Positions 1 through 62,772 are shown, counted from the whole stretch's first letter. The stretch: DNA of 62,772 nucleotides, filler included, from Limisphaerales bacterium (GCA_044225505.1; 13 parts of 13 records of this genome joined end to end with filler, not necessarily neighbours in it); one strand, 5' to 3'. Numbers and translations are program-made. The notes: a model not told the origin generated them from the sequence alone.

Positions 1-606
1 GTCGCTCAGCTTTTGTGTGACGGAGGAGCGGATTTAATCCAACTCCGAGCCAAAACCGCTTCCAAGGTCGAGGTCGCTCGGTTGGCGGAGGCGCTTCTCC
101 CGATCACCGCGCGTGCCGGCGTCGGCTTGGTCATCAATGATTATCCAGAGGTTGCCGCGGCGACAGGAGCTCGGTTGTGCCATCTCGGGCACGAGGATTT
201 TTTTGACCATGGCTATTCACAGGTGGCTGAGTTGAGGTCGATGATCGGGATAGCCGATCAGGCGACCACCCCCCTCCAGGTCGGCCTTAGCACTCATGCG
301 CCTGACCAAGCGCGGCGAGCTTTGGGGGCCGGCGCAGACTATATCGCGATCGGTCCGGTGTTTGCCACGCCTACCAAACCGACCGCGAAACCTGTCTCCC
401 TCGAGTATGTCCGTTGGGCAGCTCGGCATGTCACGATTCCCTGGTTTGCTATCGGCGGGATCAATGCCTTAAACCTGGACCAAATCTTAGAGGCAGGTGC
501 GAGACGAATCTGCGTCGTCTCGGCGATTCTAAATGCGGACGACCCCTTGCGAGCTTGCCAGGAGTTTAAGAACCGCATACGTTCCGCAGGCCAGACTAGC
601 TTGTAA
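1..606 (+). CDS. thiE: Thiamine-phosphate synthase (5'-truncated)
   Basis: QLRAK, INDY, HLGHED, GLSTH, DYIAIGPVFATPTK and AIGGI motifs; frame is open to position 1. Confidence 0.92.
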   Translation, partial: VAQLLCDGGADLIQLRAKTASKVEVARLAEALLPITARAGVGLVINDYPEVAAATGARLCHLGHEDFFDHGYSQVAELRSMIGIADQATTPLQVGLSTHAPDQARRALGAGADYIAIGPVFATPTKPTAKPVSLEYVRWAARHVTIPWFAIGGINALNLDQILEAGARRICVVSAILNADDPLRACQEFKNRIRSAGQTSL

Positions 607-627
607 ACCTTTGATTCATCTTTTGAC

Positions 628-1527
628 ATGAGCATGCTTGTAGTCGGTTCGACTGCCCTCGACTCCATTAAGACGCCCAAAGCCGAGAATCCTCGCCTAC
701 TCGGCGGGTCGGCCAGTCACGCCGCGGTCGCGGCCAGTTTTTTTACGTCCGTTTCCATGGTCGGTATTGTCGGAAACGATTTCCCGAGCAAGTACCTGAA
801 ACTTTACCGCCGCCATCGCATTAACTTGGATGGACTGCAGGTGGCGCCGGGCAAGACGTTTCATTGGTCAGGCGAGTACGAAGTGAACATGAATAACCGC
901 CGCACCCTGACGACGGAACTCGGGGTGTTTGAGACCTTCAGCCCCAAGCTCCCAGAATCGCTTCGTCGGATCCCCTATGTGCTGTTGGCGAACATCGCAC
1001 CGACGTTGCAGCATCATGTTCTGGATCAGATGGTCCGGCCCAAGTTCGTTATCGCAGACACCATGGACTTGTGGATCAACATTGCCATGCCCGACCTGGT
1101 CAAACTCCTTCGCCGCGTCGATGCTTTCGTGTTGAACGACAGCGAAGCCAGATTGTTGACTCAGGAAGAGAATCTGAACGCTGCTCTCCGAAAAATTCAT
1201 CGCCTCGGCCCTTCCTACGTCATCCTCAAGAAAGGCGAGCACGGTTCGATTCTCTCTTCCCCTCGTGGGATTCTCTTAGCCCCGGCCTTTCCGCTGGATA
1301 AAGTGATCGATCCCACCGGCGCCGGCGATTCATTTGTCGGTGGGTTGCTTGGTTACATGGCCAGCCGTCCGGGAACGATCGATAGTAAGTTCCGGCGCGC
1401 GGTACTCTACGGCAGCGTTGTGGCCTCGTTTTGTTGCGAGGGCTTCGGTTTGACGCGAACGACTCGAGCCACGCGGTCCGCGATCGAACAGCGGGTAAAA
1501 TCGCTTCAAGGCATGGTCCGCGTGTAG
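628..1527 (+). CDS. PfkB-family carbohydrate/nucleoside kinase
   Basis: LGGSASH N-terminal motif and DPTGAGDSFVGG PfkB signature. Confidence 0.9.
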   Translation: MSMLVVGSTALDSIKTPKAENPRLLGGSASHAAVAASFFTSVSMVGIVGNDFPSKYLKLYRRHRINLDGLQVAPGKTFHWSGEYEVNMNNRRTLTTELGVFETFSPKLPESLRRIPYVLLANIAPTLQHHVLDQMVRPKFVIADTMDLWINIAMPDLVKLLRRVDAFVLNDSEARLLTQEENLNAALRKIHRLGPSYVILKKGEHGSILSSPRGILLAPAFPLDKVIDPTGAGDSFVGGLLGYMASRPGTIDSKFRRAVLYGSVVASFCCEGFGLTRTTRATRSAIEQRVKSLQGMVRV

Positions 1528-2331
1528 TCCGAAGGCCCAGTCCTTCGCCAATGGCCCGGAGAGTGGCATAAGGGGGTCGCTTCGAACCGAGGCTAATGTC
1601 AGTGGTTGGGTGCCGATCGTGCTGGCGTGCAGCAGGCAGGTAGCGCGCCTTCTCGGTGAGGGGCAGGAAAAAGAAAAGGGTTCGGGCGTCACCAGTTCCC
1701 GTAGGCTTGGGTGAGGGACCCATTGAAGACTAACATTGCGCCCGAACCTTGAAACCACTGTGCGCTCGTCACGGATTTGGTGCTCCACATTCCTTGCTAA
1801 AGTCTAACCGCGTATTGCTGCTTGAGAGCGGTTGAATCTACAGCACTGCTGTGAAAGCCAGTCCGAAATCGGACGAGCAATTCTTCATGGCAGAAGCGAT
1901 CTCCATTTTCAAAGAGGTTGGCAAGCAGCCCTTTCCAACTTTCGGCAGGGATGGGAATACTTAACAACTACCACAGACCTGTAGCGCTCGCCGTCGAATT
2001 TGTCGCGCTCTTCGGAGCCCTCCAACCGCCCCCCTTGAAGGCGCTTCCGGTTCCCTCTTCGATCTCGGCTCGGGTCGTCACCCGTAGTCCGGTGTCTTTG
2101 CCTTGCCTTGGAACCTGGACTCGACAACAGGCGGTCAATACGGTGATCTGCAGTATGCACTCGTCCCTAGCGTTTCACTTTAGTGGCTGGCAGTCTCGGA
2201 GGGAGTGCCTCTCCCTCGGCCGTCACCTCACTGAACTCACTGAGCGGATTCGAGGTGGCTACCTCCGCTGGGCCACTCAATCGACCCTATTCCTATTGCT
2301 GACAGGCTGTTTATTGAGATCAATCTGCGGG

Positions 2332-3078
2332 ATGGAAATCGTGGCTCACCGGGGCGCGTCCGCGGATGCTCCCGAGAATTCGCTCACATCGATGAAGCTC
2401 GCCTGGGAACAAGGCGCCGATGCGATCGAGCTGGATCTTTGGTTGTCGAAGGACGGAAAACTCATTGTTTTCCACGATGGCGACACGAAACGGTTTGAGG
2501 CAAAGGCGCGTCGGGTGCCGAGTCTCTCCTGGGAAGATATGCAAGCGCTCGATATCGGAGCACTGAAGGGGGCGGTATTTCGGGGCGAACATGTCCCCAC
2601 GCTGGAATCGATTCTGGCGACGGTCACGCCAGGGCATCGAGTGTTTCTCGAGATCAAATGCGGCTCCGAAATCTTGCCGGAGCTCAATCGGGTCTTGGCG
2701 ATCACTGGGCGGCGTCCTTCGGAATTGGCCGTGATCAGTTTCGATTTTGAAACACTTCGGCGATCGAAAGTTATGTTCCCACAAGTCCCGCACTATTACC
2801 TCCACGGTTACAAAAGAGAGGCTAGTCCACAGAGCAATCCGGAACTCGCCGAGCTCGTGGAGCGTTGCCGAACCGCTGGCCTGGATGGCTTGAATTTGCA
2901 TTACGACTGGCCGATCACCCGCGAGTTTGTCACTCAGGTCCATAGCGCCGGCCTTAAGCTTTTCGTTTGGACAGTCGACGATCCGATTGTGGCACGACAA
3001 ATGACCGCGGCAGGAGTTGACGGAATTACAACGAATCGTCCGCGATGGCTGCGAGAACAGATTCGAACGACAAAATAG
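2332..3078 (+). CDS. Glycerophosphodiester phosphodiesterase (true start may lie upstream, adding a signal peptide)
   Basis: AHRGAS, PENS, IELDLWLSKDG, HD, WTVD and DGITTNRP motifs. Confidence 0.9.
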   Translation: MEIVAHRGASADAPENSLTSMKLAWEQGADAIELDLWLSKDGKLIVFHDGDTKRFEAKARRVPSLSWEDMQALDIGALKGAVFRGEHVPTLESILATVTPGHRVFLEIKCGSEILPELNRVLAITGRRPSELAVISFDFETLRRSKVMFPQVPHYYLHGYKREASPQSNPELAELVERCRTAGLDGLNLHYDWPITREFVTQVHSAGLKLFVWTVDDPIVARQMTAAGVDGITTNRPRWLREQIRTTK

Positions 3079-3181
3079 CTTGGGTGACTTCGTCTGTTTG
3101 TCCCCAGGCATATTTCAAGCTGACCAGGAAGACGAAATCCGTGGATTGTCCTGACGCTCGGGAACGTCTGAATTGCGAATT

Positions 3182-4024
3182 ATGCCAAAAGCGCCACCTG
3201 ATCCGGGAACTTGGGAATCGAGGTATCGAGAGCAGCTCCGGCGTCGGCCCGAGGCGATCGGCTTGATCGCTGAGGGAGACTCTTGGTTTTCCTTTCCGAA
3301 CTATCTTCGAACCAATCTGTTCCTCGAAATCGAACGGTGGAGCGACGATCGCGCTGTGACCTGGTCACTGGCTCGAAACGGCGACACTGCCGCGGAGATC
3401 ATGTTTGGGCAACAATACCAGACTCTACGTCGATTGTTCAGTGACGCCACTTTGAAGGTGGATGGATTTCTCTTCAGCGCCGGAGGAAATGATTTGGTGG
3501 CTGAAAACCTGCCCAATTTCCTTAACACGTACACTCCTGGAATGCAGTGGATGGATTGCCTGAACATGACGTTTCTGGATCGGCGCTTTCAAGAACTGGC
3601 GAGTGCATTTCAGCGACTGGCGGACTTGCGCGATGCCTACAAGCCCCAAACTTGGATCTTCACACACGCCTACGATTTCGCCGTTCCATCCGGGAGGGAG
3701 GTCCGTGTTCTGATCTTCACCCAAGGCGGTTGGTTAAAGAAGCAGTTCTTGAAAAAAGGAATTGAAGATCCCTCCATTCAGCAGGCGATCGTCGATCATA
3801 TGCTGACCCGGTTTGCGAGTCTGCAGGAGCACTTTGAACAAACAAATTCTCGGATTGCTTACGTTCGAACTCAGGGAACGCTCGATCAGGATACGGACTG
3901 GGGCGACGAGCTTCATCCTACCATCGCTGGCTTTCGAAAAATAGCGTTCAAACTGGAAACAGCGCTCAAGGATATCTTTCCCAGTTTACCGGCACCGTCT
4001 CGCGTGGCTTTGAGCATTCGTTAA
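3182..4024 (+). CDS. SGNH/GDSL-family hydrolase
   Basis: GDSWF block I, GGND block III, DELHP block V. Confidence 0.8.
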   Translation: MPKAPPDPGTWESRYREQLRRRPEAIGLIAEGDSWFSFPNYLRTNLFLEIERWSDDRAVTWSLARNGDTAAEIMFGQQYQTLRRLFSDATLKVDGFLFSAGGNDLVAENLPNFLNTYTPGMQWMDCLNMTFLDRRFQELASAFQRLADLRDAYKPQTWIFTHAYDFAVPSGREVRVLIFTQGGWLKKQFLKKGIEDPSIQQAIVDHMLTRFASLQEHFEQTNSRIAYVRTQGTLDQDTDWGDELHPTIAGFRKIAFKLETALKDIFPSLPAPSRVALSIR

Positions 4025-4039
4025 TGCCGGACTACATGG

Positions 4040-4520
4040 ATGAACGGACGCCCGGGCAGCGCGAGTTTGATCGTTGCCCGCAGTAGGGTGAGTCTTGTTC
4101 TTGCATGGGTTGCCGCTCTTCGGGGGCACGGTGGTTCGGATGAATTTGCACAGAATCCTTTATGAGACTATCGCCTGTAAAGTGGAACCTATGGCAGCCG
4201 ACTGTGGTGACGAGCTTCATGTTAGTCGTGCGCACGGCGGGAGTGGCGCAAGGGACCTTTGGAGTTCCGCTTCAGCGGGCGGGTGAGTTCGTTAAGTCCC
4301 GGCGCAGTAACTCCCCTCTTGCTGCAAGTTGGAGCGCCCGTTGACGGGCGGTTTACGGTCGACTTGGAAGCCACGATTCAACAGATCCCAGAGCCGTCGA
4401 CCCTGGGCACTTTGGGGGGGTGGGGCAGGTGTAGGGGCGGCGTTTCGCGCTTGGCGCTCGAGTGCGCGGCTGCGGCGCCGTCGCGCGACGTCCAGGCAGG
4501 GTTTTGACCGTCACCGCTGA
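4040..4520 (+). pseudogene. Fragmented PEP-CTERM-type exported protein
   Basis: IPEPSTL followed, after a frameshift, by a Gly/Ala-rich hydrophobic stretch and an Arg cluster; upstream frames are broken. Confidence 0.35.
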
Positions 4521-4541
4521 AGCCGGCCTCTGCTACCGCGT

Positions 4542-5141
4542 TTAACGTGCAAGCCACGACCGGATCGTTCGCGTCACCAGATCGGAAGCGTCTTGCTGCA
4601 CAAAGTGATCCGCGTCGGGAATGGTCACGAGAGTCAAGTCGTGCTGGACGAAGGACCAGTTATCATTCAAACCCGAAGCGAGAAGGGCTTTGTCCTTGAG
4701 CCCGTGAATCATCAGCACCGAGCAGGGGACCTTTAGGACGGGAGCATTCTCTTCGCGGTACGGTTCACGCGGGTAATTGCTTTTGTAGTAGTTGAGCATC
4801 GCCCGGAAATCCGACCGGCGAAATGCCTCTAAATAGCGCGGCCGCGCTTCTGCATCTGTCACCCAGAACGTGAGCGCTTCGGCCGTGAGGTTGGTGTGGG
4901 CCCCATCGCGTTGAAATTCGCGAGCATACGCGCTGTTTTTTTGTTGGTCAGGATTATGAGCGAGCTCGCGTAAGAAACCTCGGGGGTGAGGCAGATTCAA
5001 CACGATCAGTTTGGAAGTCATATTGGGGTAGGCGTTGGCAAAATTCCAAGCGACAGCGCCTCCCCAATCATGCCCGATCACGACGGCTTCGGCCGCGCCA
5101 CAGGCGCGGATGACGGCGGCCACGTCCGCGGCGAGCAAGCT
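4542..5141 (-). CDS. Alpha/beta hydrolase, epoxide-hydrolase-like (5'-truncated)
   Basis: GHDWGG nucleophile motif, LNYY, and catalytic His in ADHFVQ. Confidence 0.88.
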
Positions 5142-5241
5142 NNNNNNNNNNNNNNNNNNNNNNNNNNNNNNNNNNNNNNNNNNNNTTAATTAATTAANNN
5201 NNNNNNNNNNNNNNNNNNNNNNNNNNNNNNNNNNNNNNNNN
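5142..5241. other. Artificial contig spacer (first of 12)
   Basis: N-run/TTAATTAATTAA/N-run, giving stops in six frames. Also at 9992-10091, 15755-15854, 21328-21427, 26163-26262, 30972-31071, 35683-35782, 40275-40374, 45108-45207, 49669-49768, 54192-54291 and 58559-58658. Confidence 0.99.
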
Positions 5242-5462
5242 CGCGCTTTGTAAACGATGCCCATCCCACCGCGAGCGATTTCCTCTAGCAGCTCGGAGTC
5301 CCCGAAGGTTCTTCCAACGGTCAGCCGCGCACCGGGTTCTCCATCTTCATGGCATAAGATCGTTCCTGAATCCTCCACCGCGAAGCTGAGGATGCATCCC
5401 GGGCAGCTCCCCTCCGGAAATCCGGGCGGCAGATCAAGGCCACATTTTGAACAGGTGAGCAT
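5242..5462 (-). CDS. Ser/Thr protein kinase N-terminus with CxxC...CxxC motif (3'-truncated)
   Basis: CSKC...CPGC followed by ELLEEIARGGMGIVYKA (Gly-rich loop). Confidence 0.85.
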
Positions 5463-5558
5463 GACGATCATCGTACCAGGACGGTTCGCCCCGTCACTGC
5501 CGTACACAGGAATCCCGATACGAATGTTACAGGAAATCTGGCGGCACGGAGCCCGCTT

Positions 5559-6302
5559 TCATTTCCCTAACAACTGCCGAAGGTAACGCAATTCCGCTTC
5601 AATATCGGTTTGCTCGCTGACCGTCCTCGCGACCTCCTCGCGAAACAGTTCCCGGCAACGCTGTCGCATCCGGTGCAGAGCCACGCGCACGGCACCTGCA
5701 CTCATGTTCAACGCAGGTGCCAGATCGGCGTAGCCAATCTCCGCACTGGAATTGAACAAAACTGGCCGCAGCTTAAGGAACATCTCGCGACGATGGTCGT
5801 ACTCCGATTCCAGGCGTTGGATGACAGTTTCGACCAGTGTCAACGCCCAGCGTCGTTCAAAGATGCTTTCCGGTGTCAGCTGCTCGACCGGTTCGACGCG
5901 GTAGCGCTCCTCGGCGGCTAGTGCATCCAGGGGTGTCAAGGTAACTCCGCCGCCGCGCTTCGCCGCCACGCGACGATCCCTCTCGTCTGCGGCGTAATAA
6001 TTGAACGCGGTAAGCAGAAACGAACGGAATCTTCCCCGCTCCGGCGTTCGCTCCCGAAATGCGCCGCGTTCCAGAAGCTGCATGAAGAAGCCCTGGATCA
6101 AATCTTCGGCATCGGGTGCCGCGTGGCCCCGGCGTCGCGCGTATGCATAGAGGGGATACCAATAGGTGTGGCAGAGACGTTCCAAGGCTTCGCGGCACGC
6201 GGGCGAAGAGTCCATCCCAGCTGCCAGCACGACACTCCAGTGTGTGGCGGGGAACTGGCCGCCAACATGGCCTGGAGTTGAAGTATCCTGCCGGAAGGAC
6301 AT
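5559..6302 (-). CDS. ECF RNA polymerase sigma factor, kinase-associated PVC type
   Basis: FPATHWSVV, YWYPLYAYARR, DAEDL, GRFRSFL and VRVALHRMR; lies directly upstream of the kinase. Confidence 0.9.
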   Translation of the reverse strand: MSFRQDTSTPGHVGGQFPATHWSVVLAAGMDSSPACREALERLCHTYWYPLYAYARRRGHAAPDAEDLIQGFFMQLLERGAFRERTPERGRFRSFLLTAFNYYAADERDRRVAAKRGGGVTLTPLDALAAEERYRVEPVEQLTPESIFERRWALTLVETVIQRLESEYDHRREMFLKLRPVLFNSSAEIGYADLAPALNMSAGAVRVALHRMRQRCRELFREEVARTVSEQTDIEAELRYLRQLLGK

Positions 6303-6456
6303 GAGTCCATGTGTCGCACTCTTGGCCGAACTTTCCAAGCTCGAAACGGGGAGCCCAGACCCGGCACCAACCGTGCACGCCGCCCCCCGGTGAAATCGGA
6401 TGTTCAGTCGTAGCTCGTCGAACCGGTCGCTCCGGACTCTGCCGCAACTTAAAGGG

Positions 6457-7445
6457 GCAATGGGGTCGCGTCTAAATAGTTGACAGACACGGTGTGAGCT
6501 TCCTTATAAAGCGGCCTCGTTCGGGATCGCCGACCAGGGCTTCCCAAACCGGTTCACCGCTCGGGCTGCCGACTGGCACTTGCCCCCGAGCTCGCTCATT
6601 ACCTCCGCCAATCGTGCTGCCGTGTCGCCAGATTCATCAACGCGTCGTGTGACCTAAACCTTTCGTTCCTGCACACCACAATGCGCTCGTCCTTCGACGT
6701 TGAGCAAAACTGGTAGAATCAAATCGGTCGGATCTACTGCTGACCGCGATGGGCATTTTCCAGTGCCGGTCGTCGGCGCTTGCGGAATACCTTGGACGCG
6801 CTGGCTGGCGATTTGTCGCACATGCCGGGAGCAATTAGCTCCTGGATTCAGTGGCTCCGCCGCGACGCGCGTTAGGCCGATGCGGCAGACTTCGATCGCT
6901 GGATGGGGCTGGATGTGACCCCCAAAGGTGGGTGGGATGCAGCACAGGAGGAAGGTGCGGGACGATTCGGAGAACGATTACGATTACGATTACGATTACG
7001 ATTACGATTACGATTACGATTACGATTACGATTACGATTACGATGAAGATGAAGATGAAGATTACGAGGGAAAGACCAAGATGGAAACGGTTGGGGAATA
7101 GGAAGATGTCGAGTTATCGGCACGTCTGGACAAAGCGCCAGAGGTCTGGCGCACTCCAAGACGCTGGCGCGCAAGGACTAAGGTTCTTTTGAAATTCGTC
7201 CGCCGCTCGGTCCAAAGGGGCGCCGGGTATCTCGGAGTGCGCCAGCGCCGCCCTTGGGCAGTCGGTCGTTCGCTGTGGCTCGGTTCCAAGCCGGTCCATC
7301 GCAGTTTATGTCTTCTGCAAGCTGGCAACAATTTGTTGACGGAGTGTGCGACAAATCGGCCAATGGACGCTTGGTTTGGGAACGGACCGTTCCCAAAACC
7401 TCCAACCGCAGGTGCCAAACTGTCACCAAATCACGGTCGCGCACC
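6457..7445 (+). repeat. Composite dispersed repeat, copy A (transposase-like 3' relic, palindrome half-sites, (GATTAC)11, REP-like units)
   Basis: Collinear similarity to 36000-36605, e.g. shared GCAATGGGGTCGCGT, AAAGCGCCAGAGGTCTGGCGCACTCCAAGACGCTGGCGCG and TTTGGGAACGGACCGTTCCCAAA. Confidence 0.85.
6976..7065 (+). repeat. Hexamer tandem array (GATTAC)11(GATGAA)3GATTAC
   Basis: Read directly from the sequence. Confidence 0.97.
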
Positions 7446-7832
7446 GACGGCTGCATCGCTTGCGACCGCATTTCCGCCTCGGCGCTCCGGCGTGGCGACC
7501 GACGTGTCCCGTCCGCAAATTGCGGACGGCTCCGGGGAAAAGCTGTGGAAAGCCCTCATCCTGACTGAGATCCCCGTCTGGTAGACGTCCGTGCAGTTCA
7601 CAGGGTGACGCGCCGGAAGAGAGCTTCGAAATCGCGAACAAGGTCTATTAAAAGGCGAATCGTTGAGATCTTCGCACTCACTCAACCCGGCCTCTGTAAA
7701 ACCGTTCCGATGTGCTGGCGGTCGGATCGCTAAGTTCTTGGCGAGCCCCAGCGCCAACGCTCGTGCTCGCGCTTGGGAACCCTGAAGAGTCGTTCAACGC
7801 CGTCGTGTCCTCGAGCGCATTGGCCGCGCGGC

Positions 7833-8687
7833 CTAGAATGTTCCGTCCTTCGACTGCGGATTGTACCAACAATCGTTGGGCCCGACCGGGTTCGGCGATT
7901 GCGGCCAAACGTTCTTGCCGGCCATATCCGGTGCAAACCATTTCGACATGCGGATGCTAAAGCCAGCACCCGAGAGCGAGCCGAGCGTTGCGAAGCCACC
8001 CACATTTTCAGCCTGATCCTTCGGTCTTCGGGTGGCGTGCCTCTGAGAAATACCCTCATGTGGCTGATTACCAACGTCGTTGAAGAGATAGTCGGATTCA
8101 CTCTCCGGGCCCTCCCAAAGCAAGACGCCCGTAGGTCTGAGTGATCCTAATCGGAATTTCGACGTCAACATCGCGGGGGGCGGAGAGGCGTAGCCAATGA
8201 TGGCTCCATTCCAGACATAACTCGTGATTTTGATCTGCCGCCGAACGTAGTCGAGCTTCCCCTTGCCGCTGGCCCGGTCTTTAACCTCTTTCGGACAGTT
8301 CATGATCCGCACGTCGGCCAGATACGATCCCAACTGCCCGCGCTTAAACGATTCCACCTGATTCGAGAGGATCGTGGGATCTTTGGACGGGTCGATGTTC
8401 CGGCCGTCCCGGATCTTGGTGTCGTGCGCCCAATTATCGCGATCCGGTGGGAAACCCCAGCTTGGGTAAGGAAGGAAATCATCGTTGTCCCCCGCGAACA
8501 TATGGGCAGCGAGCATGATCTGCCGGATGTTATTTAAGTCCTGCGTGATCAACGCCTTTTCTTTGGCCCGGCTCAAAGCCGGCAAGAGCATCCCAGCGAG
8601 AATCGCGATAATCGCGATCACCACCAGAAGCTCAATCAGTGTAAACGCCAAAGAGAGACCCTTGTTTGAGGAAGGCGAGGCTTTCAT
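7833..8687 (-). CDS. Prepilin-type N-terminal cleavage/methylation domain protein (PVC pilin-like family)
   Basis: [32 protein letters not shown]. Confidence 0.88.
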
Positions 8688-8835
8688 GGGAACTCCTCGA
8701 TTCATAGGCCTCCGCGGGAGCGACGTCAACTGCGTTTACGTGAGGAGACTCGTGATAAGAAGGAACCTGAGGGAATGGCCGAGTGCGGCGGAGCTGAGGT
8801 AAACCGCGCGGGTCGCCTGACGGGGATCATTCGAA

Positions 8836-8879
8836 GCAAGGCCGGTGCAAGGCCGGTGCAAGGCCGGTGCAAGGCCGGT
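8836..8879 (+). repeat. Four tandem copies of 11-bp GCAAGGCCGGT
   Basis: Read directly; lies upstream of the pilin-like gene. Confidence 0.9.
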
Positions 8880-8938
8880 CAGCGAGCGGCCTTGGTTCGG
8901 GATTGCACCGGTTTTGCACCCGGGTTGGTGCGTCCGAC

Positions 8939-9123
8939 TGGCTAGCGACAATCAACATTCTCCAGTGACGACAGTTAAAATTTGCCGGTGGTTCGGGGAG
9001 GATTTCGCCACGAATTAGCGCTGAGGCCGGATGGTCTCAGCGCTAATCCGCGGCGAATGATAACCAAACAGCAGTACCACCGACTCATGAATGAACATCA
9101 AGCCCACGGCAATCTCACCGTCA
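8939..9123 (+). mobile_element. IS21-like left-end remnant with truncated istA start
   Basis: TG-initiated end with two 23-bp-spaced repeats (CGACAATCAACATTCTCCAGT / CGACAGTTAAAATTTGCCGGT), then MITKQQYHRLMNEHQAHGNLT at 9057, which resembles IstA N-termini. Confidence 0.5.
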
Positions 9124-9206
9124 GATGCCGTTTCGGCAGGTTCATCCGCACATATTGCCGGTCCAAGAGATTCTCCTCCGAGCTGGGAAGCCGAACCGGC
9201 GGCCAG

Positions 9207-9253
9207 AATGTTGCACATTTCCGAAACAAATTGTTTACAGAGTGTGCAACATT
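9207..9253. repeat. 47-bp tripartite palindrome AATGTTGCACA-N6-AAACAAATTGTTT-N6-TGTGCAACATT
   Basis: Perfect 11-bp outer arms; related copy at 37069-37114. Confidence 0.8.
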
Positions 9254-9357
9254 TCCTGATCCTTCGAGTCGATGGCAGCTCTGCCGGCGCAAACCGAAGG
9301 GTGTGACCGGCTGGAACAATCGGTTGAATTTGCGGCTGGACTGTTCGTCAGAATGCT

Positions 9358-9991
9358 ATGAGCGACGTATCTTCTCATCCTGGGATGGCTCTGCCTACCG
9401 CCTATTTCGGTCGCATCGGAGGGTGCTTCGGCTACGGTTTGCTCGTCTGTCTTTGCACCTTTGGAGTTCAAGGGCAACCGGTGTCAGCCACGCGCGTCGC
9501 TCCGCCCGAGGTTCTAAAGCCGGAGGTCACGCTGCACGTCGCACCAGATGGGAAACCCGATGGGAACGGATCTCTGCAACAGCCGTTTTTGACACTGGAA
9601 CAAGCCCGCGATGAACTCCGGAGCCGCAAGAAAGCGGCCGGCCATGCGGTATCCAGTTTGATCTTAGTGCACGAGGGGGAATACCCTGTTCGCGAGACAT
9701 TTACACTGACGGCGGAAGATTCCGGAAGTCGCTCCGCTCCGGTCGTTTTCCGAGCGGCCGATCGAGCGAAACCGGTTTTTCGAGGAGGAACCCGCCTCAA
9801 GAACTGGCAGCCGCTCCAGGATTCGAAAGCCAAGGAGATGATACCCAGAGAATTGCAGGGCAAGGTGTGGGAATATGCCCTGACGAGCAATGAGATCGCC
9901 AGGGTGCTCCCGTTAAAGTTGGGCGGCTTCTCGAGTGGGAACGGATTCAAGACGCATCCCGCGCATGAACTTTTCTTCAACGGAAAGGCAA
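9358..9991 (+). CDS. Secreted right-handed beta-helix (pectin-lyase-fold) protein (3'-truncated)
   Basis: Signal peptide, HVAPDG..DGNGSLQQPFLTLEQARD, GEY, EDSG and ELFFNG motifs. Confidence 0.7.
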
Positions 9992-10091
9992 NNNNNNNNN
10001 NNNNNNNNNNNNNNNNNNNNNNNNNNNNNNNNNNNTTAATTAATTAANNNNNNNNNNNNNNNNNNNNNNNNNNNNNNNNNNNNNNNNNNNN

Positions 10092-11573
10092 ATGGGTCGC
10101 TATCCGGATCGGCGGTGGGCGACCACCTACCGTCCGGAGTTGCGCGTTAGCGTGGATCCGAAGCTGGCCTGTTTTGGAACGTGGTATGAACTGTTCCCGA
10201 GGTCATTGGGCAAAGCTGGCAGCCACGGGACCTTTCGGGAGGTCGAGGAACATTTGCCGCGCGTCGCGGAGATGGGGTTCAATGTGCTTTATTTCCCCCC
10301 TATTCATCCAATCGGGCAATCGTTCCGAAAGGGAAGGAACAATAATCCCGTGTGTCAACCAGGTGAACCCGGGAGTCCCTGGGCCATCGGCGCGCCCGAA
10401 GGCGGGCACAAATCGGTTCACCCAAAACTTGGCACGCTTGAGGATTTTCACCGACTTGTCTCTAAAGCGCGCGAGATGCAGATCGAGATCGCTCTCGACA
10501 TCGCGTTCCAGTGTTCGCCTGATCATCCCTATGTGAAAGAACACCCCGAATGGTTCCGCAAACGTCCCGACGGCTCGATTCAATACGCGGAAAATCCGCC
10601 CAAGAAATACCAGGACATCTACCCTTTTGATTTCGAATGCGAGGCCTGGGAAAGCTTATGGCGCGAGCTCAAAAGCGTTTTTGACTTCTGGATTGAGCAG
10701 GGCGTGACGGTCTTTCGCGTCGACAATCCACACACGAAGGCATTCCCGTTTTGGGAATGGTGCCTCGGCGAACTGAAACGAAAACACCCCGGGCTCATAT
10801 TCTTGTCCGAAGCGTTTACGCGGCCCAAAGTTATGTATCGGCTGGCGAAAGTGGGGTTCACGCAGTCTTACAACTATTTCCCGTGGCGCAACACCAAGCA
10901 GGAGCTGACGGAGTATTTCACGGAATTGACTCGGACGGAGGTGCGAGAATACCTGCGCCCCAATCTGTGGCCAAACACGCCGGACATTCTACCGCTATAT
11001 CTGCAATATGGAGGTCGGCCGGCATTCATGGTGCGGCTCATTCTTGCGGCCACGCTCGGCGCCAGTTACGGCATCTACGGGCCAGCCTTCGAACTCTGTG
11101 TGCAAGAATCGCGCGAAGTCGGCAGCGAGGAATATTTGAATTCCGAAAAGTACGAGGTTAAGGCTTGGGACCTCGACGCGCCGGAAAACCTGACTGGTTT
11201 GGTTCAACGGGTGAACCGCATTCGGCGGGAGAACGCGGCCCTGCAGGGCCGCGGCGCGTTGGACTTTCATCGCGTGGACAATGAACAAATCATCGCCTAC
11301 AGCAAGGCCACGGAGGATCGTGAAAACATCATTCTCGTGGTCGTGAACCTCGACCCGCACCACGTCCAACGCGGATGGTTGGATTTGCCCATTCGGGAAT
11401 TCGAAGTCCCGGAGAATGGAAGCTATCAAATGCACGATCTGTTAACTGGGGCGCGTTACCTCTGGAATGGGGTGCGCAATTTTGTGGAGCTTGATCCGCG
11501 GTTTGCTCCCGCCCATATTTTTCGGTTGCGCCAGCGCGTGCGTACTGAACGAGATTTTGACTACTATCTTTAA
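10092..11573 (+). CDS. glgE: Alpha-1,4-glucan:maltose-1-phosphate maltosyltransferase (5'-truncated)
   Basis: WYELFPRS, PPIHPIG, ENPPKKYQDIYP, FRVDNPHTK and NSEKYE. Confidence 0.95.
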   Translation: MGRYPDRRWATTYRPELRVSVDPKLACFGTWYELFPRSLGKAGSHGTFREVEEHLPRVAEMGFNVLYFPPIHPIGQSFRKGRNNNPVCQPGEPGSPWAIGAPEGGHKSVHPKLGTLEDFHRLVSKAREMQIEIALDIAFQCSPDHPYVKEHPEWFRKRPDGSIQYAENPPKKYQDIYPFDFECEAWESLWRELKSVFDFWIEQGVTVFRVDNPHTKAFPFWEWCLGELKRKHPGLIFLSEAFTRPKVMYRLAKVGFTQSYNYFPWRNTKQELTEYFTELTRTEVREYLRPNLWPNTPDILPLYLQYGGRPAFMVRLILAATLGASYGIYGPAFELCVQESREVGSEEYLNSEKYEVKAWDLDAPENLTGLVQRVNRIRRENAALQGRGALDFHRVDNEQIIAYSKATEDRENIILVVVNLDPHHVQRGWLDLPIREFEVPENGSYQMHDLLTGARYLWNGVRNFVELDPRFAPAHIFRLRQRVRTERDFDYYL

Positions 11574-11591
11574 GCGCCTGACTCCGCTGCT

Positions 11592-13360
11592 ATGGCCGCA
11601 CTGGAACGAATGAACAATTTAAATCGAGAGGGCTTGGACCAAGACCCGTTCTGGTATAAGACCGGCGTCATTTACGAAGTCCACGTTCGCGCGTTCTGCG
11701 ATAGCGACGGTAACGGCGTGGGCGATTTCCGGGGCCTGACCGGCAAACTCGACTACTTGAAGGACCTGGGCGTCACCGCGCTCTGGCTACTACCCTTTTA
11801 CCCCTCACCACTCCGAGACGATGGATACGACATCGCGAACTACTGCGACCATCTATGGCACACTCCGAGGACTTCAAGTCCTTCCTTAGCGAAGCTCACC
11901 AGCGAGGCCTGCGCGTCATCATCGAGCTAGTGTTAAACCATACCTCCGACCAGCACCCTTGGTTCCAGCGCGCCCGTCGCGCCGAATCAGACAGCCGCTG
12001 GCGTGCGTTCTATGTATGGGGTGATTCACCTGACCCTTATCGCGATACTCGCATCATCTTCAAAGACGTTGAGGTTTCCAACTGGACCTGGGACCACGTT
12101 GCCAACGCCTATTATTGGCATCGCTTCTTTTCCCACCAACCGGACCTAAACTATGACAACCCGGAGGTCTTTGAGGAGATGATTCGAGTGTTGGACTTCT
12201 GGCTGGATTTGGGAGTGGACGGCGTCCGCCTGGATGCCGTGCCCTATCTCTATGAACGCGAAGGCACGAGTTGCGAGAATCTCCCGGAAACCCACGCTGC
12301 TCTAAAGAAGCTGCGCGCTCACGTCGACAAAAAGTACGGCGACCGGATGCTGCTGGGCGAGGCGAACCAATGGCCGGAAGACGCTGTGGCCTATTTCGGC
12401 CAAGGGAAGGGCGACGAGTGTCATATGGCCTTCCACTTTCCGCTGATGCCGCGCCTGTTCATGGCGGTTCGAATGGAAGATCGCACTCCTATTGTCGACA
12501 TTCTCGAGCAGACGCCGCCTATCCCTGAGACAGCCCAGTGGGCGTTGTTTCTCCGCAACCACGACGAACTCACGCTTGAGATGGTTACGGACGAGGAGCG
12601 TGATTACATGTATCGGATGTATGCTCACGTCCAGCAAGCGCGGCTGAATCTGGGTATACGTCGTCGGCTCGCCCCCCTGCTCGGCAACGATCGCAAGCGG
12701 ATTGAACTTCTTAACGCACTGCTCTTTTCTCTTCCGGGCACTCCCGTCCTCTACTACGGCGATGAAATCGGCATGGGCGAAAATATTTTTCTCGGCGATC
12801 GCAACGGCGTGCGCACGCCCATGCAGTGGAGTTCGGACAAGAACGCGGGCTTTTCCCGCGCCAATCCGCAAGCGCTCTACCTGCCGATTATCTACGATCC
12901 GGAGTACCACTACGAAGCGGTGAACGTCGAAGGGCAGTTGGGGAATCCACATTCCCTGCTCTGGTGGATGCGCCGACTGCTGGCGCTACGAAAGAAGTGG
13001 CGCGCCCTGGGGGAAGGTCGCTGCGAGTTCCTCCAGCCGGAGAATCGGAAGATTCTTAGCTACATCCTTCGCGACGAGCAGGAGACGTTATTGGTCGTGG
13101 CGAACCTGTCGCGCTTCGTGCAACCGGTGGAACTGGACCTGTCTGCGTTCAGGCAAATGGCGCCCATAGAGCTTTTCGGTCGGACCGAGTTTCCGGTGAT
13201 CACGGACAAGCCTTACTCGTTGACTCTCGGTCCGCACTCATTTTACTGGTTTTCACTGGAAAGCAAGCGGGCGTCCGCGATCACCCCGGGGGCTCCAGTT
13301 GCGCCACGAGCAGCAGGTGTTGCCGGGAACTGGATAAACGTCCTTTTCGGGCAAGCCTAA
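11592..13360 (+). CDS. treS: Trehalose synthase/maltose alpha-D-glucosyltransferase domain (frameshift near 11860)
   Basis: [42 protein letters not shown] and [12 protein letters not shown]. Confidence 0.92.
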
Positions 13361-14962
13361 AGCGACATTGGAGGGCCTGCTCCCCGCCTATATCGGCGCT
13401 AAACGATGGTTTGGGGGCAAGGCAAAGACCATCAAGCATGTTTCCCTCAAAGAAATCGTGCCGGTGCCCAGGTTGGGCGAGGCAATTGGTTTCTAACTCT
13501 GGCCCAAGTCGACTACGTGCAAAGTGATCGGAGCTCTATTCGCCATGCTCTGGCGTACTAGCACCGCCGAGGCAAGGGGCGTTGCCGAGAGGACACCGCA
13601 CCTGGTCGTTGCCGATCTGAACGTTGTGATCAGACTGCAGATTGTATTGCGCGACCCGCTGGTCGACCAACTCTGCCATGCGCTTCTAGAATGATCCTTC
13701 ACGATCGTCAGAGCCAAGGCACCCAAGGTCAACTCGAAGGCTCATCGACTGCTGTCCTGCGCGCATTTGAAGCGCGGAGTTGCCTGCTTCTTCTCTCGGG
13801 AAAGCCGAGCAAGCCGCTCTTCTGGGCTATTTACGGCGATAAGGTCATGCTCAAGGTTTTCCGAAAGGTTGAGCTCGGAATTAATCCCGATCTCGAGATC
13901 GGAAGATTTTTGGTCGGGCGGGACTTTCCCAATGTTCCGGCCTTTACTGGCGCTCTTGAATACACTGTCCCGAGCGGCGACTCGCGCGTAGCCATCGCTT
14001 ACGGCTGCATCAGGGATGCAAAGACGCTGCTTCGATGACATTGGACGCTTTGAGACGCTGGCTATGACCGAGTGTTGGGAGTTCTTCAAGCCAGGGGCGA
14101 GGCGCACGCCTCGGAGAACAACGACTGGCTGAACTGTAACTGTGAGGAGATCGCGCCGGCCGTTCAGGAACTCATCGGGACCTACCTCGAGTCCGCACGG
14201 CTCCTGGGTCGCCGCACGGCAGAGCTGCATTTGACATTGGCGTCGGCATTGGAAGACAGTGCTTTCGCGCCGGAACCGCTCACGCCCCACTATTTGCGCG
14301 GCCTGTTCCAGTCCATGCGCAACCTGGCCACGCAAAGTCTGCGCCTTCTGCGCAAGCAAATCAAAGGCCTTCCCTCTGAGGTGGCGCCGACGGCCGAACG
14401 GGTGCTGGCTCAGGAAAGCAAAATCGTCAACAGCTACGGACGACTTTTGGAGCACCGAATTAATGCGAAGCGCATCCGTATTCATGGCGATTATCACCTT
14501 GGGCAAGTGCTCTGGACCGGCAAAGACTTTGTCATTCTCGATTTTGAAGGCGAGCCAGCGGTGGCATTGAGTGAGCGCCGGATCAAGCGTTCTCCATTGC
14601 GTGACGTGGCGGGAATGATTCGTTCTTTCGATTACGCTGCGCATGCGGGGCTGCTCCAGCACGTGGCGCGGGGCAGCCTGTCCCCGGAGAACTCTTCCGC
14701 GTTTGCTCTCTGGGGGCGCTTTTGGAATCAAACAGTCAGCGCAAGTTTCCTCCGAACGTATCTCCAGGCGCTCGGCCAATCGGATCTACTGCCGAATACT
14801 CAAGGGGAATTCCAAGCGCTGTTGAGGGCCTACCTATTGAATAAGGCCATGTATGAACTGGGTTATGAGCTGAATAATCGGCCCGCCTGGCTGAGAATCC
14901 CCCTCCTGGGTGTGCTGCAACTGCTGGGCGAAGCTTGTCCAAATGAATGGCCAGGCCGCTGA
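13361..14962 (+). CDS. Maltokinase (Pep2/Mak) domain of a TreS-Mak fusion, multiple frameshifts
   Basis: KRWFGGKA-like start, GINPDLEIGRFL, RIHGDYHLGQVL, DFEGEP and RDVAGMIRSFDY. Confidence 0.8.
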
Positions 14963-15077
14963 TCCCATACCGATTGCAGGCTCATCCCACGACCGTTGGT
15001 GATAGCAAAGCGTCATTGGCGTCTTCGGTGGCCCTTCCCATGGCCGCTTGAATTGAATCGACTTCTCGCAACTGCAT

Positions 15078-15754
15078 ATGAGCATCCCGCAAGATTCGAA
15101 GAACTCAACACGTGCGACCAAAAGCTCCGATAGAGCCTTTACAGTCCTCGGACAAGACGACCTGCATTGGTTTAACGAGGGCACTCACTGTCGCCTGTAT
15201 CAGGCCATGGGCGCCCAACTCATCCTCCGAGACAGTTTGCCCGGGACTTGCTTTTCAGTCTGGGCGCCGAACGCAGCCCAAGTTTCCGTCATCGGCGATT
15301 TCAACGACTGGGATAAGACGCGCCACGCGCTACAGCCTGTCGACCAGTCCGGCGTGTGGAGCGGGTTCGTTCCCCAGCTTGGCCAGGGCGCGGTCTACAA
15401 GTACCACATTGTCTCGCGGCATAACAATTTCGCGGTAGACAAGGCTGACCCCTACGGCTTCTACCATGAGACCGCGCCGAGAACCGCATCCTTGGTTTGG
15501 AGTTTGGATTACGCGTGGAATGACGGGCCGTGGATGAAGACACGCCCCGAATGTCAGACCGCCTCGAGCCCGATTTCCATCTACGAAGTCCATCTCGGCT
15601 CGTGGATGCGCGTGCCGGAGGAGCAAAACAGATGGCTCACCTACCGCGAATTGGCAGCAAAGTTGACGCGCCACGTCCAGGAGCACGGCTTCACCCATGT
15701 CGAACTTCTGCCGGTGATGAAGCACCCGTTTTATGGCTCTTGGGGCTACCAGAC
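15078..15754 (+). CDS. glgB: 1,4-alpha-glucan branching enzyme (3'-truncated)
   Basis: FSVWAPNA, VIGDFNDW, KADPY, IYEVHLGSW and HPFYGSWGYQ. Confidence 0.95.
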
Positions 15755-15854
15755 NNNNNNNNNNNNNNNNNNNNNNNNNNNNNNNNNNNNNNNNNNNNTT
15801 AATTAATTAANNNNNNNNNNNNNNNNNNNNNNNNNNNNNNNNNNNNNNNNNNNN

Positions 15855-18581
15855 AAAAGGGATCATTCACCGGGACTTGAAGCCCTCGAATGTCCTAGTC
15901 ACAGAGCAGGACGGCAAAGCTTTGCCGAAGGTGATTGATTTCGGAATCGCCAAAGCCACCGAACAGCCACTGACCGACAAAACCCTTTTTACCCAGTTCA
16001 ATCAGTTTATGGGCACTCCTGCTTACATGAGCCCTGAGCAGGCGGGATTGGGCCTGATATTGATACCCGAAGTCGCCTACAGCCTCGGCGTTCTGCTCTA
16101 CGAATTGATTACCGGTCGAACCCCGTTCGACGCGCGCTCTCTTCTCAAATCCGGTGTGGAGGCGATTCAAAAAACAATTCGCGAGACCGAACCACCAAAG
16201 CCCGTTTACACCTCGTCTGAGCACGCTCACGCACGCGGAACTGAGTCAGATCGCGGAACAGCGGAGCGAGTTGCCGGAAGGCTTGAACAAGGTCCTTCGC
16301 GGCGAGCTCGATTGGATCGTGCTCAAAGCTCTTGAGAAGGACCGCAACCGCCGTTACCAGTCCGCGAATGCTCTCGCGTCCGATCTCCGGAACTTCCTCG
16401 TCGATCAACCTGTCACCGCTGCGCCACCGACCTGGAGCTATCAATTCTCGAAATTTGCCCGGCGAAATCGCGTGGCCATGGGCACCGCCGCTGCCTTCGC
16501 TCTGGTTTTATTAATCGCTACCATGATCAGCGCCTGGCAAGCGATTCGAGCGACTCGACATTTGAACCGTGCGCGCCTCAACGCCTACGCCTCCGAAATG
16601 AACGTCGCCCAACAAGCCATCCGGGAAAATAACTTGGAGCGTGCCCTGGAGTTGCTCAATCGCCAGCGGCCCAGGCCAGGTGAAGATGACCTGCGCGGTT
16701 TCGAGTGGCGTTACCTCTGGCAGATCTGCCAGGGGAACGAGAGCGCTGTTTTTCGCGACGCGCCGCCCCAGGGTTTAGATCAGTGCACGATTGCGTTCTC
16801 ACTGGGATCGTTTTTATCTATTCCGGCTCAGGCCAGGTGGTTGTTCGCGAGACCCAGACGCTCCAAGTGATCAAGCAGCTTTCCGTCTGGGGTAACGCAC
16901 TCACCTTTTCACCAGATAGCCGTTTGCTCATCCTGTCCGGTGATGTCTTAAGATTCTGGGAAACGACGAATTGGAACCAACTGCTCATGCCCAGGCTGAC
17001 CAATGCCGTCCTGCCGGCCATCTTTTCGCCGGACGGGCAATGGCTTGTAACCGGAGTAAAGGATCGAAACAAACTTCAGCTTTGGAATACTGATTCCTGG
17101 GAACCTGTGGCCCAGTGCGAGCAAACACCTATTCTTGGGATACATGATCGTGGAGCAGTAGCTTTTTCGCCCGATAGCAAGTTGCTCGTTACCGGCTGGC
17201 TGGACATTCCAGGAAAAGCCGGTGGTGTTCGCCTTTGGAAAGTCCCGAGCCTCGAGAACTATACCAATCTCTATCCGGCCGGCGTTCCGCTCCTCTCCGC
17301 GAATTTCCTCCCCAACAGCAAGTATTTGCTTACCGGCAGTTGGATGGATCAATTGGTTGTTTGGGACTTGAGTTCGGATTCTCCCAAAATATCCGCCTCA
17401 ATTTCGGAACACTCGGCATACCTACCGGCTATAGCGGTCGGATCGCGCTCGAAAACCTTCGCCACAGCCAGCGCGGATCAGTCGATTTGTCTTTGGGATG
17501 CTTCAACCTTCAGGCGAGTCGCTCGATGGCGTGGTCACACGCGTGAAATTTGGGCGTTAGCCATGTCCCCTGACGGGGCACGCGTTGCCTCCAGCAGTAC
17601 CGATGGAACCGTTCGACTCTGGCCTGGCCAGCCGCAGGATCTCGGTGGATCTGGAGCGACGCCGGACAGATTGCCGGCTTCAGCTCCGACGGGCAGACTG
17701 TTGTCTTCGGCCCGAGCCACAACGATTATCGGTGGCAGGTCGTGACAGGCACTAATCGCGTGATCATCCCTATCCCGGAAAAGCCGCCCCTTAAATTCGA
17801 ATTTGACGTGACTCCGTTCGCTGTTACAGGCAATGAACCCCTTGCTGTTCTTGGCCGGACAGAGGGACAGATAGAACTGTGGAACCTTAAAGAGCATAAA
17901 CTGACGGCCCTGTGGAGTGCCGGAACAAACTGGATATCCACCGTCGCTCTGTCGTCGGATGGAACCAAACTCGCTACGGGCGACGAAAAAGGGTTCCTGA
18001 AAGTCTGGAACATGGCCACACACACGGAGCTCTCTACCTGTAGGCCTACGAAAGAGTTTGCGGGGGCAACTAAACTTTTGCGCCAGACGGCAGATCGATC
18101 GTCACGGGATCATATTCTTCCTCGGAAACCACTGTATGGGACGTCCAAACCGGCCAACGCCTCCTCTCAGTCAAGGTGCCGGCGAATCAGGTTGTCTTCG
18201 CACCAGATGGCAAATCTTTTGTCACGTGCAGTGTGAACAACAACGAAGCTCAAATTTGGGAGTTTCCCTCAGGTCGTTTCAAAAGGTCCCTCAAAGGCCA
18301 CGTTGGAGGAATCACCCAACTCGCCTTTTCGCCGGACGGTCGGACATCATGCGACCGGCGCATACGATACGCGAATAAAAATCTGGAACATGGCGACGAG
18401 TCAGGAAGTCGCGACGTTGCCGCATCCAGGGACCATCAACGCGCTTCGCTTTTCCCCGGATGGACGCACCCTTGCTGCAAGCTTCTGGGCACTTCCCGAC
18501 CTGCAAGCACAACTTTTCAAGGCTCCGTCTTTGGAGGAAATCGCCGCCATCGAAAAGCGCAACACTGAAATGGCGCACTGA
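15855..18581 (+). CDS. Ser/Thr kinase with C-terminal WD40 repeats (5'-truncated, several frameshifts)
   Basis: [50 protein letters not shown] and repeated FSPDG units. Confidence 0.85.
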
Positions 18582-18719
18582 TCCGTCCCGCTAAAACACC
18601 GCCTGGCGCGCGTTGCAGCCAGATTTTCCCAATCCAACCTTGTAACCCTTTCGCCAATTCTCTTTGGGAAGAATTCGAAGGCGCATTGCACGACGCAATC
18701 GCATTAAACCTAAAAATCT

Positions 18720-19271
18720 ATGAAAGCCTCCAGCATCACTATTCTGAATTGCACTCTCACCCCTTGTTTGCGGCACGCTCCCCCCCTGTCGGGGGCGGTC
18801 ACAATGCAGGCCGGAGAAATCCGCGGCAGTAGCGGAAATAACTTCTCGTTCGGTCCTGCAGCGTTACACCCGGCGTACCTCATGACTCACCCGGGGTCGC
18901 CAAAGTCTTTGCTGGGGCAATTGCACCTTTGACGGCACGGAATTTTATTCCATCCGGCTGGCCCCAATCAGCCCATCCTCCTCAGTGGCACGTGGCACTC
19001 GTTTCGGCTGACGGAGCTTCCACGCTTGACGCAGAGGTCGAAGGCACAGGCATTCCCTGATCCGGCCAACCCCAATTTCGTGGAATTGCATTACACCATT
19101 AAATTCACCGGCGGGACCGACAAATGGCAAACGCTCGTGGCAAAGGCGAAATGGAAGGGGTCGCGATGCTTACTTCCCCAACCGGTGGCACAACAACATT
19201 TACGTTTGACGGTCAAATTTCCACTCACGGACATAAAGGCTCGTGAGTATATTTTCATAACCTTCAAATAG
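18720..19271 (+). CDS. Small putative exported protein, frameshifted
   Basis: Starts MKASSI; the later frame FPDPANPNFVELHYTIKFTGGT looks protein-like; reading frames are broken. Confidence 0.3.
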
Positions 19272-19539
19272 CCCCGCGAGGGACCGACGGGTAGACGGCT
19301 GCCGTTGGTCCCTTTTGTAACCATTTTTAGAATCTTCTTTAGTACTGGATTGGTGACTTTATGCGCTACTTCTTGATTTTGATTTCTATCGGTGTCGCTC
19401 CGGGCGACTCCATCTCCTGGATCCCATCGCTCTGCGGGACACCGGACAGTTCCAAGCTCGTCGAGAAGATCAGACGTAGCGCGTTAGCGCGGCAAAGCCA
19501 GAGGTCGTAACGCCAGAGCACAACAAGCTGAACCTCTCG

Positions 19540-21327
19540 CCCCGCCTCCAGATCGAACGGAAAACTCCCGTCGCCCTGCCCAGCCTGAGTTTCTCGGGAA
19601 CGCCGGGAAAAAGTTACGACTTGGAGAAAACTTCTGCGCTTGGTTCAGGGCAATGGCGCTCCATTGTCTCCCTCAGTCTCGGAACCGAGCCATTGAATTG
19701 GGAAGACACCACAGACGATCATCGAGCTTTTATCGTCTGAAACGAGTCGACGAAGCAGGTCTCCCAGTGATGCGGCCTCTAATTTCCGTCTGCTTGACCA
19801 ACAGGGAACTTCCTACGATTTGTTTTATCACTCTCATCTCGACGCCATCGTCGTGCTCGCCGCCGGAACAAATCTCGCCGATATCTCCGCGACCGCTCCG
19901 ATTCTGGACGAAGTCACGAAGAACTATTCCAATCGCATCCAAACGTGGATTCTTCTGTCGGATAAAGCTCCCGTTCGCAGCAACATCCTGGCTCAGGCAA
20001 AAACTCTGAAGATCAACTATCCCGTGCTCTCCGATGTGGCAGGTATCGCCGCGCGTTCCGTCGCACTGACTCGCGCCGGAGAGATTGCGGTAATTCGGCC
20101 TCCCGGCTTTAGCATTCCCTATCGGGGCCTGGTATTGGGGCCCGGGCACACGACGGCAGCCTCGAGTTATCTCGCGCAAGCGCTGGCGGCTGCCGTTGCT
20201 GACCAATCTCCCACCTTTCGCAGGACCGTCGCGGAGGGCTCGCCACTTGGCCACGTGGGCACACGCACACCGACTTACTCCGAAGACGTGGCGCCGATTC
20301 TTTACCGCTATTGCGCCACGTGCCATCGCACGGACGGCGTCGCACCCTTCGCAATGACCGACTATAACGTTGTAAAGGAGTGGTCCGGTTCCATGAAACA
20401 TCACTTGCTCTCTCGCCTCATGCCGCCGTGGCACGCCGACCCGGAGTACGGCCAGTTCGTAAATGATATCTCAATACCGGAACAAGATCGCGCTACGCTC
20501 GTTCGCTGGATTGACGCTGGAGCGCCGCGGGGAACGGGCAACGACCCATTGGCAGAACTCCCGCCGCCTCCGGCTTATGACGTGATTCCACCCAGCCTTG
20601 GTGAACCGGACGAGATAGTGACCATTCCCCTTCAGCAGATCAAGGCGACTGGATCCGAGGCGTACCGTTACTTGTTCGTTCAGACAAAGAATCCCACCAA
20701 CGCCTGGCTTCGCGCCGCAATCATTCGTCACAGCAATCGCAAGGCTGTGCACCATTCGCTCGTCTGGCTTGGCCGCATTGCCAACCGCAGCAGTGAGCCC
20801 GACAACGCGACGTACGAACCGTATATCGCCGAATCCTTCCCAGGCTTTAAGCCCAATTCTATTCCAACGAATTCCTATATTCCGCTCACCAAATCCAACT
20901 GGTTAACGTTCAATCTTCATTACAATACGCTGGGAGTTGCGACAAACGATCAACCGGTCCTCCACCTGTGGTATCACAAGGCGAAACCCCCGCGCGTTTG
21001 GAAATCGGATTTTATTGGAGATGGCACTTTCACAATCCCGCCTTACGCTCGCGACCATAAAGTCCAATCTCCCGCCTGGATGGTGCCCTCAACAGGCATC
21101 ACAGTTCTACGTTTGAACCCGCACATGCATTTACGGGGAAAGCGCATGAAGTACGAAGTTGTGTATGCAAACGGCAAGCGGGAGACGCTTCTTTCCGTTC
21201 CCGACTATGATTTTATGTGGCAAGTCGGCTATCAATTGGCCGAACCGAAGACCCTCCCCGCCGGAAGTCAAATCATTGTGAGCGGTGCGTTCGACAATTC
21301 CCCGGAGAACCTCGCCAATCCGGACCC
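19540..21327 (+). CDS. Redoxin-like + CxxCH + Cu type II monooxygenase-like multidomain protein (frameshifted, 3'-truncated)
   Basis: CATCHR heme-c motif, MPPWHADP, VHH, PHMHLRGK and YDFMWQ; the upstream frame carries an AFYRL module. Confidence 0.7.
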
Positions 21328-21427
21328 NNNNNNNNNNNNNNNNNNNNNNNNNNNNNNNNNNNNNNNNNNNNTTAATTAATTAANNNNNNNNNNNNNNNNN
21401 NNNNNNNNNNNNNNNNNNNNNNNNNNN

Positions 21428-21961
21428 CAAGGAACCATAATCGGCGTCATCCGCGCTCAGGCCGCCCAAGCCCCGCCGGATCGCTTCCGCAAATCGATCG
21501 TCCGGCTTCAGCAAGAGATCGTCCTGCCAGTACCAATGCGGAGAGCCTGCGCCCTGGTATTCTTTCGCTTTGCGGTAGCGAAGCAGTGAATCTTCCCAAC
21601 GCTCGGCAAGCACCGTGATCCAGAACAGCCAGAGCTCGTTCTTCGCGTCGATAAACAAGACCGGATTGAGATCTGGAAAATCCGGGGCATCGGCCATCGG
21701 AAACACCGCGCTCCAATCCTCAGCCCCTCGTCGCAAACGAGCTCCAACGATCGCGACATCCGATGCACGACGCTCGCCAGATCCCTGAAACCAACACGCT
21801 AAGAGATCGCCATTCGGGCATTCCACAATGCAACTGGAATGCACATGGGCCGATTGCACCGGGAATACCAGCCGATCCCGGAAAAACGGAGCTGCGCCGC
21901 GGACCGAGGGCGACGCCCAGATGCCAGCCACAACAACAAGAATTTGGATGAACCAGTGCAT
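21428..21961 (-). CDS. BNR/sialidase-fold exported protein (3'-truncated)
   Basis: Signal peptide, HSSCIVECPNGDLLACWFQGSGE and DLNPVLF. Confidence 0.8.
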
Positions 21962-22199
21962 GATTTCACCAAGCACCACGGCCGATATGGCGGCAGAAGC
22001 CCTCGCAGAGGCGAGGCAGCTCATACCCATGCCGGAATTGAACCGGGTTGCTCAAGTCAACGGACGCTAGCATGGGCTCCGCGTGAAGATCAACGCCAGA
22101 TGGCGACCAGAAAAATCAACTCCATTCAGAGCAACCTCGGACTCAAAACCATCCCGCCGATTACGACTCACCAATTGGCCCCGCAACGAAGCGAACAGG

Positions 22200-23687
22200 C
22201 TACGGCGGAAGAACGACCAAACTCAATTTCATCGCCCTGCTCGGACAATACTTAAATGGTGCTTCAACGAAAACCGGCTTGGACTCCAGCAGATCGATCC
22301 CGCGGACGCGCCGAATCGTGTCGGCGAGAGCCGCCGGCGGCTCTGTCGACTTCGTGGCGTCCCAAACGATTAACCAGGCGACATTGGTTGCCACCGGAAC
22401 CCCCATGAACTCCGGAACGATGACGGTGCTGCGCGGAAAAAATAGTCGGAGGTTCCCACCGACCCAACGAGTCGCCCCAACAATGACCGGGGGAAAAGCG
22501 GGAAACTGAGCGTGGAGGTTGGCGGACAGCGCGGCGTAGGGGGCATTGAGCCGCGTCGGACGGTGCGTCAATGACGCAGAGAACGGAATGCCAGGTAACA
22601 CCACCAACGCGGTACACGCTACCGACGCAATAATCCAACAAATGCGGTGTTCCGCGCCGCGGGTCAAGCGTTGGCGGACAAGCAATACAGCCCAGATTCC
22701 CAGGAGGAACGTCACTGGCTGAAACCAGCGATCTTTGAATTTGATCCCGCTGATGAGGACAATCACGACACAAAGACCTGAGATCACCAGCAGTGTGCGT
22801 CTAATCCAACGTTCCACGTCGGTAGGTTCGAGCAGCTTGCTGGGTTTGGATTGTTTGAACAATGCCGCAAAATATACCGCAGTAATTACCCCACCCAGCA
22901 TACCCGCACAGGCAAGCAGACTGATTAAGCCCTTCAACCGAGGAGTCAGCCCGACCCCATCACGCGCCCGCAGCACCTCTTGGCTGCGCCGCAACGCCAG
23001 GTCAGGACTAAACGCGATCCAGCGAAGATGCAGTCCGACGATGACAATTAGAACTAGCACGCTGAGAAGAAAGCGCGGATGCAATAGAACGCGCCGGTAT
23101 GTCGGAAGCGTCAGCGCCGCCAAAGCCAGCGCGAGCGCGAACAGACAATAACTATATTTGCTGAGTGTTCCCAGCCCCAGACAGAGGCCGAGAAGCGCGT
23201 AATTTAATATCGAACGGTTTTTTGCGACTCGGAGCACGGTCAGGAAAGTCGCTGCCGCCATGGCTGTCGCCAATACCGAATGCGTCAGATCTCGCTGCGA
23301 TTCCCACGTAATCTGCGGAAAGAGCAAAAGCGAGAATGCCGCCAACGTGGCAAGCCTCGCATCCCCCAAAACCTCCTTGGCGGCCAAGAACGTGAACCAC
23401 CCCGTCGCGAATAGCAGCAGATTCTTGAGTACCGTGGACGCTACAATACTAAGGCCGAGGATCTCAAACGCGAGCCTCTGCAGCCACGTGTATAGCGGCG
23501 GATCAGACCCGTACCCCCACGCCCAGGTTTGTACGCAAAGGAATTGAGCAGACTCATCCAACTCGGCGGTATCGGAAATCAGGATCCGAAACAAGGCCTG
23601 GACCAAGAAATAAGCTCCCAGCAGCGTGAGTCCACGCTTTTGAGTCAGCCAACGATCGACCATATGAGCGGCAGGTTCGGAGCTCAT
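22200..23687 (-). CDS. GT-C membrane glycosyltransferase (ArnT/PMT family)
   Basis: DE motif, GYGSDPPLYTWL, LSKY and many TM segments. Confidence 0.85.
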   Translation of the reverse strand: MSSEPAAHMVDRWLTQKRGLTLLGAYFLVQALFRILISDTAELDESAQFLCVQTWAWGYGSDPPLYTWLQRLAFEILGLSIVASTVLKNLLLFATGWFTFLAAKEVLGDARLATLAAFSLLLFPQITWESQRDLTHSVLATAMAAATFLTVLRVAKNRSILNYALLGLCLGLGTLSKYSYCLFALALALAALTLPTYRRVLLHPRFLLSVLVLIVIVGLHLRWIAFSPDLALRRSQEVLRARDGVGLTPRLKGLISLLACAGMLGGVITAVYFAALFKQSKPSKLLEPTDVERWIRRTLLVISGLCVVIVLISGIKFKDRWFQPVTFLLGIWAVLLVRQRLTRGAEHRICWIIASVACTALVVLPGIPFSASLTHRPTRLNAPYAALSANLHAQFPAFPPVIVGATRWVGGNLRLFFPRSTVIVPEFMGVPVATNVAWLIVWDATKSTEPPAALADTIRRVRGIDLLESKPVFVEAPFKYCPSRAMKLSLVVLPP

Positions 23688-23742
23688 TCCTACCAACCGC
23701 TCATAACTCTAGTTTCTTGTCCGGAACGAGGTCGGGTAGAGG

Positions 23743-24801
23743 TTAGAGCGCAGCCGCGACGAGGTCTCCAACTTGGGTCGTGCCAAAGCCCATCTTGCCC
23801 GCAGCGAGACTTTGAATCTTCTCGCGAGTAACTCGGATGACGGCTTCTTCAATGGCTTTTGCTGCGGCCGTTTCACCCAAGAAATCCAGCATCATCTGCC
23901 CCGCACAGATCGCGGCCAACGGATTAATCACGTTCTGGCCCGTATATTTCGGAGCGCTCCCGCCAATAGGCTCAAACATGCTAGTTCCCTGCGGATTAAT
24001 ATTGCCTCCGGCGGCAATGCCCATTCCACCCTGAATCATCGCCCCAAGGTCCGTGATGATATCTCCAAACATGTTATCCGTGACGATGACATCGAACCAT
24101 TCGGGATTCTTCACGAACCACATCGTGGTTGCATCGACGTGCGCGTAATCTCGTTTCACGTCGGCGTAATCTGCCTGTCCAATCTCATGGAACGCCCGCT
24201 CCCAAAGGTCGAAGGCGAAAGTAAGCACGTTGGTCTTGCCACACAGGGTCAGTTTCTTGGCGCGATTTCGTTTGCGGGTAAATTCGAAGGCGAATCGAAG
24301 GCACCGCTCCACCCCGCGCCGAGTGTTGACACTCTCCTGTAAAGCGACTTCATTCGGCGTTCCCTTGAACACAAACCCGCCCGCCCCCGTGTAAAGCCCC
24401 TCGTTGTTCTCGCGAACCACCACGAAATCGATATCCGCTGGCCCCTTGTCTTTCAACGGACAAAAACGCGGATCGTAAAGTTTCACCGGACGTAAATTAA
24501 TATATTGTTCCAGCTCGAAACGAAGCCGGAGCAGAATCCCCTTTTCTAGAATCCCTGGTTTGACGTCGGGATGTCCAATTGCGCCCAGCAAGATGGCGGG
24601 AAACTTGCGGAGTTCCTGAACCACGCTATCTGGTAACGCTTCCTTGGTTTTGAGATAACGCTCTCCGCCCAAGTCATAATCCGTGAAGTTGAGCTTCAGG
24701 GAAAACTTGCTGGCGGCAGCCTTCAAAACTTTAATAGATTCACGAATGACCTCGGGGCCGGTTCCGTCCCCGCCAATGACTGCGATGTCATAACTCTTCA
24801 T
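23743..24801 (-). CDS. leuB: 3-isopropylmalate dehydrogenase
   Basis: [32 protein letters not shown] and EPIGGSAP. Confidence 0.9.
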
Positions 24802-24904
24802 AAACGCTTCTTCGCCACACGGGCGCAGTCCCTTCATGCTAAGGTTTCGGGCTGGGCTTTCAATCGAATTGTGCACAACCCCGATCGTGCTACCGGCCAG
24901 GCCA

Positions 24905-25768
24905 TCAGATAAACTGCGGGTGTTTCTGCAAGAGTTCCCAAGACGCCGCCGATAAGGGTAGTTGCCGGTAGACCGGCTCCCAGAGCGGCTCGGCACTAGT
25001 CGACGCTCGAACTCGCGCCAACCACCGCCGTTCCAGTGGATCCGCGACTAATTCACGGCAGTTGGCCGCGATGGTCGTCTCTTCTTTCTCACCGGTGGCG
25101 TGGCCTTTCCCGACAAAAAACCCCGCCAACAGGAGGGTCACACGAAGCAAAGTGCTACGCGAATACGTCGGGAGTGCGCACGGTCTCCGCGGGTCGAGCA
25201 TCTGGTAAAGGCGGGCGAACAGGGGCTGGGTCCACATCTCTGGATTCGTGGCCGGGGAATAGGCATCGAACAAGATGGCATGCGGCTTGGCCCACCCAGC
25301 CGCCGCTGGCTGTTGGATGAGCGAAGGGAAATTGGCCACGTGACACTCCCAGGTGACGGTGTGTTGCCCATTTTGAAATGTCCAAGGGCCAGTTCCGCCA
25401 GAGGCAAGCATCCGCAACACCTGCTCGTACTCGCCGAAATACCCCAATTCCACCGTATGGCGAAGTGCAAAACGAAGCGGCTCAAGCGTCTGATCAAAGC
25501 TGATCAGACGGAAACGACCGGGACTTCCCTGAATAGCCCGCAGTACGGCCACCACGTTCGCCGCCGCCCCCAAACCGACGTCCCAGACCACAAATTCCTC
25601 TTTCTCCGAGCGAAAGCGCTCCGCCAATTTCAGCTGCCGCACATACAGAGCGTCAGCTTCCAAGATCGGGCCGACGACGGGATGGAAAGTCTCCCCCAGG
25701 GCGACGCAATGGACACTGCGAACGCCATTCACCAATGGGACAATCCGATAGTTTTCACTGCAATCCAC
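24905..25768 (-). CDS. Stand-alone MnmC/MnmD-like SAM-dependent methyltransferase
   Basis: GETFHP, DVGLGAAAN, FDAYSPATNPEMW and TYS. Confidence 0.75.
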   Translation of the reverse strand: MDCSENYRIVPLVNGVRSVHCVALGETFHPVVGPILEADALYVRQLKLAERFRSEKEEFVVWDVGLGAAANVVAVLRAIQGSPGRFRLISFDQTLEPLRFALRHTVELGYFGEYEQVLRMLASGGTGPWTFQNGQHTVTWECHVANFPSLIQQPAAAGWAKPHAILFDAYSPATNPEMWTQPLFARLYQMLDPRRPCALPTYSRSTLLRVTLLLAGFFVGKGHATGEKEETTIAANCRELVADPLERRWLARVRASTSAEPLWEPVYRQLPLSAASWELLQKHPQFI

Positions 25769-25846
25769 GCCGCAATGGTTACCGAACCGTGGACTACATT
25801 CAGCCCAAATCTGCGAGCCCCCGCATCCCTTCGCGAAGAGGACAGT

Positions 25847-26162
25847 TTAATTCAAAGGAATGCCACGGCGAACGTATGTTGGAATATCTAGATCTTCCCC
25901 ACGGTGCAATGTGGGATGGCTTTTCTCGAAGCGCCCTTTGGAGATGATGTCCAGAGGCAGGTTGCCTTGCTGCAGCTTGCGCGGAGAGAACCTCACGCCA
26001 CCGGGAGGATGTGGTGTCCGACCGCCCGATCCATCCAGAGGAGGTTCTAAAGTCAGGGTCGATCCCCCTGGAGTGAAGCGTGAACCAGCCGACTCGGCGG
26101 GCGGTGAAACTGAAGAGCGCGTGCCTTGAATCGGACCCGTCCCCATGCCGGGAGACATGCGA
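25847..26162 (-). CDS. ftsZ: Probable cell division protein FtsZ C-terminal linker and conserved peptide (5'-truncated)
   Basis: Low-complexity Pro/Gly linker ending GRFEKSHPTLHRGEDLDIPTYVRR, matching the FtsZ C-terminal DLDIP.F.R peptide. Confidence 0.6.
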
Positions 26163-26262
26163 NNNNNNNNNNNNNNNNNNNNNNNNNNNNNNNNNNNNNN
26201 NNNNNNTTAATTAATTAANNNNNNNNNNNNNNNNNNNNNNNNNNNNNNNNNNNNNNNNNNNN

Positions 26263-26401
26263 ACGTCCTCGGCCGTCCCGTCGGGACTTGGAATCGCGCC
26301 CATTCAACCTCGGCGTTAAAACGCCGAGCTATTCTCGAGTTGCCCCATCCGGGGCGCCAGGAGGCAATTACCGAATGGCATTAGGATAAATCCCGCGATC
26401 C
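26263..26401 (-). mobile_element. MITE-like element end (TAATGCCATTCGGTAATT) with REP-like internal units
   Basis: Near-identical to 44965-45107 and overlaps the start of 54292-54564. Confidence 0.7.
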
Positions 26402-26490
26402 TTGGTGGTACTGTCAAGATACGCCCCTGCCCGACGCACGCAGCGGGTTCCGTCTGGTCAGCGCACCAGCCGCCTGCTAGATTCGCCCGC

Positions 26491-27471
26491 ATGCGTTTTG
26501 GCGCGCACACCTCAACTTCCGGCGGACTGCATAAGGCGCTCGAGCGGACCGAGCGAATTGGGGGTGAGATTTGCCAAATCTTCGTTAAGAACAACATGCA
26601 ATGGTTCGGGAAACCATTCTTACCGGACGCAGTTTCCCAATTCGAAAGCCATCCATTACGACGCCAACTGCACCGGATCTTTGGGCACACCGGGTATCTA
26701 ATCAACCTGGGCGCTGCGCCTAGCGCTAATCGGGATAACTCGATTCGTTCATTGATTCAGGAGATCGAGTTTGCGACGCAGATCGGGTTGCCATTTCTGG
26801 TGTTGCATCCCGGCGCCCATTTGGGCCAGGGCGAAGAGGCGGGGCTAGGCCGGGTGGTGGAAGGTTTAAACGAAGTCTTCCGTAGCACTCGCCCTTCGTC
26901 GGTCCGCATAGCGCTGGAGAATACCGCGGGACAAGGGACCTGCTTGGGCTGCCAATTGGCGCATCTGGGAGCGATTTACGAAGCCGTCGACAGCCCAGAC
27001 AGGCTGGGGGTCTGCCTGGATACGGCGCATTTCTTTGCCGCGGGCTATGATATTCGCACTCCTGGAGGTTGGAATGCAGCGATCGGCGAGCTGGATTCCA
27101 TGGTCGGCTTGGAACAGATCCTGGCCTTTCACCTGAACGATTCCAAAACGGACCTGGGTTCCCGAGTGGATCGGCACGCGCACATTGGCCAAGGAAAGAT
27201 CGGGCGCGAGGCCTTCCGCCACATCGTCAATGATGCGCGTTTTCGTGATCATCCCGGATGCCTGGAGACGCCCAAATCAGACGATCTCCACGAAGATATC
27301 GAAAACCTGGCAATTCTGCGCTCGCTGCTGGAGCTTTCTCAATCCGCTGCGACCCGACCTGCCAGGAAAGTTTCCAGTGCCAAGTCCGAAGTCCCAACTT
27401 CAACACGACGACCGTCGAACAAATCTCCGAAACCACAGAACCAGAAAAGGCGATCTGCCACCAAGCAATGA
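26491..27471 (+). CDS. nfo: Endonuclease IV
   Basis: GAH, GYLINL, HPG, LENTAG, CLDTAH, HLNDSK, DRH and LETP. Confidence 0.95.
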   Translation: MRFGAHTSTSGGLHKALERTERIGGEICQIFVKNNMQWFGKPFLPDAVSQFESHPLRRQLHRIFGHTGYLINLGAAPSANRDNSIRSLIQEIEFATQIGLPFLVLHPGAHLGQGEEAGLGRVVEGLNEVFRSTRPSSVRIALENTAGQGTCLGCQLAHLGAIYEAVDSPDRLGVCLDTAHFFAAGYDIRTPGGWNAAIGELDSMVGLEQILAFHLNDSKTDLGSRVDRHAHIGQGKIGREAFRHIVNDARFRDHPGCLETPKSDDLHEDIENLAILRSLLELSQSAATRPARKVSSAKSEVPTSTRRPSNKSPKPQNQKRRSATKQ

Positions 27472-28628
27472 CTGCAAGCTTAACTACCTTCTCCTTCCCA
27501 ACCTTGACCCTATTCGGCGCTGGCGCGATTCGGGAACTTCCATCTCGCCTGGCAAAGATTGGAGTGCGTCGTCCGCTCGTCGTGACGGACGGCGGGGTGG
27601 CGCAAACCGCGGCTTTTCAAAGCGTGGCGGCCGTTCTGAACCCGGCGCAGCGCGACCAATCCTGGTTCGTTTATGCTGGCGTACATCCAAACCCGATCGA
27701 GAACGACGTCCGGGAAGCAGCCGATGCCTTCCGAACCCATGGCTGCGACGGAGTGATCGCTTTAGGGGGCGGCAGCCCACTCGACGCCGGCAAGGCCGCG
27801 CGGGTTCTGGTCAAGCGTCCAGGCTTTGACCTGAGCAAATTCTATAACGAGACCGAATGGTCTGGCCTCGCTCCATTGGTCGCCATTCCAACGACCGCAG
27901 GGACGGGCAGCGAAGTCGGCCGCAGTTCGGTCATCACCTTGCCCGCCACCAAGCGGAAAGCAGTTCTTTTCCATCCGGAACTCCTGGCTAAGTTCGTCAT
28001 TCTAGATCCAGAATTGACCGTTGGGTTGCCGCCGAAACTGACCGCCGCCACGGGCGCGGATGCGCTGACGCACTGCATCGAAAGTTTCACCTGCCCGGTG
28101 TTCCACCCCATGTGCGATGGTGTTGCCCTTGAGGGGATTCACCTGATCATTGACGCCCTTCCCCGAGCGGTCCGAAATGGCGCGGACATCGATGCGCGCG
28201 GCAAAATGCTGGTGGCAGCCGCCATGGGCGCGGTCGCATTTCAGAAAGATTTGGGTGTGGTCCATTCTCTCGCGCATCCGTTATCGACCTTATGCGGCAT
28301 GCACCACGGATTGGCCAACGCGCTCTGCTTGGTGACGGGAATGCGCTTCTGCGCTCAGCGTAAGCCAGGGCTCTATCGACGGGTAGGGGTCGCGTGCGGG
28401 CTCGATGTTTTCAAGTGCAGCGACGCCGAAGCGGATCAGCGCACGATTTCCTTCATCGCAGATTTTCTCAAGGGCCTTGGGCTGAACACCAAGCTGCGCG
28501 AGCACGGCGTCAAACCTGAACTTCTGCCTGCTTTGGTTGACCAAGCGGTGGATGACCCTTGCCACAAGACCAACGCCGTCCCTGTGACCGCCGACGATTT
28601 CCGCGCACTCTATAGCGAAGTGCTCTAG
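27468..28628 (+). CDS. Iron-containing alcohol dehydrogenase
   Basis: GGGSPLD, PTTAGTGSE, DALTHCIE, HSLAH and HG; ATGA overlap with nfo. Confidence 0.93.
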   Translation: MTASLTTFSFPTLTLFGAGAIRELPSRLAKIGVRRPLVVTDGGVAQTAAFQSVAAVLNPAQRDQSWFVYAGVHPNPIENDVREAADAFRTHGCDGVIALGGGSPLDAGKAARVLVKRPGFDLSKFYNETEWSGLAPLVAIPTTAGTGSEVGRSSVITLPATKRKAVLFHPELLAKFVILDPELTVGLPPKLTAATGADALTHCIESFTCPVFHPMCDGVALEGIHLIIDALPRAVRNGADIDARGKMLVAAAMGAVAFQKDLGVVHSLAHPLSTLCGMHHGLANALCLVTGMRFCAQRKPGLYRRVGVACGLDVFKCSDAEADQRTISFIADFLKGLGLNTKLREHGVKPELLPALVDQAVDDPCHKTNAVPVTADDFRALYSEVL

Positions 28629-28790
28629 CCCAAGAGCAGCGGGTTTGGGTCGGTATTAATTAGGCCTGAGGAGCGCCAGGTCCAGGGATCTCCGTCGTCG
28701 CGGAGACCCGCGCAGGCTGGCGAACCGCAGTTGTGCGCACCGTAAGCGCGGACCGCGACGTCAGCGGACGCATGATCCGTTGGGACTCGG

Positions 28791-29093
28791 CTAATCAGGA
28801 GTGCGTTTCCGAGTCTCTTCGAGTCGAATTCTTTCCTGTTGTCGATTGAAGATTGGAATGCCCAGGACAGCGAGGGCAACGATGGCTACCCAAACGCAGG
28901 AACGTAGCGAGGGCACAAAGTGCAGGACCGTCACGATGAGGCCTATCAGAAGCCAAATCGAGATCGCCGCAACGATCACGAAGCGGCGTTCGCGCGGGCT
29001 CGACGTATTCCTGAGGCTAAAGACCGTGCCCACAATGCCGCCAAGGACTCCCAGCGCTGGCCCAACGAAGTTCCGTATGGAGTCGGGACCCAT
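28791..29093 (-). CDS. Small membrane protein (3 TM)
   Basis: Three hydrophobic segments; downstream of the floA operon genes. Confidence 0.6.
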   Translation of the reverse strand: MGPDSIRNFVGPALGVLGGIVGTVFSLRNTSSPRERRFVIVAAISIWLLIGLIVTVLHFVPSLRSCVWVAIVALAVLGIPIFNRQQERIRLEETRKRTPD

Positions 29094-29109
29094 CGCGATC
29101 GCCTTGACT

Positions 29110-29739
29110 TCATCCTTCCAACGATTTTGGAGGATTGAAAATCAGCGAGGCAACAAACGCTTCCCGAGCTTGGCGACGCCCAAATGCCCGTCGCGGCGTC
29201 GGCGCGGCCGGCTTGCGAGAAGCGGGTCGGGTGATCTGATGGGAAGTCCGCTGATCCACTCCGCGAAAGTGCTGGGCGACCGACTCGTGTAGATGCAGCG
29301 CTCGGTCGTAGGCGGATGAAGCCGCGCCAAAGCGAGGTGTGGCTTCCGTCAAAACGGGAGCGGCGGGCGAACTCGACGGCGGGGCCATCGGTTTGCTCGT
29401 AGGGCTGAGTCTTGGCCGAGGGACCGATGAGATTGGCGGTGGCACTTCTTGATGTTGGCTCGGAGCTGGAATGGGCCGAGGCGGGGCCGAAGCTGGGCTT
29501 TCACCCCCCAACAAACGCCGCAGTTCACGTTCCAAGACGGTCTCCAATGTCGGGGCTGTTGTAGGAGCTGGGTCAAGAGGCGGCACGCGAGGCCTGTTGC
29601 GATTCGGCGACATGCTCGGCTGGCGAGGTGGACCTGGAACGGGCGGCGGGGCTTCCTGGGACTGTTGCGCGCGTTTTTGCAGCCAGTTGGAAAGGCCAGC
29701 GATGGCCATCACCAGCAAGGCAAAGAACAATGATTCCAT
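29110..29739 (-). CDS. Pro-rich membrane-anchored protein (YqfB-like position in nfeD-floA operon)
   Basis: N-terminal TM, Pro-rich body, C-terminal AREAFVASLIFNPPKSL. Confidence 0.65.
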   Translation of the reverse strand: MESLFFALLVMAIAGLSNWLQKRAQQSQEAPPPVPGPPRQPSMSPNRNRPRVPPLDPAPTTAPTLETVLERELRRLLGGESPASAPPRPIPAPSQHQEVPPPISSVPRPRLSPTSKPMAPPSSSPAAPVLTEATPRFGAASSAYDRALHLHESVAQHFRGVDQRTSHQITRPASRKPAAPTPRRAFGRRQAREAFVASLIFNPPKSLEG

Positions 29740-29760
29740 GGAAGCCACAGCGGCGAATCC

Positions 29761-30834
29761 TTAGGTCTTTGGCGGTTGATGCGCGGAAGCTGGGTCCGTC
29801 CCCGCGATGCTATCGCGCATCGACGTGTCCGCTTGCATGTTGCGCATACGATAATAGTCCATTACACCAAGATTGCCAATGCGGAAGGCCTCGGCCATCG
29901 CCAGCGGCACCTGCGCTTCCGCTTCCACAACCCGGGCACGCATCTCTTGCACGCGCGCGGACATTTCCTGCTCCAAAGCAACCGCGGCGGCCCGGCGCAC
30001 CTCCGCTTGCGCTTGGGCAATGAGTTTGTTGGCTTCGGCCTGCTCCGCTTGCAGCTTGGCGCCGACGTTCTCCCCGACGCTCACGTCCGCGATATCGATG
30101 GAAAGGATTTCGAACGCCGTATTGCTATCCAACGCCTTATCCAAGACTGTCTTGGAAATCCGATCGGGACGTTCCAGCACTTCCTTATAAGTGTCCGACG
30201 CGCCAATGCTCGCCACCATGCCTTCGCCGACCCGGGCAATGATCGTCTCTTCCGTCGCGCCGCCGACGAATCGTTCCAGATTCGTTCGGACCGTAACGCG
30301 GGCGCGGGATCGGACGAGGATGCCATCCTTGGCGACCCCGTCGACGGTGGCCTTGCCCGTAGCGGGATTTGGACAATCAATGACCTTTGGGTTGACCGAA
30401 GTCTTCACGGCTTCCAAGACGGTTTTGCCCGTGCCTTTAGTGGCCAGGTCGATGGCGCAAGCGCGATCAAAGTCCAGATGTATGCGCGCTTTGCGGGCCG
30501 CGATGAGAGCGAGAATAACCATTTCAACACTCCCACCTGCGAGGTAGTGGGACGATAGATCGTCGATGCTGATGTCCAACCCTGACTTTACCGCTGTGAT
30601 CCTGCTGTCCACGATCAATCCCACAGGAACGCGGCGTAATCGCAGCGCTATTAATTCGGTGAACGTCACGCGCGCGCCGGAGAAGAGAGCGCGTATCCAG
30701 ATGCTGAAAAAATTGATCAGGATGATACCAGCAATCAGGATGACGAGGCCGAAAAAGACCAACACCAGGATTGGCAAGCCGTTCACCTCTCGTCCGCCGA
30801 TGATCAAACCGAGTAGTCCCATCGAGTAAGCCAT
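29761..30834 (-). CDS. floA: Flotillin-like protein FloA (YqfA)
   Basis: [44 protein letters not shown] and GVMDYY. Confidence 0.93.
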
Positions 30835-30852
30835 AGAATTATCCGATGTTAA

Positions 30853-30971
30853 TTAAGTTGCCCGAACTACCACGCGCATTCCTTCCACCGCGACGACTTT
30901 AAGGGTCGACCCACGTTCAATCATGGGACCTTCCGTGACAACATCGACGCGCTGGCCTTGGATTACTGCTG
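30853..30971 (-). CDS. NfeD C-terminal OB-fold (5'-truncated)
   Basis: Translates AVIQGQRVDVVTEGPMIERGSTLKVVAVEGMRVVVRAT*; precedes floA. Confidence 0.85.
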
Positions 30972-31071
30972 NNNNNNNNNNNNNNNNNNNNNNNNNNNNN
31001 NNNNNNNNNNNNNNNTTAATTAATTAANNNNNNNNNNNNNNNNNNNNNNNNNNNNNNNNNNNNNNNNNNNN

Positions 31072-31324
31072 CGTTGACCGCCTGGTCCACAGGTTGAGTC
31101 GTGATGTTGGGGGCCGTTGGGACGACCAGCGCAAAGGTTTGGACAGATCCCGCCGCGATGGCCGTCACCCCGCTCTGCGCCGCGAGGGGCACCGTCGTTT
31201 GGCCGTTACCTCCCCAGGCCACCATCGCGTAAGAAACTGCCGCTTGAGCGATGCTGGTTCGAGACCAGTCGCAAAGGATGAGGAGCGTCACCGCGAGAGC
31301 CAAGCGAAAGAGTTGATGTTTCAC
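31072..31324 (-). CDS. Exported RCC1-repeat/immunoglobulin-domain protein (3'-truncated)
   Basis: Signal peptide, VAWG..GQTTVP..GVTAIAAG RCC1-like unit, then PNITTQP. Confidence 0.65.
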
Positions 31325-31442
31325 AATCTGGCCTTTTTCATTGTTCTTATTTCCGGCGACGAACGCCTGTTGCCCTGTCATCGGTCCAAGGCGTTTTCCG
31401 CCGCCCAATCATGCCACGGGCTTGAAGAATTTTTGAGCAAAG

Positions 31443-31578
31443 GAAAAGCGGTGGAGGACTACCGCCCGTCCTCCGTAGGAATACTGCGGAGGGTGGACAG
31501 TCCGAGACGCTTCGCGATTGGCGAGACTCCTGATGATTCCGCCAAGTTTTGGAGTGAGCCAGTCCTCTGGCTCTTTGG
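31443..31578. repeat. Inverted REP-like doublet with nested palindrome
   Basis: AAAGCGGTGGAGGACTACCGC...GAGACGCTTCGCG facing TTTTGGAGTGAGCCAGTCCTCTGGCTCTTT; same family as units at 7131, 36380 and 36848. Confidence 0.6.
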
Positions 31579-31597
31579 CAGCGGCAGCGGCCTGGGT

Positions 31598-34500
31598 TTA
31601 TGGCCGTTGACCTGCCACCTTTTCCTTAGCCTCTGCTGCCTCGATTTCCTCCAGGGACGGCGCGATCCAGGCCTGCCACGGCGGACCGGCGAGGATCGCA
31701 TCCCCGTCGGCACTCCATTGGGCCATGTATAAAGTCGAGTCACTGCTAACCAAGGTCAGCAGTTCCTGCCGCGTGCCGACATCCCAGAGCCGGACGGCTT
31801 CCTCCCCGCGGTTGGAGGGAGAAAACAACCGACGTCCATCCGGGGAGAAAGCGCTGCGACTGGCGGACATCAGGTGTCCGCGGAGAGAGTCGAGCAACCT
31901 TCCCGTGGCGGGATCCAACAGCAGAACCCGACCATCCAACGGGGTCGCGCTCGCTAGCCCGCCGTCGGGCGAAACCGCCAATGCCGTGGTAAAAAATCCT
32001 CCCGGAATACGCAGGGGCGAGCGACCGGGACGGGCCAAATCGTAGAATCCGATTTCATTGCGGACTCTATGGCGGAAGGCAACGACCAGAACACTCCCCT
32101 TCGCCGCAAAGCAGGCATCACTAACGTCCTGGTTGATCGATGCCACGATCTTCCCAGATTCGACGTTCCAGACGCGCAGGGAATTCCACCAGACCGCTTC
32201 CTTCTTAGGCACAGCCGCCAGGTAATTTCCATCTTCACTGAAACGGAATGGAACCAGCTCCGGAACATCGCTCGCCAGTTCGATTGGAAGGCCAGGTGTC
32301 GCGAGACTGGCCAGGTAAACCGAAGCCGGCGAAGTGCGTTCGGTCCATGCCAGGAGCCGGCGCGCGGGGTTGTAGGTGAATCCGGTTGGGCGCAGGCCGG
32401 AATCCAGCGTGATGGCGCCGCGCTGAATGAACTCGGCGCCGTCTAATTCGCCGACGAGGATTTGGCCCCCCTTCGCGGAGCCCACGGCGGGCAGGCCGTT
32501 CCAGATGCAAAGAAGGTTGGCTCCAAAACAGCCCAGGACATTGGAGGAAGATCCAATCTTTGCCAGCGACACCGGAGGGGAGTCGCGCTTGAGATCCATT
32601 ACCTCGGGAGGATGGACTGGGGGCAGCAACAAGACGCGTGAATGGTCCAGCGGCTGGACGTCATTGGGCCCGAGACTCTCTGGCAGACGCCGGTAACCTT
32701 CCGCGGCCCGTATCCTATCTTTTGTCCACAACTTGAGGTCTCCGTCTTTGCTCACACTGGCGATGAGTTGCGCTGGCTCGGAGATCGCAACGGACCAAAC
32801 CTCGTCGGTGTGGCCGCGCAACTCCTGGGATTCGGCCCAGGCGCTGGTGTTCCAAAGGCGGATGGTTTGATCCAACGCTGCGGAGATCAAATGTCGCCCG
32901 TCTCGGGTAAACGCCAAATCGTAAACGCAGCCGGTGTGTCCGGCGAGCGGCTGCCCGATGAGGGGGTCGCCCGTTGCGGTATCCCAGATGTGAATCGTCG
33001 CATCTCTGAAGCCCGAAGCCGAAGCCAGCGTCCGCCCGTCCGGCGAGATGTCCAACGCGGTGAGCCCCCAACCAGTTTTCAGACCAGTCTGCCATTTGGT
33101 CTCCCAGAGTTTTTGGCCTGTGTCGAGGTCGATGCACTGGATGGCATAGCGATTATTCAGATAGTCAGAACGCGACAGATACAGACGCCGGTTGTCGGGC
33201 GAAAGCCGGGCGGCTCCGAAATGTTCATAGGCGTGATGGGTGCGACCGGCCGGTTGACGGTGCTCGACCTGGGAGGAGGACACATTCACCACCCAGACGG
33301 CGTCGTCGCCTTCGGGGTTGGATCCCGCGTAAATGACCAACCTAGAACCATCCTGCGAAAATGACAGGTCACGGACGTCCCATGCGGCATGGCCGGGCGA
33401 CCGCCAGAGGGACGATTCTCCACCAGAGTCGAGGTTATACAGAGTGACCACCATGTGTTCGGAGGTAGCCGCCAGAAGATTCCGCACCGGCGAAAACGCC
33501 ACTCGTCCCGGGTGGGGACGTTCGCGATCGGTCAGCGCTCGAACCCATCGCCGACGCGGGACATCCCACAAGTCCACGCGTCCGTCCCGCCAACCCACGG
33601 CCAGACTCTTGCCGTCTGATGAAAAGCGGACCAAGCATCCTTGCATCATCGGTCGGTTGGTGAGGGTGGCGAGTTCGCTACCGCGGGTCAGTTGCCAGAG
33701 ATAACGCCACTCCCATCCGCGGAGATCTTCCTCGCCGGGATGCGGCCGGTGCCTTTCCAGCAACTGGCGCGCCTTGCCGAGATTGTTCAGCTTGAGCGAT
33801 TGCTGAGCGAGATTCATGTCCGAGGCGTAGAGCAACCGCTGTGATCGCTGCGCTTGGGAGTCGGCACGGCGCTGCTCGTTCTCGGCTTGGGTCTGCGCAT
33901 GAACGGCAACAGTCCTAGCATGGTTTGCGATCACTGCCTGCCAGGTGCTGATGCCAATCCCCGCGACCAGCGCCACCGCCACAACTGCCCCGGCCGTGAA
34001 GACGACTTGGTTCCGCTGCCACGCTTTCTGAAACCTGTAGGCTGCGCTGGGCGGACGCGCGATGATCGGCTCGTTCGCCAGATGCCGCTGGACATCCATG
34101 GCGAGCCCATTGGCCGTTTCGTAGCGGCGTGTCCGATCCTTCTCCAGGCACTTCATCACGATCCAATCAAGATCGCCCTGGAGTTGATGCACAAGTTTGC
34201 TCACCTCGGTCTGACGGCGTTTTCCGGTGGTGGTGCGAGCCTCTCCCTGCAACGTGGTCAGCCTGGCCGAAGGCCGTAACGGTTCCTTCTCGCGAATGAT
34301 TTGTCGCAAGGCGTCAAGACCGCCCCGCATCATTTCCTTGGCATCAAACGGCGTCTGGCCCACCAGCAATTCATAGAGCAACACCCCCAGGCTGTAGATG
34401 TCCGCACGCGTATCAACGTCCAGCCCGCTCAACTCCGCCTGTTCCGGACTGATGTAGGCCGGCGTGCCAATGAACTGCTGAAAATTCGTGAACAAAGTCT

Positions 34501-35218
34501 TGTCCGTTAGCTCCTGCTGCGCGGCTTTCGCAATACCGAAATCGATCACCTTCGGCACTGGGACTCCGTCGTGCAGCGTCACGAGGACGTTTGAGGGCTT
34601 GATGTCCCGGTGGATGACGCCCTTCTGGTGCGCGTGCTGGATCGCCTGGCAAACGAGGATGAACAACTTCAGCCGGTCGCGGGTCGGAAGCTGGTTCTGA
34701 TCGCAATACTCGGTGATTTTGATGCCGCTCACCAGTTCCATGACGAAGTAGGGGCGGCCATTCTCCGTCACGCCGGCGTCGAAGATCCTGGCGATGTTCG
34801 CATGGTCCATCATTGCCAGCACCTGGCGTTCGGCTTCAAACCGGGCGACGATCTGCCGGCTATCCATGCCCAGCTTGATGATCTTGAGAGCGACGCGCCG
34901 TTTGACCGGCTCGCGTTGCTCCGCCATCCAAACTTCGCCGAAGCCGCCCTCGCCGATCTTCTCCAGCAGCTTATAGCGGCCAATCGTCTGGGCGGGGTCT
35001 TCCGAGGCTCGAGCTTCGACCATTCCAGGCCGTTCCGCCTCCAGCGCGGATCCGGCGAGGAGGCTGTCGTTGGAAAAATGTTCCCTCAGCAACTCCTCGA
35101 CCTTGCACCGGAGCGCGACATCCTCGCGGCAGACTCGTTGCAAGTAAGCCGCACGCGACTCGGGCGTTGGCAGCTCCAGAGCTTCAAAGAAGATTTCGCG
35201 CTTGCTCAGAGGTTTCAT
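31598..35218 (-). CDS. Ser/Thr kinase-TM-WD40 protein
   Basis: GEGGFGEV, HRDIKPSN, DFGIAK, one TM, RGWEWRYLW and WD40 repeats. Confidence 0.93.
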   Translation of the reverse strand: MKPLSKREIFFEALELPTPESRAAYLQRVCREDVALRCKVEELLREHFSNDSLLAGSALEAERPGMVEARASEDPAQTIGRYKLLEKIGEGGFGEVWMAEQREPVKRRVALKIIKLGMDSRQIVARFEAERQVLAMMDHANIARIFDAGVTENGRPYFVMELVSGIKITEYCDQNQLPTRDRLKLFILVCQAIQHAHQKGVIHRDIKPSNVLVTLHDGVPVPKVIDFGIAKAAQQELTDKTLFTNFQQFIGTPAYISPEQAELSGLDVDTRADIYSLGVLLYELLVGQTPFDAKEMMRGGLDALRQIIREKEPLRPSARLTTLQGEARTTTGKRRQTEVSKLVHQLQGDLDWIVMKCLEKDRTRRYETANGLAMDVQRHLANEPIIARPPSAAYRFQKAWQRNQVVFTAGAVVAVALVAGIGISTWQAVIANHARTVAVHAQTQAENEQRRADSQAQRSQRLLYASDMNLAQQSLKLNNLGKARQLLERHRPHPGEEDLRGWEWRYLWQLTRGSELATLTNRPMMQGCLVRFSSDGKSLAVGWRDGRVDLWDVPRRRWVRALTDRERPHPGRVAFSPVRNLLAATSEHMVVTLYNLDSGGESSLWRSPGHAAWDVRDLSFSQDGSRLVIYAGSNPEGDDAVWVVNVSSSQVEHRQPAGRTHHAYEHFGAARLSPDNRRLYLSRSDYLNNRYAIQCIDLDTGQKLWETKWQTGLKTGWGLTALDISPDGRTLASASGFRDATIHIWDTATGDPLIGQPLAGHTGCVYDLAFTRDGRHLISAALDQTIRLWNTSAWAESQELRGHTDEVWSVAISEPAQLIASVSKDGDLKLWTKDRIRAAEGYRRLPESLGPNDVQPLDHSRVLLLPPVHPPEVMDLKRDSPPVSLAKIGSSSNVLGCFGANLLCIWNGLPAVGSAKGGQILVGELDGAEFIQRGAITLDSGLRPTGFTYNPARRLLAWTERTSPASVYLASLATPGLPIELASDVPELVPFRFSEDGNYLAAVPKKEAVWWNSLRVWNVESGKIVASINQDVSDACFAAKGSVLVVAFRHRVRNEIGFYDLARPGRSPLRIPGGFFTTALAVSPDGGLASATPLDGRVLLLDPATGRLLDSLRGHLMSASRSAFSPDGRRLFSPSNRGEEAVRLWDVGTRQELLTLVSSDSTLYMAQWSADGDAILAGPPWQAWIAPSLEEIEAAEAKEKVAGQRP

Positions 35219-35328
35219 CGTGACGGGCTCGATCAAAGCAGTTCACCAACCTCCAAGCCAAGGCGAGATCCGGGGCGAAATCATGCCATAAAACCAGGAG
35301 AACCTTCACGCCGCGCGATAGTCGACCA

Positions 35329-35682
35329 TCAACGGAGCGGTCCACCGTTGGACAACAAGCCGCGAAGCGTGCTCTTTAAGCACGCCCGGGCAAAGGTCCA
35401 ATGCCGGGCCACAGTCCGGGGCGACAAGTCAAGCGCATCCGCAATTTCCGGTACGGTCATGCCGACGAAGTAGCGCATCCGGACCACTTCGGCTGCCTCC
35501 GGATCCTCTCGCGCCAGCTCTGCCAGCGCTTCATCGACGGCCAGCAATTCCTCCGACGGCACGGCCACGGCGATGCGGGACTCGTGCAGTTCCTCCGCGG
35601 CCTGGTTAGCGCCGTGTTTCAGTCGCTGCTTGCGCCGGGCGATGTCGATAAGAATCTGCTGCATCGCGGTGGCGGCGGCCTT
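35329..35682 (-). CDS. ECF sigma factor, TIGR02999-type (5'-truncated)
   Basis: AAATAMQQILIDIARRK, VDEAL, RYFVGMT and RHWTFARA. Confidence 0.88.
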   Translation of the reverse strand, partial: KAAATAMQQILIDIARRKQRLKHGANQAAEELHESRIAVAVPSEELLAVDEALAELAREDPEAAEVVRMRYFVGMTVPEIADALDLSPRTVARHWTFARACLKSTLRGLLSNGGPLR

Positions 35683-35999
35683 NNNNNNNNNNNNNNNNNN
35701 NNNNNNNNNNNNNNNNNNNNNNNNNNTTAATTAATTAANNNNNNNNNNNNNNNNNNNNNNNNNNNNNNNNNNNNNNNNNNNNTACCGGGTCCACAGCCGT
35801 GGGGCTCGATTTTCCTCTTTCTCCGGCAGGAGAAATATCTCAGCGCGGCGGAGGTGAAGCTGGTCGGCTAATACGACGCACAAACAACCAGCAGCCCTCG
35901 GTTGCGGCTGAGCCGCGCTGAGCCTTGGTGCCTCCGTGAGAGCCATCCTTTTTCATCGAACCATCCTGATTCAAGCGATACCAACCCGAACGGTTCGGA

Positions 36000-36605
36000 G
36001 GCAATGGGGTCGCGTTTCAACAGTCGACAGACACGGTGTGAGCTTCCTCATAAAGCGGCCTCGTTCGGGATCGCCGACCAGGGTGATATGTCGCACATAC
36101 CAGGAGCAAATTGCTCCTGGATTCGGTGGCGCCGTCGCGACGCGCGATTGGGACGATCCCGCCGTTCCTCGACCGACAGCTTTGGCTGGATGTGATGGTT
36201 CGCGGTGGGGGGATGCAGAGCGGACGAAGGTGCGGAAGGATTAGGAGAACGATGACGAGGAGGATTACGATTACGATTAAGATTACGATTACGATTAAGA
36301 TTACGATTAAGAGGGAAAGACCAAGACGGAAGCTGTTGGTATATAGCGAGATGCAAGGCCACCGGCTCACCTCGAGGGAAAAGCGCCAGAGGTCTGGCGC
36401 ACTCCAAGACGCTGGCGCGCAAGGACTAAGGTTCCTTTGAAACTCGTTTACCGCACCATCGCAGTTGATGCCGTCTGCAAGTTGGTAACAATTTGTTGTC
36501 GGAGTGTGCAACAAATCGATCAATGGACGCATGGTTTGGGAACGGACCGTTCCCAAACCGAGGATCAGGCGGAGACAAAAAGTCACCAGATTGTGGTCGC
36601 GCCAC
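36000..36605 (+). repeat. Composite dispersed repeat, copy B
   Basis: Collinear with 6457-7445 but lacks two internal blocks; mixed GATTAC/GATTAA array at ~36262-36310. Confidence 0.85.
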
Positions 36606-37150
36606 CTCGATGGCCGATTCCTGGCGAGCGTAAGGCCGCCGGAACGAGAGGGGTTGCCCGGGCTTTGCTGTCTCCATGTTTCATTCGTGCCATTCATCCG
36701 GCTGCGGCCAAGTGACGGCAAGAATTGCCAAACGCCCCTGTAAACGCCTGAAGCAGCGCCTGTTCCCCTCGGATCAGCAATGGCTGATTGGCCGATGCGC
36801 TGCTCGGGTTCCCTTCGTCTTGGGCTCGTCTTGTGGAGGCTACGGAGAAAAGCTGTGGAGGGCCACAGCACTCCAAGACCTCGCGGAGAATCGCGCGCGC
36901 AATCGAGATTGGGAAAGCGTCTTTGGGCCTTTGAATGTTGCCGTGCGTGCAGCGAGAGTAGTTTTAAGGAGGCCTTCGCGAGTTTCGTCGGCTTCAGTTC
37001 AAGAGCTCCGCCTGTCTCTTGTTATGCAACGGCGTTCAATTCAGGTTTCTTGGGCACCCTCACCGTCAAATGTTGCACACGATGGGAACAATTGGTCTCG
37101 CCGTGTGCGACATTTCACCCAGAACCCGCGTCCGGCGCGGTCCGGCCGTA

Positions 37151-37939
37151 TCACAGCTTCCCTTCGCTCAACAACCGAATCGACACTTCAACTGGCGTCC
37201 CCACCGGGGGCACCACGGACGGGTTCGGTTGCCAGATGTCATCGCTCTCTCGCCCAGGACGCGGATTGTTTATCAACGCGTCCGGGTCCGAGATAATCGC
37301 GATGAGCGATCCGTCGCGCTGGGCGAGGAAGGTCCCATCGACCACTCGCGATCCGCTGTAGATCCATGGCCCTGGCGTCATTGGCGCCTTAAGCAAGATG
37401 TTCCAAACCAGATTCTCGAGCGGCGCCTGTTTTTTTCCCTCCGTCGTCGTCCATTGAACCTCAATGCTCACTTTCGGCCCGAGCAATTCGCGCGGCCCAG
37501 CGGCCGTTTGATTGGTGCGATTCGGATCGGCCGTCCCGAGCAGCAGCTTTGCCAGATGAATGTGAGCGGGATCCACGTCGGTCTTGAGGACACTCTCATG
37601 CACTTTGCCCGAGGCATGCACAAGCGCGTACTCCACCGCGCCTTCGGCCATGTTCACTTGCGCGGGAAAAGTGATGGTCCGCGACTGTTTGTCGAACCGC
37701 ACGGATCCAATCTGGTAAAGGTTGGAGCTGAGCTGACGGAAGGGTGCGTTGGTTAACTGCGCGGGAAGTGCGGCGGGCGCGAGCGCCCCATTGGGCGGCG
37801 CCGGCTCTGGATAAGGCCCGGCTGCCTTCGATATCAACGCTGTGACAAGCAGAGCGATCAAGCAGGACAGCACGAAATACCAGACGGAGCGCTTCCCTAT
37901 GCGTCCCCTGCTCTTCGTCGCCGAACGATCGGAGCTCAT
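37151..37939 (-). CDS. YdjY-domain membrane-anchored protein
   Basis: TM followed by VEYALV..GKVHESVL, WIYSGSR and PPVGTPV. Confidence 0.7.
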   Translation of the reverse strand: MSSDRSATKSRGRIGKRSVWYFVLSCLIALLVTALISKAAGPYPEPAPPNGALAPAALPAQLTNAPFRQLSSNLYQIGSVRFDKQSRTITFPAQVNMAEGAVEYALVHASGKVHESVLKTDVDPAHIHLAKLLLGTADPNRTNQTAAGPRELLGPKVSIEVQWTTTEGKKQAPLENLVWNILLKAPMTPGPWIYSGSRVVDGTFLAQRDGSLIAIISDPDALINNPRPGRESDDIWQPNPSVVPPVGTPVEVSIRLLSEGKL

Positions 37940-38020
37940 AGATTCAGTAAAGGACGCGCTGCGGCGCATCCTTTACCTCGCTGGTAGAACTTGTGAGCTA
38001 GACGAGTAGGCTCGTCCGAA

Positions 38021-39232
38021 TCAGCCGAGCTTGGGCTCGGATCCGTCGAGCATCTTCACCTTGTTATGGACGAAGTATTCTTTCGTCAGCGCTTTGGTCA
38101 GGGCCGCGCGTTGATCGTAAAGCCGGCGGAGCTTGCGCGCTTTGCGTTTTGCCAGGGCATAGTGCGTAAAGATCGGCATGGCAATGGTCGTGTCGGTGTA
38201 ACACACGACGGCGTCCGGCAATTTGGTCGGATCGACCTTGCCCCAACTCACCGCTTCGCCCGGGGTCGCCCCTGACAAACCGCCTGTGTCCGGGCGCGCA
38301 TCGGTCACTTGCAGGAAGAAGTCTTGCCCGACTTCTTTGATGCGAAGCACTTCCTGGATCTGCGGTTCGGTCTGAAGCATGAAATTCTTCGGACTACCAC
38401 CGCCCCAGAGGACGACGCCGCTCTTGCCCCCCGAGCGTTTGGCCGCGAGCACAAAAGCCGTCGTTTCATTCACGTCGATCGACGGATTCATGCGCAGCTT
38501 GTTGCCGCGCAGTTCGACTCCGGCCACGTTCATGCCGATCGTGGAATCGCCAGGAGACGAGGTGTAGCACGGCACGCCCGCCCGATAGGCCGCGGCCAGC
38601 ACCGAGACGTCCTTCAACTTGTTCTTTCGTTCCCATTCCGCGCAATATTTGCCCAGAAGATAATGGAGCTCAGCGGTGCCCATTTCCTTTTGAAACTCGG
38701 GCTGGACCAGAATGTCGCGCAGGATTTCATCGGTCGCCATCAGACCGTCGCTGTAAGGAATCAGCACGTCGTAAACGCGGACCAGGTCGTTATCGCGAAG
38801 GTCGGTATCGTCAAACTTAAAGCTCCCTGCATGCACCGGGAAATTCAGCGCGAAGTGCATGTCGTGGTAAAGATTCGCTCCCGTGGAAACGATCCAGTCC
38901 ACGAATCCCGATTTGATCAACGGGATGATGCAAGAGCAGCCCATGCCAGCCGGGGTGAGCGCGCCGGAGATACTCATGCCGATCGTCACGTCGGGCTCGA
39001 GCATTTTGTCAGCAAACAGCTGGCAGCCTTCTTTCAAGCGCGCCGAGTTGTAGGCCAGGAACACGTTGTCGACGATATCCACCAACTTGTCCTTGCCCGT
39101 CAGATTTCGCGGCATGATCCGCGGCCCGGACATGTACTTGGCTTTGTGCGGACAACGCTTCTCCTTCATCCAATCCGGCATTTCGGAGACATCTTCCCGT
39201 GAAAGAATACGCGATCGTTCAGTTCTAGCCAT
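38021..39232 (-). CDS. Deoxyhypusine synthase-like (putative homospermidine synthase)
   Basis: [42 protein letters not shown]. Confidence 0.9.
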
Positions 39233-39392
39233 AGTCAATAATACAGTCAGAGTTAGTAGCCAGTCACAATACGGACCTGCGCCTCGTTGCCAATGCCAAA
39301 TTTATCGGGCGCTCTCAGCCAATCGGCCGTTCTCCCGGTTTCATGGCCGGTGTTGAACTGGATCTCTGAAACTCCTATCTTCCCGCCCAGCT

Positions 39393-40274
39393 ATGGCGAA
39401 AAAGAACAACGGATCCGAGAAACCGAGCGCAATGTCCGGGTTTACGATGCCCGCGGAGTGGGCCCCGCACGAGGCCACGTGGCTGGGCTGGCCGCACGAG
39501 TCCAGCGATTGGCCTGGCAAACTCCCCGCCATCCGCTGGGTCTACGGAGAAATGATCCGCAAACTCTCGGAAGGCGAGCGCATCCGGCTTTGCGTCAACT
39601 CCGCCAGCGACGCCCAGACCGCCCGCACCGTCATCCGCGCCGCGGGCGCCGACCTCAAGCAAATCGATTTCCTCCCCTTCCCCACCAATCGCGGTTGGAT
39701 GCGCGACAGCGGTCCCATCTTCGTCCGCCATCGTCAGAAGGGGAAACAGATCGTTCATTTCCACTTCAACGCCTGGGCTCGCTACAAAAACTGGCAGAAA
39801 GACCGAGTCATCCCGGAACTCGCGGCGAAACGCTTCAAAACCCCGCTCATCCACGCTCGCCTGGGCGATCGTAACATCGTTCTGGAAGGTGGCGGCATCG
39901 AAGTCAACGGCAGCGGGACGGTCTTGACCACCGAAGAATGCTATCTCGACCCCAAAACGCAGGTCCGCAATCCAGGTCTATCGAAACCGGACTTTGAGCA
40001 AGCATTGAAACAATTCCTGGGAGTTACTCATGTGCTCTGGCTCGGACACGGCATCACGGGCGACGATACCCACGGCCATATCGATGACCTGGCGCGCTTC
40101 GTCAATCGGAACACCCTCGTTGTGATTCGAGAGAAGAATCGTAAGGATATCAATTACAAGCCGCTCGAGGAAAACTGGGAACGGGCCCAGGGGCTGCGTC
40201 TCGAAGACGAGTCGAAAATCAACCTCGTCGAGCTCCCCATGCCCGCACCTTTGCTTTTCGACGGATTCCGACTC
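39393..40274 (+). CDS. aguA: Agmatine deiminase (3'-truncated)
   Basis: MPAEWAPH, WMRDSGP, LEGGGI, TTEEC and DDTHGHIDD. Confidence 0.9.
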
Positions 40275-40374
40275 NNNNNNNNNNNNNNNNNNNNNNNNNN
40301 NNNNNNNNNNNNNNNNNNTTAATTAATTAANNNNNNNNNNNNNNNNNNNNNNNNNNNNNNNNNNNNNNNNNNNN

Positions 40375-41685
40375 AAGCGCGTAGATTTTGCTCGGCGGAC
40401 CTGCCATCACCGGCTCGTTGTGCAGGTGACGCTGGAGATCTAGGGCCAGCCCATTGGCCGTCTCGTAGCGCCGACTCGGGTCCTTCTCCAGGCATTTCAT
40501 CACGACCCAGTCCAGGTCGCCCTTGAGCAGGTGGATCCGCTGCTGGAGCCTCCGACGTGAGGAGGCAGATTCTCCTTCGGGTTGCGGATCTCCTATGGGT
40601 GGCCGCCGAGGTGAGGAGGCGGATTTCGCATCTCCACCTTCAGGTTCCGGATTTCGGCCCTCGGGTTTGGACCCGGCGTCTCCGAGCATCGCGCGCAGCC
40701 GAGTGCTCGGTCGCACTGGATCTCGCTTCCGGATGATACGCCGCATTTCATCCCAGCCGGACTCCAAGAGTTCCTTGCTATCAAAAGGCGTGCAACCCGT
40801 CAGCAATTCGTAAAGCAAGACCCCCAAGCTGTAGATGTCGGAACGGGTGTCGACGTTCAGCCCAGTCAATTCCGCCTGCTCCGGGCTCATATAAGCTGGC
40901 GTTCCGATGAGTTGGTGCAATTGCGTATGGACCGTTCCGTCAGTGAGGCCACGTTCGGTGGCCTTGGCGATCCCGAAGTCGATCACTTTGGGCACGGGCA
41001 CACCGTCCTGGACGACCACCAGGATGTTCGAGGGCTTGAGGTCCCGATGAATCACTCCCTTCTGGTGGGCGTGTTGGACCGCACGGCAGACACTCATGAA
41101 CAGGGCGAGCCGCTGCGGGATGTCCAGGCGTTCCCGGTCACAGTACTCGGTGATGCGGGTGCCCGGGACCAGCTCCATGACAAAGTAAGGCCGGTCCGCG
41201 TTGGTCGAGCCTGCGTCCAGAACCTTGGCGATGTTCGGATGGTCCATCAAGGCCAGCGCCTGGCGTTCGGTATTGAACCGGGCGATCACCTCCCGGGTGT
41301 CCATGCCCGCTTTGATGACCTTGAGGGCCACCCGGCGCCGGACCGGTTGGGTCTGTTCAGCTACGTAAACCGTCCCAAAGCCGCCCTCGCCCAGTTTCTC
41401 GAGCAGCCGATAGCGACCGATGGCCTCGTTGCCATAACCGACCACCGCCGTGTTCGGCCCCGGCAAGGTTGGCTGTGGCACGGATTCGTAACCCTGCAAC
41501 CCAGGCTGGGGCGCGCGGAAAAACTCCGCCGCGGGGGCGTCAGACTCCAACATCTCCTCGATCCGCTTGCGCAAACGGTCGTCCCCGGCACATTCACGGG
41601 CCAGGTAAGCGGCCCGGGCGGCCGCCGACTCCAACTCACTGGCGGCGTTGAAGAGGGCCTCTTCCCGCTGGAAATCTGGCGTCAT
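40375..41685 (-). CDS. Ser/Thr protein kinase (3'-truncated)
   Basis: [22 protein letters not shown] and GDLDWVVMKCLEKD. Confidence 0.92.
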
Positions 41686-41704
41686 ACGGGCGAAGCGGGC
41701 AAGG

Positions 41705-42283
41705 CTAACTTGCTGGCGAGGCTTCTTCGTCTTGAGATCGAATGCTGCGGTAGAGCCAAACCCGGGCAAAGTTCCAATGCCGGCGCACCGTCTTTTCCGA
41801 AAGCTTGAGCACCTGTGCCGTCTCTTGGTGGGTGAGGCCGGCGAAATAGTGGAGCTTGACGACCTCCGCCTTGACTGGGTCTTCCGCCGCCAGCTTGTGC
41901 AGGGCTTCGTGCACGAGCAGGACCTTTTCGTCGTCGCTCTCGGCCGCGATCTCGACAACGTCGATGTCCAGGCGTTGGAACTGGCCACCGTGCTTGGCGC
42001 GTTTTTTGCGCCGGGCGCGGTCCACCAGGATATGCCGCATGGCTTCGGCTGCGGCGGCGAAGAAATGGCCCCGGCTATCCCACGAATGATCACCGGAACC
42101 AACCAGCCGCAGATAGGCTTCATGGACCAAGGCGGTGGCTTGGAGGGTTTGCCCTGCGGCTTGCGAGGCCATCTTGTTGGCGGCCAGGCGGCGCAGTTCG
42201 TGGTAAACCAGCGGCAGCAGCTCTTCGGCGGCCTTTGGGTCGCCCTGCTCAATGGCCGTTAGAATCTGAGTTACGTCACTCAT
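41705..42283 (-). CDS. ECF sigma factor, TIGR02999-type
   Basis: MSDVTQIL, LLPLVYHELRRLA, TLQATALVHEAYLRL and FFAAAAEAMR. Confidence 0.93.
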   Translation of the reverse strand: MSDVTQILTAIEQGDPKAAEELLPLVYHELRRLAANKMASQAAGQTLQATALVHEAYLRLVGSGDHSWDSRGHFFAAAAEAMRHILVDRARRKKRAKHGGQFQRLDIDVVEIAAESDDEKVLLVHEALHKLAAEDPVKAEVVKLHYFAGLTHQETAQVLKLSEKTVRRHWNFARVWLYRSIRSQDEEASPAS

Positions 42284-42488
42284 GCGTCGAGGCGGGCATG
42301 TGGCCGTCAGGCTAGACGGACACTGTCCGAACCTCGGCGCCACCGTCAACTTCATTCGCGCCCACGGCCGCTTTGGACAAAAAGGCGAAGCCGCCCTTTC
42401 AGTCGGTCTGAAAGAGCGGAACCCGGCGAAAGAACCTAGTCGCATGAAGCGCGTCGCCTCGATCGATGAGTCTTCCGGAATGCCCCGG

Positions 42489-43277
42489 TCACTTCAGCTT
42501 CGAGAATTCCGGGTGGAGCGTGTCATGATGAATCTCCAACCGGCGTGTGGCTTGTCTCAGGGCGTCGAGAGTTTCCTTGCCCTTGGGATCCTTGTCCCGC
42601 AGTTCGGCGCGTTTGGCGTAGTGGGTGTAGTAGTCGAGCACATCCTTGGCCGGTGAAATAAGGGCGATGGCCGGCGCGTCCGGACCGAACTTGAGTTTGA
42701 GGACGAGCCTCGGGACAGTGAATCCCGCCTTAACGTCCACTTCGTTGAGGGCCTTCAGCGCCTCGACGAAAGCCCCTTCCTTGTCCCGCTTCAAATGAAA
42801 GATGCGAATCATCCGGAAAGGTTGCTCCCAAGAATCACTCCCGGCCGGCTGGTAGGCTAGATCGGGCTGGTTTTCCCAGACAGTGGTGTCTAGGGCCGCG
42901 AACGACTGATGCCACACCGGGAAAAGGTTGGGTAAGTTCAATGACTGGTACTTTTCGACCTCAGTCTGGAATTCTTTCTCGTTTCGTTCGAACTCGGACA
43001 GGTCCTTGGCAAAATCGACAAATATCGCCTTGCCCGAATCGTCCGTATGGAACTCGGTGCGGTGCGACGCCGGAAAGTTTTCCTTCACAAACGGCGTCCA
43101 CTTTTCCATGAGGCTGTTGAGGGCCGGGCGGTCGGTGACATCCCCGGTCATGACTCGCACGAACTTGAACGGCACCGCGTCGGCAGCATGACTGGCCGTG
43201 CCGAGCGAACTCAGGAGGAGGAGAGGCAGGAGGAATCGCAGTGATGGCCGCGGCCTGTGAGCGTTGAGTTGATTCAT
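42489..43277 (-). CDS. Exported hypothetical protein
   Basis: Signal peptide ending SHA-AD; long ORF with protein-like composition. Confidence 0.7.
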   Translation of the reverse strand: MNQLNAHRPRPSLRFLLPLLLLSSLGTASHAADAVPFKFVRVMTGDVTDRPALNSLMEKWTPFVKENFPASHRTEFHTDDSGKAIFVDFAKDLSEFERNEKEFQTEVEKYQSLNLPNLFPVWHQSFAALDTTVWENQPDLAYQPAGSDSWEQPFRMIRIFHLKRDKEGAFVEALKALNEVDVKAGFTVPRLVLKLKFGPDAPAIALISPAKDVLDYYTHYAKRAELRDKDPKGKETLDALRQATRRLEIHHDTLHPEFSKLK

Positions 43278-43693
43278 AGGATTTGATGAAACTTTGGATG
43301 GTTGATTCATGGGTCCCGTCCACAAACGGTGGCGTTTCCCATCCTCCTATACGCTTTTCCGGCGCGGAAACGGTCATCCGCCAAGTGAATTCTGATCACG
43401 GTGTCCGATCAAGTATGCAGCATACATCTTCGGAACGAGTCACAACGTGAACCTTTGGCATGGGAGAGCATTCCCGACAACGATTGCCGCGTGGATTGTT
43501 CAGCTGAAAGATGGCACTTCTCTGACGGCGCAGGTTCATCCGCCAGGCGCAGAAGCTTCCAGTTGGATGGCTGGGGTGGCTGGTCACCGCGCCCGGCGTT
43601 GAGGGTGTATGTCAGACTTAAAACGCCCCAGCGATAACGCAACGGGGCCGAGCGTCAACGTCGTTCTGGTCAGGCCGAACGGGAGAGAGATGC

Positions 43694-43816
43694 TCATAAC
43701 AATCGCGCGGAGCAGAAACGCCGCTACGGCCTTACTATTCGCGGGCTCGGGGTATATTGCGTGGCTGACCGGCGGTCAGGCCTTCCAGCGTCGGTCGCTC
43801 ACCCTCATTGTTGGCG
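43694..43816 (+). other. Degenerate attC-like site
   Basis: TCATAAC...TTCCAGCGTCGGTCGCTCACCCTCATT-GTTGGCG; 3' half resembles array sites (TTCCAGCGCCAGTCGCTC...GTT); 123 bp. Confidence 0.5.
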
Positions 43817-43871
43817 CAAAACGGGTGTCGGCGTCGTGATCATAATCGTAATCGTAATCGAAGGCTGGTGC

Positions 43872-43972
43872 GTGGGATTTGGTCACGAGCGGTTGGACGT
43901 GCACCGCTCTGCCATCGCTGACGTGGGCTGGGTCCATCCAGGAACGATACCGATACCGATTCCGACCCCGAA
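43872..43972 (+). pseudogene. Internally deleted four-helix-bundle (IVS-type) gene relic
   Basis: GFGHERLDVHRSAI..VGW resembles four-helix-bundle N-termini; joined to GATACCGATACCGATTCCGACCCCGA (DTDTDSDP-type tail). Confidence 0.55.
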
Positions 43973-44014
43973 GGAAGCATGCAGCCGGCAAATCGCCAAC
44001 CAGGCACTGTCCTT

Positions 44015-44104
44015 CATAATCATAATCATAATCATAATCGTAATCGTAATCGTAATCGTAATCGTAATCGTAATCGTAATCGTAATCGTAATCGTAATCG
44101 TAAT
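44015..44104 (-). repeat. Hexamer array, (CATAAT)4(CGTAAT)11 on +, i.e. (GATTAC)n on -
   Basis: Read directly; minus-strand flank GCGGACGAAGGTG matches the sequence preceding the array in copy B. Confidence 0.95.
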
Positions 44105-44964
44105 CCGTATTCTTCCCACCACCTTCGTCCGCTGCGTATCCCCCAACGCGGACCGTCACGATCTTCCGGCACGGCCGGCCCAGGAAGGTATTCAGCTTTG
44201 CCCCAACGCGCGTCGTGGGGGCGCAGGAATCCTCATTTTACGGAGCGCGACTGTGTCCGCAGGACCAGTCGCAGATTTCGATTTTCGTAAGCCATTAATC
44301 TACCGGGACTTTCTGTGACGCAGCCCCGGTCCGCGGATGTCGTGGGAATTGCTGATGTTGGCGCCGCCGAATCCAGGAGCCATTTGCTCCAGGTATACGA
44401 TATACTGGCTGATGCTATCGGGACGAGTTTTCGGTCGGATCGCCTGACTACTCCGTGCTGCTTTTAGGAGGCCCTGTCCGTTATCCATTGGGCAGCTAGT
44501 CCCATTAGATCCAGCCAGCACGACATTCCGTGGAGCTGCGGGGACGACCCTCGCGGGTTACGTTGTGGGGATTACCCCGGCTCTTCCAGGAGTGCCCGCG
44601 GGAGGTGATGCCACGGTGCTCATGCGTTTGATTGGACCGAACGGGTTCTCTGAGAATTACGAACATATCAAATTCGTGTCTTGGCGGTGGGACGGCGACG
44701 CCGCCGAATCTGCAACTTGGGACCAGCCCGCTTGTCTGCTTCCCCGAGCCATCGCCATTCCTCCCTGGAGGCGTCGGGCTCGCTGTGGTGGCCGCTTTCG
44801 CGCTGGGCTTGTCCTCAGAATCACCAATGACACAAAGCCATCGTCATCGGCGGCTGATGGGGGTTGCTGTGATGCGCCGGTCTCCAGCGAAGACTCCGGA
44901 AATCCGGTAGTTGCCAAGTATCGAAGGTCAGGACGCAAATTGAGCCTGCCCGCCGGCGAAGAAA

Positions 44965-45107
44965 GGAGCGCGGGATTTATCCTGATGCCATTCGGTAATT
45001 GCTCTCTGGTGGCGGATGGGGCAATCCGAGGAAGACAGCTCGGCGTTTAACGCCGAGGGCGAATGGGCGCGATTCCAAGTCCCGACGGGACGGCCGAGGA
45101 CGGGCAT
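44965..45107 (+). mobile_element. MITE-like element left end, diverged copy
   Basis: GGGATTTATCC-TGATGCCATTCGGTAATT...GCTCGGCGTTTAACGCCGAG...GTCCCGACGGGAC. Confidence 0.65.
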
Positions 45108-45207
45108 NNNNNNNNNNNNNNNNNNNNNNNNNNNNNNNNNNNNNNNNNNNNTTAATTAATTAANNNNNNNNNNNNNNNNNNNNNNNNNNNNNNNNNNNNN
45201 NNNNNNN

Positions 45208-46213
45208 GGTTGCCAAAGGTGTCGGTCTTGTAGGAAAAGAAATCTCCCGGGCCCGTGACGCTCTTAAGAGTGACCGTCACGCGATTGTCTACGAAAGCGC
45301 CCTCGGGAATGTCATCACCGCCGTAGCCAAGGTAAAGCAAATCTTCGTTTTGCGTTTGTGGCAGAAGCCAGATGGCCGAGCCGGAGGCCCCCAAAAAGCT
45401 GAACTTTGAGTCGGCTGGCACGGTCGTTTTGGCTCCGGGTTTGACTCGCAGCACGACTTCGCTCGCCGCCAATTCCTGACCGGTTGCGTCCTGGCCAGCG
45501 TGCAGGTTCCAGGCGCCGGTGGCGTCGTCGTACTCCAGAGCCAGATCCGTGTGTCCAGTGGACCACACCGTTGGAGTGGTCACAGAGAAGGTGAAGGCTA
45601 TTGGACCGCTGGACGTTGGCTTGTTCCCGGCGACCAATGTGCCCGATGCTTCAAGGACCACGGTGTAAGTGCCTGCCGCCGTGAAAGCCCAGTTCAGGTG
45701 CGCGTCGCCGCCCGCTTGCACCGTCGCCGAGTCAGCGGCGGTGATCCCATCTCTCGTGTTGAAATAGACGACCGGATTGCCGAAAGTGTCCGTCTTATAA
45801 GAAAAGAAATCCCCCGGACCTTCCACACTTTTCAGTGTAACCGTCACCGCGTCTCCGGTGAAAACTCCGGCTGGAATTCCGTCGCCGCCATAGCCCAGGT
45901 AAAGCAGTTCTTCGTTTTGGGTTTGAGGCAGGACCCAGACAATCGTTCCCGCTCTGCCCAGGAAGCTGAACTTGGGATCGGCCGGAATGGGTGACCGGGC
46001 CAGCGCCGCGACATGCAAGACGACGTTGCTGGCCGCATACTCGGTATCGAACGTATCGGATCCAACGTGGAGATCCCAAACGTTGTTGGTGCTGTTGTAA
46101 TCCAGTGCCAGGTCGGTATGGCCCACCGACAAGACGTTTGACTGAGCACGCGCGCACAGGCCAAACAAAACCAGCAAGTTGCATAGTAAGAGCAGTCTGA
46201 TTTTCGAATTCAT
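45208..46213 (-). CDS. Exported choice-of-anchor M / TIGR03769-type repeat protein (3'-truncated)
   Basis: Signal peptide and two repeats of GHTDL...WxLPQTQ...LGYG...GPGDF; AHLNWAFT..GTY. Confidence 0.8.
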
Positions 46214-46275
46214 AAGGACTTAAATTTTTGTCAGGTTAGCTTCAGAAAGTTGGGGATTGTTTCGCGTTCGGAAGT

Positions 46276-46989
46276 TTAGTCGGGCGGCCGGGCGATGTCC
46301 TCGCCAGCGTCAACCCGTTTTTTAAGAGCGGCGGCCTGGATCACGCCAACATGGCCGTCGGCGTATAGATAGTTTGCCGAGCCTGCCGTATGAGTGATAT
46401 TTGTGCGTCCAGTTCGGTGGCGGTCCGGTTCAATGTCGAACAGGACCTCGTTCCAGCCCTTAAACCAGTTTCGGGAGTGTGTGTGATCGGTAGTGATATT
46501 GGCACTGTAGCTGTCGGCGCATTCGAAGACCGTGATCGTGGAAGCCGGATTCTTGAGCCGGTCGAGGTTGCGGTAGGTTTCAATGATACCACCGAATGGA
46601 TCCAGTTTATCCACCGATGTGTATTCGTTCATGGGATAGCTGCTGGCATTATTGGTCAGCCGTTGCGGTGCTTTGGGGTCCGCTGGACAGATCCGGATCG
46701 CGTCCACATTGGCGATGTACGGCTTGAGCGTATAAATCCAGGAGTAATTGGTCGGGTTGCCGTGCGTCGTTTCAGGCAACCAACCACTGTTTTCGTCGGC
46801 ATACATGGTTAACGCGATGCCGAGTTGATGCAGGTTCGAGGTGCATTTGATTTGCTTCGCCTTGCTTTTGGCCGAAGACAAGGCTGGCAAAAGCAAACCG
46901 GCCAGAATGGCGATAATCGCAATCACTACCAAAAGCTCTATCAACGTGAATGCGATCACATCGCGGCGTGGGGCTGTCGCTAATTTCAT
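46276..46989 (-). CDS. Prepilin-type cleavage/methylation protein with C-terminal H-X9-DG domain
   Basis: [23 protein letters not shown]...; [14 protein letters not shown]. Confidence 0.9.
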
Positions 46990-47161
46990 AAATGGCTTTC
47001 CCGCACCCAGCATACTCAGGATGCTGAATACGTGATTCAGCCCGACCAAGCGGGCTGGTTAAATCGAATTGGAGAACGAATTGCGGGTCTATTAGACCCA
47101 ACCGAAAAACACCGCGTCTCGGCGCAGTGCGTTCAGAGAAGGAAGGCCGGACGAATTGGCC

Positions 47162-47491
47162 TTAGAGGAGAAGCAATGGCGGAGCCCGCTCGGGTAGAAG
47201 TCGGTAATCTGCTTCCACCAAAACAAGGGTCACTCCAGCGAGCGCGATTGACCAGCTCAGGTTGGGAACAGAAACCAACGGTTGATCGGGAGCGGAGTAG
47301 ACATGACCCTGAGAGACACTGGTGACAGCGCACTGATGTCCAGGTGAAGCGGCGTCCGAATGCAGCCAGGAATGAAGGCTTACAGAAGCACCGAAGACTT
47401 GAAGAGTGAGCCACACTCCCAGCGACAGAAGCGCGATCACCAGCTTCTGGCGTTTTGCACGCAACTGCCAAGATCCCTGCGGCTTCTTCAC
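47162..47491 (-). CDS. His/Cys-rich small membrane protein ending in RAPP (DUF2946-like leader)
   Basis: TM helix, LHSWLH...HQC...H, C-terminal ERAPP. Confidence 0.7.
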   Translation of the reverse strand: MKKPQGSWQLRAKRQKLVIALLSLGVWLTLQVFGASVSLHSWLHSDAASPGHQCAVTSVSQGHVYSAPDQPLVSVPNLSWSIALAGVTLVLVEADYRLLPERAPPLLLL

Positions 47492-47881
47492 ATCAGAAGT
47501 ATTAAACCAGAGTTGGGCTTCGAATGCAAGGAATTAGTAGTTCCCAAACGGTTGTCGACTCTTGAGGGGCGGAAATCCGTATACCGGCAGATGTGTCGTG
47601 CGCGCTCCGACTCGCGCGCCCCAGTCATATGGTGTCCGCGTCCAACCTGTGCCAGCAGAGGCTTTGAAGTCGAGATGATAGATCGGAGGCGCGCTTCGGC
47701 ATGGCGAACTGTCTGGCGATGCCGTAGCGTGTGACTGGACGCCGATTTGCTGCAATATTTGGTCAGGGAGCGGGACAGACGGGTTCCAAACGCTTACGTC
47801 GCTTTTTAACGCGTCGGATCTATCGCCGCGCTGCTCGTCCGGTTCTTTCGTTATCGCTGTGTTCATCAGAGGGAGCCGTGC

Positions 47882-48090
47882 GGTCATCTAAAGAGTTGAC
47901 ATGTTCTGCTGGAGATCCGCGGCCAAGCGTTGGCGCTTCAGATCATCGGGCGGCGCCTGCGCAAATCGCTTCACCGCCTGGGCTGCCGCCTGTTACTTGA
48001 CCCCCACCTCTGGCACCACTTCCGCCAAACGCAGGCCTCCATACCGCGTCGCCACTGACATCACCGCATCGCGCATCCAGTCCCCACCGG
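47882..48090 (-). pseudogene. Transposase-like (RAYT-type) C-terminal HTH relic
   Basis: GDWMRDAVMSVATRYGGLRLAEVVPEVGVK*QAAAQAVKRF...MSTL*, homologous to the relic at 6460-6640. Confidence 0.55.
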
Positions 48091-48528
48091 CCCTCCCTCC
48101 CACCGTCCAGCCTCACGCTCGAACTTTAAATCGCAGCGCTACAGGAATATTTCCACGCTCGGTTTGCTTGCTTTGATCGAACGCAATCTCTCGGCGATTG
48201 AAGCTGCATTCGAGAGCCAGACCTTGGTGGAGATCGACCGCTTTGCAGTCACTCCAGTTGCCTAGGCGGTGGCACCCAAAACGGCATCGCGACCCAATTC
48301 CGGCGCATCTGCAGTGAGGCGCCTAGTTGGCACGGGTCTTCGCGCTCCCGGTGCCTTAGAGCGTGTTCCGCGGTCGCTCAGTAAGGATAGCTTCGGATTG
48401 ACTTGCAGGTTGCGCCGTCAGTGAGTCGCTTTTGTGTTTTCTGTCCAGCTCGCCTGGCCGATGGACAACAGAGCGCACGACTCCTTGCCGGAGGCGATCG
48501 CCCCCTCAAAATCACAGAGAGGAAAAGT

Positions 48529-48605
48529 TGGTGGGGGCGGTGCGATTTGAACGCACGACCTTCTGAACCCCATTCAGACGCGCTACCAAGCTACGCTACG
48601 CCCCG
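48529..48605 (-). tRNA. tRNA-Pro(GGG)
   Basis: CGGGGCG acceptor 5' strand, D-arm, TCTGA-ATGGGGT-TCAGA anticodon arm, GTTCAAATC T-loop, encoded CCA; 77 nt. Confidence 0.95.
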
Positions 48606-48897
48606 ACCTGGAACGCAGGAGAACCTGCGTTACTCAATACTAGGTGGGGGCTGGGCGAATTCAACCCTTTTCACGCGATGACTGGCACTTTGTTTGGACA
48701 GAACCGAGGGAACCAACGGGAGGATCGCACAGGTGTTGCAAAACCAGCTGACACACCGGTGCTCATGGCCAGTCTGATTCCGTCGCAACACCTTGCATTT
48801 AAGGTGTTCACTATTAGGGGCAAGCAACGTTTCCGCCTGAGCTCCTGAAATCGGCGCCCTTCGTGGACGGCCCCGGAGGAGTGGAGTATCGTGGGGT

Positions 48898-49668
48898 ATG
48901 ATCGCCACAACAGAAAAGCGACATGCCCAAGGAACGACACCGATGTTGGCAGGAACAAAGCGCTACACCGGCGAGGTCGTCTATATCTACGCGTTCGATT
49001 TGGCTTATGATATGAGCCGCACGCCAGTCGAACGCCTGCTCGGGGAGCCTTTGGTCCAGTTCTGTGTGGATGCAGGAAAGAGAATCCCGAAGCACCTGGC
49101 ATTTTACCGACCTCAAATGGTTCGTTTGCCTTCGAGGGATCATGTAGGCCCGCACGGTCAAGTGAAGGTGGAAACTGTCATCAAGCTTCTGCCAATTGGG
49201 GCGATCAGCATCACCGTTCGGGTGCCGTTTGCTGTTCCTCACGTCGAAGACCTAGTTGCTTATCATGATCTGCAGCTGAATGGGACAGCGCTGCACGATG
49301 AGGTGAAAGAACTAGCAGAGCAGGTGAGACGGGAGTTGACGCCTTATTTCGTGAGGCCGGTGCAACAGTTAAGCGAAGAGGAAGCCTATACCGTTTTTTG
49401 CATTGAGGCGCCGGTAACGGATCGCGAGCGCGCGCACATGAAAGCGGAAGCTTGGCTGAAATCGCACCGACGCCAAGTTGCCGCGTTACTGACGCAGGAG
49501 AACGATATCGACCGGCTTTCCGAGCAAGAAGCTGAGGAATCGACAACCCGGTATCTAAGCTACTATGAAGACGACTTGGTAGTCGTGGACTGGGATGCAG
49601 CACTCGTGATCGATGATCGGGATCATTTTGAGGAAACTCTTTACGTCATGGAATTGGCGAACCTGCAG
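48898..49668 (+). CDS. Conserved hypothetical protein, RMD1/CorA-like (3'-truncated)
   Basis: YAFDLA, GAISI, SYYEDDLVVVDWDAA and ELANLQ. Confidence 0.65.
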
Positions 49669-49768
49669 NNNNNNNNNNNNNNNNNNNNNNNNNNNNNNNN
49701 NNNNNNNNNNNNTTAATTAATTAANNNNNNNNNNNNNNNNNNNNNNNNNNNNNNNNNNNNNNNNNNNN

Positions 49769-50222
49769 GCTGAAGCCGACCGGAGATCTTCGATAACGCT
49801 CTCCAATCCACCTCGTCCACATCTCCATCAGCTCGCTGTCGCGCTCCTGCCTCGCTCCAGTGTCCATAGTGCGAGTCCGTGATAAAACCATCACCCCGGC
49901 CTCCGAAGTAGAGTTGGATGAGGCCCACTCCGGAGATCCGCCATCGAAAGCTGTGGCCAGCAATCTTGAGGGCAATCCGCTCCAAACCCATGTCACGCAT
50001 GACGCTGGCGGACCAAAGCTGCAGAAGAACCGCGTGCCCACCTCCATGCGGGTCGTAACCAAGTTGAAACCCCTCGGCCAACTCTTCGAAAGAGTGAAAC
50101 TCGCGCAACTCCTCGTCATACCGGGAATAGGACTCAAAAATCCTGGCGTCGGTCTCATCGAGGATGAAGTGCACCAGGTCGCGGATATCGTCTTCTAGAG
50201 CGTAAAAATCTAAGGACGCCAT
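49769..50222 (-). CDS. Cassette ORF, hypothetical (3'-truncated)
   Basis: ATG ~24 nt after the GTTAAAC core; MASLDFYALE..., GLIQLYFGG. Confidence 0.75.
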
Positions 50223-50245
50223 GAACCTGCTGCTGCCGTTTAGCG

Positions 50246-50371
50246 GTTTAACAGTAAGCCGAACGACTGCCGCTGACAACGCCAGCCTCGCAACGCCCAG
50301 CAGGTTGGGATTTTGCCAGCGTCTTCGACCCGAGGCGAGCCGCGGTAGCTCGTTCCGGCGACTGGTTAAGC
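50246..50371 (-). other. attC site (126 bp)
   Basis: R'' GCTTAAC-5nt-L'' GCCGGAAC ... L' GTTCGGC-5nt-R' GTTAAAC; the upstream stop TAA lies inside R''. Confidence 0.88.
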
Positions 50372-50764
50372 CGTTGCTGCTTTCTCAAATCCATACTGAG
50401 AAATAAGAATGGCTGCTGCCTGGTCCAAGCAGTGCTGCTCCGAACCCAAAGGCTTGCGGTCGTCTCTCGCCACCTCCCAAAGCCGAAATCCCATGCAGCG
50501 ACTGCAATGCAAAATCCACTCAGAAACTCCGTCTACCGTCCGCACCGGAATCAACTCCAGCAAATACTTGCGAGAGTCCGCGCCGAAAATATGAAAGCAC
50601 CAACCATGTGAATCCTGAATCAAATTCGAGCACACAGTCTCAGCCCGTGCCATCATCTCACGAAGGTCTGACATCACCTGCTTGCCCGGCAACTCGGCTG
50701 CATCCTCAAGATCAATATCTGGGTCGAACAACATCTTTCGGTGGATGAGATCCTTCGCAGTCAT
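50366..50764 (-). CDS. Cassette ORF, hypothetical
   Basis: Starts 8 nt after the GTTAAGC core and stops in the next inverse core. Confidence 0.7.
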   Translation of the reverse strand: MTAKDLIHRKMLFDPDIDLEDAAELPGKQVMSDLREMMARAETVCSNLIQDSHGWCFHIFGADSRKYLLELIPVRTVDGVSEWILHCSRCMGFRLWEVARDDRKPLGSEQHCLDQAAAILISQYGFEKAATA

Positions 50765-50772
50765 CAGTGCCG

Positions 50773-50898
50773 GCTTAACAGAAAACTGAGCGACTGGCGC
50801 TGGAAAGGCAAGCCCGAGCGCGAATGAGCGGATCAAACTTGCCGCTGCCGTGAAACGGATTGGTGCTGCGCCAGCTCGTCTCCTGTGTCTGGTTCGCC
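50773..50898 (-). other. attC site (126 bp)
   Basis: GGCGAAC...CGAGCTGGCGC / GCGCCAGTCG...GTTAAGC. Confidence 0.85.
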
Positions 50899-50899
50899 C

Positions 50900-51277
50900 T
50901 CACACGACCTCCATAATGGCGGCGATCTTTGATTTCTGGAGCCCCGAAGCAAGCCTGAGCCACTCCTCAAGATCGTGCCCGTGTGGCCACACTCCACCCG
51001 AAGCGCCGTGGGTTTTCAGGAGTTTTACGAACGGAAGATGGCCCTTATGTGCGGCAAGCGAGAGAGCAGTCTCACCGAAGTTGTTGAGCGCCCCGAGGTC
51101 TGCACCACGTTCAAGCAGCAAGGAGCCGATCTTTGTATTGCCTTCAAGCGCCGCGAGCATAAGCAGCGTCCAGCCGAGCCGGTTCGATGCATTCGGGTCG
51201 ATACCGGTCGGGATTGCCTCTTCAAGAGCGGCCATTTGCCCGCGCTTTATTAACCGATGTGCTTGCGCGAAGGTCAT
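50900..51277 (-). CDS. Cassette ORF, ankyrin-repeat protein
   Basis: GWTLLMLAALEGN..LLLERGAD; GETALSLAAHKGH. Confidence 0.88.
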   Translation of the reverse strand: MTFAQAHRLIKRGQMAALEEAIPTGIDPNASNRLGWTLLMLAALEGNTKIGSLLLERGADLGALNNFGETALSLAAHKGHLPFVKLLKTHGASGGVWPHGHDLEEWLRLASGLQKSKIAAIMEVV

Positions 51278-51280
51278 CTT

Positions 51281-51376
51281 GGCGAACGACCAAGAGCAAC
51301 GACGAGCGGCAGTCTGCGTTGCTCAAATTCAATGTTGATGTTCCCGCCGCTCATTCGTTGCCTCGACTTGTTCGGC
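51281..51376 (-). other. attC site (96 bp)
   Basis: GCCGAAC-5nt-GAGGCAAC ... GTTGCTC-6nt-GTTCGCC. Confidence 0.85.
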
Positions 51377-51402
51377 GTCCTCATGCCACTTAGGCAAACT
51401 CG

Positions 51403-52095
51403 TCAGCGTCTATGACGGCGTGCCACCGAGACGATCAGCAGTCCCAAACCAATTACAAGCAAGCCGATCACCGGCGGTTCCGGTATAAAATAAATCCCAT
51501 CGACTTTGGCATGTCCGCTGAACGGGATAGGGGTGAATACAACCCGCAACTCCACGTTCTTGCCAGCAAATTCCTCAATCGGAATCGCCACTAATCCGGC
51601 GAATCCGGGAGCGTAGGGATTCTCAGGCCAAACCCAAGCCACTGGCGGCGACTTTCCGTCCAGTGTTACTCCGATATTATTCGCAAAGCCTTGCACGACC
51701 ATAGCAGTCGCGTTCGCGGGCACATCTCCTCGTTGAACGAGGGAGAAGGATTCCGGCCAATCCTTAGCCAGAAGGGAGAAATGGCCGAGCATTTGGAAAA
51801 CGGTGCCTGCGTCTGGATCAAACGCAGGCTCAATTACCGAAAGTGCCGAGAGAGGCTGATTAAACGGAATTTGGGTCAACGGAGAGTCGGTCGAGTCCAC
51901 TACGTGCCAACCCGGGAGCAGGTCGTTTACCGACCCGCTAGTGATGCCAGTTGTCGGATCATAACTAAGGCGAGTCGTGTTGGCGTTCTCAAAAAGCAGA
52001 TTCTCGAATGGAGCTGCATGGCATTGAAAAGCGGCTACTAAGGCCGCTAGCAGAAAGCTGTGATCATGGGTCGCCAGGTGATCTCTAATGCGCAT
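51403..52095 (-). CDS. Cassette ORF, PEP-CTERM exported protein (alternative start 52149)
   Basis: Signal peptide; C-terminal IPEP + hydrophobic helix + RRHRR. Confidence 0.8.
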   Translation of the reverse strand: MRIRDHLATHDHSFLLAALVAAFQCHAAPFENLLFENANTTRLSYDPTTGITSGSVNDLLPGWHVVDSTDSPLTQIPFNQPLSALSVIEPAFDPDAGTVFQMLGHFSLLAKDWPESFSLVQRGDVPANATAMVVQGFANNIGVTLDGKSPPVAWVWPENPYAPGFAGLVAIPIEEFAGKNVELRVVFTPIPFSGHAKVDGIYFIPEPPVIGLLVIGLGLLIVSVARRHRR

Positions 52096-52156
52096 AAGAT
52101 ATCCAACTCGAGCTGCTGAGGGCCGCCGCATTTGTGCAGGTTTACTCATTCCTTTT

Positions 52157-52282
52157 GCCGAACACCAACTTGAGCGACTGCCGCTGTAAACACAAGTTAC
52201 GACCTGAAGAAAGCTGCCGAATTCCCTGAGGCCTTCGACGCAAAGCGGGCGGCGGCAGCTCGTCTCTAAGGTCGGGTTAGCC
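52157..52282 (-). other. attC site (126 bp)
   Basis: GGCTAAC...CGAGCTGCCGC / GCGGCAGTCG...GTTCGGC. Confidence 0.85.
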
Positions 52283-52298
52283 AATTTTGCTCCCACAC

Positions 52299-52697
52299 TC
52301 ATGTTTCCAAATTCTGCACCGCCTGTTTTATCGCTTCGGTGAACTCCTTAATCTCGTTGCCGGCGAGCACGAAGTCCACCAATTGACCCTGTCCGTGGGC
52401 TCTGAGAAAGAACCTATCACCAAACTCATCGTCCTTGATAAAGCGCACTGGCGCGTTATGAAACGTTCCGGCAATGAGCTCGGAAAACTCCAACGCCCCT
52501 GTTTTCAGCCGTAGGAACGAATGGATTTGCTCCACGGTGCCACGTTCCGACAACTTGAATCGGAATTGCCACATCGGCGTGCGAATGGCCAACTGAATGT
52601 CGCATGGATCCTCGAAATTCTCATCAACGTCGACATCGAAACGGCCCGCACTTCCAACCGCCGCCAAACCGTAATTCTTCGTTTGATTGACTGACAT
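52299..52697 (-). CDS. Cassette ORF, hypothetical
   Basis: 132-aa ORF filling the space between two attC sites. Confidence 0.75.
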   Translation of the reverse strand: MSVNQTKNYGLAAVGSAGRFDVDVDENFEDPCDIQLAIRTPMWQFRFKLSERGTVEQIHSFLRLKTGALEFSELIAGTFHNAPVRFIKDDEFGDRFFLRAHGQGQLVDFVLAGNEIKEFTEAIKQAVQNLET

Positions 52698-52716
52698 AGC
52701 GACGCGTGGCGTCGAC

Positions 52717-52845
52717 GGCTAACGATGAGCTGACCGACAGCCGCCGACAAACCGAATTCGGGAGGAGACACTCTGGCATCCGACAACCGGAGCGCCTAGG
52801 CAAATGCTTCGACTAGCGGTTGTTCGGTCCAACGATTGGTTCGTC
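52717..52845 (-). other. attC site (129 bp)
   Basis: GACGAAC-5nt-GTTGGACC ... GGTCAGC-5nt-GTTAGCC. Confidence 0.85.
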
Positions 52846-52931
52846 GCTTTCCTCATTTCTTCCCACTTGTGCAAGGCGGACCGAAATCAAGCCGTCCGTT
52901 GCCGCGCAGCAACCAACAGAGCGCCCAAAGA

Positions 52932-53813
52932 TCAGTGTTGCAGATTTCTAGAGCCGTTGGTGTTTACCACGGACTCGACTTCAATTGCACTCTCGTCACG
53001 GTAGGCTGGACGAACCGTCATCCGGATTGCACCGTAAACTCGATTACTCCGCGAGCGGAAATAAAACTGATTTCGCAAAACGCTGGTCCAATTTGAATCC
53101 GCTGGGTCCATCGTGATTTTCAATTTCGTTTCGTATCCCGTTTCCGGCGCTTGAAATAGGAACTCGTCCGTGGCTTCTCTTATACCGCCGTCAAGAGCAG
53201 CAAGCTCAAAATCCCACGAGTAACGGTCTCGCGGTTTGATTCTGTTCGGTCTTGAGATCCGCACCGTAAGATCACCGTCTCCGCCAGAATCCACATTTTT
53301 CTTGTTATTGATTAGATCTAAAGTGTAGGGCCTGCCGTCAGGAACGAACCCGAAAAAGCCTGTATTCGAGATCGTGCTCTCGCGCGGTCCCAACCGCCAC
53401 ATGCGGATTACGACGGGCTCTGCTGGATTTGGTATGAACGTTTCAGGGGAATTCCCGTATGAAAATACACAGCGCGCACCGGGGGACAACTTGTAACCTG
53501 CCTTTTCTACAGCTGCAATCTCCAAAACATCACCGGTTCGTCCGTGCCATTTGAACCGGCCGTCTCTGTCGGAAAATACTTCGACCTTAGCAGGCGTTGC
53601 AGTTGGTCCGATAATCGGGATGAATTCCCAATGGCGCACCCCCGCCAAAAGTCTTACTCCGGCGATTGGATTTTTGTCTTGGTCGATAATGCGGCCCCAG
53701 AAATCAATCGGCACGTTCATCGATGTCTGATTCCTGCTGAGCTGCCAGCTAAGTGCGCCGACGAGTATGAAGCCCCAGATTAAAAGGATTTGCTTCTTCT
53801 CTTGTTGGCTCAT
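52932..53813 (-). CDS. Cassette ORF, membrane-anchored carboxypeptidase-regulatory-like domain protein
   Basis: N-terminal TM, FWGRIIDQDKNPIAG, SDRDGRF, KAGY and C-terminal NTNGSRNL. Confidence 0.75.
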   Translation of the reverse strand: MSQQEKKQILLIWGFILVGALSWQLSRNQTSMNVPIDFWGRIIDQDKNPIAGVRLLAGVRHWEFIPIIGPTATPAKVEVFSDRDGRFKWHGRTGDVLEIAAVEKAGYKLSPGARCVFSYGNSPETFIPNPAEPVVIRMWRLGPRESTISNTGFFGFVPDGRPYTLDLINNKKNVDSGGDGDLTVRISRPNRIKPRDRYSWDFELAALDGGIREATDEFLFQAPETGYETKLKITMDPADSNWTSVLRNQFYFRSRSNRVYGAIRMTVRPAYRDESAIEVESVVNTNGSRNLQH

Positions 53814-53876
53814 TGGCGCCCCTTGAATTAAAGTGATAGAAGGATCTGCTCCAACAATGCCCAGCGCTTCATGGTC

Positions 53877-54002
53877 GTCGAACAAGGAGCCAAGCGACTG
53901 GCGCTGGAAAGCAAAGCTGAAGCGAAACCATCGCTTCCGATTTGTCTCCCAGCATGGAGCGGGCTGGTGTCGCGCCAGTTCGCCTTCGGCGTTTGGTTCG
54001 AC
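53877..54002 (-). other. attC site (126 bp)
   Basis: GTCGAAC...CGAACTGGCGC / GCGCCAGTCG...GTTCGAC. Confidence 0.85.
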
Positions 54003-54006
54003 TCTT

Positions 54007-54191
54007 TCATTCGAGATCTGCAAAATACTGCTTCACGTCGTAGTTTCCGATCAGCCGTGCCAGGCCAACTGGCGTTTGACCATGTTTGTTCGGACGGTTC
54101 GGATCCGCACCTCGAGAACGGAGGAGTCTTATCGTTTCACCTCTACCCTTCGAGTCGAAGACCGCTCGCCCTAAGGGCGTGTTTCCGTGAG
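54007..54191 (-). CDS. Cassette ORF, ankyrin-repeat protein C-terminus (5'-truncated; absent from the ORF track)
   Basis: HGNTPLGRAVF...LLRSRGADPNRPNKHGQTPVGLARLIGNYDVKQYFADLE*. Confidence 0.8.
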
Positions 54192-54291
54192 NNNNNNNNN
54201 NNNNNNNNNNNNNNNNNNNNNNNNNNNNNNNNNNNTTAATTAATTAANNNNNNNNNNNNNNNNNNNNNNNNNNNNNNNNNNNNNNNNNNNN

Positions 54292-54564
54292 TAGCTCGGC
54301 GTTTTAACGCCGAGCTTGAATGGGCGCGATTCCAAGTCCCGACGGGACGGCCGAGGACGTGGCATTGAACGGAAGAACCGGAGATTAAGCGGATCACAAG
54401 GTCGTAGAACCCAAACGCCCTTTCTCGCCGCCCTCAGTCGCCCCTCCGGGGCTTGGGCCCTCTCACTTGAGCACCCGGCGCTAAAGCGACCGGGCTTCTC
54501 TCATTCTGTCCCTTCCGGGACTGAATAGAATTACCGAATGGCATTAGAATAAATTCCGCGATCC
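54292..54564 (+). mobile_element. MITE-like element, internal REP-like pair and right end
   Basis: Inverted REP-like arms, then AATTACCGAATGGCATTA-GAATAAATTCCGCGATCC. Confidence 0.7.
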
Positions 54565-54607
54565 GGTCATTGGGAATATGGCGCCATTTCTCTCCCCTGG
54601 TCGACGC

Positions 54608-54636
54608 TTGACAAGGGGGGTGCCAGCACGAATACT
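54608..54636 (+). promoter_or_regulatory. Putative sigma70 promoter
   Basis: TTGACA-17nt-AATACT, ~55 nt upstream of the DUF1501 ATG. Confidence 0.45.
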
Positions 54637-54690
54637 GCTCACACACCATCCGCGCTGGGCTGTCATCGCCAGCTAATAACAGGTACCGCT

Positions 54691-56031
54691 ATGCTGACGC
54701 TATTAGGCAAGCAATCGTCTTTCTGTGATGGCATTTCCCGGCGTAACTTTCTAAAGATCGGCGCACTCGGGTTGGGCGGGATCTCGCTGGCGCAGCTTTT
54801 GCATGCCGAAGCCGTTGCGGGAGTAGGACGTTCCCATAAAGCGGTGATCATGGTGTTCTTGCCAGGCGGCCCGTCGCATCAAGATATTTTCGATCTCAAG
54901 CTGGAAGCGCCAGCGGAGATCCGGGGGGAATTTAAGCCGATACGCACGAACGTCCCTGGAGTGGAGATATGCGAGCATCTGCCCAGGCTGGCTCGTTTGG
55001 CGGACAAGTACACGATCATTCGCTCGATGGTTGGAGCGGAGGATAATCATTACGCGTTCCAGTGCTTGTCCGGACGCCATATGCGCGGGCAGCCGCCCGG
55101 AGGTTGGCCAAGTATGGGCTCGGTGCTCTCGAAGCTAAAGGGTCCGGTCGACAAGGCCGTGCCGCCTTTTGTGGGGTTGTCGCCCAAGATGGGACACGCG
55201 CCGTGGTCAGACAACGGCTTTGCCGGCTTCCTGGGAATCGGGTATGCCCCGTTTCAACCTAATAAAGGGGCTGGGAAGGACGATATGGTCCTGCAGGGCC
55301 TATCACTGGAACGTCTGGCTGATCGGCAGCGGTTGCTCGCCAGCTTTGACACGCTTTGTCGCGACGCCGACGTCCAAGGGTTGATGTCGGGCATGGATGC
55401 TTTCAACCAACAAGCCTTTGGCATTCTGACTTCCAGCCGCTTGCGGGACGCGCTCGATATCGAGAAAGAAACTGCGTCGGTGCGCGAGCGTTACGGCAAG
55501 GGCGATCCAAGAAACCGCGATGATGGAGCGCCCAAACTCATGGAGCATTTTCTGGCGGCCAGGCGGTTGGTCGAGGCGGGCGCGCGTTGCGTGACGTTGG
55601 CGTTCAGCCGTTGGGACCATCATGGCGATAATTTTGGTGCCTTGCGTCAGGATCTGCCTTTGCTCGACCAGGGCCTGAGTGCCCTGATCGAGGACTTGCA
55701 CGAGCGCGGGATGGATAAGGACGTGTCCGTGGTGGTCTGGGGCGAGTTTGGCCGAACGCCGACGATCAACAAGGATGGTGGGCGCGACCATTGGCCGCGG
55801 GTTTCGTGCGCATTGCTCGCGGGCGGCGGCATGCGCCACGGTCAAGTGATCGGCGCGACTGACCGACTGGGAGGCGAGGCGACCGAACGCCCGGTGCAAT
55901 TCGGCGAAGTCTTCGCAACCCTTTACCAACGTCTTGGGATCGATGTGACTTCCACCACGGTACCAGATCTGACCGGGCGCCCGCAGTACCTCGTCGACAA
56001 CGCCTGTCTGCCGATGCGCGAATTAGTCTGA
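54691..56031 (+). CDS. DUF1501 protein
   Basis: [35 protein letters not shown] and GRDHW. Confidence 0.92.
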
Positions 56032-56039
56032 TCCTGGCC

Positions 56040-58558
56040 ATGGGGACGTTTATTTCCAGATCCGCCCGGATTGTCTGGACATCGATTCTGCCTTGGCAAA
56101 AGTTCCTCTCCTGTTTCACATGGGTCTTGCTGCTGAATGTGATCGCTGCGGTCGCCCAAACGGATAGTTCGGACCCAGGGCCGACGCCGGTTACCTTAAA
56201 CCTCCAGTTTAGCCCCGAACAGACATTGCTGCGTTTGCGCGGCAAAGGCGCGGGGCAGCAACTGCTCGTCACAGCCAAGTTCGCCTCCGGCGCCGTGCGT
56301 GACTGGACACGAAACGTCGCGTATGAATCCGCGCCGCCCGGCATTGTTACGGTCAATTCAAACGGGTTAGCCCGCGGCCAATCGGACGGCGCGGCCACGA
56401 TTCGCGCGATTGGCACCGGTGGGCTCGCTGCATCGCTCGCGGTTCAGGTCGAACAGTCGGCGCGGTTTGCGGCGATTAATTTCCCGAACCAGGTGGTGCC
56501 CGTGTTCACGAAGTTGGGCTGCAACGCGGGGGGCTGTCACGGCAAAGCCAGCGGTCAGAACGGGTTTAGGTTGTCTCTGCTCGGCTTTGAACCAACGGAA
56601 GACTATGAACATCTCGTCAAGGAAAGCCGGGGCCGGCGGCTATTCCCCGCAGCTCCGGACCGGAGTTTGCTTTTACTTAAGGCCACGGGGACGCTGCCTC
56701 ACGGAGGAGGCACGCGTATCGGACTGGAATCGGACGATTACCAATTGCTTCTGCGCTGGATTTCGGACGGCATGCCTTACGGCCAGGCGAGCGATCCGGT
56801 CCTTTCCCGAATCGAGGTATTTCCCAAGGAACGAATCTTACCGTTCTACGGGCAACAACAATTGATCGTTCTGGGCCATTACTCGGACGGATCGATCGAA
56901 GACGTGACGGGTAGTGCGCTCTTTGAGCCGAATGACAAGGACATGGCGAAAGTGGATCCATCAGGCTTGGTGACAGTGTTTAATCAGCCAGGCGACGTGG
57001 CGGTGATGGTTCGCTATCAAGGGCACGTCGCGGTGTTCCGTGCGACGCTGCCGCTCGGCGCACCCCTCGCTGAACTCCCGGAACCGAGGAATTTCGTCGA
57101 CGACCTTGTGTTCGCGAAATGGAAAGCCATGGGGCTTCCACCATCGGGTGAATGTGACGACGCGACTTTTGTTCGGCGGAGCGCCTTGGACATCGCGGGG
57201 CGGTTGCCTTCGCCGAGTGAAGTGCAGCGAGTTGTGAAGTCCGAAGATCCATCCAAACGAGACCGTTGGATTGACGAGTTGTTAGCCAGCGAGGGGTATG
57301 CGTCTCTGTTTGCCACCAAATGGTCCGCCCTGTTGCGGAATCGCCGAAACACCCCCACTCACGCACGTGGCAATTACCTTTTTTACGATTGGATCTGGGA
57401 GAGCTTCCGCGAAAACAAACCGTATGATCAGTTTGTGCGGGAGTTGCTCACTGCCTCCGGTGACATGGCGGAAAATCCGCCCGTCGCATGGTATCGCCAG
57501 CTCAAAGATCCCCAGACGCAGTTGGAGGATACCGCACAACTCTTCCTGGGGATGCGCATGCAATGCGCCCAATGCCACCATCATCCGTTCGAGAAGTGGA
57601 GCCAGCAGGACTACTTTGGCCTCGCCGCATTCTTCTCCACGATCGGTCGCAAACCCGGAACGCAACCGGGCGAAGAAATGATCTTTGTGAAGCGAGCGAT
57701 TCCATCTGCTGTGAACAAGAAGACCAAACAGCCGGTCAGACCCGCTGGGCTGGGCGGAGCGGTCGTCGCTGTAGATCCTGACGTCGATCCACGCGAGCTA
57801 CTGGCCGATTGGTTGACGGATCCGAAAAACCCGTACTTTGCCCGAGCGCTCGTCAATCGTTACTGGAAACACTTCTTCAATCGTGGCTTGGTCGATCCAG
57901 AGGATGACTTGAGGGAAACCAACCCTCCGAGCAATCCAGCGCTCTTGGACGCTTTGGCCGAGAACTTTGCCCGCCACGGTTACGACCTCAAATGGCTCGT
58001 TCGGACTTTGTGCCAATCCCATACTTACCAGCAGAGCGCGCTGCCGAACGCCTGGAATCGCGCGGACAAACAGAACTTTTCGCGATTCTATCCGAAACGA
58101 TTACCGGCCGAGGTCCTCCTGGACGCGGTCGATCTGGTCACGGGTCGACCGACTAAGTTTGAGGGGATGCCCGTCGGCACGCGCGCCACGACCCTTCCGG
58201 ACAACAGTTTCAACACGAGTTCCTATTTCCTAACGGTCTTTGGTCGACCGGAGAGCTCCAGCGCTTGCGAATGCGAACGGTCTCAGGATGCCAGTCTGTC
58301 GCAAAGCCTGCACCTGGTGAATGCCAAAGATATCCAGGAAAAGCTTGCGGCGGACGCAGGGCGGGCGGCGCTCCTGGCGAAAGACCGTTCCCGGACAGAT
58401 CGAGAGAAGGTGGTCGAGCTGTTTCTCCTGGCGTACGGACGCGAGCCAGCATCCGCGGAGCTGCGAACGACCGAACTCTACTTGTATCAACATTCCGGCG
58501 ATAAGATTGAGGGCTCAAAGAACCGTCAGCGTGCCTTGGAGGATCTGATTTGGGCCAT
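56040..58558 (+). CDS. DUF1549/DUF1553 protein with Ig-like domains (3'-truncated)
   Basis: GCNAGGCHG, KPYDQFVRELL, CAQCHHHPFEKW, NRYWKHFF and CECER. Confidence 0.9.
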
Positions 58559-58658
58559 NNNNNNNNNNNNNNNNNNNNNNNNNNNNNNNNNNNNNNNNNN
58601 NNTTAATTAATTAANNNNNNNNNNNNNNNNNNNNNNNNNNNNNNNNNNNNNNNNNNNN

Positions 58659-59018
58659 GGTCATGCCGATTTCGTCAGCGGCTTGGCGTTTTCTCCCGAC
58701 GCGGCACTCCTGGCCAGTGGTGGGGTCGATGCCCAGGTTCGCCTTTGGGACGTGGCATCGCGCCGCGAGGTGGCCAATCTGACGGGTCATATGGAAGAAG
58801 CGACGAGCGTGGCGTTTTCACCGGATGGCCGTACCCTCGCGTCCATCGGCGTGAAAAGCATGCTGAAACTGTGGCATGTTGGCAGCCACCGGGAGTTGAT
58901 GTCGTTGGAAATGCCGAATCTTGGCCACTATGTGGGCTTTTCGCCGGACGGACAGCATCTGATGGTCAGTCTGAGCGATGGCGGGGTTTTGCTCCTTCGT
59001 GCTCCAGCCGTGCCGTGA
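58659..59018 (+). CDS. WD40-repeat protein C-terminus (5'-truncated)
   Basis: GH...AFSPD...LWD repeats. Confidence 0.85.
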   Translation, partial: GHADFVSGLAFSPDAALLASGGVDAQVRLWDVASRREVANLTGHMEEATSVAFSPDGRTLASIGVKSMLKLWHVGSHRELMSLEMPNLGHYVGFSPDGQHLMVSLSDGGVLLLRAPAVP

Positions 59019-59061
59019 CCGAGCTTGCCTGAGTAGTTTAAGGGCTTATCCTGTGGGGTAA

Positions 59062-61140
59062 ATGAAAATGCTTCCTCTAATTCGCATTCGTGGGGCGTTT
59101 CTGATTCATGCCGTCGCCGTTTTCAAAGCTTGGGCTCTTCTGCTCTTCGTGATTGAGGGACTGCTGAGCACACGCGCGGCGGCCCCGCGCCCGAGCGAAC
59201 TGGCCGCGTGCCGGGCGTGGTTGGACGAATTCCTGGGTGCGTCTCCCGGCGGTGCAGGGGCGGGGAATCGCCAGAACTGGACCGGATTCTCGTTTCGTTA
59301 CGGAGGCGAATCCCACCTCAACGCCCTCCGTGGGTGGGCTCGCGAGGCACGTGAAACTCGAACCGACGAAAACTTGACGGAGCGCCAGATTGTTTATCGA
59401 GAGCAAGGAACCGGCTTCGAAGTGCGGCTCGAGGCCTTGATCTACCACGATTTTCCCGCCGTCGAATGGGTGATCCATTTGACTAACCGCGGAACGAACA
59501 CCTCGCCAATGGTGGAGGAGATTCAAGCGTGGAACGGCAGGTTGCCAGTGTCCAAGGCCCAACGTTTGCATTGGAACAAAGGAGGCGTGGCGTCTTTCGA
59601 TGATTTCGCGCCGGTCACCGAGTTTATCAAGCCCGGTTTCCAGAAGCGATGGACTCCTGGCGGCGGTCGTTCCTCAAGCCAGGTGCTGCCGTTCTTTAAC
59701 CTGGAAGGGGAAGCAAGCGGTGTTATTGCCGCTATTGGTTGGAGTGGGGAATGGGCTGCGGAGTTCGCCTGCGACGACGAGCAACGGGTCACTTTGTCCG
59801 CGGGTATGGATAAAACGCACTTGCGACTCTTTGCGAGCGAGTCGATTCGCACGCCGAGAATGCTGTTGCTTTTCTATGAGGGCGATCGGTGGCGTGGACA
59901 AAACTTGCTCCGCCAATTCTTTCTGGCGCATCACCGCCCGACAAGGAATGGGCAACCGCTGGTCGCTCCGGTGACATGTGGGAACTGGGGAGGGACTCGA
60001 GCGGAAGTGCACTTGGACAACATCCAAAAAATCCAGCGTCAGGGACTGCCCGTGGAATACTACTGGATCGACGCCGAGTGGTACGGGCAGGGGAATTGGC
60101 CCGTCAGCGTTGGCGATTGGCAGGTCAAAACCAACCTGTATCCGGCCGGATTCAAACCACTAAGCGACGCGCTGCGCGGCTCCGGACGAGAGCTGATGCT
60201 CTGGTTTGAACCGGAGCGGGTCTATCGCGGAACACCTTGGGAACGGACCCATCGGGAATGGCTTATGGACCAAGGAGGTGACAGTCTATTGTTAAACCTG
60301 GGACTCCCTGCCGCTCGGGAGTTTTTGACGCAATTTATTTCCGAAAAGATCAATGAATTCGGTTTGGGTTGTTATCGGCAGGATTTCAACATTGAACCGT
60401 TACCGTTTTGGCGGGCAGCAGACGCGCCCGATCGGCAAGGGATCGCGGAGATCCGTTATATCGAAGGTCTTTATGCATTTTGGGACGGTCTTCAGCAACG
60501 TCATCCGGGTCTGATCATTGACAACTGTGCGAGCGGCGGGCGACGCATCGACCTCGAAACGATCGGACGGGCGACGCCATTCTGGCGCAGTGATGGACCC
60601 AGAGACGCCATCGCGCACCAATGCCACACCTTCGGTCTATTACCCTGGGTTCCTCTGAGTGCCACGAGCCAAGATCGCGCGGGAGACGATTACGAATTTC
60701 GCAGTAGCATGTGTAGCGCCCTGTGTTTGAACTGGTGGATCTCTGGCGATGCGCCCGCAGAACGCATCCCTGAGAACTTTCCCTTCGGATGGGCGAAGAA
60801 GTCCCTGGATCGGTATCTAGATTTGCGACCGTTCTACTATGGCGATTTCTACCCATTGACCGGCTATTCCCAGGCGAACGATGTCTGGATGGCTTATCAG
60901 TTGGACAGACCTGGCGCTGGCGACGGGTTGGTGATTGTCTTGCGACGACCGGGGAGTCCTTATGAAACTGCTCGGTTTCAGCTGCAGCAGATGGCAGCGA
61001 ACGCGCGTTACCAAGTGACCGACCTCGATTCTCGCGAGGCGCTTGAATGGACGGGACGAGACCTGATCAGTCCTGGGCTTCGGATCGTTGTGGGGCAAGC
61101 ACCAGGATCAGCGCTCTTCACTTACCGACGCATGCCTTGA
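59062..61140 (+). CDS. Alpha-galactosidase (GH36-like)
   Basis: Signal peptide, WIDAEWY, LWFEPE, RQDFN and DNCASGGRRIDLE. Confidence 0.88.
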   Translation: MKMLPLIRIRGAFLIHAVAVFKAWALLLFVIEGLLSTRAAAPRPSELAACRAWLDEFLGASPGGAGAGNRQNWTGFSFRYGGESHLNALRGWAREARETRTDENLTERQIVYREQGTGFEVRLEALIYHDFPAVEWVIHLTNRGTNTSPMVEEIQAWNGRLPVSKAQRLHWNKGGVASFDDFAPVTEFIKPGFQKRWTPGGGRSSSQVLPFFNLEGEASGVIAAIGWSGEWAAEFACDDEQRVTLSAGMDKTHLRLFASESIRTPRMLLLFYEGDRWRGQNLLRQFFLAHHRPTRNGQPLVAPVTCGNWGGTRAEVHLDNIQKIQRQGLPVEYYWIDAEWYGQGNWPVSVGDWQVKTNLYPAGFKPLSDALRGSGRELMLWFEPERVYRGTPWERTHREWLMDQGGDSLLLNLGLPAAREFLTQFISEKINEFGLGCYRQDFNIEPLPFWRAADAPDRQGIAEIRYIEGLYAFWDGLQQRHPGLIIDNCASGGRRIDLETIGRATPFWRSDGPRDAIAHQCHTFGLLPWVPLSATSQDRAGDDYEFRSSMCSALCLNWWISGDAPAERIPENFPFGWAKKSLDRYLDLRPFYYGDFYPLTGYSQANDVWMAYQLDRPGAGDGLVIVLRRPGSPYETARFQLQQMAANARYQVTDLDSREALEWTGRDLISPGLRIVVGQAPGSALFTYRRMP

Positions 61141-61269
61141 GTGGCGCTTCACTCCGGGCAAAGGACCGCTCTGTCGAGAAAAACGGAGGGAGCCTCGAAC
61201 TGAACGGATGACCAGATCAGTTGCATTTCAAGATTGCGTATCGTTCACAGCTCCCGTCTCTTTGGATTC

Positions 61270-61905
61270 ATGTGGCGAATGAACGGCATAGAACGGGGAC
61301 GGAATGGGGAATCGTCCAGGAACGCTTTTGGCTGGGTTGCGGTCATGGGCTGGCTGCTGGGAGGGATCGCTATCTATGGTCAAAGTCCGCCTGCGAAACC
61401 CTTCGTTCAAACGGTGTTGAACGGCGCCGGGCAATTGGTGAATCCCTTTGCATCGGCCTCCACCAATGTGACCGTATTCATCTTTGTTCGGCCAGACTGT
61501 CCGATTTCCAATCGCTACGTTCCGGAACTGCGCAAGTTGACGTCACAGTTCCGAGACAAGGGGGTAATCAGTTGGTTGGTCTATGCGGATACGGACCTTG
61601 CACTCGAAGCGATCCAGCGGCACTTAAAGGAGTTCCAGCTGGATTTGCCCTTCCTGCGCGACCCGGAACATGAGTTAGTCCGTCTCTGCCGGGTTCACGT
61701 CACTCCGGAAGCGGCCGTTTTCGACCGGCACTCTCTATTGATTTATCATGGACGGATTGACGATCGGTTTGTGGGGTTCGGCCAGTCGCGACCCGCGCCG
61801 ACTCGCCGGGATCTCGAAGAGGTTTTGAGTGCGGTTGTGACGGGGAAAGCGACGCCACTAAAATCGACCCGGGCGATTGGCTGCACCATTGAGGCGCTTC
61901 CATGA
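61270..61905 (+). CDS. Exported redoxin (AhpC/TSA-like) protein
   Basis: DCPISNRY, TPEAAV, YHGRIDD and AIGC. Confidence 0.82.
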   Translation: MWRMNGIERGRNGESSRNAFGWVAVMGWLLGGIAIYGQSPPAKPFVQTVLNGAGQLVNPFASASTNVTVFIFVRPDCPISNRYVPELRKLTSQFRDKGVISWLVYADTDLALEAIQRHLKEFQLDLPFLRDPEHELVRLCRVHVTPEAAVFDRHSLLIYHGRIDDRFVGFGQSRPAPTRRDLEEVLSAVVTGKATPLKSTRAIGCTIEALP

Positions 61906-61939
61906 GGTTGCTCGGCCGGCAGACTCGCCGGGGCGAGAA

Positions 61940-62772
61940 TCAAAGGAAGACAACGCCATGTGTCTGAGCGCGCAGCCGTGGATCTCGGGATTTAATCAGG
62001 ACGGGGCGTCCGCTGAGCAGTTCGTCGCAACGTTCCAAAGTCTCCCGTTCCAGACGCTCCATGGCTTCCTGGGTGTAAAATGTCAAATGTGGCGTCAGGA
62101 CAATATTGGGCAACGGAAAGAGGGGGCTTAAGGGATGCCCGACAGTCGAGAGCGGTTCGTCACTGAAGACGTCCAACCCAACGCCCGCGATGTGACCGCC
62201 ACAAACCGCTTCCACGAGCGCTGCCTCGTCCACCAGCGCACCCCTCGACACGTTGATCAATAACGCGGTCGGTTTCATTAAGCCGAGTTCACGGCGTCCG
62301 ATGAGATGGCGAGTCTCCGCGTTAAGCACTGCGTGGAGCGAAACCACGTCGGCTTCGGCAAGTAGGTCGGCGAGTTGATCCCGTTTTTCCACCCCTGCCT
62401 CGCGCATCTTGTTGCCTGTTACCCAAGGGTCGAAACCGAGCACGCGCATGCGAAATCCCAATCCTGCCATCCGGGCCAGACTGCGCCCAATTCGGCCGAC
62501 CCCCACCAAGCCAAGCGTTTTCCCGGCAAGATCGTGGCCAAGCCAGCGCGGGATAGGCCAGGCCCATCCGTTTCGGTGCATGGTGTCGTGAAGGGGCCCG
62601 AGCTTGCGCATCAGTGAGATCATCAAGGCAAAGGCCCCTTCGGCGACGGTCTCTTCTGCGTATTCCGGAACATTCACGACGGGGATGCGGCGGCGGATCG
62701 CGGCGGCGATGTCGATGGCGTCAATCCCGACTCCATACTTGACGATCCCGCGCAAGGATGCGGCCGTTTCGA
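61940..62772 (-). CDS. D-isomer-specific 2-hydroxyacid dehydrogenase (5'-truncated)
   Basis: GVGID, GLVGVGRIG, INVSRG, LDVFSDEP and TPH. Confidence 0.92.
   Translation of the reverse strand, partial: ETAASLRGIVKYGVGIDAIDIAAAIRRRIPVVNVPEYAEETVAEGAFALMISLMRKLGPLHDTMHRNGWAWPIPRWLGHDLAGKTLGLVGVGRIGRSLARMAGLGFRMRVLGFDPWVTGNKMREAGVEKRDQLADLLAEADVVSLHAVLNAETRHLIGRRELGLMKPTALLINVSRGALVDEAALVEAVCGGHIAGVGLDVFSDEPLSTVGHPLSPLFPLPNIVLTPHLTFYTQEAMERLERETLERCDELLSGRPVLIKSRDPRLRAQTHGVVFL

Follow-up and report, generated by a model that had tools for sequence, protein, structure and literature searches.

Positions 49,769 to 54,191 of the window, the whole analysed stretch of 62,772 nucleotides (filler included), are one entire contig, C156 (4,423 bp), from the 342-contig draft genome of a Limisphaerales bacterium (GCA_044225505.1), for which the contamination estimate is 4.7%. 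In the window, C156 is flanked by Ns with TTAATTAATTAA. These are contig-join linkers, so the finding concerns one small contig, and its neighbours in the window are not its physical neighbours.

The contig carries five complete and two cut cassettes, both ends being cut inside cassettes, and each cassette consists of one promoterless-looking minus-strand ORF followed by an attC site (Table 1). The 5' leaders measure 9-69 nt, and the distance from stop codon to site ranges from an overlap to 86 nt (cassette F). The inverse core of site 1 contains the TAA stop of the cassette B ORF. The cargo comprises ankyrin-repeat, PEP-CTERM-like and no-family proteins. The cassette C ORF matches Ank_4 (8.3e-15) and Ank_2 (1.1e-13) in Pfam, and the cassette D protein has a weak PEP-CTERM-like C-terminus (PF07589, 18.1 bits, below the Pfam cut-off of 20.7). 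No resistance or defence family scored above the curated cut-off among the cassette proteins.

Table 1 Features of contig C156. Cores are given as read on the minus strand; bit scores are from the covariance model.
Feature	Coordinates	Strand	Description
Cassette A, partial, off contig end	49769..50251	-	ORF 49770-50222, 151 aa, no stop, no family match
Cassette A start		-	TT of core GTTAAAC (50252..50246)
attC site 1	50246..50371	-	126 nt; inverse core GCTTAAC, 3' core GTTAAAC; 104.2 bits
Cassette B	50252..50778	-	527 bp; ORF 50369-50764, 132 aa, no family match
attC site 2	50773..50898	-	126 nt; inverse core GGCGAAC, 3' core GTTAAGC; 110.2 bits
Cassette C	50779..51286	-	508 bp; ORF 50903-51277, 125 aa, ankyrin repeats
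attC site 3	51281..51376	-	96 nt, second subfamily; inverse core GCCGAAC, 3' core GTTCGCC; 22.9 bits
Cassette D	51287..52162	-	876 bp; ORF 51406-52149, 248 aa; start codon uncertain
attC site 4	52157..52282	-	126 nt; inverse core GGCTAAC, 3' core GTTCGGC; 106.7 bits
Cassette E	52163..52722	-	560 bp; ORF 52302-52697, 132 aa, no family match
attC site 5	52717..52845	-	129 nt; inverse core GACGAAC, 3' core GTTAGCC; 74.6 bits
Cassette F	52723..53882	-	1160 bp; ORF 52935-53813, 293 aa, no family match
attC site 6	53877..54002	-	126 nt; inverse core GTCGAAC, 3' core GTTCGAC; 111.4 bits
Cassette G, partial, 5' part off contig	53883..54191	-	ORF tail 54010-54189, 60 aa, ankyrin repeat (Ank 9.2e-6)

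All six palindromes end in 7-nt boxes that finish in AAC or start with GTT, and have a 5-nt unpaired spacer and a bulged L-box stem. The first-pass annotation had placed six sites of these lengths at these positions, and the cores it named are those read on the minus strand, which is the top strand of the cassettes. It had found it noteworthy that four of the six depart from the GTTRRRY / RYYYAAC consensus. The departure is real, but conservation among attC sites is limited to the AAC/GTT triplet (PMC5027507), so GTTRRRY is a loose consensus and not a defining one. The same annotation had assigned one extrahelical base to the L boxes; the bulged stem was recovered, but with two or three such bases per site, all on one arm, at positions 16/17, 20 and 23/24.

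The bottom-strand bulges are C17 and C23 in site 1 (constrained fold), C16, T20 and C24 in site 2, and C16, C20 and T24 in site 6. Those of site 4 lie at 16, 20 and 24, and those of site 5, like those of site 1, at 16/17 and 23 (T23 in site 5). In the 12 of 19 family sites that were parsed, all bulges are on the arm that carries AAC in the top strand, at 16/17, 19/20 and 23/24; the base at 16/17 is C in nearly all of them (T in one, G in one), and the base at 23/24 is T or C. The usual extrahelical bases are G at 16 and T at 23/24, described as 'usual' or 'typical' and not as obligatory where these papers discuss them (PMC5027507, PMC7439510), and this base pattern is not that of the family found here. 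The geometry does agree, with two or three bases opposite AAC in the bottom strand and the outermost pair a 6-bp stem apart; VCR2 has G16, T20 and T24, and two-bulge sites with 6-bp spacing are also described (PMC5027507).

Covariation across 19 family members supports the predicted pairing. Paired cells amount to 92.0%, against 81.5% in shuffles, and double-change cells number 42, against 13.3; none of 500 shuffles reached either value. Sliding the partner by 1-3 columns lowered pairing to 24-50%, and RNAalifold detected compensatory changes in 7 of 15 pairs. Folding energies differ only modestly from shuffled sequence (z = -1.47, -1.97, -2.60, -1.97, -0.75 and -3.54 for sites 1-6). The bottom strands had been proposed to fold into R/L-box hairpins. 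Constrained folds gave this layout, including the one-arm bulges, but the unconstrained minimum-energy fold of site 4 did not form the hairpin.

We built a covariance model with a training set that included five of the six C156 sites and left out the 96-nt site. All six sites scored on the minus strand only (22.9-111.4 bits), the best plus-strand score being 10.3, and just two weak matches (19.2 and 14.9 bits) appeared elsewhere in the window (58 kb). A profile made from five C156 sites found 16 more copies on 13 other contigs (E <= 2.3e-4). As the first-pass annotation had anticipated, a model built from these sites picks out a family in the genome: at least 26 members came to light when 150 of 5160 candidates were scored, and they occupy many contigs and no fewer than three platforms. 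The (super)integron proposed in that annotation would be a single long array, of tens of cassettes or more, with closely similar sites; the arrays here are broken up by contig ends, and the proposal of that size is tentative. The arms of the sites are conserved and the central ~64 nt is variable (mean column identity 62% over 19 sites), and at least three length classes occur (59, 92-96 and 126 nt). Copies of the 96-nt site 3 have 83-88% identity on C216, C314 and C292, 77% on C72 and 88% in genome G001. In the listed arrays genome-wide, both triplets lie no more than 3 nt from the model ends in 22 of 30 sites. Rfam returned no match for the sites. The attC family of C156 is also present on large contigs of 72-124 kb, and an IS91-family element has interrupted another array, on C122.

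The site family extends to relatives: of 12 sister genomes from the host's family, 11 contain it. We compared C156 with its own genome and 12 family genomes by blastn, and all 22 non-self matches fell on the sites (within 17 nt), with none of the 22 on a cassette ORF. At 80 integrase loci of other named genomes, the model had 14 matches, 13 of them on the strand opposite to the integrase and upstream of it.

The first-pass annotation had described each cassette's 5' core as the reverse complement of its own 3' inverse core, and this was borne out at 19 of 20 variable positions in the five complete cassettes: four are perfect and one has a single mismatch. In cassette B, the cores GTTAAGCCG and CGGCTTAAC are complementary across 9 nt. 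For comparison, complementarity within single sites is 15/24, and the mean over 25 non-adjacent combinations is 2.08 of 4 with none perfect. In an exact permutation test, the observed score was reached by 1 of 120 orderings. Genome-wide, 8 of 18 adjacent pairs are perfect, versus 5.4% of 685 non-adjacent combinations.

No integrase was found on C156 itself. The search of the assembly for an integron integrase with the diagnostic insert, suggested by the first-pass annotation, yielded an intact 325-aa copy on another contig (C60:69282-70256). Its score on TIGR02249 is barely over the cut-off (268 bits vs 265; relatives score 276-464). Its alignment with 2a3v, the solved integron integrase of V. 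cholerae, covers residues 10-308, integron-specific insert included (E 8.8e-49). None of 14 control genomes was positive in the integrase search at E <= 1e-40, and in two same-genus genomes that contain the sites no integrase was found at the same threshold. On the opposite strand, 387 bp away from the start of the C60 integrase, is a 126-nt member of the same site family (100.8 bits). Between them, 38 bp from this start, GTTGCGC is the exact complement of the inverse core of that site, GCGCAAC, and we take it as the putative attI core and crossover of the locus. The order at this locus is integrase, putative attI core, first cassette and 126-nt site. Two further integrase copies are degraded: C311 holds a pseudogene with stops and a frameshift, and C60:64316-64828 is an N-terminal fragment. 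The nearest named relatives of the C60 integrase (~50% identity) and the best site-family matches beside integrases are both from Verrucomicrobiota MAGs, which makes the proposed PVC origin plausible.

A shuffled cassette order in related genomes had been named as a further expectation, and we found cassettes A, C and E in other contexts in metagenome runs of two other studies (assembled contigs, not reads). X2 and X5 contigs match 49769-50252 (cassette A) with 0 differences and then continue in two different ways. Record 19 of X3 spans 50777-51287 (cassette C) with 0 differences; beyond both of these ends its sequence is unlike that of C156. Cassette E is spanned by X2 records 15 and 16, which show 0 differences over 52161-52724 and have their loose ends at 52157 and 52724. 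These breaks (50252; 50777/51287; 52157/52724) are at or a few bases from the predicted G|TT crossovers. Cassettes that are 100% identical in differing contexts point to recent exchange, as judged from contig sequences, in which no circular junction or excision event was directly visible.

On this evidence, we consider that C156 is very probably a fragment of a chromosomal integron cassette array, and that its host is probably a Verrucomicrobiota genome. The earlier proposal of attC sites in an array inserted at G/TT agrees with the anatomy, the strand asymmetry, the ORF layout and the contexts in other samples. The plus strand of the window would be the 'bottom' strand, predicted to fold in vivo into a hairpin. 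The 5-nt unpaired spacer would separate its R box (AAC/GTT) from its L box, and the two or three extrahelical bases of the L box would lie across the stem from the AAC triplet. By analogy with known integrons, IntI, of which C60 carries the intact copy, would bind the folded sites, presumably including those on C156, and would cut between A and C of AAC (G|TT in the top strand). Cassettes would then be excised as circles by attC x attC recombination and re-inserted at attI. C156 ends inside cassettes, and its attachment to a platform is presumed.

A different reading takes the palindromes for intergenic repeats of a generic kind, either REP-like elements or terminator hairpins, with no integron link. 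They are indeed GC-rich imperfect palindromes that follow ORFs, their total folding energy is close to that of shuffled sequence and they match no Rfam family. Such repeats would leave unaccounted for the AAC/GTT boxes, the fixed spacer and the one-armed bulges at canonical positions, as well as the strong strand asymmetry and the own-cassette complementarity. The sites also adjoin integron integrases here and in other phyla (13/14 in the canonical place), and breakpoints in other samples fall at G|TT. We therefore disfavour this reading as extremely improbable. It is less far-fetched, but still quite improbable, that the cassettes are real and that their order is partly an assembly artefact of misjoining through repeated sites. 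Contigs from X16, a run that probably resembles the source, end within sites 2, 5 and 6 and overlap there by only 26-29 nt, so that over these three sites the order of the cassettes depends on the original assembly; X16 also leaves a 9-nt stretch without coverage (52034-52042), and many sites in the assembly are no more than about 1 kb away from a contig end. Against misjoining, single X16 contigs bridge sites 1, 3 and 4, X2 and X5 contigs also span site 3 (C-D junction) and X3 spans site 4 (D-E junction), and own-cassette complementarity is found within single pieces, independent of order.

An integron array could also have decayed into an orphan cluster (CALIN), made up of true cassettes whose attachment to an integrase, or recombination by one, has ceased in this genome. 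Taken alone, C156 would count as a CALIN (at least two attC sites and no integrase nearby), though both its ends are cut inside cassettes. Orphan clusters are common (PMC4889954), the C311 and C60:64316-64828 integrase copies are a pseudogene and a fragment, and the array on C122 is cut by the IS91-family element. Against this stand the intact C60 integrase with the same 126-nt site family alongside, the identical cassettes in differing contexts elsewhere and the nearly undecayed own-cassette cores (19/20), and we regard a relic as unlikely. The array clearly exemplifies a system of an already known kind and not a new one. The literature already covers Verrucomicrobia integrons, attC families specific to a lineage and cores that follow GTTRRRY loosely; C for G at bulge position 16 and the divergent integrase are only mildly unusual. 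It is conceivable, though doubtful, that C at position 16, cores near GTTMGSC and the ~126-nt length co-evolved with a divergent integrase clade, with a specificity partly orthogonal to that of proteobacterial integrons, and that the standard attC model under-calls such sites. If so, the integron content of Verrucomicrobiota would be underestimated.

The current picture of integrons is unchanged by this array. What it contributes is a well-documented chromosomal integron in a phylum whose integrons, though known, have seldom been described; the IntegronFinder survey (PMC4889954) reported integrons in Verrucomicrobia and Planctomycetes. Evidence of cassette reshuffling in sludge and soil populations comes from public metagenomes. 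The cargo, almost wholly without known function, is typical of environmental cassettes, and the sites, with a pyrimidine as their first extrahelical base, provide a small natural test of how far base identity counts in integrase recognition.

Among known systems, REP/BIME elements share with these sites only the pattern of repeated imperfect palindromes between genes; they are without AAC/GTT boxes, one-armed bulges, own-cassette complementarity and a link to an integron integrase, all four of which are present here. Class 1 integron attC sites (e.g. aadA7) have the same R''-L''...L'-R' plan, G|TT crossover, two-bulge variants and 6-bp spacing (PMC5027507, PMC7439510). They are mostly 57-70 nt long with tiny terminal loops and resistance cargo, whereas the sites here are 96-129 nt with ankyrin, PEP-CTERM-like and no-family cargo. 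The taxon-specific attC families of Ghaly et al. 2021 (PMC8352920) share the concept used here, that attC sites keep their sequence and structure within a taxon and lend themselves to covariance modelling. That study gives 11 taxon models, Planctomycetes included, and the word Verrucomicrobia is absent from its main text; our site model is usable for the lineage and would be additional to the published ones. In the V. cholerae superintegron, too, each cassette has a single short ORF and the sites form a family that runs through the lineage, and the C60 integrase aligns with VchIntIA through the integron-specific insert. The VCR sites have a similar length (~126-133 nt), an R box, a 5-nt unpaired spacer and three bulges at 16, 20 and 24 opposite AAC (PMC5027507). 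The sites described here differ from VCRs in having C and not G at 16/17, T or C at 23/24, cores of roughly GTT(A/C)(G/A)(S)C in place of GTTRRRY, and conserved arms around a variable centre, with at least three length classes coexisting.

The interval 49769-54191 is exactly one entire contig of 4,423 bp (C156), and both of its ends lie inside ORFs. The draft genome comprises 9,036,838 bp in 342 contigs (N50 42,045) and is estimated to be 95% complete and 4.7% contaminated. The window contains 13 contigs of 4.1-5.7 kb and 12 identical linkers (44 N, TTAATTAATTAA, 44 N). These linkers are artificial, so contigs that adjoin in the window, including those beside C156, are not physical neighbours in the cell.

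By the tests applied, C156 is an integron cassette array. The six attC sites that the first-pass annotation had proposed, of 126, 126, 96, 126, 129 and 126 nt, lie where it had placed them. All long ORFs between the sites are on the minus strand, and a site is located 3' of every ORF on that strand. The cassettes, A to G, are complete except for A and G, which are cut. The TAA stop of cassette B falls within the inverse core GCTTAAC; in the other cassettes, 1 to 86 nt separate the stop from the site. The leader from cassette start to ATG spans 9 to 69 nt.

Coordinates of the features (window positions unless a contig or locus is named; G000, host genome; G001 and G007, genomes of relatives)
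Feature	Location	Strand	Detail
attC site 1	50246-50371	minus	
attC site 2	50773-50898	minus	
attC site 3	51281-51376	minus	
attC site 4	52157-52282	minus	
attC site 5	52717-52845	minus	
attC site 6	53877-54002	minus	
Ankyrin-repeat ORF	50903-51277	minus	Ank_4 8.3e-15
Ankyrin-repeat ORF, cut	54010-54189	minus	
Weak model match	43693-43815	plus	19.2 bits
Weak model match	36727-36825	plus	14.9 bits
Linkers	5142-5241, 9992-10091, ... 58559-58658		12 places
Hexamer tandem repeat	43840-43862, 44002-44117		(TCATAA/TCGTAA)n, ~17 units
57-nt direct repeat	45046-45102, 54303-54359		95% identical
36-nt inverted partner	44965-45000, 54529-54564		89% complementary
ORF with internal repeats	45152-46213	minus	45210-45423 / 45777-45990
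96-nt subfamily copies	G000: C216:1775-1868, C314:16-107, C292:15110-15205		83-88% identity
96-nt subfamily copy	G000: C72:6868-6957		77% identity
96-nt subfamily copy, relative	G001:C29:91563-91661		88% identity
Intact integron integrase	C60:69282-70256	minus	325 aa
N-terminal integrase fragment	C60:64316-64828	minus	left of intact gene
Integrase fragment with short-site array	L009 (G000:C60:56000-72350) 8317-12888	plus (array)	seven sites
Integrase pseudogene locus	L011 (G000:C311:16000-34000) 7180-11592		three sites, strand opposite integrase
IS91-family element	L116 (G000:C122:43999-48051) 1288-3715		recombinase then transposase
IS91-family element, second copy	L118 (G000:C201)		77% identical; adjoins weak 13-bit site
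IS91-family element, partial homologue	L117 (G007:C925)		64% identity; 123 bp from 55-bit site

The sites belong to a larger family. A profile built from only five window sites recovered 16 further copies on 13 other contigs (E <= 2.3e-4). MAFFT misaligned the 96-nt site when given the six sites alone; hence the covariance model (R1) was built from an alignment of 19 long members, in which the arms are conserved and the centre is variable (mean column identity 62%). We tested 19 pairs, comprising AAC/GTT and the L-box stem. Pairing held in 92.0% of cells vs 81.5% in column shuffles and fell to 24-50% when the partners were slid, while both-side changes occurred in 42 cells vs 13.3 expected; none of 500 shuffles reached either the pairing or the both-side value. 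RNAalifold alone recovers the L stem, and 7 of 15 pairs show compensatory changes.

On the minus strand of C156, R1 scored the six sites at 111.4, 110.2, 106.7, 104.2, 74.6 and 22.9 bits, and on the plus strand nothing exceeded 10.3 bits. Five of these sites had been used for training; the 96-nt one had been kept out as an unseen case and was found with E values of 4.9e-5 on the contig and 6.9e-4 on the whole window. It represents a second attC subfamily, with DNA copies 77-88% identical by blastn. The remaining 58 kb of the window gave two weak matches only, on two other contigs. The stronger one, with ...CATAAC and GTTGGCG at its ends, is possibly a lone or decayed site. An Rfam scan of C156 returned nothing at E <= 1, which is uninformative because Rfam holds no attC family.

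Other repeats were observed in the window. A hexamer tandem repeat lies within overlapping ORFs on both strands. A 57-nt direct repeat has one copy at a contig's end and the other where a different contig starts, with an inverted partner nearby; it looks like a repeated element where the assembly broke. One minus-strand ORF contains three collinear internal repeats (567 bp apart, 76-79% identity), which suggests a tandemly duplicated domain.

Bottom-strand folding, as predicted by the first-pass annotation, held in part. Constrained folds match the R/L picture wherever the fold is clean and there agree on the bulges. The unconstrained minimum-energy fold of site 4 does not form the R/L hairpin, and DNA folding energies are only modestly lower than those of dinucleotide shuffles (z of -1.47, -1.97, -2.60, -1.97, -0.75 and -3.54). 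On the top (minus) strand, every unpaired base of the L stem is on the AAC-bearing arm; counted from the inverse core, the positions are 16/17, 19/20 and 23/24. These positions come from a simple parser that handled 12 of 19 sites; the other seven failed through mismatches at the stem base. In known sites, the recombined bottom strand carries its extrahelical bases opposite the AAC arm, which defines top and bottom (PMC5027507). The window plus strand is therefore the bottom strand, an assignment that fits the ORF orientation. Two or three such bases are described, at 16, sometimes 20, and 23/24, with a 6-bp stem from first to last; in VCR2 they are G16, T20 and T24 (PMC5027507). G is usual at 16/17 and T is conserved at 23/24 in attC sites generally (PMC5027507, PMC7439510), whereas here nearly all parsed sites have C at 16/17, and 23/24 is T or C. 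For the residues contacting extrahelical bases, the source sections consulted name one position, which differs between IntI1 and VchIntIA.

The 3' cores on the minus strand are GTTCGAC, GTTAGCC, GTTCGGC, GTTCGCC, GTTAAGC and GTTAAAC. Four of the six break GTTRRRY, as claimed, but this is no surprise because the AAC triplet alone is conserved among attC sites (PMC5027507). The first-pass annotation had also proposed that each cassette's 5' core is the reverse complement of its own 3' inverse core. This is borne out at 19 of 20 variable positions in the five complete cassettes, vs 15 of 24 inside single sites and a mean of 2.08 of 4, with no perfect case, in the 25 non-adjacent combinations. Among 120 permuted orders, only the true one reached the observed score. 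The signal is independent of the assembled cassette order, since a cassette has both its cores between two sites. Genome-wide, including C156, 8 of 18 adjacent core pairs are perfect vs 5.4% of 685 non-adjacent combinations. The genome's other arrays show the same complementarity, more weakly, and most misses fall in a short-site array on contig C60.

Two cassettes encode ankyrin repeats, and one encodes a PEP-CTERM-like tail under Pfam's cut-off. The four remaining cassettes had no match over any curated threshold in Pfam, NCBIfam or PADLOC. For the six cassette proteins, scans against defence-system models and NCBIfam returned only ankyrin-repeat look-alikes, far under the cut-offs.

An integron integrase with its specific insert was sought, and an intact gene was found on C60. 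It is the single gene over the TIGR02249 cut-off (268 bits vs 265). Residues 10-308 align to VchIntIA, the solved V. cholerae integron integrase (2a3v; E 8.8e-49), including the insert region ...KYP...W..LFPS, a stretch absent from other tyrosine recombinases. It also matches at the positions that we take to be the catalytic R, K, H-x-x-R, H and Y of tyrosine recombinases. At a distance of 387 bp from its start codon, the opposite strand carries a 126-nt family site (100.8 bits), and another follows. The motif GTTGCGC lies 38 bp from the same codon and exactly complements the inverse core of the first site, GCGCAAC; by chance, ~0.02 occurrences of any one 7-mer are expected in 390 bp. Its position is the one expected of the attI crossover, and the first cassette that it bounds measures ~470 bp and contains a single plus-strand ORF. 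The second cassette of this array contains a run of N at ~70,960-71,000, translated as X, which is either a gap or a masked stretch.

The genome holds further platforms. On C60, an N-terminal integrase fragment precedes a second plus-strand array, whose sites measure 47 to 104 nt and include several near-identical 59-nt copies. Own-cassette complementarity is poor in this array, which may represent a second integron, in tandem or nested. Contig C311 carries an integrase with the same insert, whose motif is readable, but in-frame stops and a frameshift make it a pseudogene. One of the C311 sites has its AAC decayed to AAT. Many family sites lie ~1 kb or less from contig ends, a distribution to be expected if the assembly broke at repeated sites.

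Family sites directly upstream of two 351-aa Xer-like recombinases, on C122 and C201, raised the idea of a second, insert-less type of integron integrase. We rejected this candidate. The proteins score 166 and 159 bits on TIGR02249 against the cut-off of 265, with the insert unmatched, and an IS91-family transposase gene lies 3' of each by sequence; Pfam confirmed the C122 copy (Y2_Tnp 1.3e-42, Zn_Tnp_IS91 3.1e-22). The C122 element borders directly on GTTGAAC, which is the inverse core of a complete 126-nt attC heading an array. IS91 prefers GTTC-type sequence as its target, and GTTC-type cores may be the insertion target of this element.

The R1 family was present in 23 of 41 genomes searched and an integron integrase over the cut-off in 17 of 41, host counted in both. 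The site family occurred in 11 of 12 other genomes of the host's taxonomic family and in 11 of 28 other families sampled in the order. A lineage-specific site family is an expected feature. The integrase search gave no match at E <= 1e-40 in 14 control genomes. Two same-genus genomes, one of them 63% complete, had 5 and 6 sites and no integrase at E <= 1e-40. Blastn of C156 against its own and 12 family genomes gave 22 non-self matches, all on sites (within 17 nt) and none on cassette ORFs. Conserved sites with unshared cargo are the integron pattern. The nearest named relatives of the C60 integrase are from Verrucomicrobiota MAGs (45-52% identity). Among 80 integrase loci from named genomes of many phyla, R1 had 14 hits at E <= 0.01, 13 of them in the canonical place, upstream of the integrase on the opposite strand. 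The two top hits (78.6 and 60.1 bits) are in Verrucomicrobia MAGs.

Part of C156 is present in 19 public metagenome runs from 11 studies, and we compared the Logan contigs of four (X2, X3, X5 and X16) with it. Runs that share few words with it (X8-X15) were left out of this comparison and of any reading of habitat. X16 has 98% of sampled words and may be the source or near it. The shuffled contexts that had been sought are present, as cassettes A, C and E have other neighbours in X2, X3 and X5. X2 and X5, from one activated-sludge study, match 49769-50252 (cassette A) with 0 differences and then have two different continuations. A contig of 898 nt in X3, which comes from a soil study, agrees with 50777-51287 at 0 differences; this stretch is cassette C with the shared GTT and AAC bases, and the contig's flanks of 282 and 105 nt are unlike C156. 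X2 also contains cassette E (52161-52724, 0 differences), with loose ends at 52157 and 52724.

The breaks in the run contigs lie at, or a few bases from, the G/TT points predicted by site anatomy. Each break is preceded by 31 bases of unique cassette sequence, which makes it unlikely that the assembler created the joins via shared site arms. Two joints within similar site arms were left out, one in X2 that goes back 1421 (side 31) and one in X16 that skips 65 (side 26). As in the window, cassettes C and D are joined on contigs of X2 and X5, and cassettes D and E in X3. Since the X16 contigs are interrupted within sites 2, 5 and 6, the cassette order at those three sites comes from the original assembly only. 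Cover by X2, X3 and X5 is partial (most of cassettes B and F, for example, is uncovered), and uncovered does not mean absent. The evidence for exchange of cassettes is direct and metagenomic; it comes from assembled contigs rather than reads, and these showed neither a circle nor an excision junction.

The integron cassette-array reading is thus supported by the sites, their complementarity, the C60 integrase, the relatives and the contexts in other samples. Literature searches, with supplements that may list such sites outside their scope, found no description of this site family. Sites of one chromosomal integron are often highly similar (PMC5027507). The IntegronFinder survey listed integrons from both Verrucomicrobia and Planctomycetes, as well as orphan clusters (PMC4889954). 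For 11 taxa, Planctomycetes among them, attC covariance models specific to the taxon are available; the word Verrucomicrobia is absent from the main text of that paper (PMC8352920). Against this background, four features of the present system are mildly unusual: the C at extrahelical position 16, a divergent C60 integrase barely over the family model, several platforms in one genome, and the direct metagenomic evidence for cassette exchange.
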